From contig NC_086106.1 of assembly GCF_963921235.1 (NCBI RefSeq), positions 19,778,001 through 19,842,000 on the forward strand: a stretch of DNA of 64,000 bases, read 5' to 3'. The notes beneath the pieces were generated by a model. The model was given only the letters and a program-made list of their open reading frames with translations. It was not told where the DNA came from and searched no databases. The translations under genes and the position numbers were made by a program. The DNA is from Mobula hypostoma. Lineage: Eukaryota. Below are positions 1-64,000 of the stretch, in pieces (the first letter of the stretch is position 1; the number at the start of each line of letters is the position of its first letter).

Positions 1-300
1 CAGAAACTGTTGACATCCTGAGATTTTCATTCACTGCAGTCTCTACAGACTGCAGAGAATGGTGCAAAAATCAAAGAATAACATCCAGTAAGTGTAAGTT
101 CTATGGAAGAAGATGCCTTGTTAATAAGAGGGGTCAGAGGAGAATGGCCAGACTGGTTCAAGCTGACAAGAAGGCAAGAGTAACTTAAATAACCACTCGT
201 TACCACAATGATTTGCAAAAGAGTATCTCTGAATGTACAACACATCCAACATTGAAGTGGATTGGCTACAACAGCAGAAGACCACAAACATACAAGACGA
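1..300 (+). mobile_element. Tc1/mariner-like transposon remnant (transposase N-terminal fragment)
   Basis: From ~126 reads KRGQRRMARLVQADKKARVT*ITTRYHNDLQKSISECTTHPTLKWIGYNSRRP, resembling the HTH region of fish Tc1-like transposases; contains an in-frame stop. Confidence 0.65.
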
Positions 301-384
301 GCCTAAATGAGTGAGGAAACCTTTCTGAACACTCTTAAACTCCACCCCATCTCAGCCTTTATTACCATGAGATTTCCTGTCTAT

Positions 385-1130
385 CTTAGGAAAGTTAAAA
401 TCTCCTACCATGACAGACCTATTCTTACAACTATTTGTAACCGCACTGCATATTTGTTCCTCTGATTCCCTTGAACTCTAAAAGGGTCAATAGTACAATC
501 CCACCAAGGAGACCATCCCCTGCTTGTTTTGCTGATCCATCTATGAAGCCTGACTGGATAGTGCCCTCGGTAATTTCATCTTGAGCTACTGCTGTCACAT
601 TCTCCGTAATCAGAAATGCAACCACACTTTCTTTCCTCCACTTCCGTTCCAGCTGGAGCACCTGTACCCTGGAACATTTAGCTGCCATTTCCTGTCCCTC
701 TATTAGCATTGTTCTGTAATGGTTATAATATCCCAGTATAATTGACTACCCATTGTCCTGAGTTCATCCACCTTATCTATCCGGCCTTTTGCATTGACGT
801 ACATGTAATTTAATCCAACAGCCTTACCTTGCTCTCTGCCTACCACAGTTTGTCTAACTGGCATTGAATTCTGTCTCGATTTCTGGCAACGTATCTGCCT
901 CTCTGCTACTCACCCTCCCTGGTAGCATAAACCAGGTTAATTGGCACCCCTCCAGTTCAAGTACAACCCGACCCTCTTATACATGTCACTTCTGCCCCTG
1001 AACAGACCCCAATAGTCCATAAGACTGAATCCCTGCTGTCTGCATCAAATTTTCCACCATGCAGTCCTCTTCCGCATCATAAGACTGTAAGACCATATCC
1101 TCCTTGTCTTATTCTCGTTAGCACATGGCA
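385..1130 (-). mobile_element. Degenerate CR1-type LINE fragments
   Basis: Minus ORF 431-709 (AVAQDEITEG...) resembles the CR1 ORF2 endonuclease-RT linker; cataagac-type tail remnant near 1080. Boundaries approximate. Confidence 0.55.
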
Positions 1131-3329
1131 CAGTGATTAATCCAGAGATTTCCACCCTTGTCCTCTTCCCTGACTCCCTGATATTCACTCTGCCGGCTCT
1201 CATCCCTTTCTCTACCGATTGGTGTTGGTGCTAATGTGCAGCACCATTTTGAGTTGCTCACCCTCCCTGTTAAAAATGCTCTGCATGTAGGAGTCAACAC
1301 ACCATCCTGGGATCCATTTTATGACCACAGAGCCTCCTGTCTGTCTCCTCCCAGCTATTGAGTCTCCTGTCAGTAAAAGCCCATCTTGCCCACAGTGCAC
1401 CCTGGTACCACAGCCTTGGCAGAATAGCCACTCACACCACAGTATCCAAAATGCTGTATTTGGTTTGCAAGTGCTTTCAAGAAGAGTAGCCACAGGATCA
1501 ACCTGCATTATTGTCTCCACTCTCTATTTTTCCTGATGGCCACCCAACTACCTTCGGCCTGCATCTTATGTGAGGCTACCTCACTGTCACTCTTATCTAT
1601 GATGCTCTCAGTATCGCAGTTTCTTAAGTGCATCCAGCTTCAGCTCCTTATTGCAGCCTACAAGCATTTTCTACAGGTGTAGTCCTCAGTGACACTGCGA
1701 GTCTCCACGGTCCCCCACATTCTGAAGAACAAGCATACCACTATCCTAACTGCTACCCTGGAGCTCCAAGAACAAATATTCAAGTTGTTAAACCTTGCCT
1801 GTGCTTACATTGATTCTTACCTCCGTTCAGCCTCTTCGCTGATATGTCACAGCTAAGGCATCATCATTCTAGCTTCAAGCACCCCATTTGCAACCCAAGC
1901 AGAGCTCCTCTGCAGCCTGCCTCACTGTTATATCTGCAAAACCGAGTTTGAAACGATGTTGCTTCCTCCCTTCTGCTGCTAAAGCTGCTGGGTCTGTTGT
2001 CTTATATCTTCAATTTGTAAATGGCAACATTTCAACATTTTATCTCCTTGCGCCCAAATTAATTATTGCTAAATATATTTTTTTTTAACCCCAGATTGAA
2101 ATCCTTACTTCCCCAACATTTTTTCTAAATGTTGAGTTTGCTTCCCTTCCAATAGCAGAATCGATCTGAAGCCTGCGTGTGCCTGTTGACCATTTTACTG
2201 TTGGACGACAAAGCCTTCATCTACTGCAATTCACACTGTCTGACACATACTTTCCCGCTAGTCTCCTACTCCCAGAGTTCCTGCATGTTCTGCTGTGTCC
2301 ACACAGTCTTTTTGGGGGATCTTAACCTCATTCACCAGCAACAATCTGTCATCGACAGAGTCAATCACGAGATAAATGATGTCACATAGGTGGGTCAGAA
2401 CAAATCCAGTCCACAACACTGTTCAAGGTAATTCTGACAACTGGTCAAACCACATCTTCTCATTGTGTCCACCTGTCAAAGCTCTTAACGTAAGCAACAT
2501 TCAAAAACTATTCAAACAACTAAGAATTTAAAATAGATTGTGCAAACACATCTATAAACATCCATAAACATGTGAAATTATTTGATGGAACTTGACGCTT
2601 CTCCTTTTCCAGTGAAATGAATTGAGAACCCATGCTTTCAAGTGCATTTTGCACCTTAAGTGGTTGGCAATTGCCACAATCTGCATTTCCTCACTGGGAC
2701 TCTCTGAGCTGGTCGTTCAGTGAGAATATCACCTACATCTAATGACATTTTGAGATTTCTCCATCTGCCCAGGAATCTCATCGTCACTGTCGGTTGTGTT
2801 GGCCAACACTTCTCCACAGAGTCTGGGCTAATGTATTTCCACAGTTCCTCTCTCCTTTCTGATGCACGTTACCATTCCCTCCTGGTTGGCCTGTAGTTTA
2901 CCAAGACTCTCTGGAGTTGAAATTCTTCGTCTGTCACCTATGCTAAATGTGTTATGCAGTGACAACAGCATCATGCAGTCAGTACAAATATATTTCAGAA
3001 GCAAAGACAGCCATCACTATATCACACACGTGGTGCTGGAGACAAGCTACAGATTTCTACACCAGTCCTCTAATCAACATCACATTCGAAGAAATTATAA
3101 TTATTTGAATAAGGATACTGCCAAATTCTTCCTTTTCCTGTAAAATCCACTAAGCTGGTGCCAACAGTCTTATCAGAATAAGAAATTGTATTTGGAGGAG
3201 AGACAAGGTATCACTTTGAAACTTTGACTGAAATCTGGCACATCCAATGTTAGGTCATTCCCTCTAGGGCACTGGGGTGCTGGCCTGTATAGTGTGCCCA
3301 AGCATCCACTATGGGATTGATCCATTCCC

Positions 3330-4715
3330 TCCTATCTGAGTATTGAAGTGGTCAGAGCTTTGTTTAATGGGTGAATCATTTTGGAAGTTACTAGGAGAAC
3401 AGCAATTCTGGATTGGCTGTTATGGAGTGATTAGGGAGTTTGAGGTGAAGGAACCCTTAGGAGACAGTGATCATAATATGATTGAATTCAAACTGCAGTT
3501 TGATAAGGAGAAACCAAAGTCAGATTTATCAGTATTACATCAGAGTAAAAAGAATTACAGAGGCATGAGTGAGGACCTGGTCAAAGTTGATTGGAAGGGG
3601 ACACTAGCAGGAATGATGGCAGAGGGCAATGGCTGGAGTTTCTGGGAGCAATTCAAAAGGTGCAGCAGAGATACATCCCAAAGATGAAGAAGGGAGGATG
3701 AGGCTGACAAGGGAAATCAAAGACAGCATATAAAACAAAAGGGAGAGCATATAATAGAGCAAAGATTAGGGAGAAGTTAGAGGACTGGGAAGCTTTTAAA
3801 AGTCAACAGAAGGAAACTAAAAAGCCATAAATAGAAAAAGATGAAATATAAAGGTAAGCTATCCAATAATATAAAAGAGGATACAATATGTTATTTTTAG
3901 ATATATAAAGAGTAAATGAGAGATGACAGTAGATATTGAACTGTTGGAAAATAGCATTGGACGGGTATTAATGGGGGACAAAGAAATGACAGACAAACTT
4001 ATAAGTATTTTGCTTCAGTTTTCACTTTGGAAAACACTAGCAGAATGCCAGAAATGTGAGAGTGTCAGGGGGCAGAAGATGATATCAATGCAATTACTAA
4101 TGAGAGGGTGTTGAGAAAGTTGAGAAGTTTAAGGCAGATATCACTCAACCTGATGGACTACACTCCAGAGTTCTGAAAGCTGTAGCTGAAGAGATTGTGG
4201 AGGCATTAGTAATAGCCTTTCAAGAATCAATAGATTCTGGATTTGTTCTGGAGGACTGAAAAATTGCAAAAGTCACTCTGCTCTTTATGAAGGGAGGGAG
4301 GCAGAAAAAAGAAAATTATAGGCTAATTAGCATGACTTCAGTGGTTGGAAGGACATTGAAGTCTATTATTAAAGATAAGTTTTCAGATTACTTGGAGGCA
4401 CATGACAAAATAATCCAAAAGCAGCATGCTTTCCTTGAGGGGGAAATCATGTCTGACAGATAAGTTGGAATTATTTGAGGAAATAACAAGCTGGATAGAC
4501 AAAGGAAAGTCTGCAGATGTTGTTTATTTGGATTTTCATAAGACCATTGACAAGATGCCACACATAAGGCTGCTTTAACAAGATAGGAGCGCATGGAGAG
4601 AACATTGGCTGATTGGCAGGAGCCAAAGATGGCGTTTGGAGGGATAATAAATCAGGCATGATGGAATGGTGGAGTTGAGTTGATGGCCTAATTCTGCTCC
4701 TATGTCTTATGGTCT
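3330..4715 (+). mobile_element. Degenerate CR1 LINE (endonuclease C-terminus, RT fragments, 3' tail)
   Basis: ORF 3343 contains EPLGDSDHNMIEF; RT-like VVYLDFHK region near 4520-4550; ends in the CR1 tail ctgctcctatgtcttatggtct about 65 nt before the CH1 acceptor. Confidence 0.8.
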
Positions 4716-4778
4716 CTGCTTTGACTGCCAGTAATACATTTATTTACAAAACCGTTTGTGAATTTCTTTCCATTTCAG

Positions 4779-5087
4779 AGGTCAAGTCCACACCATCAGT
4801 CTACATCACTGCTTCCTGGAATGCAAAAACTGACCAAGACATCAGCCTCCTCTGTCTGGTCAAGGACTATCAGCCCGAGAGCATCAGTCAGACATGGTCC
4901 AATAACAGTGGAGACATCAGCAATGGAATCAAGAAATACCCAGCGGTGTTGGGGCAAAATTCAAAGTACACGATGAGCAGCTTGCTCCGAGTCTCTGTGG
5001 CAGACTGGAAGAAGGACAAAGCCTACTACTGCAAGGCAGGGTACACACCGAACGAGATTGTGACAGTGAAGATCCAGAAATCTCAGC
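4779..5087 (+). CDS. IgW: Ig heavy chain (IgW-type) CH1 exon
   Basis: Acceptor ttctttccatttcag|, donor |gttagt; 309 nt, phase 1-1. Translates (E)VKSTPSVYITASWNAKTDQDISLLCLVKDYQPESISQTW...SLLRVSVADWKKDKAYYCKAGYTPNEIVTVKIQKSQ with C1-set Cys/Trp/YxC motifs. Confidence 0.9.
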
Positions 5088-5376
5088 GTTAGTATGATCA
5101 GTTCTCTTTAAAGCTTCATTGATGCCGGGAAATATATCTGCAATAGGAAACTTTGTCAAACAATGTAGGAACATGGCAAATAACCCTTTTGTTCATGTAT
5201 TCTATTTCTGCTTTACAACGGTGATGCTGTTAAAAAACAAGGCAGAAAGAAACTGTGTGGAGTATGATTTATATATAAGGAGGTAAACTTGATCCTGAGG
5301 TCATTGTAATGAAGGGTGGATGAAACAACTTGTGCTGATCTGCCTCACTTCTATCCACTCCTTTATCGTTTTTCAG

Positions 5377-5477
5377 AAGCTTCTCTACCACCCAACCCCA
5401 AACAGTTCCCTCCAAATCAGCTTCCGTGCAGAGAATCATACAAAGACCACTGGCCCATTGTGTCCCTGCAACTTTAA
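5377..5477 (+). CDS. Candidate alternative terminal (secretory-type) exon after CH1
   Basis: Pyrimidine-rich acceptor ctttatcgtttttcag|; phase-1 frame gives (Q)ASLPPNPKQFPPNQLPCRESYKDHWPIVSLQL*; AATAAA at 5533-5538; no good internal donor. No transcript evidence. Confidence 0.4.
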
Positions 5478-5569
5478 GCTTAACCCACCCCTCTCACACT
5501 TTCCCCTCCACCCGGTGGCTGTCACATCTCCAAATAAAGTCCAATCCCATTGTGAATGTGATGGAATAA

Positions 5570-6260
5570 TCACAATCAGAATCAGAATCGGGTATAATAT
5601 CACTAGCATATGTTGTGAAATTCATTCTCTTTGCGGCAGCAGCACAATGCTATACACAATCGAGAGAAAACATCAATTACAGTAAGTATATATAGATTAA
5701 ATAGTTAAATTAAATAAGTAATGCCAAAGTAGAAATAAAAAACGAGTGAGATAGTGTTCACGAGTTCAATTTCAATTCATATATTGGATGGCAGAGGGGT
5801 AGAAGTTGTCCCTGCATCATTCAGTGTGCACCTTCCATCCACTGTACCTCCTTCCTAATGGTAGCGATGAGAACAAGGCATGACCTGGGTGCTGGGGGCC
5901 CCTAATGATGCACACCGTCTTTTTGAGGCGTCACTCCTTGAAGATGGCCTGGACACTACGGAGGCCAGTGCCCATGATGGAGTTTACAACCCTCTGCAGC
6001 TTACTTGGATCCTGTGCAGTACCACCCCCACCCCTCCAGACCAGACAGTGATGCAGCCATTCAGAATGCTGTCCATGGTACATCGGTAGAAACTTGCAAG
6101 TGTCTTTGGTGACATATGAAATCTCCTCAGACTCCTAAAGAAATACAGCCACTGTCAAACCTTCTTTGTAGTTGCACCACCACATCGGGTTCTGGATAGA
6201 TCCTCCGAGATATGGACACCCAGGAACCTGAATTCTTTCACCACACTCCTTTGACATTAC
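5570..6260 (-). mobile_element. Rex1/Babar-type LINE 3' fragment
   Basis: (aatcag)n reverse tail at ~5575-5590 and degenerate RT C-terminal sequence similar to the other Rex1-like copies in the window. Confidence 0.65.
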
Positions 6261-6656
6261 GTTCTAGATCTGAACAAATCATTGCAGATAATACAAAATA
6301 ATTTCCCCCGTCCATTCAATTCTTCCTTCCTCTTTATCCTAAAGTTGTAGTTCCCAAGTTCCATCCCATCTACTCTAGCTCACAGGAGATGGTATTAGCC
6401 TTTCTGCACTTTGTGTCTACCCCACCAGCGTTATTGCAGTCTTGCACCTCCACACTATTTGCCCACCTCTGCCCATAGTTACTGCCAAGTGGGACCCGTT
6501 GCTAAAGAGGATTGGATCATACACCCAAAACCCCCCGCTCACAGTTCTGTACAGCATCTCTGTGTAGAGCCAGCACATCAGCAGATCACTGGTAAATATT
6601 GTGGCGGGAGAATGCAGTCCAACTACGCTCTGGCTCCAACAAACATGTAACAGCAG

Positions 6657-6971
6657 ATGTTAAATGTATTGCAGTTCTGAACCTCATCTCCCTTGTTCCA
6701 TCCCCGGAGGATGTCCAAAGTCAAGCCACTGCTGTCCTGGGCTGTATGATCTATGGATTCCATCATCGCAAATTTAATATTGCCTGGAAGAAAGATGGAT
6801 TGATTCAAACGGGCAACATTGTCCCTTCCACTTCAAGAAGCAATGCTAGTTCTGAAACCTTCACTTACCTGTCAATGCCTATGAAGGACTGGATCAACAA
6901 ATCTGAATATACTTGTGAGGTGAAACATCCCTATGGCTTCAGCAGAATGGTCAGCATGAGATATGCAGACG
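6657..6971 (+). CDS. IgW: IgW CH2 exon (5' end ambiguous: 6657 or 6675); read-through tail to stop at 7042
   Basis: (D)VKCIAVLNLISLVPSPEDVQSQATAVLGCMIYGF...IAWKKDG...MKDWINKSEYTCEVKHPYGFSRMVSMRYAD; donor g|gtgagt at 6972. Both candidate acceptors are phase 1 with poor pyrimidine tracts. Read-through adds GESCLKEIYLSCQTISLTLLPNS*. Confidence 0.85.
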
Positions 6972-8539
6972 GTGAGTCATGCTTGAAAGAAATTTACTTA
7001 TCATGTCAAACTATCTCACTGACACTCCTACCCAATTCTTGACTCTTATATCAGTCTTGTTCAGCCACGCATGTTCTTTTGCACACTGAATCAATACTTT
7101 CCAACAGTAACTTTAACCCCTGACTACTGGACAGCAAAGATTCAAGGCAGGATCCCCTACCCACTCAATCTCACATAATTTTTTACTGTTAATGGTAAAA
7201 CCCTCAACAGTATTACCGTACAGAGAAATCTTGTGTTCTCGATCCATAGCTCCCTGAAAGTGGTTGCATAGGTTGATATAGTGTAAAGAAGGCAAATGGA
7301 ATGCACGCCATTATTAGTTAAGGCATTAAGTTCAAGAGTTCAAAAGTTATGTTACAACTTTTGAAAATCCTAGTTAGGCTGCATCTGGAATATTGAATAA
7401 ATATTATTCCTTAAGGAGCAGAATCGGGCAATGTGGCCTATCGATTATGCTCCACCATTCCATCGTGGCTGATTTATTATCCCTCTTAACCCCATTTCCC
7501 TGTGTTCTCCCTGTAAACTTTGATGCCCTTGTTAATCAAGAACCTGTTAACCTATTAAATATTCCCAGAGACAGCCTCCACAGATGCCTGTGGCAATGAA
7601 TTTCACAGTTTCACCACCGTCTAGCGAAAGAAGTTCCTCCTCATTCCTTCAAAAGGGGTGACTTGTATCCTGAGGCTGTGAGCTGTGGTCCTGGGCTCCA
7701 CCACTACAGAACGTATCATCTCCATGTCCACTCGATCTAGTCCTTTCAATATTCAATAGGTTTCAATAAAATTTTCTGAACTTCAGCAAGTAGAGGCTCA
7801 GAGCCACCAAACAGACCTCATGCTGACCCTTTCATTCCAAGTATTGGTCACATGAACCTCCTCTGGATCCCCTCCAGTGTCAATACATCCTTTCATAGAT
7901 GAAGGGCCCAAAACTGTTCACAATATTCCAGTTGCTGTCCAACCTATGCCTCATAGAGCCTCAGCTTTATTCCATTATTCCTGTAATGGTGGCCCCATTA
8001 TAGGAAGGGTTTGTAGGCTTCGGAGAGGTTGCAGAAGAGGTTTATCAGGATGCCTCTTGGATTAGAGGGCATCAGCTATGGGGGAAACTCTGACAAACTT
8101 GGCTTGCTATCTCTGAAGTGGTAGATCCTGAAAGGAGATTTGATAGACCTTCATAAGATTGTCACAGCAATATAGTGTAGAGATCCAGGGTCTAAACAAC
8201 AGGGTTGAAATATCGAAAGCTAGAAGACACACATTTAAAGGTAGGAGGGGATTAAATTCCAAGGAGGTGGATAGGGCAGGATTTGTACACACAGAGAGGT
8301 GGGTGCGGGAATGTGTTGCCAGGGTAGCAGCGGAAGCAAATGTAAAGATATTTCAGAGACTTCTATGTTGAAGTTCATGTGGGAGGCGAAGGCTGTAGAG
8401 ATGCGGAGAGGCGTAGTTGCAGTATGACAAATGTTGTGATGCAAAAGGGCTCTAATCAAAGAATATATTTGATTATCTCTCTGCTATGAAAACTGCATTC
8501 TTCCATCTCAGTGTGTAAAATACATGTTTGGTTTTGCAG

Positions 8540-8574
8540 TATCGGAACGTCACAAGAGTTCTGCAGTCCCAGCG
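8540..8574 (+). other. Candidate 35-nt micro-exon, or start of a terminal exon, before CH3 (copy 1)
   Basis: ttttgcag| ... |gtgagc; length is not a multiple of 3; phase-1 read-through gives VSERHKSSAVPAVSLFVPVMGKGLETQ* (stop 8622). Confidence 0.4.
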
Positions 8575-8795
8575 GTGAGCCTCTTTGTCCCAGTTATGGG
8601 AAAGGGACTGGAAACCCAGTAGAAAGGTTCTTCATTCTGATTTTACATTGCAATAATATCTGACACACTGTTAAAATCTGGGTGTTTTTGTGATTCTGCT
8701 TCTAACGATTACAGGCCTGCTGTTCAGTCCCAACCTAACATAATCAACAGAAAAGTCTCCACTAAAGTTCTGAAGTTTCCATTTCTATTCCACAG

Positions 8796-9098
8796 AATTG
8801 TCTGTCTTTATTCGAAATCCCGACATTGAAGAGATATGGATCAGCAAGACAGCTACTGTGAAGTGCATGGTTCTCTGTACCAATCCACAGGAAATCAACA
8901 TCAGTTGGTTAGTGAACGGGACGAAGTCAAGAAACCCTGTTTTCTCTGAACAACCAGAAAGTAAAGGAATCGTAAAAATAGTGATCAGTACAATGAATTC
9001 CAGTGTAGAGGAGTGGCTCAGCGGGGTGGAGTACAAGTGCGTCATTGAAGATTTCTCCACGTCCACTCAAATGTCAGCAAAGACAAAAAGAACCAAAG
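8796..9098 (+). CDS. IgW: IgW CH3 exon, copy 1
   Basis: tttctattccacag| ... |gtaggc; 303 nt, phase 1-1; ELSVFIRNPDIEEIWISKTATVKC...SWLVNG...SSVEEWLSGVEYKC, homologous to the EEIW-type IgNAR C2/IgW domain. Confidence 0.92.
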
Positions 9099-9188
9099 GT
9101 AGGCAAGATGACCAGCAATTAAAAGGTCAACATTAGATAAAATGAGCAAAAATATTTTATAGTACTATTGTCTGCTTGTCTCTTCCAG

Positions 9189-9506
9189 GAACAACAAAAA
9201 GACCTAATGTCAGATTGCTGCCTCCACCAGAGGAAGAAATCAAGTCCAACAGTGCTGCCGTTCTTGAATGTGTGGTCTCAGGATTCTACCCAGACCATAT
9301 AACTGTCACCTGGGAGAAGGACAGCTCTGTGATCAGCTCCAGCACCAGACCTACACCAACCGCTCTGGAGCAAGGGGGCACTTTCAGTGTCAGACACTTC
9401 CTGACCGTGAGTTTACAGGAGTGGGAGACCGAATCAGTCTTCAGCTGTACAGTGACTCATCCCCCCTCCAACACCCGTATCAAGAAGCAAGTGAAGAACG
9501 TCCAAG
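9189..9506 (+). CDS. IgW: IgW CH4 exon, copy 1 (weak donor; read-through tail to 9571)
   Basis: cttgtctcttccag| after a 90-nt intron; 318 nt; GTTKRPNVRLLPPPEEEI...LECVVSGFYPDHITVTWEKD...TALEQ...FSCTVTHPPS...KNVQ, homologous to the TALEQ-type IgNAR C3/IgW domain; ends aag|gtgttc. Confidence 0.92.
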
Positions 9507-10076
9507 GTGTTCCCTCGGACCCTATGAGAGGCAAGTGCAGAAATTGCTGGGGCTCTAGCAGAGATATTTAAAGCATCCTAAGCAACAGGACAGGCACCAG
9601 AGCATTGGAGGTTAGCCAATCCTGGTCCACTGTTTAAGAAGGGTGGGAGGTAGCAGAAAGGAAACTATAGACCTGTTAGCCTGACATTAGTGGTTGGAAA
9701 GCTGCTGGATGTCATTACAGAGGACCTGCAGGCACGTGACAGAATAGGCCAAAGCCAGCATGGTTTCCTGAAATTAAAATCCTGCCTGTCTAACCTACTG
9801 TAATTTTTTGAGGAAGTTACAAGCAGGGTAGACAAACGAGACGCAGTAGATGTGTTATGCTAGGATTTTCAGAAGGCCTTTGACAAGATGCCACACATAA
9901 GTCTGCTTAGCAAGATAAGAGCTAATGGAATTACAGGGGAGTTACTAGAATGGGTGGAACATTGGCTGATCGGCAGAAAACAGTGAGTGGGAATAAAGAG
10001 ATCGTATTCTGGCTGGCTGACAGTTACTAGTGGAGTTCCAAAGGGGTCGGTGTTGGGACTGCTGCTTTTTACAGTG

Positions 10077-10326
10077 TGTGGGAAACCATGTATATACGTT
10101 GTAACTCGGTTACTTGTCTGGACACACACCTCTGCTGACTGCCCCTGTGGCTCCTCTGACTGCCCTTGTGGCTCCTCCCACAGAGTCCTGTATAAAGGTG
10201 TTCGCCTTGCCCCTCACCCTCAGTCCGGGGGCAGACACTCACTGTGGAGGTCGTATTGTACAGCGAATAAAAGCCTTTCAGTATTTTACCAAACCTCAGT
10301 CTTTTGGAGTAATTGAAGGTGCTTCA
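10077..10326 (+). repeat. 5' LTR (250 bp)
   Basis: Matches the 3' LTR with ~7 substitutions plus a 21-bp internal duplication (ctgactgcccttgtggctcct); TATA-like tataaa at ~10190; AATAAA at 10266-10271. Confidence 0.95.
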
Positions 10327-10352
10327 ATTTTATTCGCTGTACATTTTAAAAC

Positions 10353-11270
10353 ATGGAACAGCCCCTGACACCAGACAAATTAGACCTCGATCTGCAAATG
10401 CCTGACGCTGGAAACGCTTTCGAACTCTGGCTGGCCTGCTTCGAAGCGTATCTAGAGGAGATTAAAGCGACCAACTCCGTAGCGAAGCGCAGAGTTCTAC
10501 TCTCCAGGGTCAGTCCACGGGTTTATTCGCTGATCAGAGACCAGCCGAACTACGACGGCGCGACGAACGCACTCAAAAGACAATACCTGCGGCCGATAAA
10601 CAGCGTCTATGCTTGGCATCGCTTAGTGACATGGCAACAATGGTCCGGGGAATCGAGTGCTGAGTTTGTCCGGGCCCTACAGACACTCGTGCGGGCCTGC
10701 ATTGCCAGGAGCTGACGGCGGCGCAGCATGCAGAGCTCCTAGTGAGAGACGCCTTCGTTACGGGGACCAGGTCAGTGTAGTGCGCCAGCGGCTGCTGGAA
10801 AAAGCCGATCTGACCCTAAGTTCGGCGATCGAGCTGGCTGATACGTTGGAGGCCGCTCTGCATAACTCCGAGGCTCTCCAGGCACGCGATCCCCCAATGG
10901 CCTCGTGGGCGCCGCAGACCCCGCAACCCGCCGGCGAATCGACCTCGGCTGCAGCCAGTCGTGAGTCCACGAAGTGCTACTTCTGCGGACTGGAGAAGCA
11001 CCCCTGGAAACGCTGCGCGGCCCGACAAGCTACCTGTTCCAGCTGCGGAAAGAAGGGCCACTTCGCCAAGGTCTGTAAGTCAAAACCGCGAGCGGGATCA
11101 AGCAGCGCCGCGTGCGAGACGTGGGGGTCGCCATCTTCCCTGCACACTGCCACCACGTGCGAGACATGGGGGCCGCCATCTTGGTTGGCGCCACCTCCCA
11201 CTGCCTACGACCAACGGGTGCTCACGGGCCACCGCACCGTGCCGGACCAAGACAGCGACCCCCACCCTGG
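10353..11270 (+). pseudogene. gag: Gypsy gag with zinc knuckle, frameshifted
   Basis: MEQPLTPDKLDLDLQ...; two apparent 1-nt frameshifts near 10700 and 10780; RQRLLE motif and CSSCGKKGHFAKVC knuckle. Confidence 0.85.
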
Positions 11271-14227
11271 CTTCCGTGACCCTCGGCCAGAGCGATCCCC
11301 ACCAGCTCGCAAGGTCAATGATGGACATCCTGGTGGAGGGGCACAGGACAAGCTGCCTGTTTGACACAGGCAGCACAGAGAGTTTTATCCACCCGGCCAC
11401 GGTGCAGCATTGTGGACTCATGTTACGGCCGGTAAGTCGGAGGGTCACCATGGCCTCCAGGTCGCATACAACAGACATCCGGGGGGGTTGTGTAGCGACA
11501 CTAGTGGTGCAGGGCACAGAATATCGGGACTTTACGTTACTAGTCTTGCCTCAACTGTGTGCCCCTGTGCTGTTGGGGTTCGACTTCCAGATACACCTGA
11601 AAAGCGTGACAATGAAGTATGATGGGCCCCTCCCGCTAATTACTGTTATAAATCCCCTGTTTTGTAGAGATATGTCACATATCCCGCTACTGACCACACA
11701 CACACACCGACCCGCGCATCCCACCCAACATCATGCCAACTGCCACACTACCGACACCACTTGCGGCCTCTCCACCCTCAGGATCCCTCCCCCACCGCTG
11801 TTCGCCAACCTGACCCCCGACTGTAAACCTGTGGCAACTAAAAGCAGGAGGTACAGCGCGGGGGACAGAGCCTTCATTAAGTCGGAGGTGCAGCGGCTGC
11901 TCAGGGAGGGGGTCATTGAGGCAAGCACAAGTCCTTGGAGGGCGCAGGTGGTCGTTGTTCAGAACGGGGAGAAAAATAGGATGGTCGTGGACTATAGCCA
12001 GACCATCAATAGGTTCACGCAGCTCGACGCGTACCCTCTATCCCGCATCGCGGATATGGTCAATCAGATAGCACAGTACAAGGTGTACTCGACCACAGAC
12101 CTAAAATCCGCTTACCATCAGCTCCCCATCCACCGGGAGGACCGCCCTTACACTGCCTTCGAGGCGGACGGCAGGCTTTATCAATTCCTGCGCGTCCCCT
12201 TTGGTGTCACGAATGGTGTATCTGTCTTCCAGAGGGCAATGGACCAGATGGTGGACCAGTGCCAACTGAAGGCCACGTTCCCATATCTGGATAACATCAC
12301 CATCTGCGGTCACGACCAGCAGGATCACGACAACAACCTCCAAAAATTTCCCCAAGCGGCCAAATCTTTCAACCTCACCTATAACAAGGACAAGTATGTA
12401 TTTGGGACCACCTGACTTGCTATCCTTGGGTGTGTCGTGGAGAATGGAGTCATTGGCCCAGACCCCGACCGTATGCGCCCCCTGTTGGAACTCCCTCTTC
12501 CCAATACCCTCAGAGCCCTCAAAAGGTGCCTGGGCTTCTTTTCATATTACGCCCAATGGGTCTCTAACTATGCAGACAAGGCCCGCCCCCTGGTCAAGTC
12601 CACCACATTCCCCCTCTCTGCCGAGGTCCACACGGCCTTCAGCCGCATAAAAGAGGACATTGCCAAAGCAGCAATGCATGCGGTGGATGAGGCCATTCCC
12701 TTCCAAGTAGAGAGTGACGCCTCCGACTTTGCGCTGGCTGCTACCCTCAACCAGGCAGGAAGACCAGTGGCGTTCTTCTCCCGTACCCTTCAAGGCCCTG
12801 AAATTCAGCACTCTGCGGTAGAGAAAGAGGCCCAGGCCATAGTGGAAGCTATAAGGCGCTGGAGGCACTATTTTGCCGGCAAAAGGTTCACCCTGCTAAC
12901 TGACCAGCGCTCAGTCGCGTTCATGTTTAATAATCAGCAGCGGAGCAAAATCAAAAATGATAAAATTCTGAGGTGGAGAATCGAACTCTCCACCGACAAC
13001 TATGACATCATGTACAGGCCTGGGAAGCTCAACGAGCCCTCCGATGCCCTATCCCGGGGAACATGTGCCAGCACGCAGATCGACCGGCTAGACGCCCTAC
13101 ATGTAGACCTTTGCCACCCGGGAGTCACCCGGCTTTTCCACTTCGTGAAAGCCCGGAACCTGCCTTACTCCCTTGAGGAGATCAGGATGATGACCAGGGA
13201 CTGCCAAGTCTGCGCAGAGTGCAAACCACACTTCCACCGACCCGAAAAGGTACCACTCATCAAGGCCACCCAACCCTTTGAGCGACTGAGTGTCGACTTT
13301 AAGGGCCTCCTTCCCTCCACCGACCGCAATGTGTACTTTCTTAACGTAATTGACGAGTACTCGCGGTTCCCCTTCGCCATCCCCTACCCCGACACCACTA
13401 CCACGTCAGTTATAAAAGCCCTGCGCAAGCTCTTCACTCTGTTCGGATACCCATGCTATATCCACAGTGACAGAGGGTCCTCGTTTATGAGTGATGAGCT
13501 GCGCCGATATCTACTGGCTAGGGGAATTGCAACCAGTAGGACCACGAGCTATAATCCCCGGGGGAATGGACAGGTAGAGAAGGAGAATGCCACGGTGTGG
13601 AAGGCCACACTCTTAGCCCTCAGGTCAAAGGGACTGCCGGTCTCCCGCTGGCAGGAGGTCCTTCCCGAGGCACTCCACTCCATCCACTCCCTGTTATGCA
13701 CGTCCACCAATGCCACCCCTCATGAGCGGCTCTTTTCATTTCCCAGAAAGTCGACCACTGGGACCACCCTACCAACTTGGCTGACGACCCCGGGGCCAGT
13801 GCTGCTTCGGAAACATGCGAGGAGCAATAAATACTCCCCGATGATCGAGAGGTTTCACTTACTTCATGCGAACCCCCAGTATGCCTACGTGGTTTTACCT
13901 GATGGGTGGGAGGACACGGTCTCCATCTGCGACCTGGCGCGTGCAGGAGCTCCGGGCCCCTACCCTGAACACTCCGTGGTGACTATTGACCCTGTACCCA
14001 CCAATGTATGTACCTACAAGACACCGTGCACCCCAAACCCTATACAGACACCACACGACACTCCCATACCGGGCGCGACGCACACGCATGAGGGATTACC
14101 GACGCCTAACGTGCTGGCACCTGAAGTCAGGCCGGAGCCAGCACAACCACCATCGCCGGTGCAATCACCACCGGTGCTACGTAGATCACAGCGACGGACT
14201 CGACCGCCTGATAGACTTAACCTGTAA
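11270..14227 (+). pseudogene. pol: Gypsy pol (protease, RT, RNase H, integrase) with one in-frame stop at 12413-12415
   Basis: LFDTGS protease; RMVVDY, DLKSAYHQ, VPFG and YLDN RT motifs; ESDASD RNase H; HHCC and D-D-E (SVDFKG, HSDRG, NGQVE) integrase. ORFs 10961-12415 and 12437-14227 share one frame. Confidence 0.92.
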
Positions 14228-14295
14228 ATATACTTCTTGTAAATATTGTCAGTCACTTCACCCCACTGGACTCTTTTTAAAAAAGGAGGGGTGAA

Positions 14296-14524
14296 TGTGG
14301 TAAACCATGTATATATGTTGTAACTCGGTTACCTGTCTGGACACACCCCTCTGCTGACTGCCCCTGTGGCTCCTCCCACAGAGTCCTGTATAAAGGTGTT
14401 TGCCTTGCCCCTCCCCCTCAGTCCGGGGGCAGACACTCACTGTGGAGGTCGTATTGTACAGCGTATAAAAGCCTTTCAGTATTTTACCAAACCTCAGTCT
14501 TTTGGAGTAATTGAAGGTGCTTCA
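14296..14524 (+). repeat. 3' LTR (229 bp)
   Basis: Direct repeat of 10077-10326, preceded by the PPT and followed by TSD cagtg. Confidence 0.95.
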
Positions 14525-16824
14525 CAGTGTATGTCAATGATTTGGACTATGGGTTTGGACTAGTGTTGAGGAAACAGACAGCCTGCAGAGAGATTTAGAT
14601 AGTTTAGGTTTAGGGGAATGGGCAGAGAAGTGACCAATGAAATACAATGTTGGAAATTGTGTGGTCATGCACTTTGGTGGAAGAAATAAACGGGCAGGCT
14701 ATTACTTAGATGGGGAGAGAATTCAAAATGCAGAAATGTAAAAGGACTTGGCAATCCTTGAGCAGGATACCCGAAAGGTTAACCTCCAGGGTGAGTCGGT
14801 GGTGAAGAAGGTAAATGCAATGTTGGCATTCATTTCTAGAGGTATAGAATATAAGAGCAGGGATGTGATGTTGAGGCTCTATTAGGCATTTGTGAGACCA
14901 CACTTAGAGTATTGTGTGCCGTATTGGGCTCCTTATCTTAGCAAGTAAATACTGCCATTGGGGAGAGTTCAGAGAAGATTCACGAGAATGATTCCAGGAA
15001 TGAAAGGCTTACCGTATGAGGAACGTCTGGCAGTTCTTGGGCTGTATTCCCTGGCGTTCAGGAGAATAAGGGGCGATCTCATAGAAACATTCTGAATGTT
15101 AAAAGGCCTGAAAAGATTAGATATGGCAAAGTCATTTCCCATGGTAGGGGAGTCTAGGACAAGAGGGCATGATTTCAGGATTGATGAACGTCCATTTAGA
15201 ACAGAGATGCGGAGAAATGACTTTAGTCAGAAGATGGTAAATCTGTGGAATATGTTCCCACAAGTGGCTGTGGAGGCCAAGTCATTGGGTGAATTTACGT
15301 CAGAGATAGATAAGTTCTTGATTAGCCAGGGCATCAAAGGGCATGGGAAGAAGGCAGGGGAGTGGGGATGACTAGATCAGCCCATAATTGAATGGCGGAG
15401 CAGTCTTTATGGGCAAAATAGCTTACTTCTGCTCCTGTATCTTATGGTCTTATGGTCATATAAACAGAATCCAGGAAATTGTAAGCCGGTGAGTCTGACA
15501 TCAGTTGTGGAAAAATTATTGGAAGCTATTCTATGGGACCGGATACATGAGTATTTGGATTGATATGGACTGATTAAGGATAGTCAGCATGGTTTTGTGC
15601 ATGTAGGGCACATCTAACTAATCTTATGGAGGTTATTGAGGAAGTTACTAGGAATGTTAATGAAGACAAGGCAGTGGATGTTGTCTACATGCACTTTAGT
15701 AAGGTACGTGACAAAGTACCACATGGGAGGCTGGTCGAGAAGGTTCCTTCGCTTGGCATTCAAGATGAGGCAATAAATTGGATTTGTGGAAGAAGCCAGA
15801 GTGTGGTGGTAGATGGTTGCCTCTGGAGACCTGTGACTAGCGGAGTGCCACAGGGAATGGTGCTGGGTCCATTGTTTGTTAACTTTGTCAATGATCTGGA
15901 TGATAAAATGGTTAATTGGATCAGCAAATTTCTGTTGACACCAAGATTGGAGGTGTAGTGTCCAGCAAGGAAGGCTATCGTGGCTTGCAGAGCGATCTGC
16001 ATCAGGTGGAAAAATTGAATGAAAAATAGGAAATAGGAAATGGAATTTAATGCAAACAAGTGTAAGGTTTTGCACTTCAGGACGAACATCCAGGGTAGGT
16101 TTTACACAGTGAATGTTAGGACACTGAGGAGTGTGGTAGAACAAAGGGATCTGGGAGTACAGATACATAATTCATTGGAAGTGGTGTCACGGGTAGATAG
16201 GATCATGAAAGCTGCTAGCAAATTGGACTTCATAAATAAATGTATTGAGTACACGAGGTGGGATGCTGTGCTCCGTGCCTGCTAATATGATGAACTGATA
16301 AGTGAGGCTTTGGGCCTGCTCCAGGCTGCTCTAGGGTTCAAACCTGCAGACTCAGTTTTGGTTTGGAATGTTGTTGTTTGCTACAATTACATGCATGCTT
16401 TGCATTTTGTTTTCTTTCTCTTGTGCACTGGATGTAGTCTTTTATTTTTTTTAAATGAGTTCTCTCGGGTTTCTTGGTTGTGGCTACCTGTGAGAAAGCT
16501 AATCTCAAGACTGTACAATAATGAATTCTTCGATAATAAATGTACTTGATTATTGAACCTGAACTTGAATGTTCTGTTGAAGTTGTCTAAGACATTAGTG
16601 AGACCTAATTTGGAGTATTGTATGCAGTTTTGGTCAGCTACTTACAGGAAAAATGTAAATTAGGTTGAAAGAGTGCAAAGAAAATTTACAAGGATGTTGC
16701 CGAGTCTGAAGGACCTGAGTTATAGGGAAAGATTGAATAGGTTAGGACTGTATTCTTTGGAATATAGAAGGTTGAGAGGAGATTTGATAGAGGTGTACTA
16801 AATTAGCAGGGGTATAGATAGGGT

Positions 16825-17043
16825 CGGCTGGCTGGTGGCGTAGTGGCATCAGCGCCAGACTTCGAAGCGAAGGCTCCCAAGTTTCAATCCAGCCAACTCC
16901 CTTGCAGGCTTTCGATCCATGCCGGGTTGAGCGTCAAACTAGCAACTCGGCCTTGAAAAAATAAGAAAGCCTGCTAAAAAGATGCCATCGTAACAGCATC
17001 CCGATGACACCACTCAGAGTTAAGGGCTTTCTTCTTCTTCTTC
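16825..17043 (+). mobile_element. tRNA-derived SINE (copies at 28329-28550 and 40996-41207)
   Basis: A-box-like tggcgtagtgg, B-box-like gttcaaatcc (clearest in copy 2), (ttc)n tail, 11-bp TSD atagatagggt; inserted in a CR1 fragment. Confidence 0.85.
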
Positions 17044-18255
17044 ATAGATAGGGTAAATTCAAGCAGGCTCTTTCCACTAAGGTTGGGTGAAACTACAACC
17101 AGAGGTCATGGGTTGAGGTGAAAGGTGAAAAGTTTAACGGGATCACGAGGGCAAACTTCTTCACTCATAAGGTCATGAGAGAGTGGAACGAGCTGCCAGT
17201 GCAAGTGGTGCATGCGAGCTCAAATTTCAACACTTAAAAGAAGTTTGGATAGGTACTTGGATAGTAGGGATACGGAAGGCTAAGATCCTGGCGTAAGTCC
17301 ATGGAAATAGGCAGTTTAAATAATTTTGGCACAGACTAGATGGGCCGAAGGGCCTGTTTATATGCTGTACTTCTCTATGACTCTCTCACTTTGCTGCAAA
17401 TCCCTCATATGAAAATGCTCTGTCCCTCTGCCGTTCAACGTAATCCCAGCCTCTGATCAGTGCCTCAGTTGTGACTGAATTTCCAGCACAGCAGCTCTCC
17501 CTCTGCTCCTGTGTGGGAATATTCAGCCTGAACAATGTGTAGAAGCCTCTCGAGGGCGGCTTGAACACACAACATTCTGAAAACGCAGCTGGAAATTTCA
17601 GTTACGAGTTTCCAAAATGATTAAGATTCTTAGGATACACAGTGACTTGGCTGATTGCATTCAGAATAGGCTTGCCCATTGAGGACAGAAGGTAGTGATC
17701 GATAGGTCCTAATCTGGAGAATAGTTCGTGTCCAGTGGTGCTCAGCAGAGGGATGTAATGGGAAAGTCTGCAGTTTGTGCTACATGTAACCTGAATGAAA
17801 ATGTGGATGGCTTGGTTAATGAGTGTGCAGAGGATACAAAGATTGTGGCAATGAATTCCCCAGATTCAATATCCACTTGGCTAAAGAAATTCATCCTCAT
17901 ATCTGTTTTAATGGCATGCAGTTGTGACCTCCGGTCGTAGATACCACAACGACAGTACATATAATCTCCATGTCCACTTTATCTTGGCCTTTCAATAATC
18001 AATAGGGTTCAAAGAGATTTTTAAGGCTCAGAGACATCAAACATTCCTCATAAATTAACCGCTTCATTCCCAGAATTATTCATGTGAACTTCCTCCGGAC
18101 CCTCCCCAATGCCAGCACATCCTTTCTTAGATAAATAGCCCAAAACTGTTCACAATGCTCCACGTGGTCAGTAAGACCAATGCCTTTCAGAGCCTCAGCT
18201 TTATAACATTATTCTTATAATGGTGGCCCTATTATAGGAAGGATGTGTAGGCCTT

Positions 18256-21200
18256 GGCAAGGAAAGCACAGGAGCACTGTCAGGCCTGCTTTGGTTCGGT
18301 GGACTGGACTGCATTCAGGGATTCACCTTTGATTTTGGATGAGCATGCTGCAGATGTTACTGACTTCATTAAACCTGTGTGGATGAGTGTGTGCCTGCAA
18401 AAACCTGCTGTACATTCCCAAACCAAATGCCCTCGATGAACCAGGAGGTCCATCATCTGCTAAAGGCTAGATCTGTGGCATTTAAGTCTGGTGACCTAGG
18501 TCTGTACAAAAAATCCAGATATGATTTGCGGAGGGCTATTCCTAGAGCGAAGAATCAATTTCAGTTGGAGGCGACATCCAGTGAGTGTCAACTCTGGCAG
18601 GTTTGCAGGATATTAATTCCTTACAAAGCAAAACCCAATAGCATGAATCGCAGGGATACTTCACCACCAGATGAATTCAATGCCTTCTATGCCCATTTTG
18701 AAAGGGAGAATATAACTGCAGCTGTGAACATCCCTGTTGCACCTGGTGACGCTGTGATCTCTGTCTCAGAGGCCGATGTTAGGCTGTCTTGAAAGAGGGT
18801 GAACCCTCATAAGGTGGCAGAGCCAATGCAGTATCTGGTAAGGCTTTGAAAATTTGTGCCAAACAACTGGCGGGAGTATTCAAGGACAACTTCAATCTGT
18901 CACTGCTATGGTCAGAAGTTCCCACCTGCTTCAAAAAGGAAACAATTATACCAGTGCCTAAGAAGAATAATGTGAGCTGCCTTAATGACTATCGACCAGT
19001 AGCACTCACATCCACATTAATGAAATGCTTGGAGAGTTTAGTCATGGCTAGAATCAATTCTCGCCTCAGCAAGGACGTGGAGTCACTGGAATTTGCCTAT
19101 TGCCACACAAGGTCTGCAGCAGATGTGACCACAATGGCTCTTCACACAGACTGAGACCACCTGATCAATACAAACACCTATGTCAGGATGCTGTTCGTTG
19201 ACTATAGCTCAGCATTCCAACAGTACTGATCGATATGCCACAGAACCTAGGCCTCTGTATCTCCCTCTGCAATTAGATCCTTGACTTCCCAACAGAAAGA
19301 CCATAATCTGTTCAGATTGATGATAATATCTCCTCCTCGCTGATGATCAATACTGGTGCACCTTAGCCCAATGCTCTACTCCCTCTACAACCATGACTGT
19401 GAGGCTAGGTATAGCTCAAATACCATCTATAAATTTACTGATGATACAACCATTGTTGGTAGAACCTCAGATGGAGACAAAAGGGCCTACTGGAGCGAGG
19501 TATGCTAACTAGTGGAGTGGTGTTGCAGCAACAAACTTGCTCTCAAAGTCAGCAAGAAAAAGAGCTGATTGTGGACTTCTGGAGGTGTAAGAAGAAGGAA
19601 CACATACCAATCCTCATAGAGGGATTGAAAGTGGAAAGAGGGAGCAATTTCAAGTTTCTGGCTGTCAAGATCTCTGCGCATCTAACCAGGTCCCAACATA
19701 TCGATGCAGCTTTGAAAAAGGCAAGACAGTGACTATATTTCATTAAGAGTTTGAAGAGATTTGGCTTGTCAGCTAAAACACTCAAAAACTTCGATAGATG
19801 TACCATGGAGAGTATTCTGACAGGCTGCATCACTGTTTAGTTTGGGGGTGCTACAGCACAGGACCGAAAGAAGCTACAGAAAGTTGTAAAAGTTCCCTCA
19901 TGGTACTATCCTCGGTTGTATCCAAGACATCTTCAAGGAGCAGTGCTTCAGGAAGATAGATAGTTAGCTAGATAGATAGGAACACAGAAACATAGACAAC
20001 CTACAGCAAACTACAGGCCCTTCGGCCCACAATGCTGTGGGGAACATGCCCTTACTTTGGGAATGACCTATTTTTTGAGCCCTCTATTTTTCTGAGCTCC
20101 ATGTACCCATCCAGGAGTCCCTTAAAAGACCCTATTGTATCCGCCTCCACCACCACTCCCGGCAACCCATTCCACACACATCACTCTCAGCATAAAAAAC
20201 TTACCACAACATCTCCTCTGTACCTACTTCCAAGCACCTTAAACCTGTGCCCTCTCATGTTAGGCATTTCAGCCCTGGGAAAAAGCCTCTGACTATCCAT
20301 ACAATCAATGCCTCTCATCATCTTATACACCTCTATCAGGTCAACTCTCATCCTCCGTCCTCCAAGGAGAAAAGGCCAAATTCGCTCAATCTATTCCCAT
20401 AAGGCATGCTTCCCAATCCAGGCAATATTCTAGTCCATCTCCTCTGCACTCTTTCTATGGTTTCCGCATCTTTCCTGTAGCGAGGCGACCAGAACTGAGC
20501 ACAGTACTCCAAGTGGGGTCTGACCAGGATCATATATAGCTGCGAAATTACCTCTCGGCTCCTAAACTCATTCCCACGGTTGATGAAGGCCAATGCACCA
20601 TATGCTTTCTTAACCACAGAGTCAACCTGTGTAGCAGCTTTGAGTGTCCTATTGACTCAGATTCCAAACTTCCTCTGATCCTCTACACAGCCAAGAGTCT
20701 TACTATTAATACTACATTCTGCCATCATATTTGACCTTCCAAATTGAACCACCCATCACTTATCTGAGTAAAACTCCATCTGGCACTTCTCAGCCCAGTT
20801 TTGCATCCTATCGATATGCCGCTGTAAGCTCTGACAGCCCTCCACACTATCCACAACAGCCCCAACCTTTGTGTCATCAGCAAATTTACTAACCCATTCC
20901 TCCACTTCTTCATCCAGGTCACTTATAAAAATTACTAGGTAAAGGGGTCCCAGAACAGATTCCTGAGGCACATCACTGGTCACGGACATCCATGCAGACT
21001 ATGAACCGTCCACAACCACTCTTTGCCTTCTGTGGGAAATAGAACATAGAACATAGAACATAGAACAGTACAGCACACTACAGGCCCTTTGGCCCACAAT
21101 GTTGTGCCGACCCTTAAACACTGCCTCCCATATAGCCCCCCACCTTGAATTCCGAATCCACAAAGCAATGTCCACTTGGATCCCATGCCTCTCTACTTTC

Positions 21201-23880
21201 TCAATAAGCCTTGCATAGGGTACCTTATCAAATGCCTAACTGAAATCCATATACACTACATCTACTGCTCTACCTTCATCAATATCTTTAGTCATATCCT
21301 CAAAAAATTCAAACAGGCTCGTAAGGCACGACCTGCCTTTGACAAAGCCATACCTGACTATTCCTAATTCTATTATGCCTCACCAAACGTTCACAAATCC
21401 TGCCTATCAGGATCTTTTCCATCAACTTACCAACCACTGAGGTAAGACTCACTGGTCTATAATTTCCTGGGCTATTTCCACCCCCTTTCTTGAATATGGG
21501 AACAACGTCCACAACCCTCCAATCCTCTGGAACCTCTTCCGACTCCATTGATAATGCAAATATCATTGCCAGAGGCTTAGCATTCTCCTCCGTCATCTCC
21601 CACTGTAGCCTGGGGTACACCTCGACCGGTCCAGGTGACTTATCCAACTTGATGCTTTCCAAAAGCTCCAGCACATCCTCTTTCTTCATAGCTATATGCT
21701 CAAGATTTTTACTCGCTGTAAGTTATCCCTACAATCACCATAATCCTTACCCGTAGTGAATACTGAAGCAAAGTATTCATTAAGTACCTCTGCTATCTCC
21801 TCCGGTTCCATATGCACGTTTCCACTGCTGCACTTGATTGGTGCTGTAATCTCACATCATATTCTCTTGCTCTTCACATACTTGTAGAATGCCTTGGGGT
21901 TTTCCTTTATCCTGTGCACCAAGGCCTTCTCAAGGCCCCTTCTGGCTCTCTTAATTTCATTATTAAGCTCCTGCCTGCTAGCCTATATTCTTCTAGATCT
22001 CCATCATTACCTAGGTTTTTGAACCTTTCGTTGGCTTTTCTTTTCTCCTTGACCAGATTTACAACAGCCTTTGTACACCACGGTTCCTGTACCCTACAAT
22101 CTTATCCCTGTCTCATTGGAACATACCTTGGTAGAACTCCACATAATATCCCCTGAACATTTGCCACATTTCTGCCGCACATTTCTCTGAGAACATATGT
22201 TCCCAATTTATAATAGACAGATAGATAGGTACTTTATTGACCCCAAAGGAAATTACAGTGTCGCAGTAGCATTACAAGTGCACAGGTATACAAATATTAG
22301 AAGAGAAGTAGGAAAGAATAAAAAAAATTACCTCAAACAGTCTAACAGGAGGGGGTCATCACTCCCCCGACTATAGGTTGACTCATTATACTGCCTAATG
22401 GCTGAGGCCAAGAATGACCTCATAGAGCACTCTCTGGAGCAGCTCTGTAGTCTTAGTCTATTACTGAAAGTGCTCCTCTGTTCAGTCAAGGTGGCATGCA
22501 GAAGGTGAGAAACACTATCCAGAATTGCCAAGATTTTCCATCGGGTCCTTTGTTCTACCATAGCCTCCAGTGTGTCCAGTTTGACTCCTATAATAGAGCC
22601 AGCCTTTATAATCAGTTTACTGAGCGTGTTGGCAACACACTTGTTGACACCATTGCCCCAGTACACCACCACATAGAAGATTGTACTGGTGACAACAAAC
22701 TGGTAGAACATATGCAGGAGGGACCTGCATACTCCAAAGGACCTTGGTCTCCTCTGGAAGTGGAGGTGATTCTGGACCTTCCTCTACACAGCCTCTATGT
22801 CGGTGCTCCACTCGTCTGTCATACAGGTGAACCCTCAGGTACTTGTAGATCCTCACAACATCCACGTCCGCACCATCATTGGTAACAGGGAGCAGTGCAG
22901 GCTTAGTCCTCCTAAAGTCCATCACCATCTCCTTTGTCTAACTGATGTTGAGCTGCAGATGATTCAGCTTGCACCATTTGACAAGATCCTCCACCAAGGC
23001 CCTGTATTCATTCTCCCATAATCCCCTTATACACCCAACTATTGCTGAGTCAGTGAATCTTGGCAGATGACATGACTCAGTGTTATATCTAAGGTCCAAG
23101 GTAATCAGGGTAAACAGCAAGGGAACCAGTACAGTTCCCTGTGGGCCCCTAGTGCTGCTGATAACATGTCTGACACACAGCTCTTAAGCTGCACGTACTG
23201 TGGTCTGCCACTCAGGTAGTCTATTATCCAGGATACAATGGAAATGCCAATCTGAATCGAATGGAGCTTTCACCCAGCAATGAGGGCTGTATGGTATTGA
23301 GGGCACTTGAGAAATCAAACAAACATCATCCTCACACTGCTGTCCTGCTTATCCAAACGGGAGAAGGCGCTGTTCAGCAGGTAGATGACGGCATTGCAAC
23401 TCCAATGTGCTCCTGGTAGGCAAACTGCAGGGGATGAAGGACTGATCTGACCAGGAGTCAGAGGTGAGCCAGGTCCGGCCTCTCTAGGATGTGTGAGGTC
23501 ACGGCCACCTCCATTATTGAGGACCCCCATCACTCAAGATATGCCCTCTTCTCATTGTTACCATCAGGAAGGAGGTACTGAAGCCTGAAGGCACACACTC
23601 AGTGATTCAGGAACAGTTTCCTCCCCTCTGCCATACAATTCCTAAATGGACATTGAACCGATGCACACTACCTCACTTTTCGAAAATATATCTTATTTTT
23701 GCATTTCCACTACTTTTAATCTAGTTAGTATATATATATATATATATATATACACTTCCTGTAATTGATTTACTAATTTATTTTAAATTGTTTCTTTTTA
23801 TATATATTATATGGAACTGCTGTTGCTAAGCTAACAAATTTCACGACACATGCTGGTGATAATAAACCTGATTCTGATTC
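18256..23880 (+). mobile_element. Rex1/Babar-type LINE split by nested CR1 and Rex1 insertions (copy at ~31006-36570)
   Basis: RT fragments at 18256-19955 ([19 protein letters not shown]) resume at ~23500 (ccattattgaggacccccatcac) and end in ataataaacctgattctgattc; ~19960-23500 is minus-strand CR1 and Rex1-like pieces. Confidence 0.75.
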
Positions 23881-24408
23881 TTTGGAGAGGTTGCAGAAGA
23901 GGCTTATCAGGATGCTACCTGGATTAGAGGGCTTGGGTTATGAGGGGAAGTCAGACAAACTTGGCTTCTTTTCTCTGAAGTGGTAGATCCTGAAAGGAGA
24001 TTTGACAGACCTTTATAAGGTTGTCAGAGGTATAGAGTGTAGAGAGCCAGTGTCTACATTCAGTAGCAGGGGTGAAATAGCTAAAGCTAGATGGCATGCA
24101 TTTCAGGTAGGAGGGGATTTAATTCAAAGGAGATAGGCTGTGCAGGTTTTGTGCACATAGAGAGGTGGCTGGAATGTGTTGCCAGGGGTGGCATTGGTTG
24201 CAAATACAGAGATATTTCAGAGACCTTTATATGGGAACATGTTGAAGTTCATGCGGGAGGTGAAGGCTGTAGTGATGGGGAGAAGCATGGTCACAGTACG
24301 ACTGAAATGTTGTGATGCAAAGGGGCTGCAATCATAGATGTATTCTATTGTTTCTGTCCTATGAAATTTGCACGCTTCCCTCTCACTGTGTTAAGTTTGG
24401 TTTTGCAG

Positions 24409-24443
24409 TATCACCCCATCACAAGAACTCTGCAGTCACAGTA
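24409..24443 (+). other. Candidate 35-nt micro-exon, copy 2
   Basis: ttttgcag| ... |gtgagc; read-through VSPHHKNSAVTVVSLFVPVMGKGLENQ* (stop 24491). Confidence 0.4.
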
Positions 24444-24659
24444 GTGAGCCTCTTTGTCCCAGTTATGGGAAAGGGACTGGAAAACCAGTAGAAAAGTTCC
24501 TCGTTCTGATTTTACTTTGCAATAATTTCTGATTCACTGCTCAATTCTGGGTGTTTTTGTGATTCTACCTCTAATGATGACTGCTGTTCAGTCCTGACCG
24601 AACGTAATCTACGGAAAAATCTCCACTAAACTTCTGAAGTTTCCATTTCTATTCCACAG

Positions 24660-24962
24660 AATTGTCTGTCTTTATTCAAAATCCCGACATTGAAGAGATA
24701 TGGATCAGCAAGACAGCTACTGTGAAGTGCATGGTTCTCTGTACCGATCCACAGGAAATCAACATCAGTTGGTTAGTGAACGGGACGAAGTCAAGAAACC
24801 CTGTTTTCTCCGAGCAACCAGAAAGTAAAGGAATCGTAAAAATAGTGATCAGTACGATGAGTTCCAGTGTAGAGGAGTGGCTCAGCGGGGTGGAGTACAA
24901 GTGCGTCATTGAAGATTTCTCCACGTCCACTCAAATGTCAGCAAAGACAAAAAGAACCAAAG
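24660..24962 (+). CDS. IgW: IgW CH3 exon, copy 2
   Basis: Open frame, same splice sites as copy 1; 6 nucleotide differences from copy 1. Confidence 0.92.
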
Positions 24963-25052
24963 GTAGGCAAGATGACCAGCAATTAAAAGGTCAGCATTAG
25001 ATAAAATGAGCAAAAATATTTTATAATACAATTGTCTGCTTGTCTCTTCCAG

Positions 25053-25370
25053 GAACAACAAAAAGACCTAATGTCAGATTGCTGCCTCCACCAGAGGAAG
25101 AAATCAAGTCCAACAGTGCTGCCATTCTTGAGTGTGTGGTCTCAGGATTCTACCCAGACCATATAACTGTCACCTGGGAGAAGGACAGCTCTGTGATCAG
25201 CTCCAGCACCAGTCCTACACCAACCGCTCTGGAGCAAGGGGGCACTTTCAGTGTCAGACACTTCCTGACTGTGACTTTACAGGAGTGGGAGACCGAATCA
25301 GTCTTCAGCTGTACAGTGATTCATCCCCCCTCCAACACCCGTATCAAGAAGCAAGTGAAGAATGTCCAAG
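25053..25370 (+). CDS. IgW: IgW CH4 exon, copy 2 (read-through tail to 25435)
   Basis: Open frame; 7 nucleotide differences from copy 1; ends aag|gtgttc. Confidence 0.92.
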
Positions 25371-28300
25371 GTGTTCCCTCGGACCCTATGAGAGGCAAGT
25401 GCAGAAATTGCTGGGGCTCTAGCAGAGATATTTAAAGCATCCTAAGCAACAGGACAGGCACCAGAGCATTGGAGGTTAGCCAATCCTGGTCCACTGTTTA
25501 AGAAGGGTGGTAGGTAGCAGAAAGGAAACTATAGACCTGTTAGCCTGACATTAGTGGTTGGAAAGTTGTTGGATGTCATTACGGCGTATCTGTAGGCACA
25601 TGACAGAATAGGCCAAAGCCAGCATGGTTTCCTGAAATTAAAATCCTGCCTATCCGACCTACTGTAATTTTTTGAGGAAATTACAAGCAGGGTAGACAAA
25701 CGAGATGCAGCAGACGTGTTATGCTTGGATTTTCAGAAGGCCTTTGACAAGGTGCCACACATGAGGCTGCTTAGCAAGATAAGAGCTAATGGAATTACAG
25801 GGGAGTTACTAGAATGGGTGGAACATTGGCTGATCGGCAGAAAACAGTGAGTGGGAATAAAGGGATCGTATTCTGGCTGGCTGACGGTTACTAGTGGAGC
25901 TCCAAAGGGGTCGGTGTTGGGACCGCTGCTTTTTACAGTGTATATCAATGATTTGGACTATGGGTTTAATGGATTTGCGGTTAAATTTGCCGATGATACA
26001 AGATAGTGGAGGACCGCGTAGTGTTGAGGAAACAGAGACCCTACAGAGAGACTGAGATAGTTTAGGTTTCGGGGAAGGGGCAAAGAAGTGGCCAATGAAA
26101 TACAATGTTGGAAATTGTGTGGTCATGCACTTTGGTGGAAGAAATAAACGGGCAGGCTATTATTTAGATGGGGAGAGAATTCAAAATGCAGAGATGCAAA
26201 GGGACTTGGAAGTCCTTGTCCAGGATACCCGAAAGGTTAACCTCCAAGGGGAGTCGGTGGTGAAGAAGGTGAATGCAATGTTGGCATTCATTTCTAGAGG
26301 TATAGAATATAAGAGCAGGGATGTGATGTTGAGGCTCGATAAGGCACTCGTGAGAACACACTTAGAGTATTATGTGCAGTATTGGGCTCCTTATCTTAGA
26401 AAGTATATACTGACATTGGGGAGGGTTCAGAGAAGATTCACGAGAATGATTCCAGGAATGAAAGGCTTACCGTATGAGGAACGTTTGGCAGTTCTTGGTC
26501 CGTATTCCCTGGAGTTCAGGAGTATGAGGGGTGATCTAATAGAAACAGTCTGAATGTCAAAAGGCCTGAACAGATTAGATATGGCAAAGTCATTTCCCAT
26601 GGTGGGGAAGTCTAGGACAAGAGGGCATGATTTCAGGATTGAAGGACGTCCATTTAGAACAGAGATGCAGAGAAATGACTTTTGTCAGAGGGTGGTAAAT
26701 CTGTGGAATATGTTCCTACAAGTGGCTGTGGAGGCCAAGTCATTGGGTGCACTTAAGGCAGAGATAAATAAGTTCTTGATTAGCCAGGGCATCAAAGGGC
26801 ATGGAGAGAAGGCAGGGGAGTGGGGATGACTGGATCAACCCATAATGGAATGACGGAGCAGACTTAATGGGCTGAATAGCCTACTTCTGCTCCTGTATCT
26901 TATGGTCTTATGGTCATATAAACAAAATCCAGGAAATTATAAACTGGTGAGTCTGACATAAGTTGTGGGAAAATTATGGGAAGGTATCCTATGGGACCGG
27001 ATACATGAGTATTTGGGTTGATATGGACAGATTAAGGATAGTCAGCATGGTTTTGTGTGTGTAGGGCGCATCTAACTAATCTTATGGAGGTTATTGAGGA
27101 AGTTACTAGGAACGTTAATGAAGGCAAGGCAGTGGATGTTGTCTACATGTACTTTAGTAAGGCACTTGACAAAGTACCACATGGGAGGCTGGTCGAGAAG
27201 GTTCCTTCGCTTAGCATTCAAGATGGATCACTAAATTGGATTAGACACTGGCTTTGTGGAAGAAGCCAGAGTGTGGTGGTAGATGGTTGCTTCTGGAGAC
27301 CTGTGACTAGCGGAGTGCCACAGGGAATGGTGCTGGGTCCATTGTTTGTTAACTCTGTCAATGATCTGGATGATAATGTGGTTAATTGGATCAGCAAATT
27401 TCTGTTGACACCAAGATTAGAGGTGTAGTGGACAGCAAGGAAGGCTATCATGGCTTGCAGAGCGATCTGCATCAGCTGGAAAAATTGAATGAAAAATAGG
27501 AAATGGAATTTAATGCAGACAAGTGTAAGGTTTTGCACTTCAGTAGGACCATACAGGGTAGGTTTTACACAGTGAATATTAGGGCACTGAGGAGTGTGGT
27601 AGAACAAAGGGGTTGGGAATACAGATACATAATTCATTGAAAGTGGTGTCACAGGTAGATAGGATCATGAAAGCTGCTAGCACATTGGACTTCGTAATCA
27701 GTGTATTCAGTACGCAAGATGGGATGCTGTGCTCCATGCCTGCTAATGTGATGAACTGATAAGTGAGGCTTTGGGCAACCTCCAGGCTGCTCTTGGGTTC
27801 AAACCTGCAGACTCAGTTTAGGTTTGGAATGTTGTTGTTTGCTTCAATTGCTTACATGTTTTGCATTTTTTTTCTTTCTCTTGTACACCGGATCTGGTCT
27901 TTTTTTTAAATGAGTTATTTCGGGTTTCTTGCTTTGTCGCTACCGATGAGAAAGCTAATCTCAAGACTGTACAATAATGAATTCTTTGACAATAAATGTA
28001 CTTGATTATTGAACCGGAACTTGAATGTTCTGTTGAAGTTGTCTAAGACATTAGTGAGACCTAATTTGGACTATTGTGTGCAGTTTTGGTCACCTACTTA
28101 CAGGAAAGATGTAAATAAGATTGAAAGAGTGCAAAGAAAATTTAAAAGTATGTTCCCGAGTCTGGAGGACCTGAGTTATAGCAATTACAGAATGGAAACA
28201 GGCCATCTCGGCCCTTATAGTCTGTATAGAGAAAGATTGAATACGTTAGGACTATATTCTTTGGAATGTAGAAGATTGAGATAAGATTTGATAGAGGTGT

Positions 28301-29488
28301 ACTAAATTAGGAGGGGTATAGATAGGGTGGGCTGGCTAGTGGCGTTGTGGCATCAGCGCCGGACTTAGGAACAAAGGCTCCCGAGTTCAAATCCAGCCAA
28401 CTCCCTTGCACGCTTTCCATCTGTGCTGGGTTGAGTGTCAAGCTAGCAACCCTGCCTCGTAATAATAAGAAAGCCTGCAAATAAAAGGCCATCATGATGG
28501 CATCCCGATGACTCCATTCGGAGTTAAGGGCTTTCTTCTTCTTCTTCTTCATAGATAGGGTAAATTCAAACATGCTCTTTCCACTGAGGTTGAGTGAGAC
28601 TACAACCAGAGGTCATGGGTTGAGGGTGAAAGGTGAAAAGTTTAACAGGAACATGAGGGGAAATTTCTTCACTCAGAGGGTCATAAGAGTGTGTAATGAG
28701 CTGCCAGTGCAAGTGGTGCATGCGAGGTTGATTTCAACACTTAAAAGAAGTTTGGATAGGTTCTTGGACAGTAGGGATATGGAGGGCTAAAATCCTGGTG
28801 CAGGTCAATGGAAATAGGCATTTTAATAATATTGGCATGGACTAGATGGGCCGAAGGGTCTGTTTATATGCTGTACTTCTCTATGACTCTATCACTTTGC
28901 TGCAAATCCCTCATATGAAAATGCTCTCTCCCTCCGCCTTTCAACGTAATCCCAGCCTCTGATTAGTGCCTCAGTTGTGACTAAATTTCCAGCAGAGCAG
29001 CTCTCCCTCTGCTCCTGTGTGGGAATACTCAGCCTGGACAATGTGTAGAAGCCTCTCGAGGGCGGCTTGAATACACAACATTTTGACAATGCAGCTGGAA
29101 ATTTCAGTTACATGCTTCCAAAATGATTAAGATTCTTAGGAGCCACAGTGACTTGGCTGATTGCATTCAGAATAGGCTTGCCCATTGAGGACAGAAGGTA
29201 GTGATCGATAGGTCCTAACCTGGAGAATAGTTCGTGTCCAGTGGTGCTCAGCAGAAGAATGTAATGGGAAAGTTTGCAGTTTGTGCTACATGTAACCTGA
29301 GTGAAGATGTGGATGGCTTGGTTAATGAGTGTGCAGAGGATACAAAGATTGTGGCAATGAATTCCCCAGATTCAATATCCGTTTGGCGAAAGAAATTCAT
29401 CCTCATATCTGTTTTAACGGCATGCAGTTGTGACCTCTGGTCCTAGATACCACCACGACAGGAGATATCATCTCCATGTCCACTTTAT

Positions 29489-30717
29489 AGAAACATAGAA
29501 ACATAGAAAATAGGTGCAGGAGTAGGCCATTCGACCCTTCGAGCCTGCACCGCCATTTATTATGATCATGGCTGATCATCCAACTCAGAACCCAGCCTTC
29601 CCTCCATACCCCCTGACCCCTGTAGCCACAAGGGCCATATCTAACTTCCTTTTAAACATAGCTAATGAACTGGCCTCAACAGTTTGCTGTGGCAGAGAAT
29701 TCCACAGATTCACCACTCTCTGTGTGAAGAAGTTTTTCCTAACCTCGGTCCTAAAAGGCTTCCCCTCTATCCTCAAACTGTGACCCCTCGTTCTAGACCT
29801 CCCCAACATCGGGAACAATCTTCCCGCATCTAGCCTGTCCAATCCCTTTAGGATCTTATACGTTTCAATCAGATCCCCCCTCAATCTTCTAAATTCCAAC
29901 GAGTACAAGCCCAGTTCATCCAGTCTTTCTTCATATGAAAGACCTGCCATCCCAGGAATCAATCTGGTGAACCTTCTTTGTACTCCCTCTATGGCAAAGA
30001 TGTCTTTCCTCAGATTAGGGGACCAAAACTGCACACAATACTCCAGGTGTGGTCTCACCAAGGCCTTGTACAACTGCAGTAGTACCTCCCTGCTCCTGTA
30101 CTCGAATCCTCTCGCTATAAATGCCAGCATACCGTTCGCCTTTTTCACCGCCTGCTGTACCTGCATGCCCACTTTCAATGACTGGTGTATAATGACACCC
30201 AGGTCTCGTTGCACCTCCCCTTTTCCTAATCGGCCACCATTCAGATAATAATCTGTTTTCCTATTTTTGCCACCAAAGTGGATAACTTCACATTTATCCA
30301 CATTAAATTGCATCTGCCATGAGTTTGCCCACTCACCCAACCTATCCAAGTCACCCTGCATCCTCTTAGCATCCTCCTCACTGCTAACACTGCCACCCAG
30401 CTTCGTGTCATCCGCAAACTTGGAGATGCTGCATTTAATTCCCTCATCCAAGTCATTAATATATATTGTAAACAACTGGGGTCCCAGCACTGAGCCTTGC
30501 GGTACCCCACTAGTCACCGCCTGCCATTCTGAAAAGGTCCCATTTATTCCCACTCTTTGCTTCCTGTCTGCTAACCAATTCTCCACCCACACCAATACCT
30601 TACCCCCAATACCGTGTGCTTTAAGTTTGCACACTAATCTCCTGTGTGGGACCTTGTCAAAAGCCTTTTGAAAATCCAAATATACCACATCCACAGGTTC
30701 TCCCCTATCCACTCTAT
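29489..30717 (-). mobile_element. Young 5'-truncated CR1 LINE with an open 381-aa RT C-terminal frame
   Basis: ORF 29585-30730 (-) has YLDFQKAFDK, GVPQGSVLGP and KFADDTK; (catagaaa)n tail; near-duplicated target tccactttat/tccactctat; absent at the equivalent sites (~17975 and ~43940). Confidence 0.92.
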
Positions 30718-33700
30718 CTTGGCCTTTCAATAATCAATAGGGTTCAAAGAGATTTTTAAACTACAGCGAGTAAAGGCTCAGAGACATCAAACATTCCTCA
30801 TAAATTAACTGCTTCATTCCCAGAATTATTCATGTGAACTTCCTCTGAACACTCCCCAATGCCAGCACATCCTTTCTTAGATAAATAGCCCAAAACTGTT
30901 CACAATGCTCCACGTGGTCAGTAAGACCAATGCCTTTCAGAGCCTCAGCTTTATAACATTATTCTTATAATGGTGGCCCTATTATAGGAAGGATGTGTAG
31001 GCCTTGGCAAGGAAAGCACAGGAGCACTGTCAGGCCTGCTTTGATTCGGTGGACTGGACTGCATTCAGGGATTCACCTTTGATTTTGGATGAGCATGCTA
31101 CAGATGTTACTGACTTCATTAAACCTGTGTGGATGAGTGTGTGCCTGCAAAAACCTGCTGTAGATTCCCAAACCAAAAGCCCTCGATGAACCAGGAGGTC
31201 CATCATCTGCTGAAGGCTAGATCTGTGGCATTTAAATTCGGTGACCTAGGTCTGTACAAAAAATCCAGATGTGATTTGCGGAGGGCTATTCCTAGAGCGA
31301 AGAATCAATTTCAGTTGGAGGCGACATCCAGTGAGTGTCAACTCTGGCAGGTTTGCAGGATATTAATTCCTACAAAGCAAAACCCAATAGCATGAATCGC
31401 GGGGATACTTCACTACCAGATGAATTCAATGCCTTCTATGCCCATTTTGAAAGGGAGAATATAACTGCAGCTGTGAACATCCCTGTTGCACCTGGTGACC
31501 CCGTGATCTCTGTCTCAGAGACCGATGTCAGGCTGTCTTGAACAAGGGTGAACCCTCGTAAGGTGGCAGACCCCAATGGAGTATTTGGTAAGGCTCTGAA
31601 AATTTGTGCCAAACAACTGGCGGGAGTATTCAAGGACAACTTCAATCTCTCACTGCTATGGTTGGAAGTTCCCACCCGCTTCAAAAAGGAAACAATTATA
31701 CCAGTGCCTAAGAAGAATAGTGTGAGCTGCCTTAATGACTATCGACCAGTAGCACTCACATCCACATTAATGAAATGCTTGGAGAGTTTAGTCACGGCTA
31801 GAATCAATTCTCGCCTCAGCAAGGACGTGGAGTCACTGGAATTTCCCTACTGCCACACAAGGTCTGCAGCAGATGTGACCACAATGGCTCTTCACACAGA
31901 CTGAGACCACCTGATCAATACAAACACCTATGTCAGGATGCTGTTCGTTGACTATAGCTCAGCATTCCGACAGTACGGATCGATAAGCCACAGAACCTAG
32001 GCCTCTGTATCTCCCTCTGCAATTAGATCCTTGACTTCCCAACAGGAAGACCACAAACTGTTCAGATTGATGATAATATTTCCTCCTCGCTGACGATCAA
32101 CACTGGTGCATCTTAGCTCATTGCTCTATTCCCTCTACAACCATGACTGTGAGGCTAGGTATAGCTCAAATACCATCTATAAATTTGCTGATGATACAAC
32201 CATTGTTGGTAAAATCTCAGATGAAGACAAGAGGGCCTACAGGAGCGAGGTATGCCAACTAGTAGAGTGGTGTTGCAGCAACAAACTTGCTCTCAAAGTC
32301 AGCGAGACAAAAGAGCTGATTGTGCACTTCAGGAAGGGTACAAAGATGGAAAACATACCAATCCTCATCGGGTGATTGAAAGTGGAAAGAGCAAGCAATT
32401 TCAGGTTGCTGGGTTTCAAGATCTCTGAGGATCTAACCTGGTCCCAACACATTGATGAAGCTACGTAAAAGGCAAGACAGTGACTATATTTCATTAAGAA
32501 TTTGATGAGATTTGGCTTGTCAGTTAAAACACTGCAAAACTTCGATGGATGTACCATGGAGAGTATTCTGACAGACTACATCACTGTTTGGTATGGGGGT
32601 GCTACTGCACAGGACTGAAAGAAGCTACAGAAAGTTGTAAAAGTAGTCACCTCCATCATGGTACTAGCCTCTGTAGTATCCAAGACATCTTCAAGGAGCA
32701 GTGCCTCAGGAAGATAGCTAGTTAGATAGATTGGTAGAAACATTGAAACATAGACAACCTATAGCACAATACGGGCCCTTTGGCACACAATGCTGTGCAG
32801 AACATGGCCTTACTTTAATTACCTTAGCTTAACCATAGCCCTCTATTTTTCTAAGCTCTGTCTACCTGTCCAGGAGTCTCCTAAAAGACTCTATTGTCTC
32901 CGACTCCACCACCGTAACCGGCAGCCCATTCCACGCACTCATCACTCTCAGCATAAAAAACTTACCCCAACATGTCCTCTGTACCTAATTTCAAGTAGCT
33001 TAAATCTGTTCCCTCTTATGTTAGGCATTTCAGCTCTGGGAAAAAGCCTCTGACAATCCACACGATCAATGCCTATCATCATCTTATACACCTCTGTCAG
33101 GTCACCTCTCATCTTCCATCGCTCCAAGGAGAAAAGACCAAATTCACTCAATCTATTCTCATAAGGAATGCTCCCCAACCCTGGCAACATCCTTGTAAAT
33201 CTCCTCTGCACCCTTTCTATGGATTCCACATCTTTCCTGTAGTGAGGTGACCAGAACTGAGCACAGTACTCCATGTAGAGTCCAACCAGGATCCTATATA
33301 GCTGCAAAATGACCTCATGGTTCCTAAACTCAATCCCACAGTTGATGAAGGCCAATGCACCGTATGCCTCCTTAACCACAGAGTCAACCTGCATAGTATC
33401 TTTCAGTGTCCTATGGACTCGGACCCGAAGATCCATCTGATTTCCACACCGCCAAGTCTTAACATTAATACTATATTCTGCCATCATATCTGACCTATCA
33501 AAATGAAGCACCTTGTACTTATCTGCGTTGAACGCCATCTGCCACTTCTCAGCCACGTTTTGCATCCTATTGATGTCCCGCTGTAAACGCTGACAGCCCT
33601 CCACACTATCCACAACACCCCCAACCTTTGTGTCATCAGCAAATTTACTTACCCATCCCTCCACTTCTTTATCCAGGTCATTTATAAATATTGCAAAGAA

Positions 33701-36362
33701 AAGGGGTCCCAGAACAAATCCCTGAGGCACATCACTAGTCACCGACATCCATGCAGACTATGAACCATCTACAACCACTCTTTGCCTTCTGCGGGCAAGC
33801 CAATTCTGAATCCACAAAGCAATGTCCCCTTGGATCCCATGCCTCCCTATTTTCCCAATAAACCTTGCATGGTGCACCTTATCAAATGCCTTGCTGAAAT
33901 CCATATACACTACATCTACTGCTCTACCTTCATCAGTATGTTTAGTCACATCCTCAAAAAATTCAATTAGGCTCGTAAGGCACTACCTGCCTTTGAAAAA
34001 GCCATACTGACTATTCCTAATATCATGCCTCTCCAAATGTTCATCAATCCTGCCTCTCAGGATCATTTTCCATCAACTTACCAACCATTGAAGTAAGATT
34101 CACTGGTCTATAATTTCCTGGGCTATCTCCACTCCCTTTCTTGAATAAGGGAACAACATTCACAACCCTCCAATCCTCTGGAACCTCTCCTGACTCAATT
34201 GATAATGCAAGGATCATCACCAGAGCCTCAGACATTACCTCCCATAGCAGCCTGGGGTACATCTTGTCCAGTCCAGGTGACTTATCCAACTTGATGCTTT
34301 CAAGAGCTCCAGCACATCCTCTTTCATAATATCTACATGCTCAAGCTTCTTAGTGGCTGTAAGTCATCCCTACAATCACCATAATCCTTTCCCGTAGTGA
34401 ATACTAAAGCAAACTATTCATTAAGTACCTCTTCTATCTCCTCCGGTTCCATATGCACGTTTCCACTGTCGCACTTGATTGGTGCTATAATCTCACTTCT
34501 TATCCTCTTGCTCTTCACATACTTGTAGAATGCCATGGGGTTTTCCTTAATCGTGTCCACCAAGGCCTTCTCATGGCCCCTTCTGGCTCTCCTAGTTTCA
34601 TTATTAAGCTCCTTCCTGCTAGCCTTATAATCTTCTAGATCTCTATCACTACCTAGTTCTTTGAACCTTTTGTAAGCTTTTCTTTTCTTCTGGACCAAAT
34701 TTTCAACAGCCTTTGTACACCACAGTTCTTGTACCCTACTATCCTTTCCCTGTCTCATTGGAACATTCCTACGCAGAACTCCACTCAAATATCCCCTGAA
34801 CATTTGCCACATTTCTGCCGTACACTTCTCTGAGAATATCTGTTCCCCATTTATGATAGATAGATAGATAGATAGATACTTTATTGACCCCAAAAGAAAT
34901 TACATTGTCACAGTAGCTTAACAAGCGCACAGATATAAAAATATTAAAAGAGAAGTTGGAGAGAATAAAAATATAATTTAACTGAAACAGTCTAACAGGA
35001 GGGGGGGTCATCACTCCCCTGGCTATAGGTTGACATTATATTGCCTAATGGCTGAGGCCAAGAATGACCTCATAGAGCACTCTTTGGAGCAGCTCTGTTG
35101 TCTTAGTCTATTACTGAAAGCGCTCCTCTGTTCAGTCAAGGTTACATGCAGAGGTTGAGAAACACTATCCAGAATTGCCAGGATTTTCCGTCGGGTCCTT
35201 TGTTCTACCATAACCTCCACTGTGTCCAGTTTGACTCCTATAATAGAGCCAGCCTTTATAATCAGTTTACTGAGCCTGTTGGCAACACATTTGTTGATGC
35301 CATAGCCCCAGTACACCACCACATAGAAGATTGTACTGGTGACAACAAACTGGTAGAACACATGCAGGAGGGACCTGCATACTCCAAAGGACCTTGGTCT
35401 CCTCTGGAAGTAGAGGTGACTCTGGCCCTTCTTCTACACAGCCTCTATGTCGGTACTCCACTCGTCCGTCATCCAGGTGCACCCTCAGGTACTTGTAGAT
35501 CCTCACAACATCCACGTCCGCACCATCATTGGTAACAGGGAGCAGTGCAGGCTTAGTCCTCCTGAAGTCCATCACCATCTCTTTCGCTAACAGATGTTGA
35601 GCTGCAGATGATTCAGCTTGCACCATTTGACAAGGTCCTCCACCAAGGCCCTGTACTCATTCTCCCACAATCCCTTTATACACCCAACTATTGCTGAGTC
35701 AGAGAATTTTGGCAGATGACATAACTCAGTGTTATATCTAATGTCCAAGGTAAACAGGGTAAACAGGAAGCCAATACAGTTCCCTGTGGGCCCCTAGTGC
35801 TGCTTATAACTATGTCTGACACACAGCTCTGAGGCTGCACGTACTGTGGTCTGCCACTCAGGTAGTCTATTATCCAGGATACAATGGAAATGCCAATCTG
35901 AATTGAATGAAGCTTTTTACCCAGCAATGAGGGCTGTATGGTATTGAGGGCACTTGAGAAATCAAACAAACATGCCCTGCTTATCCAAACGGGAGAAGGC
36001 ACTGTTCAGCAGGTAGATGACAGCATTGTCAACTTCAGTGTGCTCCTGGTAGGCAAACTGCAGGGGATGAAGGACTGATCTGACCAGGAGTCAGAGGTGA
36101 GCCAGGTCCGGCCTCTCTAGGATGTGTGAGGTCACGGCCACCTCCATTATTAAGGACACCCATCACTCAAGATATGCCCTCTTCTCATTGTTACCGTCAG
36201 GAAGGAGGTACTGAAGCCTGAAGGCACATTATCATTGATTCAGGAACAGCTTCTTCCCCTCTGCCATACAATTCCTAAATGGACATTGAACCCATGCACA
36301 CTACCTCACTTTTTGAAAGTAGATATTATTTTTGTATTTGCACAACTTTTAATCTAGTTAGT

Positions 36363-36380
36363 ATACACACACACACACAG

Positions 36381-36431
<51 letters not shown>

Positions 36432-36447
36432 GAACATATATATATAT
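36363..36447. repeat. Compound microsatellite (CA)n(TA)n(GA)n(TA)n
   Basis: Visible directly; the equivalent position at ~23726-23755 has only (TA)n. Confidence 0.9.
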
Positions 36448-37098
36448 TTACTGCAATTGATTTACTAATTTATTTTAAATTGTTTCTTTTTATATATATT
36501 GTATGGAACTGCTGTTGCTAAGCTAACAAATTTCACTACACATGCTGCTGATAATAAACCTGATTCTGATTCTTTGGAGAGGTTGCAGAAGAGGCTTATC
36601 AGGATGCTACCTGGATTAGAGGGCTCGGTCTATGAGGGGAAGTCAAACAAACTTGGCTTCTTTTCTCTGAAGTGGTAGATTCTGAAAGAAGATTTGACAG
36701 ACCTTTATAAGATTGTCAGAGGTATATAGTGCAGAGAGCCAGTGTCTACAGTCTGTAGCAGGGTTGAAATATCTAAAGCTAGATGGCATGCATTTAGGAG
36801 GGGAGGGGATTTAATTCAAAGGAGATGGGCAGGGCAGGTTTTGTGCACACACAGTGGTGGCCAGAATGTGTTGCCAAGGATGGCAGTGGTTGCAAATAGA
36901 GATATTTCAGAGACTTTTATATGGGAACATGTTGAAGTTCATGCGGGAGGTGAAGGCTGTAGAGATGGGGAGAGGCGTGGTCACAGTACAAATGAAATGT
37001 TGTGATGCAAAGGGTCTGCAATCATAATTGTATTGTATTGTTTCTGTCCTATGTAATTTGCATGCTTCCCTCTCACTGTGCTAAGTTTGGTTTTGCAG

Positions 37099-37133
37099 TA
37101 TCACACCATCACAAGAATTCTGCAGTCCCAGCG
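37099..37133 (+). other. Candidate 35-nt micro-exon, copy 3
   Basis: ttttgcag| ... |gtgagc; read-through VSHHHKNSAVPAVSLFVPVMGKGLENQ* (stop 37181). Confidence 0.4.
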
Positions 37134-37349
37134 GTGAGCCTCTTTGTCCCAGTTATGGGAAAGGGACTGGAAAACCAGTAGAAAGGTTCCTCATTCTGAT
37201 TTTACTTTGCAATATATTCTGACTCACTGCTTAAATCTGGGTGCTTTTGTGATTCTATCTCTAATGATGACTGCTGTTCAGTCCTGACCAAATGTAATCA
37301 ACAGAAAAGTCTCCACTAACGTTCTGAAGTTTCCATTTCTATTCCACAG

Positions 37350-37652
37350 AATTGTCTGTCTTTATTCAAAATCCCGACATTGAAGAGATATGGATCAGCA
37401 AGACAGCTACTGTGAAGTGCATAGTTCTCTGTACCGATCCACAGGAAATCAACATCAGTTGGTTAGTGAACGGGATGAAGTCAAGAAACGCTGTTTTCTC
37501 CGAGCAACCAGAAAGTAAAGGAATCGTAAAAATAGTGATCAGTACAATGAATTCCAGTGCAGAGGAGTGGCTCAGCGGGGTGGAGTACAAGTGCGTCATT
37601 CAGGATTTGTCCACGTCCACTCAAATGTCAGCAAAGACAAAAAGTACCAAAG
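37350..37652 (+). CDS. IgW: IgW CH3 exon, copy 3
   Basis: Open frame, canonical splice sites; ~10 nucleotide differences from copy 2. Confidence 0.92.
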
Positions 37653-37742
37653 GTAGGCAAGATGACCAGGAATTAAAAGGTCAACATCAGATAAAATGAG
37701 CAAAAATATTTTATAGTACTATTGTCTGCTTGTCTCTTCCAG

Positions 37743-38060
37743 GAACAACAAAAAGACCTAATGTCAGATTGCTGCCTCCACCAGAGGAAGAAATCAAATC
37801 CAACAGTACTGCCGTTCTTGAGTGTGTGGTCTCAGGATTCTACCCAGACCATATAACTGTCACCTGGGAGAAGGACAGCTCTGTGATCAGCTCCAGCACC
37901 AGTCCTACACCAACCGCTCTGGAGCAAGGGGGCACTTTCAGTGTCAGACACTTCCTGACCTTGAGTTTACAGGAGTGGGAGACCGAATCAGTCTTCAGCT
38001 GTACAGTGATTCATCCCCCCTCCAACACCCGTATCAAGAAGCAAGTGAAGAATGTCCAAG
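37743..38060 (+). CDS. IgW: IgW CH4 exon, copy 3 (read-through tail to 38125)
   Basis: Open frame; ends aag|gtgttc; tail GVPSDPTKGKCRNFWGSSRDI*. Confidence 0.92.
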
Positions 38061-41000
38061 GTGTTCCCTCGGACCCTACGAAAGGCAAGTGCAGAAATTT
38101 CTGGGGCTCTAGCAGAGATATTTAAAGCATCCTAAGGAACAGGACAGGCACCAGAGCATTGGAGGATAGTCAATCCTGGTCCACTGTTTAAGAAGGGGGG
38201 TAGGTAGCAGAAAGGAAACTATAGACCTGTTAGCCTGACATTAGTGGCTCGAAAGTTGTTGGATGTCATTACAGAGTACCTGCAGGCAAATGATAGAACA
38301 GGCCAAAGCCAGCATGGTTTCCCAAATTTAAAATCCTGCCTGTCTAACCTACTGTAATTTTTTGAGGAAATTACAAGCAGGGTAGACAAACGAGATGCAG
38401 TAGACGTGATATGCTAGGATTTTCAGAAGGCCTTTGACAAGGTGCCACACATGAGGCTGTTTAGCAAGATAAAACCTAATGGAATTACAGGGGAATTACT
38501 GGAATGGGTGGAACATTGGCTGATCGGCAGAAAACAGTGAGTGGGAATAAAGGGATCGTATTCTGGCTGGCTGACGGTTACTAGTGGAGCTCCAAAGGTG
38601 TCGGTGTTGGGACTGCTGCTTTTTACAATGTTTGTCAATGACTTGGACTATGGGTTTAATGGATTTGTGGCTAAATTTGCCGATGATACAAGATAGTGGA
38701 GGACTGGGTAGTGTTGAGGAAACAGAGAGCCTGCAGAGAGACTTAGATAGTTTAGGTTTAGGGGAATGGGCAAAGAAGTGGCCAATGAAATACAATGTTG
38801 GAAATTGTATGGTCATGCACTTTGGTGGAAGAAATAAACGGGCAGGCTATCATTTAGACGCGGAGAGAATTCAAAATGCAGAGATGTAAAGGGACTTGGC
38901 AGTCCTTGTGCAGGATACCCGAAAGGTTAACCTACAGGGTGAATCGGTGGTGAGGAAGGCAAATGCAATGTTGGCATTCATTTCTAGAGGTATAGAATAT
39001 AAGAGCAGGGATGTGATGTCCAGGCTCTATAAGGCACGCATGAGACCACACTTAGAGTATTGTGTGCCGTATTGGGCTCCTTATCTTAGAAAGTATATAC
39101 TGACATTGGGGAGGGTTCAGAAAGATTCACGAGAATGATTCCAGGAATGAAAGGCTTACCGTATGAGGAATGTCTGGCAGTTCTTGGGCTGTATTCCCTG
39201 GCGTTCAGGAGAATGAGAGGCGATCTCATAGAAACATTCTGAATATTAAAAGGCCTGAACAGATTAGATATGGCAAAATCATTTCCCATGGTAGGGGAGT
39301 CTAGGACAAGAGGACATGATTTCAGGATTAAAGGACGTCCATTTAGAACAGAGATGCTGAGAAATTACTTTATTCAGAGGGTGGTAAATCTGTGGAATAT
39401 GTTCCCACGAGTGGCTGTGGAGGTGAAGTCATTGGGTGCATTTAAGGCAGAGATAAATAAGTTCTTGATTAACCAGGGCATCAAAGGGCATGGAGAGAAG
39501 GCAGGGGAGTGGGGATGACTGGATCAACCCATAATGGAATGACGGAGCAGACTTAATGGGCCGAATAGCCTACTTCTGCTCTTGTATCTTATGGTTTTAT
39601 GGTCATATAAACAGAAACCAGGAAATTATAAGCCGGTGAGTCTGACATAAGTTGTGGGAAAATTATGGGAAGTATCCTATGGGACCGGATACATGAGTAT
39701 TTGGGTTGATATAGACTGATTAAGGATAGTCAGCATGGTTTTGTGTGTGTAGGGCACATCTAACCGATCTTATGGAGGTTATTGAGGAAGTTACTAGGAA
39801 CGTCAATGAAGGCAAGGCAGTGGATGTTGTCTACATGCACTTTAGTAAGGCACTTGACAAAGTACTGCATGAGAAGCTGGTCGAGAAGGTTCCTTCGCTT
39901 GGCATTCAAGATGAGGCAATAAATTGGATTTGTGGAAGAAGCCAGAGTGTGGTGGTAGATGGTTGCCTCTGGAGACCTGTGACTAGCAGGGCGCCACAGG
40001 GAATGGTGCTGGGTCCATTGTTTGTTAACTCTGTCAATGATCTGGATGATAATGTGGTTAATTGGATCAGCAAATTTCTGTTGACACCAAGATTGGAGGT
40101 GTAGTGGACAACAAGGAAGGCTAGCATGGCTTGCAGAGGGATCTGCATCAGCTGGAAAAATTGAATGAAAATTAGGAAATGGAATTTAACGCAGACAAGT
40201 GTAAGGTTTTGCACTTCAGTAGGACCATCCAGGGTAGGTTTCACACAGTGAATGTTAGGGCACTGAGGAGTGTGGTAGAACAAAGGGGTTGGGAATACAG
40301 ATACATAATTCATTGAAAGTGGTGTCACAGGTAGATAGGATCATGAAAGCTGCTAGCACATTGGACTTCATAAATCAATGTATTGAGTACACGAGATAGG
40401 ATGTTGTGCTCCGTACTTGCTAATATGATGAACTGCTTTGGGCAACCTCCAGGCTGCTCCTGGGTTCATACCTGCAGACTCAGTTTAGGTTTGGAATGTT
40501 GTTGTTTGCTTCAATTGCTTACATGTTTTGTGTTTTTTTTCTTTCTCTTGTACACCAGATGTGGTCTTTTTTTTAAATGAGTTATTTTGAGTTTCTTGCT
40601 TTGTCGCTACCGGTGAGAAAGCTAATCTCAAGATTGTACAATAATGAATTCTTTGACAATAAATGTACTTGATTATTGAACCTGAACTTGAATGTTCTGT
40701 TGAAGTTGTCTTAGACATTAGTGAGACCTAATTTGGAGTATTGTGTGCAGTTTTGGGCACCTACTTACAGGAAAGATGTAAATAAGGTTGAAATAGTACA
40801 AAGAAAATTTACAAGTATGTTCCTGAGTCTGGAGGACCTGAGATATAGCAATTACAGCATGGAAACAGGCCATCTCGGCCCTTCTAGTCCGTATAGAGAA
40901 AGACTGAATAGGTTAGGACTATATTCTTTGGAATGTAGAAGATTGAGAGGAGATTTGATAGAGGTGTACTCAATTAGAAGAGGTATAGATAGGGTCAGCT

Positions 41001-41211
41001 GGCTAGTGGCGTAGTGCCATCAGCGCCGGACTAAGGAGGGCTGAGTTCAAATCCAGCCGACTCCTTTGCACGCTTTCCATCCGCGCTGGGTTGAGCGTCA
41101 AGCTAGCAACCCGGCCTCGTAATAATAAGAAAGCCTGCAAATAAAAGGCCATCATGATGGCATCCCGATGACTCCATTCAGAGTTAAGGGCTTTCTTCTT
41201 CTTCTTCATAG

Positions 41212-44200
41212 TATTGTGGTGGTGGAGGCGGAGACGATAGGGTCTTTTAAGAGACTCCTGGATAGGTACACGGAGCTTAGAAAAATAGAGGGCTATGGGT
41301 AAACATAGGTAATTTCCTAAGTAAGGACATGTTCCGCACAGCATTGTGGACCGAAGGGCCTGTAATTTGCTGTAGGTTGTCTATGTTTCTATGTTTCTAT
41401 CTATCTAACTAACTATCTATCTTCCTGAGGCACTGCTCCTTGAAGATGTCTTGGATACTACAGAGGCTAGTACCATAAAGGAGCTAACTACTTTTACAAC
41501 TTTCTGTAGCTTCTTTCAGTCCTGTGCAGTAGCACCCCCATACCAAACAGTGATGCAGCCTGTCAGAATACTCTCCATAGTACATCTATAAAAGTTTTTG
41601 AGTGTTTTAACTGACATGCCAAATCTCTGCAAATTCTTAATGAAATATAGTCACTGTCTTGCCTTTTTCATAGCTGCATCGATATGTTGGGACCAGGTTA
41701 GATCCTCAGAGATCTTGACAGCCAGAAACTTGAAATTGCTCACTCTTTCCACTTTCAATCCCTCTATGAGGATTGGTATGTGTTCCTTCTTCTTACACCT
41801 CCAGAAGTCCACAATCAGCTCTTTTGTCTTGCTGACTTTGAGAGCATGTTTGTTGCTGCAATAGCACTCCACTAGTTGGTATATCTTGCTCCTGTAGGCC
41901 CTTTTGTCTCCATCTGAGGTTCTACCAACAATGGTTGTATTATCAGCAAATTTACAGATGGTATTTGAACTATACCTAGCCTCACAGTCATGGTTTGTAG
42001 ATGGAGTAGAGCATTGGGCTAAGGTGCACCAGTATTGATCATCAGCGAGGAGGAGATATTATCATCAATCTGAACAGATTGTGGTCTTCCTGTTGGGAAG
42101 TCAAGGACCTAATTGCAGAGATACAGAGGCCCAGGTTCTGTGGCTTATCGATCAGTACTGTGGGAACGCTGAGCTATAGTTAATGAACGGCATCCTGACA
42201 TAGGTGTTTGTATTGATCAGGTGGTCTAAGTCTGTGTGAAAAGCCATTGAGATCACATCTCCTGCAGACCTTATGTGGCAATAGGGAAATTCTAGTGTCT
42301 CCAAATCCTTGCTGAGGCAGGAATTCATTCCAGCCATGTCCAAACTCTCCAAGCATTTCATTACTGTAGATGTGAGTGCTACTGGTCGATAGTCATTAGG
42401 GATGCTCACACTATTCTTCTTAGGCACTGGTATAATTCTTTCCTTTTTGAAGCGGGTGGGAACTTCTGACCATAACAGTGAGAGATTGAAATTGTCCTTG
42501 AATACTCCCATCAGTTGGTTGGCACATAAGTCTTCAGAGCCTTACCAGATACTCCATTGGCATAGTCATACTTTATTGATCCCGGGGGAAATTCGTTTTT
42601 GTTACAGTTGCACCATAAATAATTAAATAGTAATAAAACCATAAATAGTTAAATAGTAATATGTAAATTATGCCAGGAAGTAAGTCCAGGTCCAGCCTAT
42701 TGGCTCAGGGTGTCTGACCCTCCAAGGGAGGAGTTGTAAAGTTTGATGGCCACAGGCAGGAATGACTTCCTATGACACTCTGTGTTGCATCTCGGTGGAA
42801 TGAGTCTCTGGCTGAATGTACTCCTGTGCCCAACCAGTACATTAGGTAGTGGATGGGAGACATTGCCCAAGATGGCATGCAACTTGGACAACATCTTCTT
42901 TTCAGACACCACCGTGAGAGAGTCCAGTTCCATCCCCACAACATCACTGGCCTTACGAATGAGTTTGTTTATTCTGTTGGTGTCTGCTACCCTCAGCCTG
43001 CTGCCCCAGCACGCAACAGTAAACATGATAGCACTGGCCACCACAGACTCGTAGAACATCCTCAGCATCATCCGGCATCTGCCACCTTATGAGGGTTCAC
43101 CCTTGTTCAAGACAGCCTAACATCGGCCTCTGAGGCAGAGATCACAGGGTCACCCAGGTGCAACAGGGATGTTCACAGCTACAGGTATATTCTCCCTTTC
43201 AAAGTGGGCATAGAAGGCATTGAATTTATCTGGTAGTGAAGCATCGCTGCTATTCATGCTATTGGGTTTCACTTTGTAGGAAGTAATGTCCTGCAAACCC
43301 CGCCAGAGTTGACGCTCACTGGATGTCGCCTCCAAATGGACTTGTTCCCTCGCTCTAGAAATAGCCCTCTGCAAGTCATATCTGGATTTTTTGTACAGAC
43401 CTAGGTCACCAGACTTAAATGCCACAGATCTAGCCTTTAGCAGATGATGGACCTCCTGGTTCATCGAGGGCTTTTGGTTTGGGAATGTACAGCAGGTTTT
43501 TGCAGGCACACACTCATCCACACAGGTTTAATGACGTCAGTAACATCTGCAGCATGCTCATCCAAAATCAAAGGTGAATCCCTGAATGCAGTCCAGTCCA
43601 CCGAACCAAAGCAGGCCTGACAGTGCTCCTGTGCTTTCCTTGCCAAGGCCTACACATCCTTCCTATAATAGGGTCACCATTATAAGAATAATGTTATAAA
43701 GCTGAGGCTCTGAAAGGCATTGGTCTTACTGACCACGTGGAGCATTGTGAACAGTTTTGGGCTATTTATCTAAGAAAGGATGTGCTGGCATTGGGGAGTG
43801 TTCAGAGGAAGTTCACATGAATAATTCTGGGAATGAAGCAGTTAATTTATGAGGAATGTTTGATGTCTCTGAGCCTTTACTCGCTGTAGTTTAAAAATCT
43901 CTTTGAACCCTATTGATTATTGAAAGGCCAAGATAAAGTGGACATGGAGATGATATGTCCTATTGTGGTGGTATTTAGGACCAGAGGTCACAACTGCATG
44001 CCATTAAAACAGATATGAGGAGGAATTTCTTTAGCTAAGCAGATATTGAATCTGGGGAATTCATTGCCACAATCTTTGTATCCTCTGCACACTCACTAAC
44101 CAAGCCATCCACATTTTCTTTCAGGTTACATGTAGCACAAACTGCAGACTTTCCCATTACATTCCTCTGCTGAGCACCACTGGTCACACACCTTTCTCCA

Positions 44201-44855
44201 GATTTGGACCTATCAATCACTACCTTCTGTCCTCAATGGGCAAGCCTATTCTGAATGCAGTCAGCCAAGTCACTGTGGCTGCTAAGAATCTTAATCATTT
44301 TGAAAGCACGTAACTGAAATTTCCAGCTGCATTGTCAGAAAGTTGTGTGTTCAGGCCGCCTTCCAGAGGCTTCTACACATTATCCAGGCTGACTATTCCC
44401 ACACAGGAGCAGAGGGAGAGCTGCTCTGCTGGAAATTCAGTCACAACGGAGACACTGATCGGAGGCTGGGATTGTGTTGAAAGGCAGAGGGAGAGAGCAT
44501 TTTCATATGAGGGATTTGCAGCAAATTGAGAGAGTCATAGAGAAGTACAGCATATAAACAGGCCCTTCGGCCCATCTAGTCCATGCCAAAATTATTTAAT
44601 CTGCCTATTTCCATTGACTTGCACCAGGACCTTAGCCCTCCATATCCCTACTATCCAAGTACCTATCCAAACTTCTTGTTGAAATCGAGCTCACATGCAC
44701 CACTTGCACTGGCAGCTTGTTCCACACTGTCATGACCTTCTGAGTGAAGAAATTTCCCCTCATGTTCCTGTTTAACATTTCACCTTTCACCCTCAACCCA
44801 TGACCTCTGGTTGTAGTCTCACCCAACCTCAGTGGAAAGAGCATGCTTGAATTTA
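41212..44855 (-). repeat. Inverted block of the tandem unit (reverse complement of ~17054-20155)
   Basis: Sequence runs backwards through the unit-1 order; for example minus ORFs 44035-44220 and 43461-43646 mirror plus ORFs 17728 and 18254. Confidence 0.92.
42564..43073 (-). mobile_element. 5'-truncated Rex1/Babar-type LINE 3' end, unique to the inverted block
   Basis: Minus ORF 42697-43071 (MLRMFYESVVASAI...KSFLPVAIKLYN); flanked by ggcat (42559-42563 and 43074-43078); empty site at ~18820. Confidence 0.8.
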
Positions 44856-44856
44856 A

Positions 44857-45020
44857 CACCAGCGCTACACCGACCGCTCTGGAGCATGGGTGGACTTTCA
44901 GTGCCAGACCCTTCCTGACTGTGAGTTTACAGGATTGGAAGTCAGAATCAGTCTTCAGCTGTACAGTGATTCATCCCCCCTCCAACAGCAGTATCAAGAA
45001 GCAAGTGAAGAATGTCCAAG
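44857..45020 (+). pseudogene. IgW: 3' half of a fourth CH4 exon retaining a consensus-type splice donor
   Basis: TSATPTALEHGWTFSARPFLTVSLQDWKSESVFSCTVIHPPSNSSIKKQVKNVQ, ending aag|gtaggg; the 5' half and acceptor are missing. Confidence 0.92.
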
Positions 45021-45606
45021 GTAGGGTCCTGGAACTCATCCCATTATTGAAAATGTTTACTTTGTCCTATAAATTGTGCCAGATTTAGGTGAAAACTGAA
45101 TCGTTGTGCATGGCTCTAATCCAGAAGCCTGACCTTCGAGATACTGTACAGTATCACTGAAATAGCCTTCCTAACTTGAGGATAATCCAAACCACTTCAC
45201 TGAACAGGAACCCAGAAGGCACCTGATACTCTTCTTCGAAATGGTCTTTGCCTTTGAATGGAATCCCAGCCTCTGATTTGTGCTTCATTAGTAACAAAAT
45301 TTGCAGCAGAGCATTTCTCTCACTCTCTCACTCTCTCACCTCTGTGTGCCTCACTCTCTGACACTCTGTCTCTCTGACTCTGCCCCTACATGGGGTAGTC
45401 AGCCGGACAGTATGTAAAATACAGCCTGATCACTCAGCATTCTGATGAAGATGCTGGTGAATTTAGTTACACTCTATGGAGTGAAAAAATGTAGTACATG
45501 ATCCGTGTAAAGATCAAAATATTGCCACTGCTTACAATTCGATATGTAGAGGAAAGGTGCAGGGAGGTCTTTGACCTGAAATGTTAATGCTGTCTCCCTC
45601 TCCACA

Positions 45607-45742
45607 GATACAGACTGAAATTTGGTGGGATATGAATCGATCACAACCAATCTGTTCCGAAGCATCGATAAATCTCCCAGCAAACCCACCCTGTGTCAAT
45701 ATTTCACGTGTTCTGACCATTTGTTTTAGATCTTGTGTCTGC
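45607..45742 (+). pseudogene. IgW: Remnant of terminal CH domain 3' end plus secretory tailpiece (CH6-sec)
   Basis: Frame 1 DTD*NLVGYESITTNLFRSIDKSPSKPTL, then +1 shift VNISRVLTICFRSCV. Aligns residue-for-residue with Ig tailpieces (human IgM [24 protein letters not shown]). AATAAA at 45942-45947. Confidence 0.8.
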
Positions 45743-46049
45743 CTCTTCATGATTCCATCTATTTGTTTTATTAGTTTGATGATTATTAACTGACCCAGCT
45801 CATTGAGAACAAAATTCAAAGCATATTAATCAAATGGCATCATTCGCCACAAATCTCTGAGCAGCTGGATAACTTTCAGTGCTGTATGTGATCACACATA
45901 GTATTAAATCTATTTACATGTCAATGTATCAATCCATTTTCAATAAACGTCATGTGAAAATGTTTTGGTTGTAAGTGTCCCTCACTGTTTTTTTTGGGAG
46001 ACAGTAAGTAAATAACTTGGGACAGAGAAAGATCATGAAGGATTGCAAT

Positions 46050-47400
46050 ATTGGTGTGAGTATTCTAATTGCTCGGGCATTTCGAGATCAAGAAGAGGAT
46101 AGTGCTTGGTCTTTCTAGGTGCATGAATGAGGGTAAGTCCTCACTGCCTGGTGGGATATATTCTGGGTTATTGAAAGAAGCAAGGGAGGAGATTCTTGAG
46201 GCCTTGACAAAGATCTTCACTTGCAAAATGTGAGGTCCCAGAGGACTAGAGAGTAGCCAATGTTTTTCCTTTGTTCAAGAAGGAAAAGAGAGAAAACTTT
46301 GGAAATGATAGGCCAATGAGCTTCACATCAGTGGTAGTGAAGCAACTGGAGAGGACTCTGACAAATAGGATCCATGTGCATTGGAAAAGCATGTGCAGAT
46401 TAGGGACAGTCAGGTGCGGTTTTGTGCAAGCCAGATCATGCCTTACATACAAGACTGAGTTTGTTGAGGGGGCATTGGAGGTGATTGAAAAGGATAGGGC
46501 AGTGAACGTTTTCTACATGGTCATTAGTCATATGACAAGATCATTCTTAATAGGCTAATCTGGAGGATCTTAAATGTTTCAGAACTACAGTTTGAAACTT
46601 GGTAGCTCAGATTTAGTCTTGGCTTGCTCAGATGGAAGGGTTGTTCCTCTGGATGGAGGTCCAAGGTCAGTGGTACACAGAACAGTACAGCACAGGAAAA
46701 GGCCCTTCAGCCCACAACATTGTGTTCTGCAGAGCTCAGCATTGGAGACTCTGTTGCATATGATGATGGCTTGGAGGAAACTGTAGATGGGTGGGATAGT
46801 AAGACTGGCGGATGTAGAGGTCAGAGGGTATCAATCAGTTATAGAAATGGCAGATAGGATTTAGGCCAAACAAGTGTGATGTGGTGTATGTTGGGAGGTT
46901 AAGTTAAGAGCGACGTAGCCAAATAACAGAAAGGCCCTTAGCAGAGGGATACAGATATTGGAAGGTATGAACTATAAGGAGAGGTCTCAGACAAACTTTG
47001 GTTGTTTTCGCTGGAGCGATGGAAGTCTGAGAAGAGTCCTCATCGACTTTATAAAATAATAATGCGTAAATAAGGTGGACAATGGGAATCTTTTTCCCCC
47101 GGGTATTACCATGAAACACTGGAGGGCACGCATCTGTGGTGAGGGGAAAGAACATTAAAGGAGACACGCATGGCAAGTTTTGTAAACAGAGTGGAAGGCG
47201 CCTCGAACAGCTGCCAGTGATAGTGGCAGAAACATATACAACAGTGGCGTTAACAGGCTGTAGATAGTTCCTTGAATATGCAGGGTATGGAGTGATATGG
47301 GTCATGTACAGGAAGAAAGCATTTCACTTAATTCAGCATCATGTTTAGTGCAGACGTCATTTGTGGAAGAGCCTGTTCCTATTTTGTATTATTCTTGTTT
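46050..47400 (+). mobile_element. Highly degenerate CR1 LINE fragments
   Basis: FKKEKRENFGNDRPMSFTSVV (ORF 46271) resembles the CR1 GNYRPVSLTSVV motif; CR1-like 3' end near 47380-47400. Confidence 0.7.
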
Positions 47401-48879
47401 CTAGGAAGGTGATGAGCACTCATGGAGAAATAGGTGATTTTGTATCTATAGTGTCCAACTGCTTCCCACACTATACCTGGATCTGCAGTAGATGAATGGA
47501 CAGAGATTGTTAGTCATTAGTCAACAACTAGTGTGATCATTGCTCAACAACTCCATTATCACTGTGTCATGTGACAGAAGGTGAATGGATTGGACCATGG
47601 TCTTTCCTAGTCCCTGTCATAATGTCTAAGCAAACTCCCACATAGCAAATTGCTCATGGCCAGATCATTTGGGTTTTGCTGATAAATGCATGGAAAGATA
47701 TTTGATCTGATTACCGAGGGTAACTCTCCTATTGTGCTGTCTAAAGGAAGAGTGAGACAGGAACTGTCAGGTGTTTGGTGGAGTTAAGTACGGTGGGGGG
47801 GGGGGCGGTGGTGAGGTGGTGGGTGTTGATGGGCAGATGAAGCCAGGTAGCGTAGGGGGTGGTGGAGATAGGAAGTCATAAAACCATGTCCATAAGACAT
47901 AGGAGCAGGAATAGGCCATTCAGCCTGTCATGTCTGCTCCACCTTTCCATCATTACTGATTTACTATCCCTCTCAACCCAATTCTCATGCCAACTCTCCA
48001 CAACCTTTGACGCACTTATTAATCAAGAACCTATCAAGCTCCACTTTAAATATACCCATTGACAGACTCCACAGCCAACTGTGGCAATGAACTCTGCAGA
48101 CTCACCACCCTGTGGCTAAAGAAAATCTTTCTCATCTCTGTTCTAAAGGGATATCTGTTGTGTATTTAATATTTCAGTAATATTTGAGTGGTATTGTAAA
48201 TATATTGTTTGATTAAGCGTTCTACACTGTTTACATATTTCATTTCGGATTATGTGTAAAAGTACATGAATGACATACATCATCATGCCACCATGTCACA
48301 TATGTGTGGCTTGCTAAAATAAAAATGGAATACCCATTATCCTTGGCACTCTAGCGTTTTTCTTGTGATTAATTTCTGAAGTTACAAAATATAACAGTAG
48401 TTAAATGAAATAGCCAATGAAAAGTGAGTGCCAGTTTTGCTGAGTGCATTAGGTAGAAAAGCATACAGTTTACTTAGAAGTTTGACTGCTCCAACCAAAC
48501 CAGACAAAGCCAGCTTTGCTGATATTGTGAAAATGTAGCAGGAACATTTAGAAGCAAAACACTTTAGGTTTCATAAGTGGAATCAAGAGGAAGGAAAGTC
48601 CATTCCAGTGTGCAGGACTGAACTGAAGAGACTGTTTGAGCATTGACAGTTCAGTGATGAGCTTAATGATGCACTGAGAAATCAGTTAGTTTGTAGACTC
48701 TTACCAGAAACATTCAAGAATGGCTTCTAACAAGCACAACCTATATTTAAAAGAGCTGTTGAAATAGCTGTATCAATGAAATTGAATTGCAGTTAGGAAT
48801 GAAATTGAGCGTGAATAAAATTACATCTAATAAGAAACCTGCCTGGCTGAACAAATTGTGTAACCATTGTGATAGAGGC

Positions 48880-49066
48880 TACACACATAAAAGTTGCTGG
48901 TGAATGCAGCAGGCCAAGCAGCATCTCTAGGAAGAGGTACAGTCGACGTTTCAGGCCGAGACCCTTCGTCAGGACTAACTGAAGGAAGAGTGAGTAAGGG
49001 ATTTGAAGTTGGAGGGGGAGGGGGAGATCCAAAATGATAGGAGAAGACAGGAGGGGGAGGGATGGA
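48880..49066 (-). mobile_element. Penelope-like element terminal (pLTR) fragment inserted in the old LTR element
   Basis: Same repeat family as 54945-55085 and 62461-62670; carries a hammerhead motif, as is typical of PLE pLTRs. Confidence 0.6.
48941..48976 (-). ncRNA. Minimal type I hammerhead ribozyme motif
   Basis: Minus strand reads AGUC-CUGACGA-AGG(GUCUCGG)CCU-GAAAC-GUC-GACU: stem I AGUC/GACU, conserved core, stem II, GUC cleavage triplet, palindromic ACGU stem III. Confidence 0.75.
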
Positions 49067-52000
49067 GGCTGACATACACCAGTCCAACGCAGGTTTAAAG
49101 GTGAAACTTGCAGAAAATGCAACAAAGTAGGACACATACAAAAAGCATATTGGGCAAACAAAAATAAATGTACTGCATGGGGAAGTGAAAAATATAAAAA
49201 GTCACGTTGCAGTTTCAAAGAGTGCACTGATCTGCATGCTGTCAATGAAAGATTTGATAATGATGAGAGGTTACACCAGACTGAGTAGCCTAATGATTTA
49301 CAATATGAAAACTAACAAGAGACAAATAATGTGGCTTACTCCAGAAGTGAATGGCAAATGAATTAAGGTGGAATTGGACAGTGGCCCCTTTGTTTCTGTA
49401 ATTCAATGAGTTTGAATAGAATTTCAAAGATACTGAACTGAAGCCTGCAGATATCCTTCTAAAAACTTATACTGGAGAAAAGATAACTCCTGTGAGAATG
49501 ACATTTGTAACAGTGAAAATACAACAACCATCAAGCTATATTGAGCTTGCATGTGGGAATAACAGGAGGGCCAGCGTTGTGGGGCTGTGATTGGCTGAGA
49601 CAACTGCAATTTGATTGGAGATGCATCAACCATTTGCATATCACATCCCTGCAATGGAGTAAACTGAAAGCGCATTGAGAAAGGTACTGGATGATGGCTC
49701 AGAAGTGGTCAAGGATAAAATAGTGCTAAATGAAGGTGCCACACCCAAGTTTTACAAAGCTCATCCAGTTCCTTATACTATCTCCAATAAGTAGCCAGTG
49801 AGCCAGAGAGCATGAAGGTTAAAGAAATTCTTTTCAAGGTTAAATGGAGTCCATGGGCAATGCCAGTGTTCCCAGTCGCCAAAGAATGGGTTTGTCAGGA
49901 TCTGTGGTGATTTTAAAGTCACCATCAACCCAGTACAGAAAGTAGATTAATACCCAATGCTCAGGATAGAGGATATCTTTGCAAAGCTTTCTGGAGAGAA
50001 ACACTGCAGCAAAGTGGACTTAGCTGAGGCTGGCCTACAGATGGAGATGGAAGAAGACTCCAGAGTGTTTTATTGCTATATTAGGCTTATTGTTGGAGTA
50101 GCACCTACACCTGCACCCTGGCAGAAAGATATAGATGACACCATCCCAAGAAACATCTCCAAAATCTCAAGACAGTGTTAAATAGATTCAAAGGTTGTGG
50201 GCACACAGCATGACACAACATATGTGGACGCAACTTACTGTGGTCACATCATTGATGCTCAAGGCTTACACAAGTGTGCTGAGAAAATTCAAGCAGTGGT
50301 GGATGCCCCAAGGCCTAAGGACACATCACAGTTGCGGTCCATTTTAGGATTTGTCGATTACTCTAACAGGTTCCTGCCAAAACCGGCTAATGGGCTCCTC
50401 CCGTGAACACATTACTACAGATTGGGAACAAATGGCAATGTGCAAAGCAGTGTGAAGTAGCTTTCCAAAAGGTAAAGGAAATGATGACGGCAGCATCATG
50501 ATCCACATCACCCAGTGAAGCTTGCCTGTGATGCCTTGCCTTATGGTATATCTGCTGTAGTGTCCATATTATGAGTGATGGAAGTGACTGCTCTATAGCC
50601 TTTACATCGCGATCCCATACTGTTGCAGAGAAAAATTACACACAGATTGACAGAGAGCCCTTGAGTCTGGTTTTTGGATGTAAAGTGTTTCATACATGGG
50701 AGAGAGTTTATCCTCATTACTGATTATCAGTCACTGGTGTCCATTTCCAATCCACAGAAGGGTGTTCCACTAAAAGCAGCAGCACAAATGCAGAGATGGG
50801 CTCTGTTTCTTGGAGGTCACAATTACAAGATGGAATTCAAGAGGACAACTAATCATGGAAATTCTGATGGAGTGGCCTGTCGACCCTTGGGAAAGGAAAT
50901 CCCTGAAAAATTTACAGAAGAGGACACTCCTCTTGATGTATTCTCCCAAATGCAAATTGAAAGTCTCCCTATTATGTCAGAGATGATCCAGAGGGAAACC
51001 AGAAAAGGCCCCACACATTCATAGGTGTACATGGCCACCCAAAATCACTGGAATGTGCAGCAGAAATCCCAGTTACCCCATTTTTACGAGTGCTAGGATT
51101 AACTTGCCCTTGACAGGATTTGCCTTATGTAGGGATTGAGAATTCAGGCTAAGAGCTAAGGTGCTGGAGAAGCTACATGCTAGTCATACAGGCATTGACA
51201 AAATGAAAACATGGTCTCAAAGCTTTGTCTGTTGGCCTGGGATGGATCAGCATATCGAGCAGCTTGCCATGCACTGCTCTGAATGCCAACACATCCTGAC
51301 AAAAAATGTTCAGAACTGTCAGAACCACTTCCTGCAGTCCCAGAGTCAACTACTACAAGCAACACAGAGGAGGCCCCAGAACACGAGCTTGTTCCACCAG
51401 CCAAGCAGAGTGATTCCCCCCCCCCCGCCCCAGTAGAAAGACGTTATCCCACAAGGTTAGGAAATCCTCCACAGTGATTAAATCTTTAGTGCTTAATGGG
51501 ACAATCTAAAATTTGCTATGCTGTGAATGTCTATATAGCAGTGGTATTATAGTGTAGACCATCTACAGTGTGTATAAGTATTGAGATGCCTTCTATATTG
51601 AGTTAGGGTTTATAGCTAAGCAGGGAGGAGTGTTATGTATCTAATATTTTAGTAATATTATAAATATATTGTTCAATTAAGCATTATTCATTATTTACAT
51701 AATTCATTACGGGTTACATCTAAAACTATGTGAATGGCATACGTCATCATGCCACCACATCATATGTACAAGCCTCACTAAAGTAAAAGAAAGTACATGT
51801 TATCCCAGCTCCCCCATGTTTTTATCTATTAATTTCTGGTGCTACAAAAGATAACAATATCTCTCTGCTCTATGCTCTCTGTCCTTAGACACCCCCACTA
51901 TAGGAAACATCCTCTCCATATCCATTCTATCTAGGCCTTTCAATATTCGATAGGTTTCAATAAGATTCCACTCCCCCCCCCCTTCCCCATTCTTCTAAAC

Positions 52001-52689
52001 TGCAGGTGAGTACAGGCCAGGAATGGAGACAGCAAATAGCACAGATTCTGGAAGTTGCAAAATAATGGTCACCAGGAGAACCAGATAAGGGAGGGATGGG
52101 TGGGAGAAAGAACATGGTGACCCAATGGATTGCACGTGGGTGATAAGTAAACAGAAGCAGGTGGCGAAGGGGAAGAGGCTGAGGTTGCGATTGGAAAGAA
52201 GATGGATGGTTGAGAGAAGCTAGGGAACTCATAAGGAATAAGGAGAGAGAAAGAAATAAAGGGGTTATGGGCTACCCGAAATTTGAAATTTTGATGTTCA
52301 TATCATTCATTTGTGGACCACTCAGGCAGAATATGAGTCACTGTTCTTCAAAACAACTGCATCCCCCATCTAATTACCCATTTTTTCACCTCCCCCTTGG
52401 TTTCATCTGCCCATCGTACCACCTGGATGCACCTGTCAGCTCCTGTCTCACTGCACCTACTCACCTCTTTATATTCTCAATTGCCTCTTTACACTTCTCA
52501 GTCATGATGCAGGGTTTTGACCTGAAATGCTGGCTATCCCTCTGATGCTGCCCCGCCTACCTTCCTGTAGCAGATCATTTCTTCCTCCAGGTTTCAGCCT
52601 GTTATGCCTCCTTCTTCTAGTTACACTATGTCTTGGGATGGCTAAGGTCTGCTTGAAAAGTCTCCACTTAAATCCTCATCCGACAACAA

Positions 52690-53470
52690 TACTCAGAGCA
52701 TTGTGAGCAGTTTCGGGCCCCTTATCGTAGAAAGTATGTGCTGGCAGTGGAGAGGGTCCAAAAGAGTCAAGTCAAGTCAAGTCAAATTTATTTATAAAGC
52801 ACATTTAAAAACAACCCATGTTGATCAAAGTGCTGAACAAACCATAACAGGTAGCTAAAATCACAAATACAAGAAACACAGATATAAGCAACAAGGCACA
52901 CAACTTATAGGCACAAAATAAACAACACAGGAGCCTAGGCACAAGCCAAAAATCAGCCACATCAGGAAGATTCAAACGCTAGTGAATAAAAGTAAGTTTT
53001 GAGCCTGGAAGAAGCCTCAAAAAGAGGAATAAAAGGGTTAATGTTTCAGGAGTGTTTGACGACTCTGGGCCTGAGCTCGCTGGAATTTAGAAGAATGAGG
53101 GGGGACCTCATTGAAACCTATCAAATATTGAAAGCCCTAGATAGAGTGGATGTGGAGAGGACATTTCCTATAGTGGAGAAGTCTAGGACCAGAGAGCAGA
53201 GCCTCAGAATAGGGGGAGGTCCCTTTAGAACAAAGACGAGGAGCAATTTCTTTTGCCAGATGGTGGTGAATATGTGGAATTCAATGCCACCTATGACTGT
53301 GGTGGCCATCAATGGGTATACATAAAGCGGAGGGTGATAGGTTCTTGATTAGTAAGTGCATCAAAAGTTATGGGAGAAGGCAGGAGTATGGGCTTAGAGG
53401 GATAATAAATCAGCCATGATGGAATGACAGATGGACTGAATGGCCTACTCCTACTCCTGTGTCTTTTAGT
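52690..53470 (+). mobile_element. CR1 3' fragment interrupted by a minus-strand LINE 3' end with (gtcaa)n tail
   Basis: LEFRRMRGDLIETYQILK (ORF 52999); gtcaagtcaagtcaag at ~52767. Confidence 0.7.
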
Positions 53471-53779
53471 CTTATTGGCATCACCTCTAGTGATGAACCT
53501 GACCATCAGGACTTCTCTGGAATGTTGGTCTTGATTATGAGTGTAAGCTTCTGAAGATAAATTAGGACACACAGTTTCTGACAAAGAGGAGACAGTAATG
53601 ACTACTGAGTCACACATAATGTCTGTGTCAAAGTAGAGAATCACTGTTTGAGGGCTCCCTGTCCTCAGTCACTTTGCTCTGAACACCAGATGTGCACATG
53701 TGAGGCTCTATTCCACTGATGCAGTTAAACATCTGTCTTTTGGGGTATCTCAACTATGTTTGCAAGAAATGTTACCAAA

Positions 53780-54303
53780 GACTCTCACAAACTTCTACAG
53801 GTGTACCATGAAGATCAGTCTACCTGGTTACATCACCGTCTGGTATGAAGGGACCACTGCACAGGATCAGAAAAAGCTGCAGAAAGTTGCAAACTCAGCC
53901 TGCTCCATCATGGACAATAGCCTCCCTAGCATCACGGGCAGCTCCAAAACTCGATGCCTCAAGATGACAGCATCCATCATTAAGAACCCCCAACATCCAG
54001 GGCATGCCCTCGTCTCATTTCTACCATCAAGGAGGAAGTTCAGGAGCCTAAAGGCACACACTCAGCATTCCAGGAACAGCTTCTTCCCCTCCACCGTCAA
54101 ATTTCTGAATGGACAATGAACCCAGGAACACTATCTTACTATTTTTCTTTCTCTTGTTCCAATTAACTTAATTTAATTTTTTAAATATTTCTTATTGTAA
54201 TTTAATGTTTTTTAAAACTTATTATATATTGCTATGTACTGCTGCAAAACAACAAATGTCACGACATATGGCAGTGATATTAAACCTGATTCTGATTCTG
54301 ATT
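53780..54303 (+). mobile_element. Rex1/Babar-type LINE 3' end
   Basis: TLTNFYRCT...RNSFFPSTVKFLNG (ORF 53700); (attctg)n tail at ~54290. Confidence 0.8.
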
Positions 54304-54944
54304 GTGATTTGTTTGCATTTAGCTGAAAAACCATAACAGTGACTGAGAAAGAGATGTGGGAAATGGGACAAACAATGAAATGAGAACCAGAGAAGAGAGA
54401 GAGAAATGGGGAGTGAGTGTGTCAGGGGGAACGCAGTGGGACAGACTCTAAGGCTACAGCAGGAAAATCAGAGAGCGCAAGAAAGGTATAGAGGGACAAT
54501 ACCTAATAATTCACTGTCATCTGTGCCATTCATTCAGAACCCATACCAGCACCATCAATTCTTTAAAAGAGCACAGATCTTTTAAAGTTACATCACAGTT
54601 CCTGAACCATAGTGGATGTTTTATGGAGGCAGTGATGATAGTAGAAATGGGAATTACTTTATATCTGTTTCTTGTGAAATTTCTCTTAAAAGACTGCTGC
54701 CCACAGTTTCTGTTCAATGAACTGAAAACAAATTATTGATCTGGTTCAGAAATTGGCAGGGAGACAGAAGGTGGACAACAGGTAGGGACTCTACCCACTA
54801 GGACGTGATGATGGCCACCGTCCTGAAAAAAAACTCTTATTGCAGCCACAAATATTCAATGAGCTGAATCTTGTCCAAAATCATGGGATACAAAGCCTTT
54901 TCTCTGAGTTTGCAACAACAGAAAAGCAGGTCCCTTTGCAAGAC

Positions 54945-55085
54945 AACAGGAATTCTGCAGATGCTGGAAATTCAAGCAACTCACATCAAAGTTGCTGGTG
55001 AATGTCTCGGCCTGAAACGTCGACTGTACCTCTTCCTAGAGATGCTGCCTGGCCTGCTGCGTTCACCAGCAACTTTGATGTGTCC
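54945..55085. repeat. Penelope-like inverted pLTR remnant (21-bp perfect inverted repeat)
   Basis: cacatcaaagttgctggtgaa (54982-55002) and its reverse complement (55062-55082) enclose a truncated hammerhead half. Confidence 0.7.
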
Positions 55086-55680
55086 CTTTGCAAGAGGTGT
55101 GGCAGGGGGGGTTTAAAGTGCAAAGGTGGCAATTGATGAAATGTATAGGCTACTTCAACCACTTGAGATCTTTGACGCCCCCACCAGCTCCTGTCTTCTT
55201 GTGTTTCCTATCATGGGGGAGCTAAGGATCAGAGGGCACAGCCCCAGAATAGGACACCCAGAGACGAGGAGAAATTTCTTTCACCAGAGTGTAGTGTATT
55301 TGTGGAACTCTTTGCCACAGATAGCCGTGGAGGGCAAGTCATTTGGGTATATTTAAAAAGGAGGTTAATAGGTTCTTGATTAGTAAGGGCAGCAAAGGTT
55401 ACAGGGCAAAGGCAGGAGAATGGAGTTGAGAGGGATAATATATCAGGCATAATTGCATGGCAGAGCCATGATTGATGGGCCGAATGACCTAATTCTGCTC
55501 CTGTGCAATACGATGCAAAAGTTTTAGTCACATATATAGAGCTAGGATGTCTAATACTTTTGCAAAGTACTGTATAGTGGTTAAAATAGAAAGGTGGCTG
55601 GGAAATAGAAATAAGACTTAGCTTTGTATCAGCTCAGTAGTATTAAATGTTATTTGGTAACTGGAAAGACATAATATATC

Positions 55681-55744
55681 GTACTGTTCAAAGTACTAGG
55701 CACCTTAGCTATGTATATGTGCCTAAGACTTTTGCACAGTACTG
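55681..55744. mobile_element. Tiny Tc1-like MITE (imperfect TIR pair)
   Basis: gtactgttcaaagtactaggcac ... gtgcctaagacttttgcacagtac; related single ends at ~55555 and ~61401. Confidence 0.55.
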
Positions 55745-58743
55745 CATCTTATGGCCCGATAGTGTTCTTATATTCTCATGACTTGTAAATCTTTAGGTGT
55801 GATCTTGTCCCCTGTGGATCCATCAAGCACAGGATAAATCACAGGAGACATACGGAGCTCATACTTCCAGGAATGAGGGTGAAAATATCTCTGCCTAAAC
55901 AATCAAATCTCCATTTTCCAGGCCAACCTTCAGTTCATTTATATGGGATACACTTCAGTGTCCCAGTACCCAATGAATTTTAACTGGCTGTCGTGGAAAG
56001 TGCTGTATATCAGGGTAAATGTTAGGAAGACTGGCAAGATTAAAGTGACATGATTGGTATTGAGTGTAATTGGGAATCTAGTTTATTACAGCCTGTTCAG
56101 CAAATTCAAATTCTGCCCACAGCATCCACTGGCTTCCAAAAGGAGGAACAACTTTCCAGGAATAGATGGCACCAGCAAGCAATGTAACCAAGGGCGATAT
56201 CCTACAGACAGTTCACAAAATTACTTCTATAACTTCACTTACATCTTCTTTTTCTTTCAAATGTGGTTCTGGTTCTGTCGGAACCTGTGAGCTACCTTTT
56301 GGTGATCTGCAATCTGGTGCTTTGCTGTCTCTGAGGGAGTTCCGAGAGGCTTCTAGTGAAATGTGCGGCCTCAAAGCCAAGAGGCCTGGAGATGGGCCGT
56401 GAGCCATAACCGACTCACTGACCTCCCTAATTAAAGCACCAAGAAAGATTGAAGTAATCGAGGCGAGTGCAGAAGGCGAGTGGGAGTTCTACCAGCCTCT
56501 CACTCGCAGCTGCTGGAGGGAGGTGTGTGAGTGTGAGGGTCTCCCTCTCCCTCTTGCTTGCTGCTCACAGAGGAAGGACCAATGTTCAAATGGTCTCCCT
56601 CTCCCTCAATGTTATTGGAGGATGGTGCTGGAGTTCTGGGTTTTGGGCAAGGTTTAATTGACACGGTTTGTGGATTGGACTCTAGTTGACATTATAATGC
56701 CTTTCTGGTTTCAGGTCACTCCTTTTGGTTGCTGTTTTGGGCGATTTTGAACTGGGGCGGCCTGCAGATAACAAATACTGAGCTGTGCTGAATAAGCCTG
56801 GACTCTTTCGATTTTGTGTTTTACATTCTGTGCTTTCCTGCTCATTTTTTGTGCGATTTGTGCGATTTCTTTCAGTGAAAGGAGTTTGATGATTTTTTTT
56901 CTTTGAACAGGTTCCATGGTTTTTCTTTGTTTCATGGCTGTCTGTGGGGAAGACAAATCTCAGGGCTGTTTACTGCTTATATGCTTTGATAATAAATGTA
57001 CTTTGAATCTTTGATTCTACCACGTAAGGGTCCCCCACACTCCTTGACCATTTCTTCATGAGCAATGTTGGTTCTGTGTAACTCAAATCTCTGACCCACT
57101 GCTTGACCAGATCCCTTTTCTGGTCTGTCACCTGGTGTCAGCTACTGGAGGCTCTTGCTGCCGTCCAGGATGCGTGGGGCTTGAGGTAGAGAATGCAGAT
57201 GCGGAGGTGGGCAAGAGCTATTAAAGATGTTAGGAACCTGTTCTTAAGATTAGACCTGAGGCAGGTGGGTTCAGTCAACATCAGGAATTCAGTATCCTCA
57301 AACTTGGGAGGTCTTTGGTCAAATTCAACACAAATGTTAACACAATTAAGCACTGCTTCTGCAATAGTTATCAACATGCTCCAACAACTAGGGCATTTGT
57401 TCCAGCCCTGTCAGGTTTCTCACCAGGAACGCTGGACATTCAGACACTGTCACTACCGCAGGACAGGCTGAACATGGTAGTCTTCAGTACCAGGGCACTG
57501 CAGATTGAACCTAACTTCGCAAATTACTGTCCAAATTCTGACCAAACTTCATTCATCTATGACTACAGAATGTTGAAAAACTCCATTTCTATATCACATG
57601 TTTTTTTTTAATTGGCCACAAAGTTATTCAGAGTTCTGTTGAAAGCAAAAGAGTGGGTTTATTGAAGAAAAGGCCTGGCTAAATAACCCCTCTACACTGA
57701 ACATCAGCACAAACTGCAGCCAAAGCAGTTCACTCCTGATATCCCGTGTCATAACACAGTGACAGACACGCTGTCCAGTCAAGTGTTGGACAGCAAGGTC
57801 AGTCAGTGTGGAGTACCTGCGGAGACGATGGTGCTTCAGAAGACAATGATGGTGCAGAGTCTGATTGACCAAGCCATCTGCCGCTTATCCAATGATCCAG
57901 GAATAACTTGGAAAAAATACCTCTCTTCATAAATAATCCCCAACCTTGAGAAAAAGGAGACATCTGCTACTTTATTTCCAATTTCCAGTATCTGCAGTTC
58001 TTTTATTTAATTTTCTTTTACTGTAGCTTTCTGAGTGATTACATCTTCCAGACGTAAGCATGGATATGTGCCACCCATCCCCTTCAGATAAAGATCACAA
58101 AGCGCTTTTTCATGTATATCGCACTGCCATTGCAAATAATCCTTCCTTGCCTATCGGTCAATAAAGTCCATTCAAATAACTTCCTTTAGATACTAAAACA
58201 CACCAAGTGCTTCAATGAAACATTACAGACAAAGCTGATGCCAAGCCTGAGGACAGGTGCCCGCAAATGTGTTCAAAGAAACTTCATTCAATCACAGCAG
58301 GTGACCAACATTCCATGCCGATCATGCAGTTTCCTTAAGGTCACAGCTTGCTGGGCCGTTTCTGAGAACGGTTACAAGTGGTTTGGGAGTCACATATAGG
58401 CCCAACCAGGAAGTTCAAGGCAGGTATCCTTCTCTCTAGGAGATGAGTGAAAGAGATGCTTTGAACAATGTAGGCGCCTCATTCTTGGTGTTATTGACTC
58501 TGAAATTATTGCAGAGTTGCTTTCACTGAATTTGAATTCTCATCTGACTTCACAGTCAGGTAGCGAGGACTTCCACCCATTTTTCTGAGGATGGTTGCCT
58601 GCTCTCTTTAATTTCCTCCTTCCCTCCAGGTTCTACAACTCATCTACATGCTGGAAACAATTAACTGCAGCCAACTAATCTGCCAGCCTGTACTTCTGCG
58701 TGCTTTCTAGTCTGGTTACAATCACAGAGGGAACGTGCGAACT

Positions 58744-58744
<1 letters not shown>

Positions 58745-58787
<43 letters not shown>
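58745..58787. repeat. (CA)n microsatellite
   Basis: Visible directly. Confidence 0.95.
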
Positions 58788-58790
<3 letters not shown>

Positions 58791-58984
58791 AGGCAGTATC
58801 TCTTTTAGCTGCACCACTGTGCTTTCTCAGCATTTGAACATGTCTTCAGACCAGTAGCTGGAGAAATATGTGACCTTACCACATCTGGTGCTTTCAATGA
58901 GCAGCTTGAAAGAGGACAGATGGGATTTACTGCTGAGATTTAGTGAGTAAGTTCCAGTGTTGATCCTCCCAAGAGGACCACAAC

Positions 58985-59369
58985 CTTGTTGTTGGGTTTG
59001 GAGGCTTTTGCTTACTTCAGTGACCCAGAGAGCTATGTTGGCTGGAGTCCGGGCTTTATGCTCTAGGGTCGCCCATGCTAAACAGGTCAAAGGGTAGAGG
59101 CCAGACTAAGAGTGGTCCACTGGTCCTCCAGGTTTGGAGGGGTTCATCCCTAACCAATAAAATAAAATTGTTGCAGAAACAGCAATGAAGAGTCCTTCTA
59201 CATCTGAGTGTGACAGTATTCCAGAGTCTCCACCCGGGACTTACATGACTGACAGTAGTGAAAACCGAGAGAAAGCTACTGACATGATGAAGGAAGCCCT
59301 GAACACCGCCAGAGATGGAGGACCTTCATTGCTGCCCTAAACGCCAGCGGTGTAACGGACAGTAAGTCC
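58985..59369 (+). mobile_element. Probable RTE-related SINE or non-autonomous element
   Basis: Ends in an RTE-like 3' motif (ggaccttcattgctgccctaaacgccagcggtgtaacggacagtaagt); family assignment is from recall only. Confidence 0.45.
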
Positions 59370-62300
59370 AGTGTTGGTGACCAAAATTACAGAGGAGGCA
59401 TGGTCACCAGTGAAAGGATTCCTTTTTCTTGAGGAACCAGAGCTGGAGATTGCAGCATTTTCTGAATTCTTTTGTTAGTGAAAATTACAGAGATGGAGGG
59501 GGCATTATCACGGGTGAACTAGAAGTCAGCATCAGAATTTTAAATCTGGAGGAATCCCAGCTTCAATCCAAACAGAGAAGAGGGGCCATGTTGTTTAGGC
59601 AGGCCTAGTGTCAAAGATAAATCTAAAGGTCCTCATAGGCACCGAAACAAGCGGGACTCAGGAAATGTTTTCTTTGTTGAGAAAATAATCTCTCATTGCT
59701 TTCTTCCAAAACACCTGAAAAGCCAGTGCTTGGAGGAGCTGAACTCTGCTTTTCTTCAGTTAGGAATTGTCTGCTCACTATTGAAAGCTCGCTGGACGTC
59801 TGTGTACCATGTCAGATAGATGGCATGTCTGACGATGCAGTACTCCCTCAGTATTAGTACATATTGCCCTTTGCTCTGTTTCTAAGTCTCTGGAGAATAT
59901 CTAGGTGAACATAACACAACCAGATGACATAGTACACTCTTTTATTTCAGAAGTAAAAGGGGAACTAAATAGCTGTCAGTGTAAGTCACTGTGAAGCTGC
60001 AAAAATCATATAAACCTAACTGTTTCACTGATGTCCTTTGGTGAAGGACACTGGCCTTCCTACCCTGTTTACCTGTATCCATCAGTCCCACGACAAACTC
60101 TTCACTGCTCTGTGATGGGCCTGCTGGAGCATGAGCAAGGAATGCCGGCCTCATCAGTGAGGGAATGGTGAAATAATGACTGCAGGATCAGTGTTTGCAC
60201 ACCAGCGTCTCCGATACATGAAGCAAGTCTATCTGTCAGCAGAACTAGAAGAACAATATAATGACCACCTCGTGTGAGCAGCTTCTCAGTGATTTAGAAG
60301 AGTTCAGGGTCACCTGCCAGATGGATGAAAGTGAAGGAGAGGGTGGGGGAAGACTGGGGGGGAGCTCAGGACGAATGGGGATAAAGGGATCTTCAGATAA
60401 TTAGTGGTCCTGGGGCAGATTAAGAATGTAAGATTGAGTACAATCGTTTGTCAACATTGTAGAAGAAGTCCATCAGGATGTGTGGATATAGCTCGGTACA
60501 AGCCCATTAGCAACGGGGTGATGTATAACCATCTGGTGCCAAGCTGTCCAATACAGTTACATTTCCTTTTGGATTGGACACACAGTAATAACTGCAGGTT
60601 ATAATTATTTAAACGGTTATTACGCTTGTGAAAAGGGAATGTCACCATTACTCTACTCAGAGCACCGAATCTGTTACACGGTTCATTATCCGAACATGGT
60701 TGTTTTCTGAAACATTCTGCAGGAGATCAAATGCACCATCAGTGTTGAAGTGACTGCTGCTGTCACACCAACTCTGATCCAGTTTAGAGTGTTGCATCTG
60801 TTTGATGGGTCAAACACATATACCTTTGTTGTTGGGTCAAGGAGGAGATACTATTGCCAGATCAGTGATTTACTCCACACTTTCCTCTTAGCTACTTCTA
60901 CTGTGCTCTGCAAAGATTTTCTGGAGATCAAGACCTGATCTCGCAGGTTGCTCAGATCTCTGCGGAAGGGAACTAGTGGGCTACCTTTCATGCAAGCTGC
61001 TCCTCACTATGTCATTGCGCACCGAATATCTGGAGGAGGATTTTAGTCAGCTTTTACGTGTGTGGATGAAAATGTCTGCGCTCCTTTGGAACATGGAGGA
61101 GTGCAACTGGGCATTCGTCAGTTGTCAAGCTCCGACAAGCCAGAGAGGTGCACAGTACTCAGCCAGGAAGAGAATTGATGCTAAAGCAATGCCAGAGGAC
61201 ACTTGCGATGTCAACTCATATGTCAGCCATTTCTCACTCTGCAAATATTCTCTGATGTACTGATCCCCTTCAGCAATTTCTCCTCCATTTAAAAAAATAA
61301 ATATACTAAATATTATGTCTTTCCAGCTACCAAATAACACAATACTACTGAGCTAATACTCACTTCTGTTCCCCAACCACCCTGTTATTTTAACCAATAT
61401 ACAGTACTGTTCCAAAGTCTTATGCACCCTAACTCTATATATGAACTTTCCTGATCAACATGTTCATCAACTGTTTAAAGTATTCAAATCTAATAGACAG
61501 GGAAATGTATTTTCATCAATTTATGAAATGATAGAAAGTGGAGATTTACAGAAAGGAAGAGTAAAGTGCAGGCAGCGAAGAGCTGCGACCTGCAGCAAAG
61601 TGTTCAGTGCTGAAGCCATTCATAAGAGAGGAGAGAGAGCAGCCCTCCGATGAAAAATGATATCTCATCTGTTAAATAGGGGCCGTGGACAATTCTGATT
61701 TGATGGAGAATGGACGCGAAAGCACAGAGAAACATCTGGAGAAATTTCTGAAACGCTCGTTCGCTGCTGTCGTTACTGCGCGGTCGGGAATCTTTCGGAG
61801 GGTAGGCCTCAAAATCCTCGGCTTTGCCTGTTGTTGGCGACCGAGGTTGAGGGTGAATCGTTCGCACAGCGATGGCACTCAGTACTCAGTGTCGGAGAGC
61901 TGATCGGAGCTCGAAGTTTTCGGAAGACTCAGAGACGGATTGTGGTCGGGCATGGCAGGGAGAGTTTTTTTTCCTTCTCCCGTCTGCGTGAGATGTGGGG
62001 CATCTGAGAGACTTTGAACTTTTACTCTGCTCATGGACTTCTTCATCAAGTTATGGTATTGTTGCATTGTTGTAACTATTTGTTATAATTATGTGGTTTT
62101 GTCAGTTTTTTCAGTCTTGGTCTGTCCTGTGTTCTGTGATATCACACCGGAGGAAATACTGTATCATTTCTTAATGCATGCATTACTAAATGACAATAAA
62201 AGAGGACTACGTGTCTTCATAATCTAAATAATGTATTTATTAATGGTTTAAATGTCAGGTGGAAAGCAATGTTCCCAGGTTTGACACTCACACAAGGGAA

Positions 62301-62460
62301 GAGGAACTATAAGCGGTAGAAACCTTTAACTGCAGAAATAACAACAGATTTAATCAATGAGGAAATCTGTGGCCAAATATAATCAGCTCAATGACATAGA
62401 ACTGAAAAAGGAACAAAGAAGGTGTTTCTAAATGGTGAATAGAAGGGCAGAGTAAATCTC

Positions 62461-62670
62461 AAACAAGAGAAACTCTGCAGATGCTGGAAATCAAAGTAAT
62501 GCACACAGAATGCTGGAGGAACTCAGCTGGCCAGGCAGCATCTATGGAAAAGAGTAAACAGTCAATGTTTCAGGCTGAGACCCTTCATCAGTCCTGAAGA
62601 AGGGGTCGACAGTTTACTATTTTCCATAAGTGCTGCCCAGCCTGCTGAGTTCCTCCAGCATTTTGTAGGG
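62461..62670. repeat. Penelope-like inverted pLTR remnant with degenerate hammerheads
   Basis: 19-bp inverted repeat 62509-62527 / 62644-62662; minus-strand CUGAUGA-AGG..CCU-GAAAC with an altered cleavage context. Confidence 0.7.
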
Positions 62671-63171
62671 TGAAGGAAATGCTCAGAAAGACCGAGGGCT
62701 CGGTTTACAGAGAAGGTTAACCCAGCTGTGGAGAGGTAGAGACGATAATCAAACAGGATAGGGCAGCAAGAGGATAGAGGTTGCTAAGGGGGGACCGACA
62801 GAGTAGATTTGGAGAATTTTTTTTAGTTGTTTAGGGCAGGTTGCATGGATAACAATTAGATACAGACATTCCACTTGGAAGAAGTTCATGGAAGTTTGGA
62901 AGTGAGTTCCACAGGCTGTGATCAGTGCCAGGTCTGAAGGTCAATTTAAACATGAGCTTGAATGGTTTGGATAATCCCAGGGGATTAATGAGTCTGGGGA
63001 AAAGTCAGGTCAATGCCTTTTTCATAAATAGTCTGTAATCTCATGTATGCTGGAAGTGCCTCAGGCCTCCTGTATTCCTGTCCTCCTGTTGGCTTCACAT
63101 GATTGGACTGTTGTTGATCTTCAGGTAACATCAACAAGAAACTTACTGTCTCACTTTCTCAATTGTTTCAG

Positions 63172-63308
63172 AAACATGCACAGACTTCACAGGAGAGGAT
63201 GGGAAGGAAGAACACTTGGATGGAGATGTCACTGTTCTTAACGAAGTTGTCTTTGCCTTTCTGTTCATCATCAGTTTCCTCTACAGCACCTTCGTTACCA
63301 TTGTCAAG
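63172..63308 (+). CDS. IgW: Ig heavy chain transmembrane exon TM1
   Basis: ctttctcaattgtttcag| ... aag|gtaatc; 137 nt, phase 1-0; (E)TCTDFTGEDGKEEHLDGDVTVLNEVVFAFLFIISFLYSTFVTIVK aligns with the conserved Ig TM motif FxxLFxxSxxYSTxVT..K. Confidence 0.92.
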
Positions 63309-63485
63309 GTAATCAATTGACTAACAGAGACATTCCATGAAGCCCAAACTTTTACTTTCTATTTCTCACTACATTGCATACTTTAGATGCACCCTCAGAA
63401 AACAAGGGGAGAGCTCCTATCAATTGGGTTCCTTCTCCTAGAATGAGGACAGACCGTCTGTTATTTAGTTCACCTGTCCTCACAG

Positions 63486-63587
63486 GTTAAGGTCTGTGCT
63501 GCACCTTGTCACACAATATCATACTCTCCTGTCTATATTTCAGGTACAGCAGTGACCAGCAGACACACGCCCCACATTCAGTCATGA
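63486..63587 (+). CDS. IgW: TM2 / cytoplasmic tail exon with two candidate acceptors
   Basis: Acceptor at 63485 gives VKVCAAPCHTISYSPVYISGTAVTSRHTPHIQS*; acceptor at 63543 gives VQQ* (63544-63555). AATAAA at 63681-63686. Confidence 0.7.
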   Translation, partial: VKVCAAPCHTISYSPVYISGTAVTSRHTPHIQS

Positions 63588-64000
63588 GATCCCCGTGTGG
63601 CTGCGATGTTTGGAAATGGAGTCTCCATCTCACTCACTCGGCAATCCGAGGCTACTGCACTGCAACTGCTCATTTCAGGAAATAAACCTCTAAATGTACC
63701 GGGGATGCTGGAGGGGTGGGGAATGGGGGAGCAGAGACAGGTAGGAGAGACAGAGGGATAGATGTGGTCATCACAATGGGAAAATGTTTGGATATTAGTC
63801 ACTGAAGGTGGGGGATACAGGAGGGGCTGAGGAAGGCAGGTGTAGGGAATACTGGCAATGAAGGGGAAGATGGGCATGGGGAGAGTGGTGATCTGGGAGG
63901 GGAGGAGTATGAGGAATGCAGGGAGTAATGAAGTGACATGGAGGTGGGCAGTCTGGTTCTTGGGAGCTTCTGTATCACATCTTGTAAATCAGATGTTGTT

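What the first reader, a model, noticed from the sequence alone, without database searches (positions are those of the whole stretch)
9480..9997. CH4 splice donor fused to a LINE creates a new Cys-containing secretory-type tail
The fourth CH4 ends aag|gtaggg, but copies 1-3 end aag|gtgttc, joined directly to CR1 ORF2 sequence. The homologous CR1 at ~21610-21650 (-) has aggtg at that point, suggesting the breakpoint used aggt microhomology. The donor is weakened (+4 to +6 non-consensus), and read-through in a frame shifted from the LINE ORF gives GVPSDPMRGKCRNCWGSSRDI* (CxxC; one Cys in copy 3). AATAAA lies ~420 nt downstream in all copies (9992, 25856, 38546). Because the native tailpiece is broken, the locus may have exapted LINE sequence as its secretory tail, with the weak donor acting as the secreted-versus-membrane switch.
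Basis: partly seen in the sequence, partly recalled or inferred. Interest (0 to 1): 0.8.

Follow-up and report, generated by a model that had tools for sequence, protein, structure and literature searches.

The report
LINE fused to IgW exon donor
In a transcribed antibody (IgW) gene of a cartilaginous fish, a jumping-gene fragment sits exactly at the splice site after one constant-domain exon, but the short cysteine-bearing "tail" it would add is a built-in by-product of that jumping gene, with no sign that it was selected as a secretion tail.

Summary
Three copies of a constant-domain exon end CAAG|GTGTTCCC and run straight into LINE ORF2 sequence. A fourth, partial copy ends CAAG|GTAGGG, as do about 23 paralogous exons elsewhere on the chromosome.

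The interpretation needs correcting. The gene is an IgW (IgD-type) minilocus, not IgM. Its layout is V/J, C1, C2, three C3-C4 blocks, a broken C6 tailpiece remnant, then an intact TM1 exon. "CH4" is therefore an internal exon, and its donor normally joins C5, a later C3/C4-type pair or TM1.

The junction lies in a 6-nt microhomology (CAAGGT) shared with the parent LINE subfamily. Eight of nine full-length copies examined encode a 21-codon peptide with the KCRNC motif and the same stop in that +1 frame. The ninth keeps KCRNC but runs on to a later stop. The tail was therefore not shaped after the fusion. Copy 3 has lost one Cys, and 35% of AAGGT sites in the window read open that far.

RNA contigs show the cluster is transcribed and correctly spliced from C1 to C4. 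One short contig crosses the donor into the LINE, which may be pre-mRNA. Exaptation is unsupported but not excluded. The scan holds no earlier record of such a junction on other DNA.

The parts
4779..5087 (+). IgW C1 exon (C1-set Ig domain)
   Evidence: Pfam C1-set, E 5e-15. RNA joint 5087>6675 with GT..AG ends and contigs with 0 mismatches. Acceptor ...catttcag|AGG.
6675..6971 (+). IgW C2 exon
   Evidence: Pfam C1-set, E 4e-14. RNA joints 5087>6675 and 6970>8795 (cut +1).
8796..9098 (+). C3 exon, copy 1. Copies 2 and 3 lie at 24660-24962 and 37350-37652.
   Evidence: Pfam C1-set. tblastn finds three copies at 92-100%. RNA joint 9096>9187 (cut +2) in all four runs. Contigs carry letters diagnostic of copy 1, copy 2 and copy 3. 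All three copies keep intact acceptors.
9189..9506 (+). Copies 2 and 3 lie at 25053-25370 and 37743-38060.
   Evidence: Pfam C1-set, E 5e-21. 71-79% aa identity to 18 C4-type exons of sister clusters, and 61-63% to seven terminal C8-type exons, on the same chromosome.
9501..9508 (+). Junction: exon end CAAG plus GT, the 6-nt microhomology CAAGGT shared by the native donor and the parent LINE. The fused donor reads AAG|GTGTTC.
   Evidence: The native form tcCAAG|GTaggg is seen in copy 4 and in the 18 C4-type paralogous exons; the seven terminal C8-type exons read CAAG|GTATGA. Most of eleven full-length LINE copies read gaCAAG|GTGTTCCC.
9506..9571 (+). Read-through ORF of 21 codons plus TAA. Copies 2 and 3 lie at 25370-25435 and 38060-38125.
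   Evidence: Eight of nine free LINE copies give the same length, Cys motif and stop in this frame.
9507..10077 (+). 5'-truncated CR1-like LINE fragment, first part. In copy 1 it continues at 14561-15464 after the Gypsy insertion. It lies at 25371-26922 in copy 2 and 38061-39611 in copy 3.
   Evidence: 85-88% identical to thousands of genomic copies. The ORF2 frame is recognisable. The 3' end carries TCTTATGG x2.
9992..9997 (+). AATAAA inside the LINE ORF2 (codons G-I-K). Also present at 25856 and 38546.
   Evidence: Its use as a poly(A) signal was not tested.
10077..14560 (+). Gypsy-type LTR retrotransposon, present in copy 1 only. It accounts for the 15.86 kb versus 12.69 kb spacing.
   Evidence: Pfam protease, RVT_1, RNase H and integrase. 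LTRs at 10077-10326 and 14296-14524.
8018..41211 (+). Tandem array of the C3-C4-LINE unit: unit 1 is 8018-23880, unit 2 is 23880-36572, and unit 3 (partial) is 36572-41211.
   Evidence: Self-BLAST diagonals at about 90-92% identity. Repeat families.
41216..44855 (-). Inverted copy of unit positions 17054-20156. It ends exactly where the partial fourth C4 begins.
44855..45020 (+). Fourth C4: only the 3' half of the exon, with the native donor CAAG|GTAGGG and about 300 nt of native intron after it.
   Evidence: 94% identical to the C4 of the reference sister cluster, including 53 nt of intron..
45610..45790 (+). Remnant of the C6 exon end, canonical secretory tailpiece and 3' UTR. C5 and about 80% of C6 are missing, one extra T shifts the frame, and the stop is lost. 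AATAAA lies at 45942.
   Evidence: Alignment to the intact sister C6, which ends ...KSHSKPTLVNVSLVLTDSFKSCV*.
63172..63308 (+). Intact TM1 exon: phase-1 acceptor, ...FLFIISFLYSTFVTIVK, donor AAG|GTAATC.
   Evidence: Motif scan and comparison with the sister cluster's TM1.

Best explanation
The window holds an IgW (IgD-orthologue) heavy-chain minilocus of a cartilaginous fish. V and J lie about 19 kb upstream. Downstream come C1, C2, a C3-C4 block, a remnant of the C6 tailpiece, and an intact TM1 exon. Before the C3-C4 block was tandemly triplicated, a 5'-truncated CR1-like LINE became joined to the C4 exon inside a 6-nt microhomology (CAAGGT). The route was either microhomology-mediated 5' attachment during retrotransposition or a microhomology-mediated deletion against a LINE already in the intron. 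The join kept the exon and the GT intact but replaced intron positions +3 onward, and the native C4-C5 intron is gone from these copies. The 21-codon Cys-containing read-through is simply the +1 frame of a conserved LINE ORF2 segment. It is an incidental by-product, not an evolved secretory tail. The cluster is still transcribed and spliced from C1 to C4. I infer that the C4 donors, weakened but not dead, still join the next C3 copy or TM1, and that RNA crossing the donor is mostly unspliced precursor or non-adaptive read-through. Shown: the anatomy, the derived state of the junction, the microhomology, the LINE origin of the peptide, transcription and C1-C4 splicing. Inferred: the order of events, the fate of the C4 donor, and the lack of function of the tail.
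For: Isotype and gene model:
- Four C1-set exons.
- A VH and a J upstream.
- TM1.
- Sister clusters on the same chromosome with C1-C6, a canonical tail on C6, an extra C3'/C4' pair and TM.
- The literature describes IgW miniloci with 6-8 C exons, TM forms with 2 and 4 C domains, and several secreted forms made by alternative splicing (PMC5192425, PMC4279169).

Derived junction:
- The 18 C4-type paralogous exons and copy 4 keep GTAGGG and the seven terminal C8-type exons read GTATGA; none carries the LINE junction.
- No other LINE-fused copy exists in the genome.

Microhomology and LINE origin of the peptide.

Chance level:
- 35% of AAGGT sites give at least 21 open codons, and 7% also have at least 2 Cys.
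- The native intron read-through of 22-33 codons with Cys is no better conserved than intron further on: 90% identity against 91-94%.

No sign of constraint:
- Copy 3 lost one Cys and changed two other residues.
- Tail divergence is 0-4.5%, against 2-4% in the exons and 4-8% in the LINE.
- The exons themselves have dN/dS of 0.26-1.
- There is no N-glycosylation sequon and no penultimate Cys.

RNA:
- GT..AG joints for C1>C2, C2>C3 and C3>C4.
- Exact-match contigs for C1 and C2.
- Introns such as 6279-6640 and 8089-8631 are empty, so the runs are RNA.
- Diagnostic letters of all three C3-C4 copies appear in spliced contigs.
Against: - One RNA contig (run X3, 94 nt, word depth 172) runs from C4 across the donor 18 nt into the LINE. 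Its depth is no lower than that of the upstream exon contigs (89-95), so read-through may be frequent rather than rare.
- No contig was shown that joins a fused C4 donor to a C3 copy or to TM1. Many joints and pieces were not listed, so use of the donor is inferred, not seen.
- The cluster has lost C5, C6 and its tailpiece. If it makes any secreted product, the 3' end must be unconventional.
- Copies 1 and 2 have identical tails, where about 3 differences would be expected from the LINE flank (P about 0.05).
Confidence: 0.6

Rival explanations
1. Real but non-adaptive truncated product. The weakened donor often fails, and transcripts are cleaved and polyadenylated inside the LINE (AATAAA or ATTAAA) or, in copy 1, in the Gypsy LTR. 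The result is a secreted V-C1-C2-C3-C4 IgW chain ending in the LINE-encoded 21 residues. This would be a neutral or mildly harmful by-product rather than a selected isoform.
For: A contig crosses the donor at a depth comparable to exon contigs. The donor lost its +5 G. Poly(A) hexamers lie 200-490 nt downstream in each copy. The cluster has no canonical secreted 3' end.
Against: Pre-mRNA is clearly present in the same runs. One contig crosses the C1 donor, and intron 5279-5507 is covered at about half the exon depth. The 18-nt crossing is below the tool's own 31-nt bridging rule. Contigs cannot show RNA ends, and no poly(A) evidence exists. C3-C4 of copies 2 and 3 are present in spliced RNA, so transcription reaches beyond copy 1.
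Confidence: 0.25
2. After losing its own tailpiece, the cluster uses the LINE-encoded Cys tail as its secretory tail, and the weak donor acts as the switch between the secreted form (read-through) and the membrane form (spliced to TM1).
For: TM1 is intact and the canonical tail is broken, so a switch at this donor would be the only one left. The tail has Cys residues that could form interchain bonds. The tail is identical in copies 1 and 2.
Against: In nine free copies of the LINE the +1 frame gives the same KCRNC motif, and eight of the nine give the same length and stop. Copy 3 lost a Cys. There is no sequon or penultimate Cys as in canonical tails. The ORF length is at chance level. The exons themselves show relaxed constraint. 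In IgW the donor after C4 natively serves exon-to-exon choices, not read-through (PMC5192425, PMC4279169).
Confidence: 0.06
3. Transcribed relic. The fused donors no longer work, the C region cannot be completed to TM or to a tail, and the RNAs seen are sterile or decay-targeted transcripts of a dying cluster.
For: C5 and C6 are lost, there is an inversion and a half exon at the end of the array, the region is dense with transposable elements, and dN/dS is near 1 for some copy pairs.
Against: C1-C4 are open and correctly spliced, all three C3 acceptors and TM1 are intact, and spliced C3-C4 contigs of copies 2 and 3 are easiest to explain by splicing from upstream exons.
Confidence: 0.09

Closest known systems
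Nurse-shark IgW (omega) miniloci with 6-8 C exons and many isoforms (Zhang, Du Pasquier & Hsu 2013 and Rumfelt et al. 2004, as summarised in PMC5192425 and PMC4279169)
   Same: The cluster organisation (V, D, J, C exons, TM) is the same. C exons are duplicated in adjacent pairs. The donor after C4 is a natural branch point, since membrane forms with 2 or 4 C domains and secreted forms with 2, 4, 6 or 8 are reported. The canonical tail sits on the last C exon of the sister clusters.
   Different: Here the C3-C4 pair is triplicated together with 12.7 kb of transposon-rich spacer. C5, C6 and the tail are lost. The donor is fused to a LINE. According to the abstract of Zhang 2013, recalled from memory because the paper is not held, the described alternative secreted ends come from dedicated secretory exons, not from a transposon.
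IgM mu-s/mu-m switch (tailpiece contiguous with CH4, competing splice donor and poly(A) site)
   Different: The mu tailpiece is a conserved stretch of about 20 residues with a sequon and a penultimate Cys. The LINE tail has neither, is not conserved, and follows an internal IgW exon. Poly(A) competition was not tested.
5'-truncated LINE insertions with microhomology at the 5' junction, and LINE-driven premature polyadenylation or exonisation in introns (established for mammalian L1; from general knowledge)
   Same: The fragment starts inside LINE ORF2, has a 6-nt microhomology at the 5' junction, lies in sense orientation within a gene, and carries internal AATAAA motifs.
   Different: No target-site duplication could be identified, because the 3' flank is another LINE. 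The native intron is absent, so a large deletion or a separate rearrangement is needed. The junction coincides exactly with a splice donor.
Tandem C-exon block duplications in IgD/IgW of teleosts, sturgeon and coelacanth, and the (C2-C3)x4 repeats of UrIg2 (PMC5192425, PMC12227049)
   Same: Blocks of adjacent C exons are repeated and kept similar, probably by gene conversion.
   Different: The repeat unit here is 12.7 kb and mostly transposon debris. Whether the repeats are spliced in series is unknown. The exons are only about 33-35% identical to UrIg2 domains, so this is not UrIg2.

Membership tests
IgW (IgD-orthologue) heavy-chain minilocus of cartilaginous fish | VH and JH upstream of C exons on the same strand | tested here: met
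   A VH ending ...YYCAK and a J (WGKGTSLTVTS) lie about 19.5 and 18.8 kb before the window start, on the + strand.
IgW (IgD-orthologue) heavy-chain minilocus of cartilaginous fish | Series of C1-set exons in phase 1, organised as C1, C2 and C3-C4-type pairs | tested here: met
   Pfam C1-set on all four exon types. Phase-1 GT..AG joints in RNA. The C3-C4 pair is separated by a 90-nt intron, as in the sister clusters.
IgW (IgD-orthologue) heavy-chain minilocus of cartilaginous fish | C5-C6 pair with the canonical secretory tail on the last secreted-form exon | tested here: not met
   Only a frameshifted remnant of the C6 end and tail remains, at 45610-45790. The sister cluster has it intact.
IgW (IgD-orthologue) heavy-chain minilocus of cartilaginous fish | Ig-type TM1 exon downstream | tested here: met
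   Exon at 63172-63308, close to the sister cluster's TM1 by eye (not scored), with intact splice sites.
IgW (IgD-orthologue) heavy-chain minilocus of cartilaginous fish | Orthology to named IgW sequences (e.g. nurse-shark IgW) | not testable with these tools
   The protein database search returned nothing and PDB holds no IgW. The assignment rests on architecture, on the roughly 8-9 sister clusters with 6 or more C exons, and on an earlier scan note calling them ray IgW.
Canonical Ig secretory tailpiece (mu/alpha/omega type) | About 18-20 residues with an N-X-S/T sequon and a penultimate Cys, conserved among paralogues | tested here: not met
   The LINE tail has no sequon, its Cys residues lie 11 and 8 residues from the end, and copy 3 lost one. 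The native tail of sister clusters is KPTLVNVSLVLTDSFKSCV.
Canonical Ig secretory tailpiece (mu/alpha/omega type) | Use of a proximal poly(A) site in secreting cells | not testable with these tools
   Only contigs were available, and they cannot show RNA ends.
5'-truncated non-LTR (CR1-like) retrotransposon insertion | Homology to ORF2 of an abundant LINE family that begins internally | tested here: met
   Thousands of first-look candidates, with the 40 scored copies at 85-88% identity. Full-length copies continue upstream of the junction point.
5'-truncated non-LTR (CR1-like) retrotransposon insertion | Microhomology at the 5' junction | tested here: met
   CAAGGT is shared by the C4 donor and the LINE.
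5'-truncated non-LTR (CR1-like) retrotransposon insertion | Target-site duplication, with native flank resuming after the LINE 3' end | tested here: inconclusive
   The 3' end (TCTTATGG x2 at about 26922) abuts another 5'-truncated LINE. No native intron is found in units 1-3. The clade (CR1 versus L2 and others) was not tested.

The most novel reading that the evidence does not exclude
Having lost C5, C6 and its canonical tailpiece, this IgW minilocus makes its only secreted isoform by skipping the LINE-weakened C4 donor and polyadenylating inside the LINE. The result is an antibody heavy chain whose C-terminal Cys-bearing tail is encoded by the +1 frame of a retrotransposon ORF2. Splicing of the same donor to TM1 gives the receptor form.
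Probability: 0.07. Interest if true: 0.75.

Novelty: new variant of a known kind. Interest (0 to 1): 0.3.

Why it matters
If the LINE-encoded tail were really used, it would be the first antibody secretory tail supplied by a transposon. It would also show how a minilocus can regain a secreted/membrane switch after losing its own.

On the evidence here it is more modest. It is a well-resolved example of microhomology-mediated LINE fusion that lands exactly on a splice donor without destroying exon or GT, inside an expressed IgW cluster that was then triplicated. That is useful for annotating IgW loci, because these extra C3-C4 copies and their read-through ORFs could be mistaken for isoforms. 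It also adds to the picture of transposon-driven remodelling and concerted evolution of cartilaginous-fish Ig clusters.

Tried and rejected
- IgM reading: rejected. Sister clusters show that this exon type is followed by C5, then C6 with the tail, then C3'/C4' and TM.
- UrIg2: rejected. Domains are only about 33-35% identical, and a rearranging V/J lies upstream.
- Loose ends after 9506 and 9497 in RNA looked like splicing of this donor to a C5 exon. They match C5 exons of paralogous clusters, and no such exon is in the window, so they are not evidence for this donor.
- Junction-word search in public runs: only 5 sampled words were available. Runs of several other organisms held as many as the RNA runs, so the words held are probably LINE-only. 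Uninformative.
- Protein database search with the C4 ORF: no hits.
- PDB searches: only generic Ig constant domains.
- The primary IgW isoform paper (PMID 23935192, PMC3839419) is not held. Statements about its secretory exons rest on my memory of the abstract.
- Native read-through ORF (GRVLGL...LVM*) as a conserved native 4C tail: rejected. It is no more conserved than the intron further on.
- Simple LINE insertion with the native intron resuming after it: not found.
- Splice-strength scoring with a trained model was not possible offline. Only position-by-position comparison was done.

Full report
WHAT IS THERE

The window is G000:C40:19778001-19842000 of a 3.48-Gb genome. The 27-mer at the end of the exon occurs four times, against 0 expected. 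In copies 1-3 the exon ends ...GTCCAAG and continues GTGTTCCCTCGG. These exons lie at 9189-9506, 25053-25370 and 37743-38060. In the fourth copy, at 44855-45020, the exon continues GTAGGGTCCTGG.

WHICH GENE

The window holds single C1 (4779-5087) and C2 (6675-6971) exons. It holds three C3-C4 pairs and one half C4. All are Pfam C1-set domains. A VH and a JH lie about 19 kb upstream on the same strand. An intact Ig-type TM1 exon lies at 63172-63308.

Searching the whole genome with the C4 exon finds about 8-9 clusters at 18.36-19.82 Mb on the same chromosome. Each has one to five C4-type exons (71-79% aa identity). Most clusters also have one terminal variant (61-63%).

I read one sister cluster through, at 19.066-19.086 Mb. 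It contains C1, C2, C3, C4, C5 and a C6 with a contiguous canonical tail (...KSHSKPTLVNVSLVLTDSFKSCV*). A further C3'/C4' pair follows, and then TM1.

This is the IgW (IgD-orthologue) minilocus architecture. Reviews describe nurse-shark IgW clusters with six to eight C exons. They report membrane forms with two or four C domains and secreted forms with two, four, six or eight, all made by alternative splicing (PMC5192425, PMC4279169). An earlier follow-up in this scan independently calls the sister clusters ray IgW, with a membrane-specific C3'/C4' pair.

UrIg2 is excluded. Its domains are only about 33-35% identical, and this gene has a V/J upstream. Its donor natively feeds C5, a later C3/C4-type pair or the TM exons. 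It is not a mu-type tailpiece.

THE JUNCTION

The 18 C4-type paralogous exons, and the window's own fourth copy, have CAAG|GTAGGGTCCTGG; the seven terminal C8-type exons read CAAG|GTATGATT. GTGTTC is therefore derived and unique to this array.

The sequence after the donor belongs to a very abundant LINE. There were 2,518 and 11,561 first-look candidates, and the 40 scored copies from each search are 85-88% identical.

Of eleven copies of the closest subfamily that continue upstream, most read ...CCTGACAAG|GTGTTCCCTCGGACCCTATGGGAGGCAAGTGC.... The exon end and the LINE therefore share CAAGGT. The breakpoint lies somewhere inside these six bases, which is why the exon, its phase and the GT all survived.

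The LINE fragment runs to a 3' end with TCTTATGG x2, at 15464, 26922 and 39611. It then abuts another 5'-truncated LINE. The native C4-C5 intron is nowhere in units 1-3. The event was therefore one of two things. It could be a LINE 5'-end attachment accompanied by a large deletion. Or it could be a microhomology-mediated deletion against a LINE that was already downstream. I cannot tell which.

The fusion predates the triplication, because all three units share it. The units are 8018-23880, 23880-36572 and 36572-41211, at about 90-92% identity. Copy 1 carries an extra Gypsy element at 10077-14560. The array ends in an inverted copy of unit positions 17054-20156. That inverted copy stops exactly where the half C4 begins, at 44855.

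After the half exon come about 300 nt of native intron. Then comes a remnant of the C6 end with the tailpiece, at 45610-45790. C5 and about 80% of C6 are missing, one inserted T shifts the frame, and the stop is lost. "Native tailpiece broken" is therefore right.

IS THE TAIL MORE THAN CHANCE?

No.
- Eight of nine full-length LINE copies give G-x-P-x-D-P-x-x-GKCRNC-W/x-G-x-S-R-D-I-stop in the same +1 frame. The ninth keeps KCRNC but runs on to a later stop. The peptide is the out-of-frame reading of the conserved ORF2 stretch ...PDKVFPRTL-EASAEIAGALAEIF.
- Length, CxxC and stop were therefore all present before the fusion.
- 35% of the 160 AAGGT sites in the window read open for at least 21 codons. 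7% also carry at least 2 Cys.
- The native intron gives 22-33 open codons with one or two Cys in most paralogues. That stretch is no better conserved (90%) than the next 350 nt of intron (91-94%).
- Among the three copies the tail differs at 0, 3 and 3 of 66 sites. The exons differ at 2-4% and the LINE at 4-8%.
- The exons themselves have dN/dS of 0.26-1 on very few changes.
- Copy 3 lost the second Cys.
- The tail has no sequon and no penultimate Cys.
- The AATAAA is the codon string G-I-K of the LINE ORF2.

DONOR STRENGTH

By inspection, the native donor is AAG|GTAGGG, which keeps the +5 G. The fused donor is AAG|GTGTTC, with a purine at +3 but no +4 A, +5 G or +6 T. It is weaker but keeps six contiguous U1-pairing positions (-3 to +3). 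The gene's TM1 donor, AAG|GTAATC, also lacks the +5 G. No trained splice model was available.

RNA

Four runs of one organism (X1-X4, one study) were laid as contigs on 4650-10060.
- They are RNA. Unique intron stretches are empty, for example 6279-6640 and 8089-8631. The joints 5087>6675, 6970>8795 and 9096>9187 have GT..AG ends.
- The C1 and C2 contigs match with no mismatch, so this very cluster is transcribed and spliced.
- Spliced C3-C4 contigs carry the diagnostic letters of copy 1 (X1), copy 2 (X4: 8992G, 8997G) and copy 3 (X3, X4). One is a mosaic (X2).
- One 94-nt contig in X3 spans 9431-9524, which is 18 nt past the donor into the LINE. Its word depth is 172, against 89-95 for the upstream exon contigs. 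That is below the tool's own 31-nt bridging criterion.
- The same runs clearly contain precursor RNA. One contig crosses the C1 donor, and intron 5279-5507 is covered at about half the exon depth.
- Loose ends after 9506 and 9497 belong to paralogous clusters' C5 exons.
- No listed joint shows a fused donor being used, but most joints and pieces were not listed.
- Contigs cannot show RNA ends.
- A second run search with the junction stretch had only five sampled words and was uninformative.

MECHANISM AND ODDS

- Most likely (0.6): an incidental, microhomology-mediated LINE fusion that spared the donor. The tail ORF is a by-product of the LINE. The cluster remains active, with its C4 donors still joining the next C3 copy or TM1.
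- Next (0.25): read-through RNAs are truly processed and give a LINE-tailed truncated chain, without evidence that this is selected.
- A transcribed dead relic: about 0.09.

COMPARISON AND NOVELTY

The locus works like, and by architecture belongs to, the IgW miniloci. It fails one defining feature, the C5-C6 pair with the canonical tail, because that part is deleted. I found no paper linking IgW C regions with a retrotransposon-derived end.

I rate it a new structural variant of a known kind, of moderate-to-low interest unless poly(A)+ LINE-tailed transcripts or protein are shown.

Noticed in passing
window 10077-14560 (LTRs 10077-10326 and 14296-14524): The Gypsy element present only in copy 1 has LTRs only about 89% identical, while the tandem units around it differ by 4-10%. 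Either the units are being homogenised (gene conversion or unequal crossing-over), or the element was lost from the other units.
   Followed up: partly
window 41216-44855 (-) versus 17054-20156 and 28561-32913: The array ends in an inverted copy of an internal unit segment, and its end coincides with the breakpoint inside the fourth C4 exon (44855). This points to a complex rearrangement (inversion or template switching) rather than simple unequal crossing-over.
   Followed up: partly
window 8815-9406, RNA run X2 contig 11: A spliced C3-C4 RNA contig is a mosaic of copy-3 letters and copy-1/2 letters, and all runs show A at 9425 where all three assembled copies have G. The sequenced animals carry alleles or extra copies not in the assembly, consistent with ongoing exchange between copies.
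   Followed up: no
window 5058-5137 and 5279-5507: RNA contigs cross the C1 donor and cover the first about 450 nt of the C1-C2 intron at about half the exon depth, while the rest of the unique intron is empty. This may be retained intron or an alternative 3' end after C1.
   Followed up: no
L004-L021 (C40 18.37-19.71 Mb), first 100 nt after each C4 donor: The native intron reads open for 22-33 codons (GRVLGL..PLLKLFTLCYEFKVNTESWCSPGLVM*) in most paralogues. It is no better conserved than the intron further on, so it is probably not a coding tail.
   Followed up: yes
G000:C40 18.36-19.82 Mb: Sister IgW clusters differ in the number of C4-type exons, from one to five per cluster, each followed 8-15 kb later by a terminal C3'/C4' pair. 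The cluster at 19.70 Mb, like the window's, shows no terminal pair.
   Followed up: partly
G000:C1:44491331-44516212: Eight copies of the LINE segment recur at a regular spacing of about 3.53 kb, so a LINE fragment is embedded in a tandem (satellite-like) repeat.
   Followed up: no
window 45580-45610: A strong polypyrimidine tract and AG (ctgtctccctctccacag) lie just before the C6-tail remnant. Joined in phase 1 to a C4 donor, it would give D-T-D-stop followed by the native 3' UTR and AATAAA (45942). This is a possible cryptic terminal exon.
   Followed up: no
window 9507-9625 versus 9626-10077: The best-matching genomic LINE copies for the 3' part (from 9626) are a different subfamily from those matching the first 119 nt. 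The fused LINE is therefore either a mosaic of subfamilies or spans a region where the subfamilies diverge sharply.
   Followed up: partly
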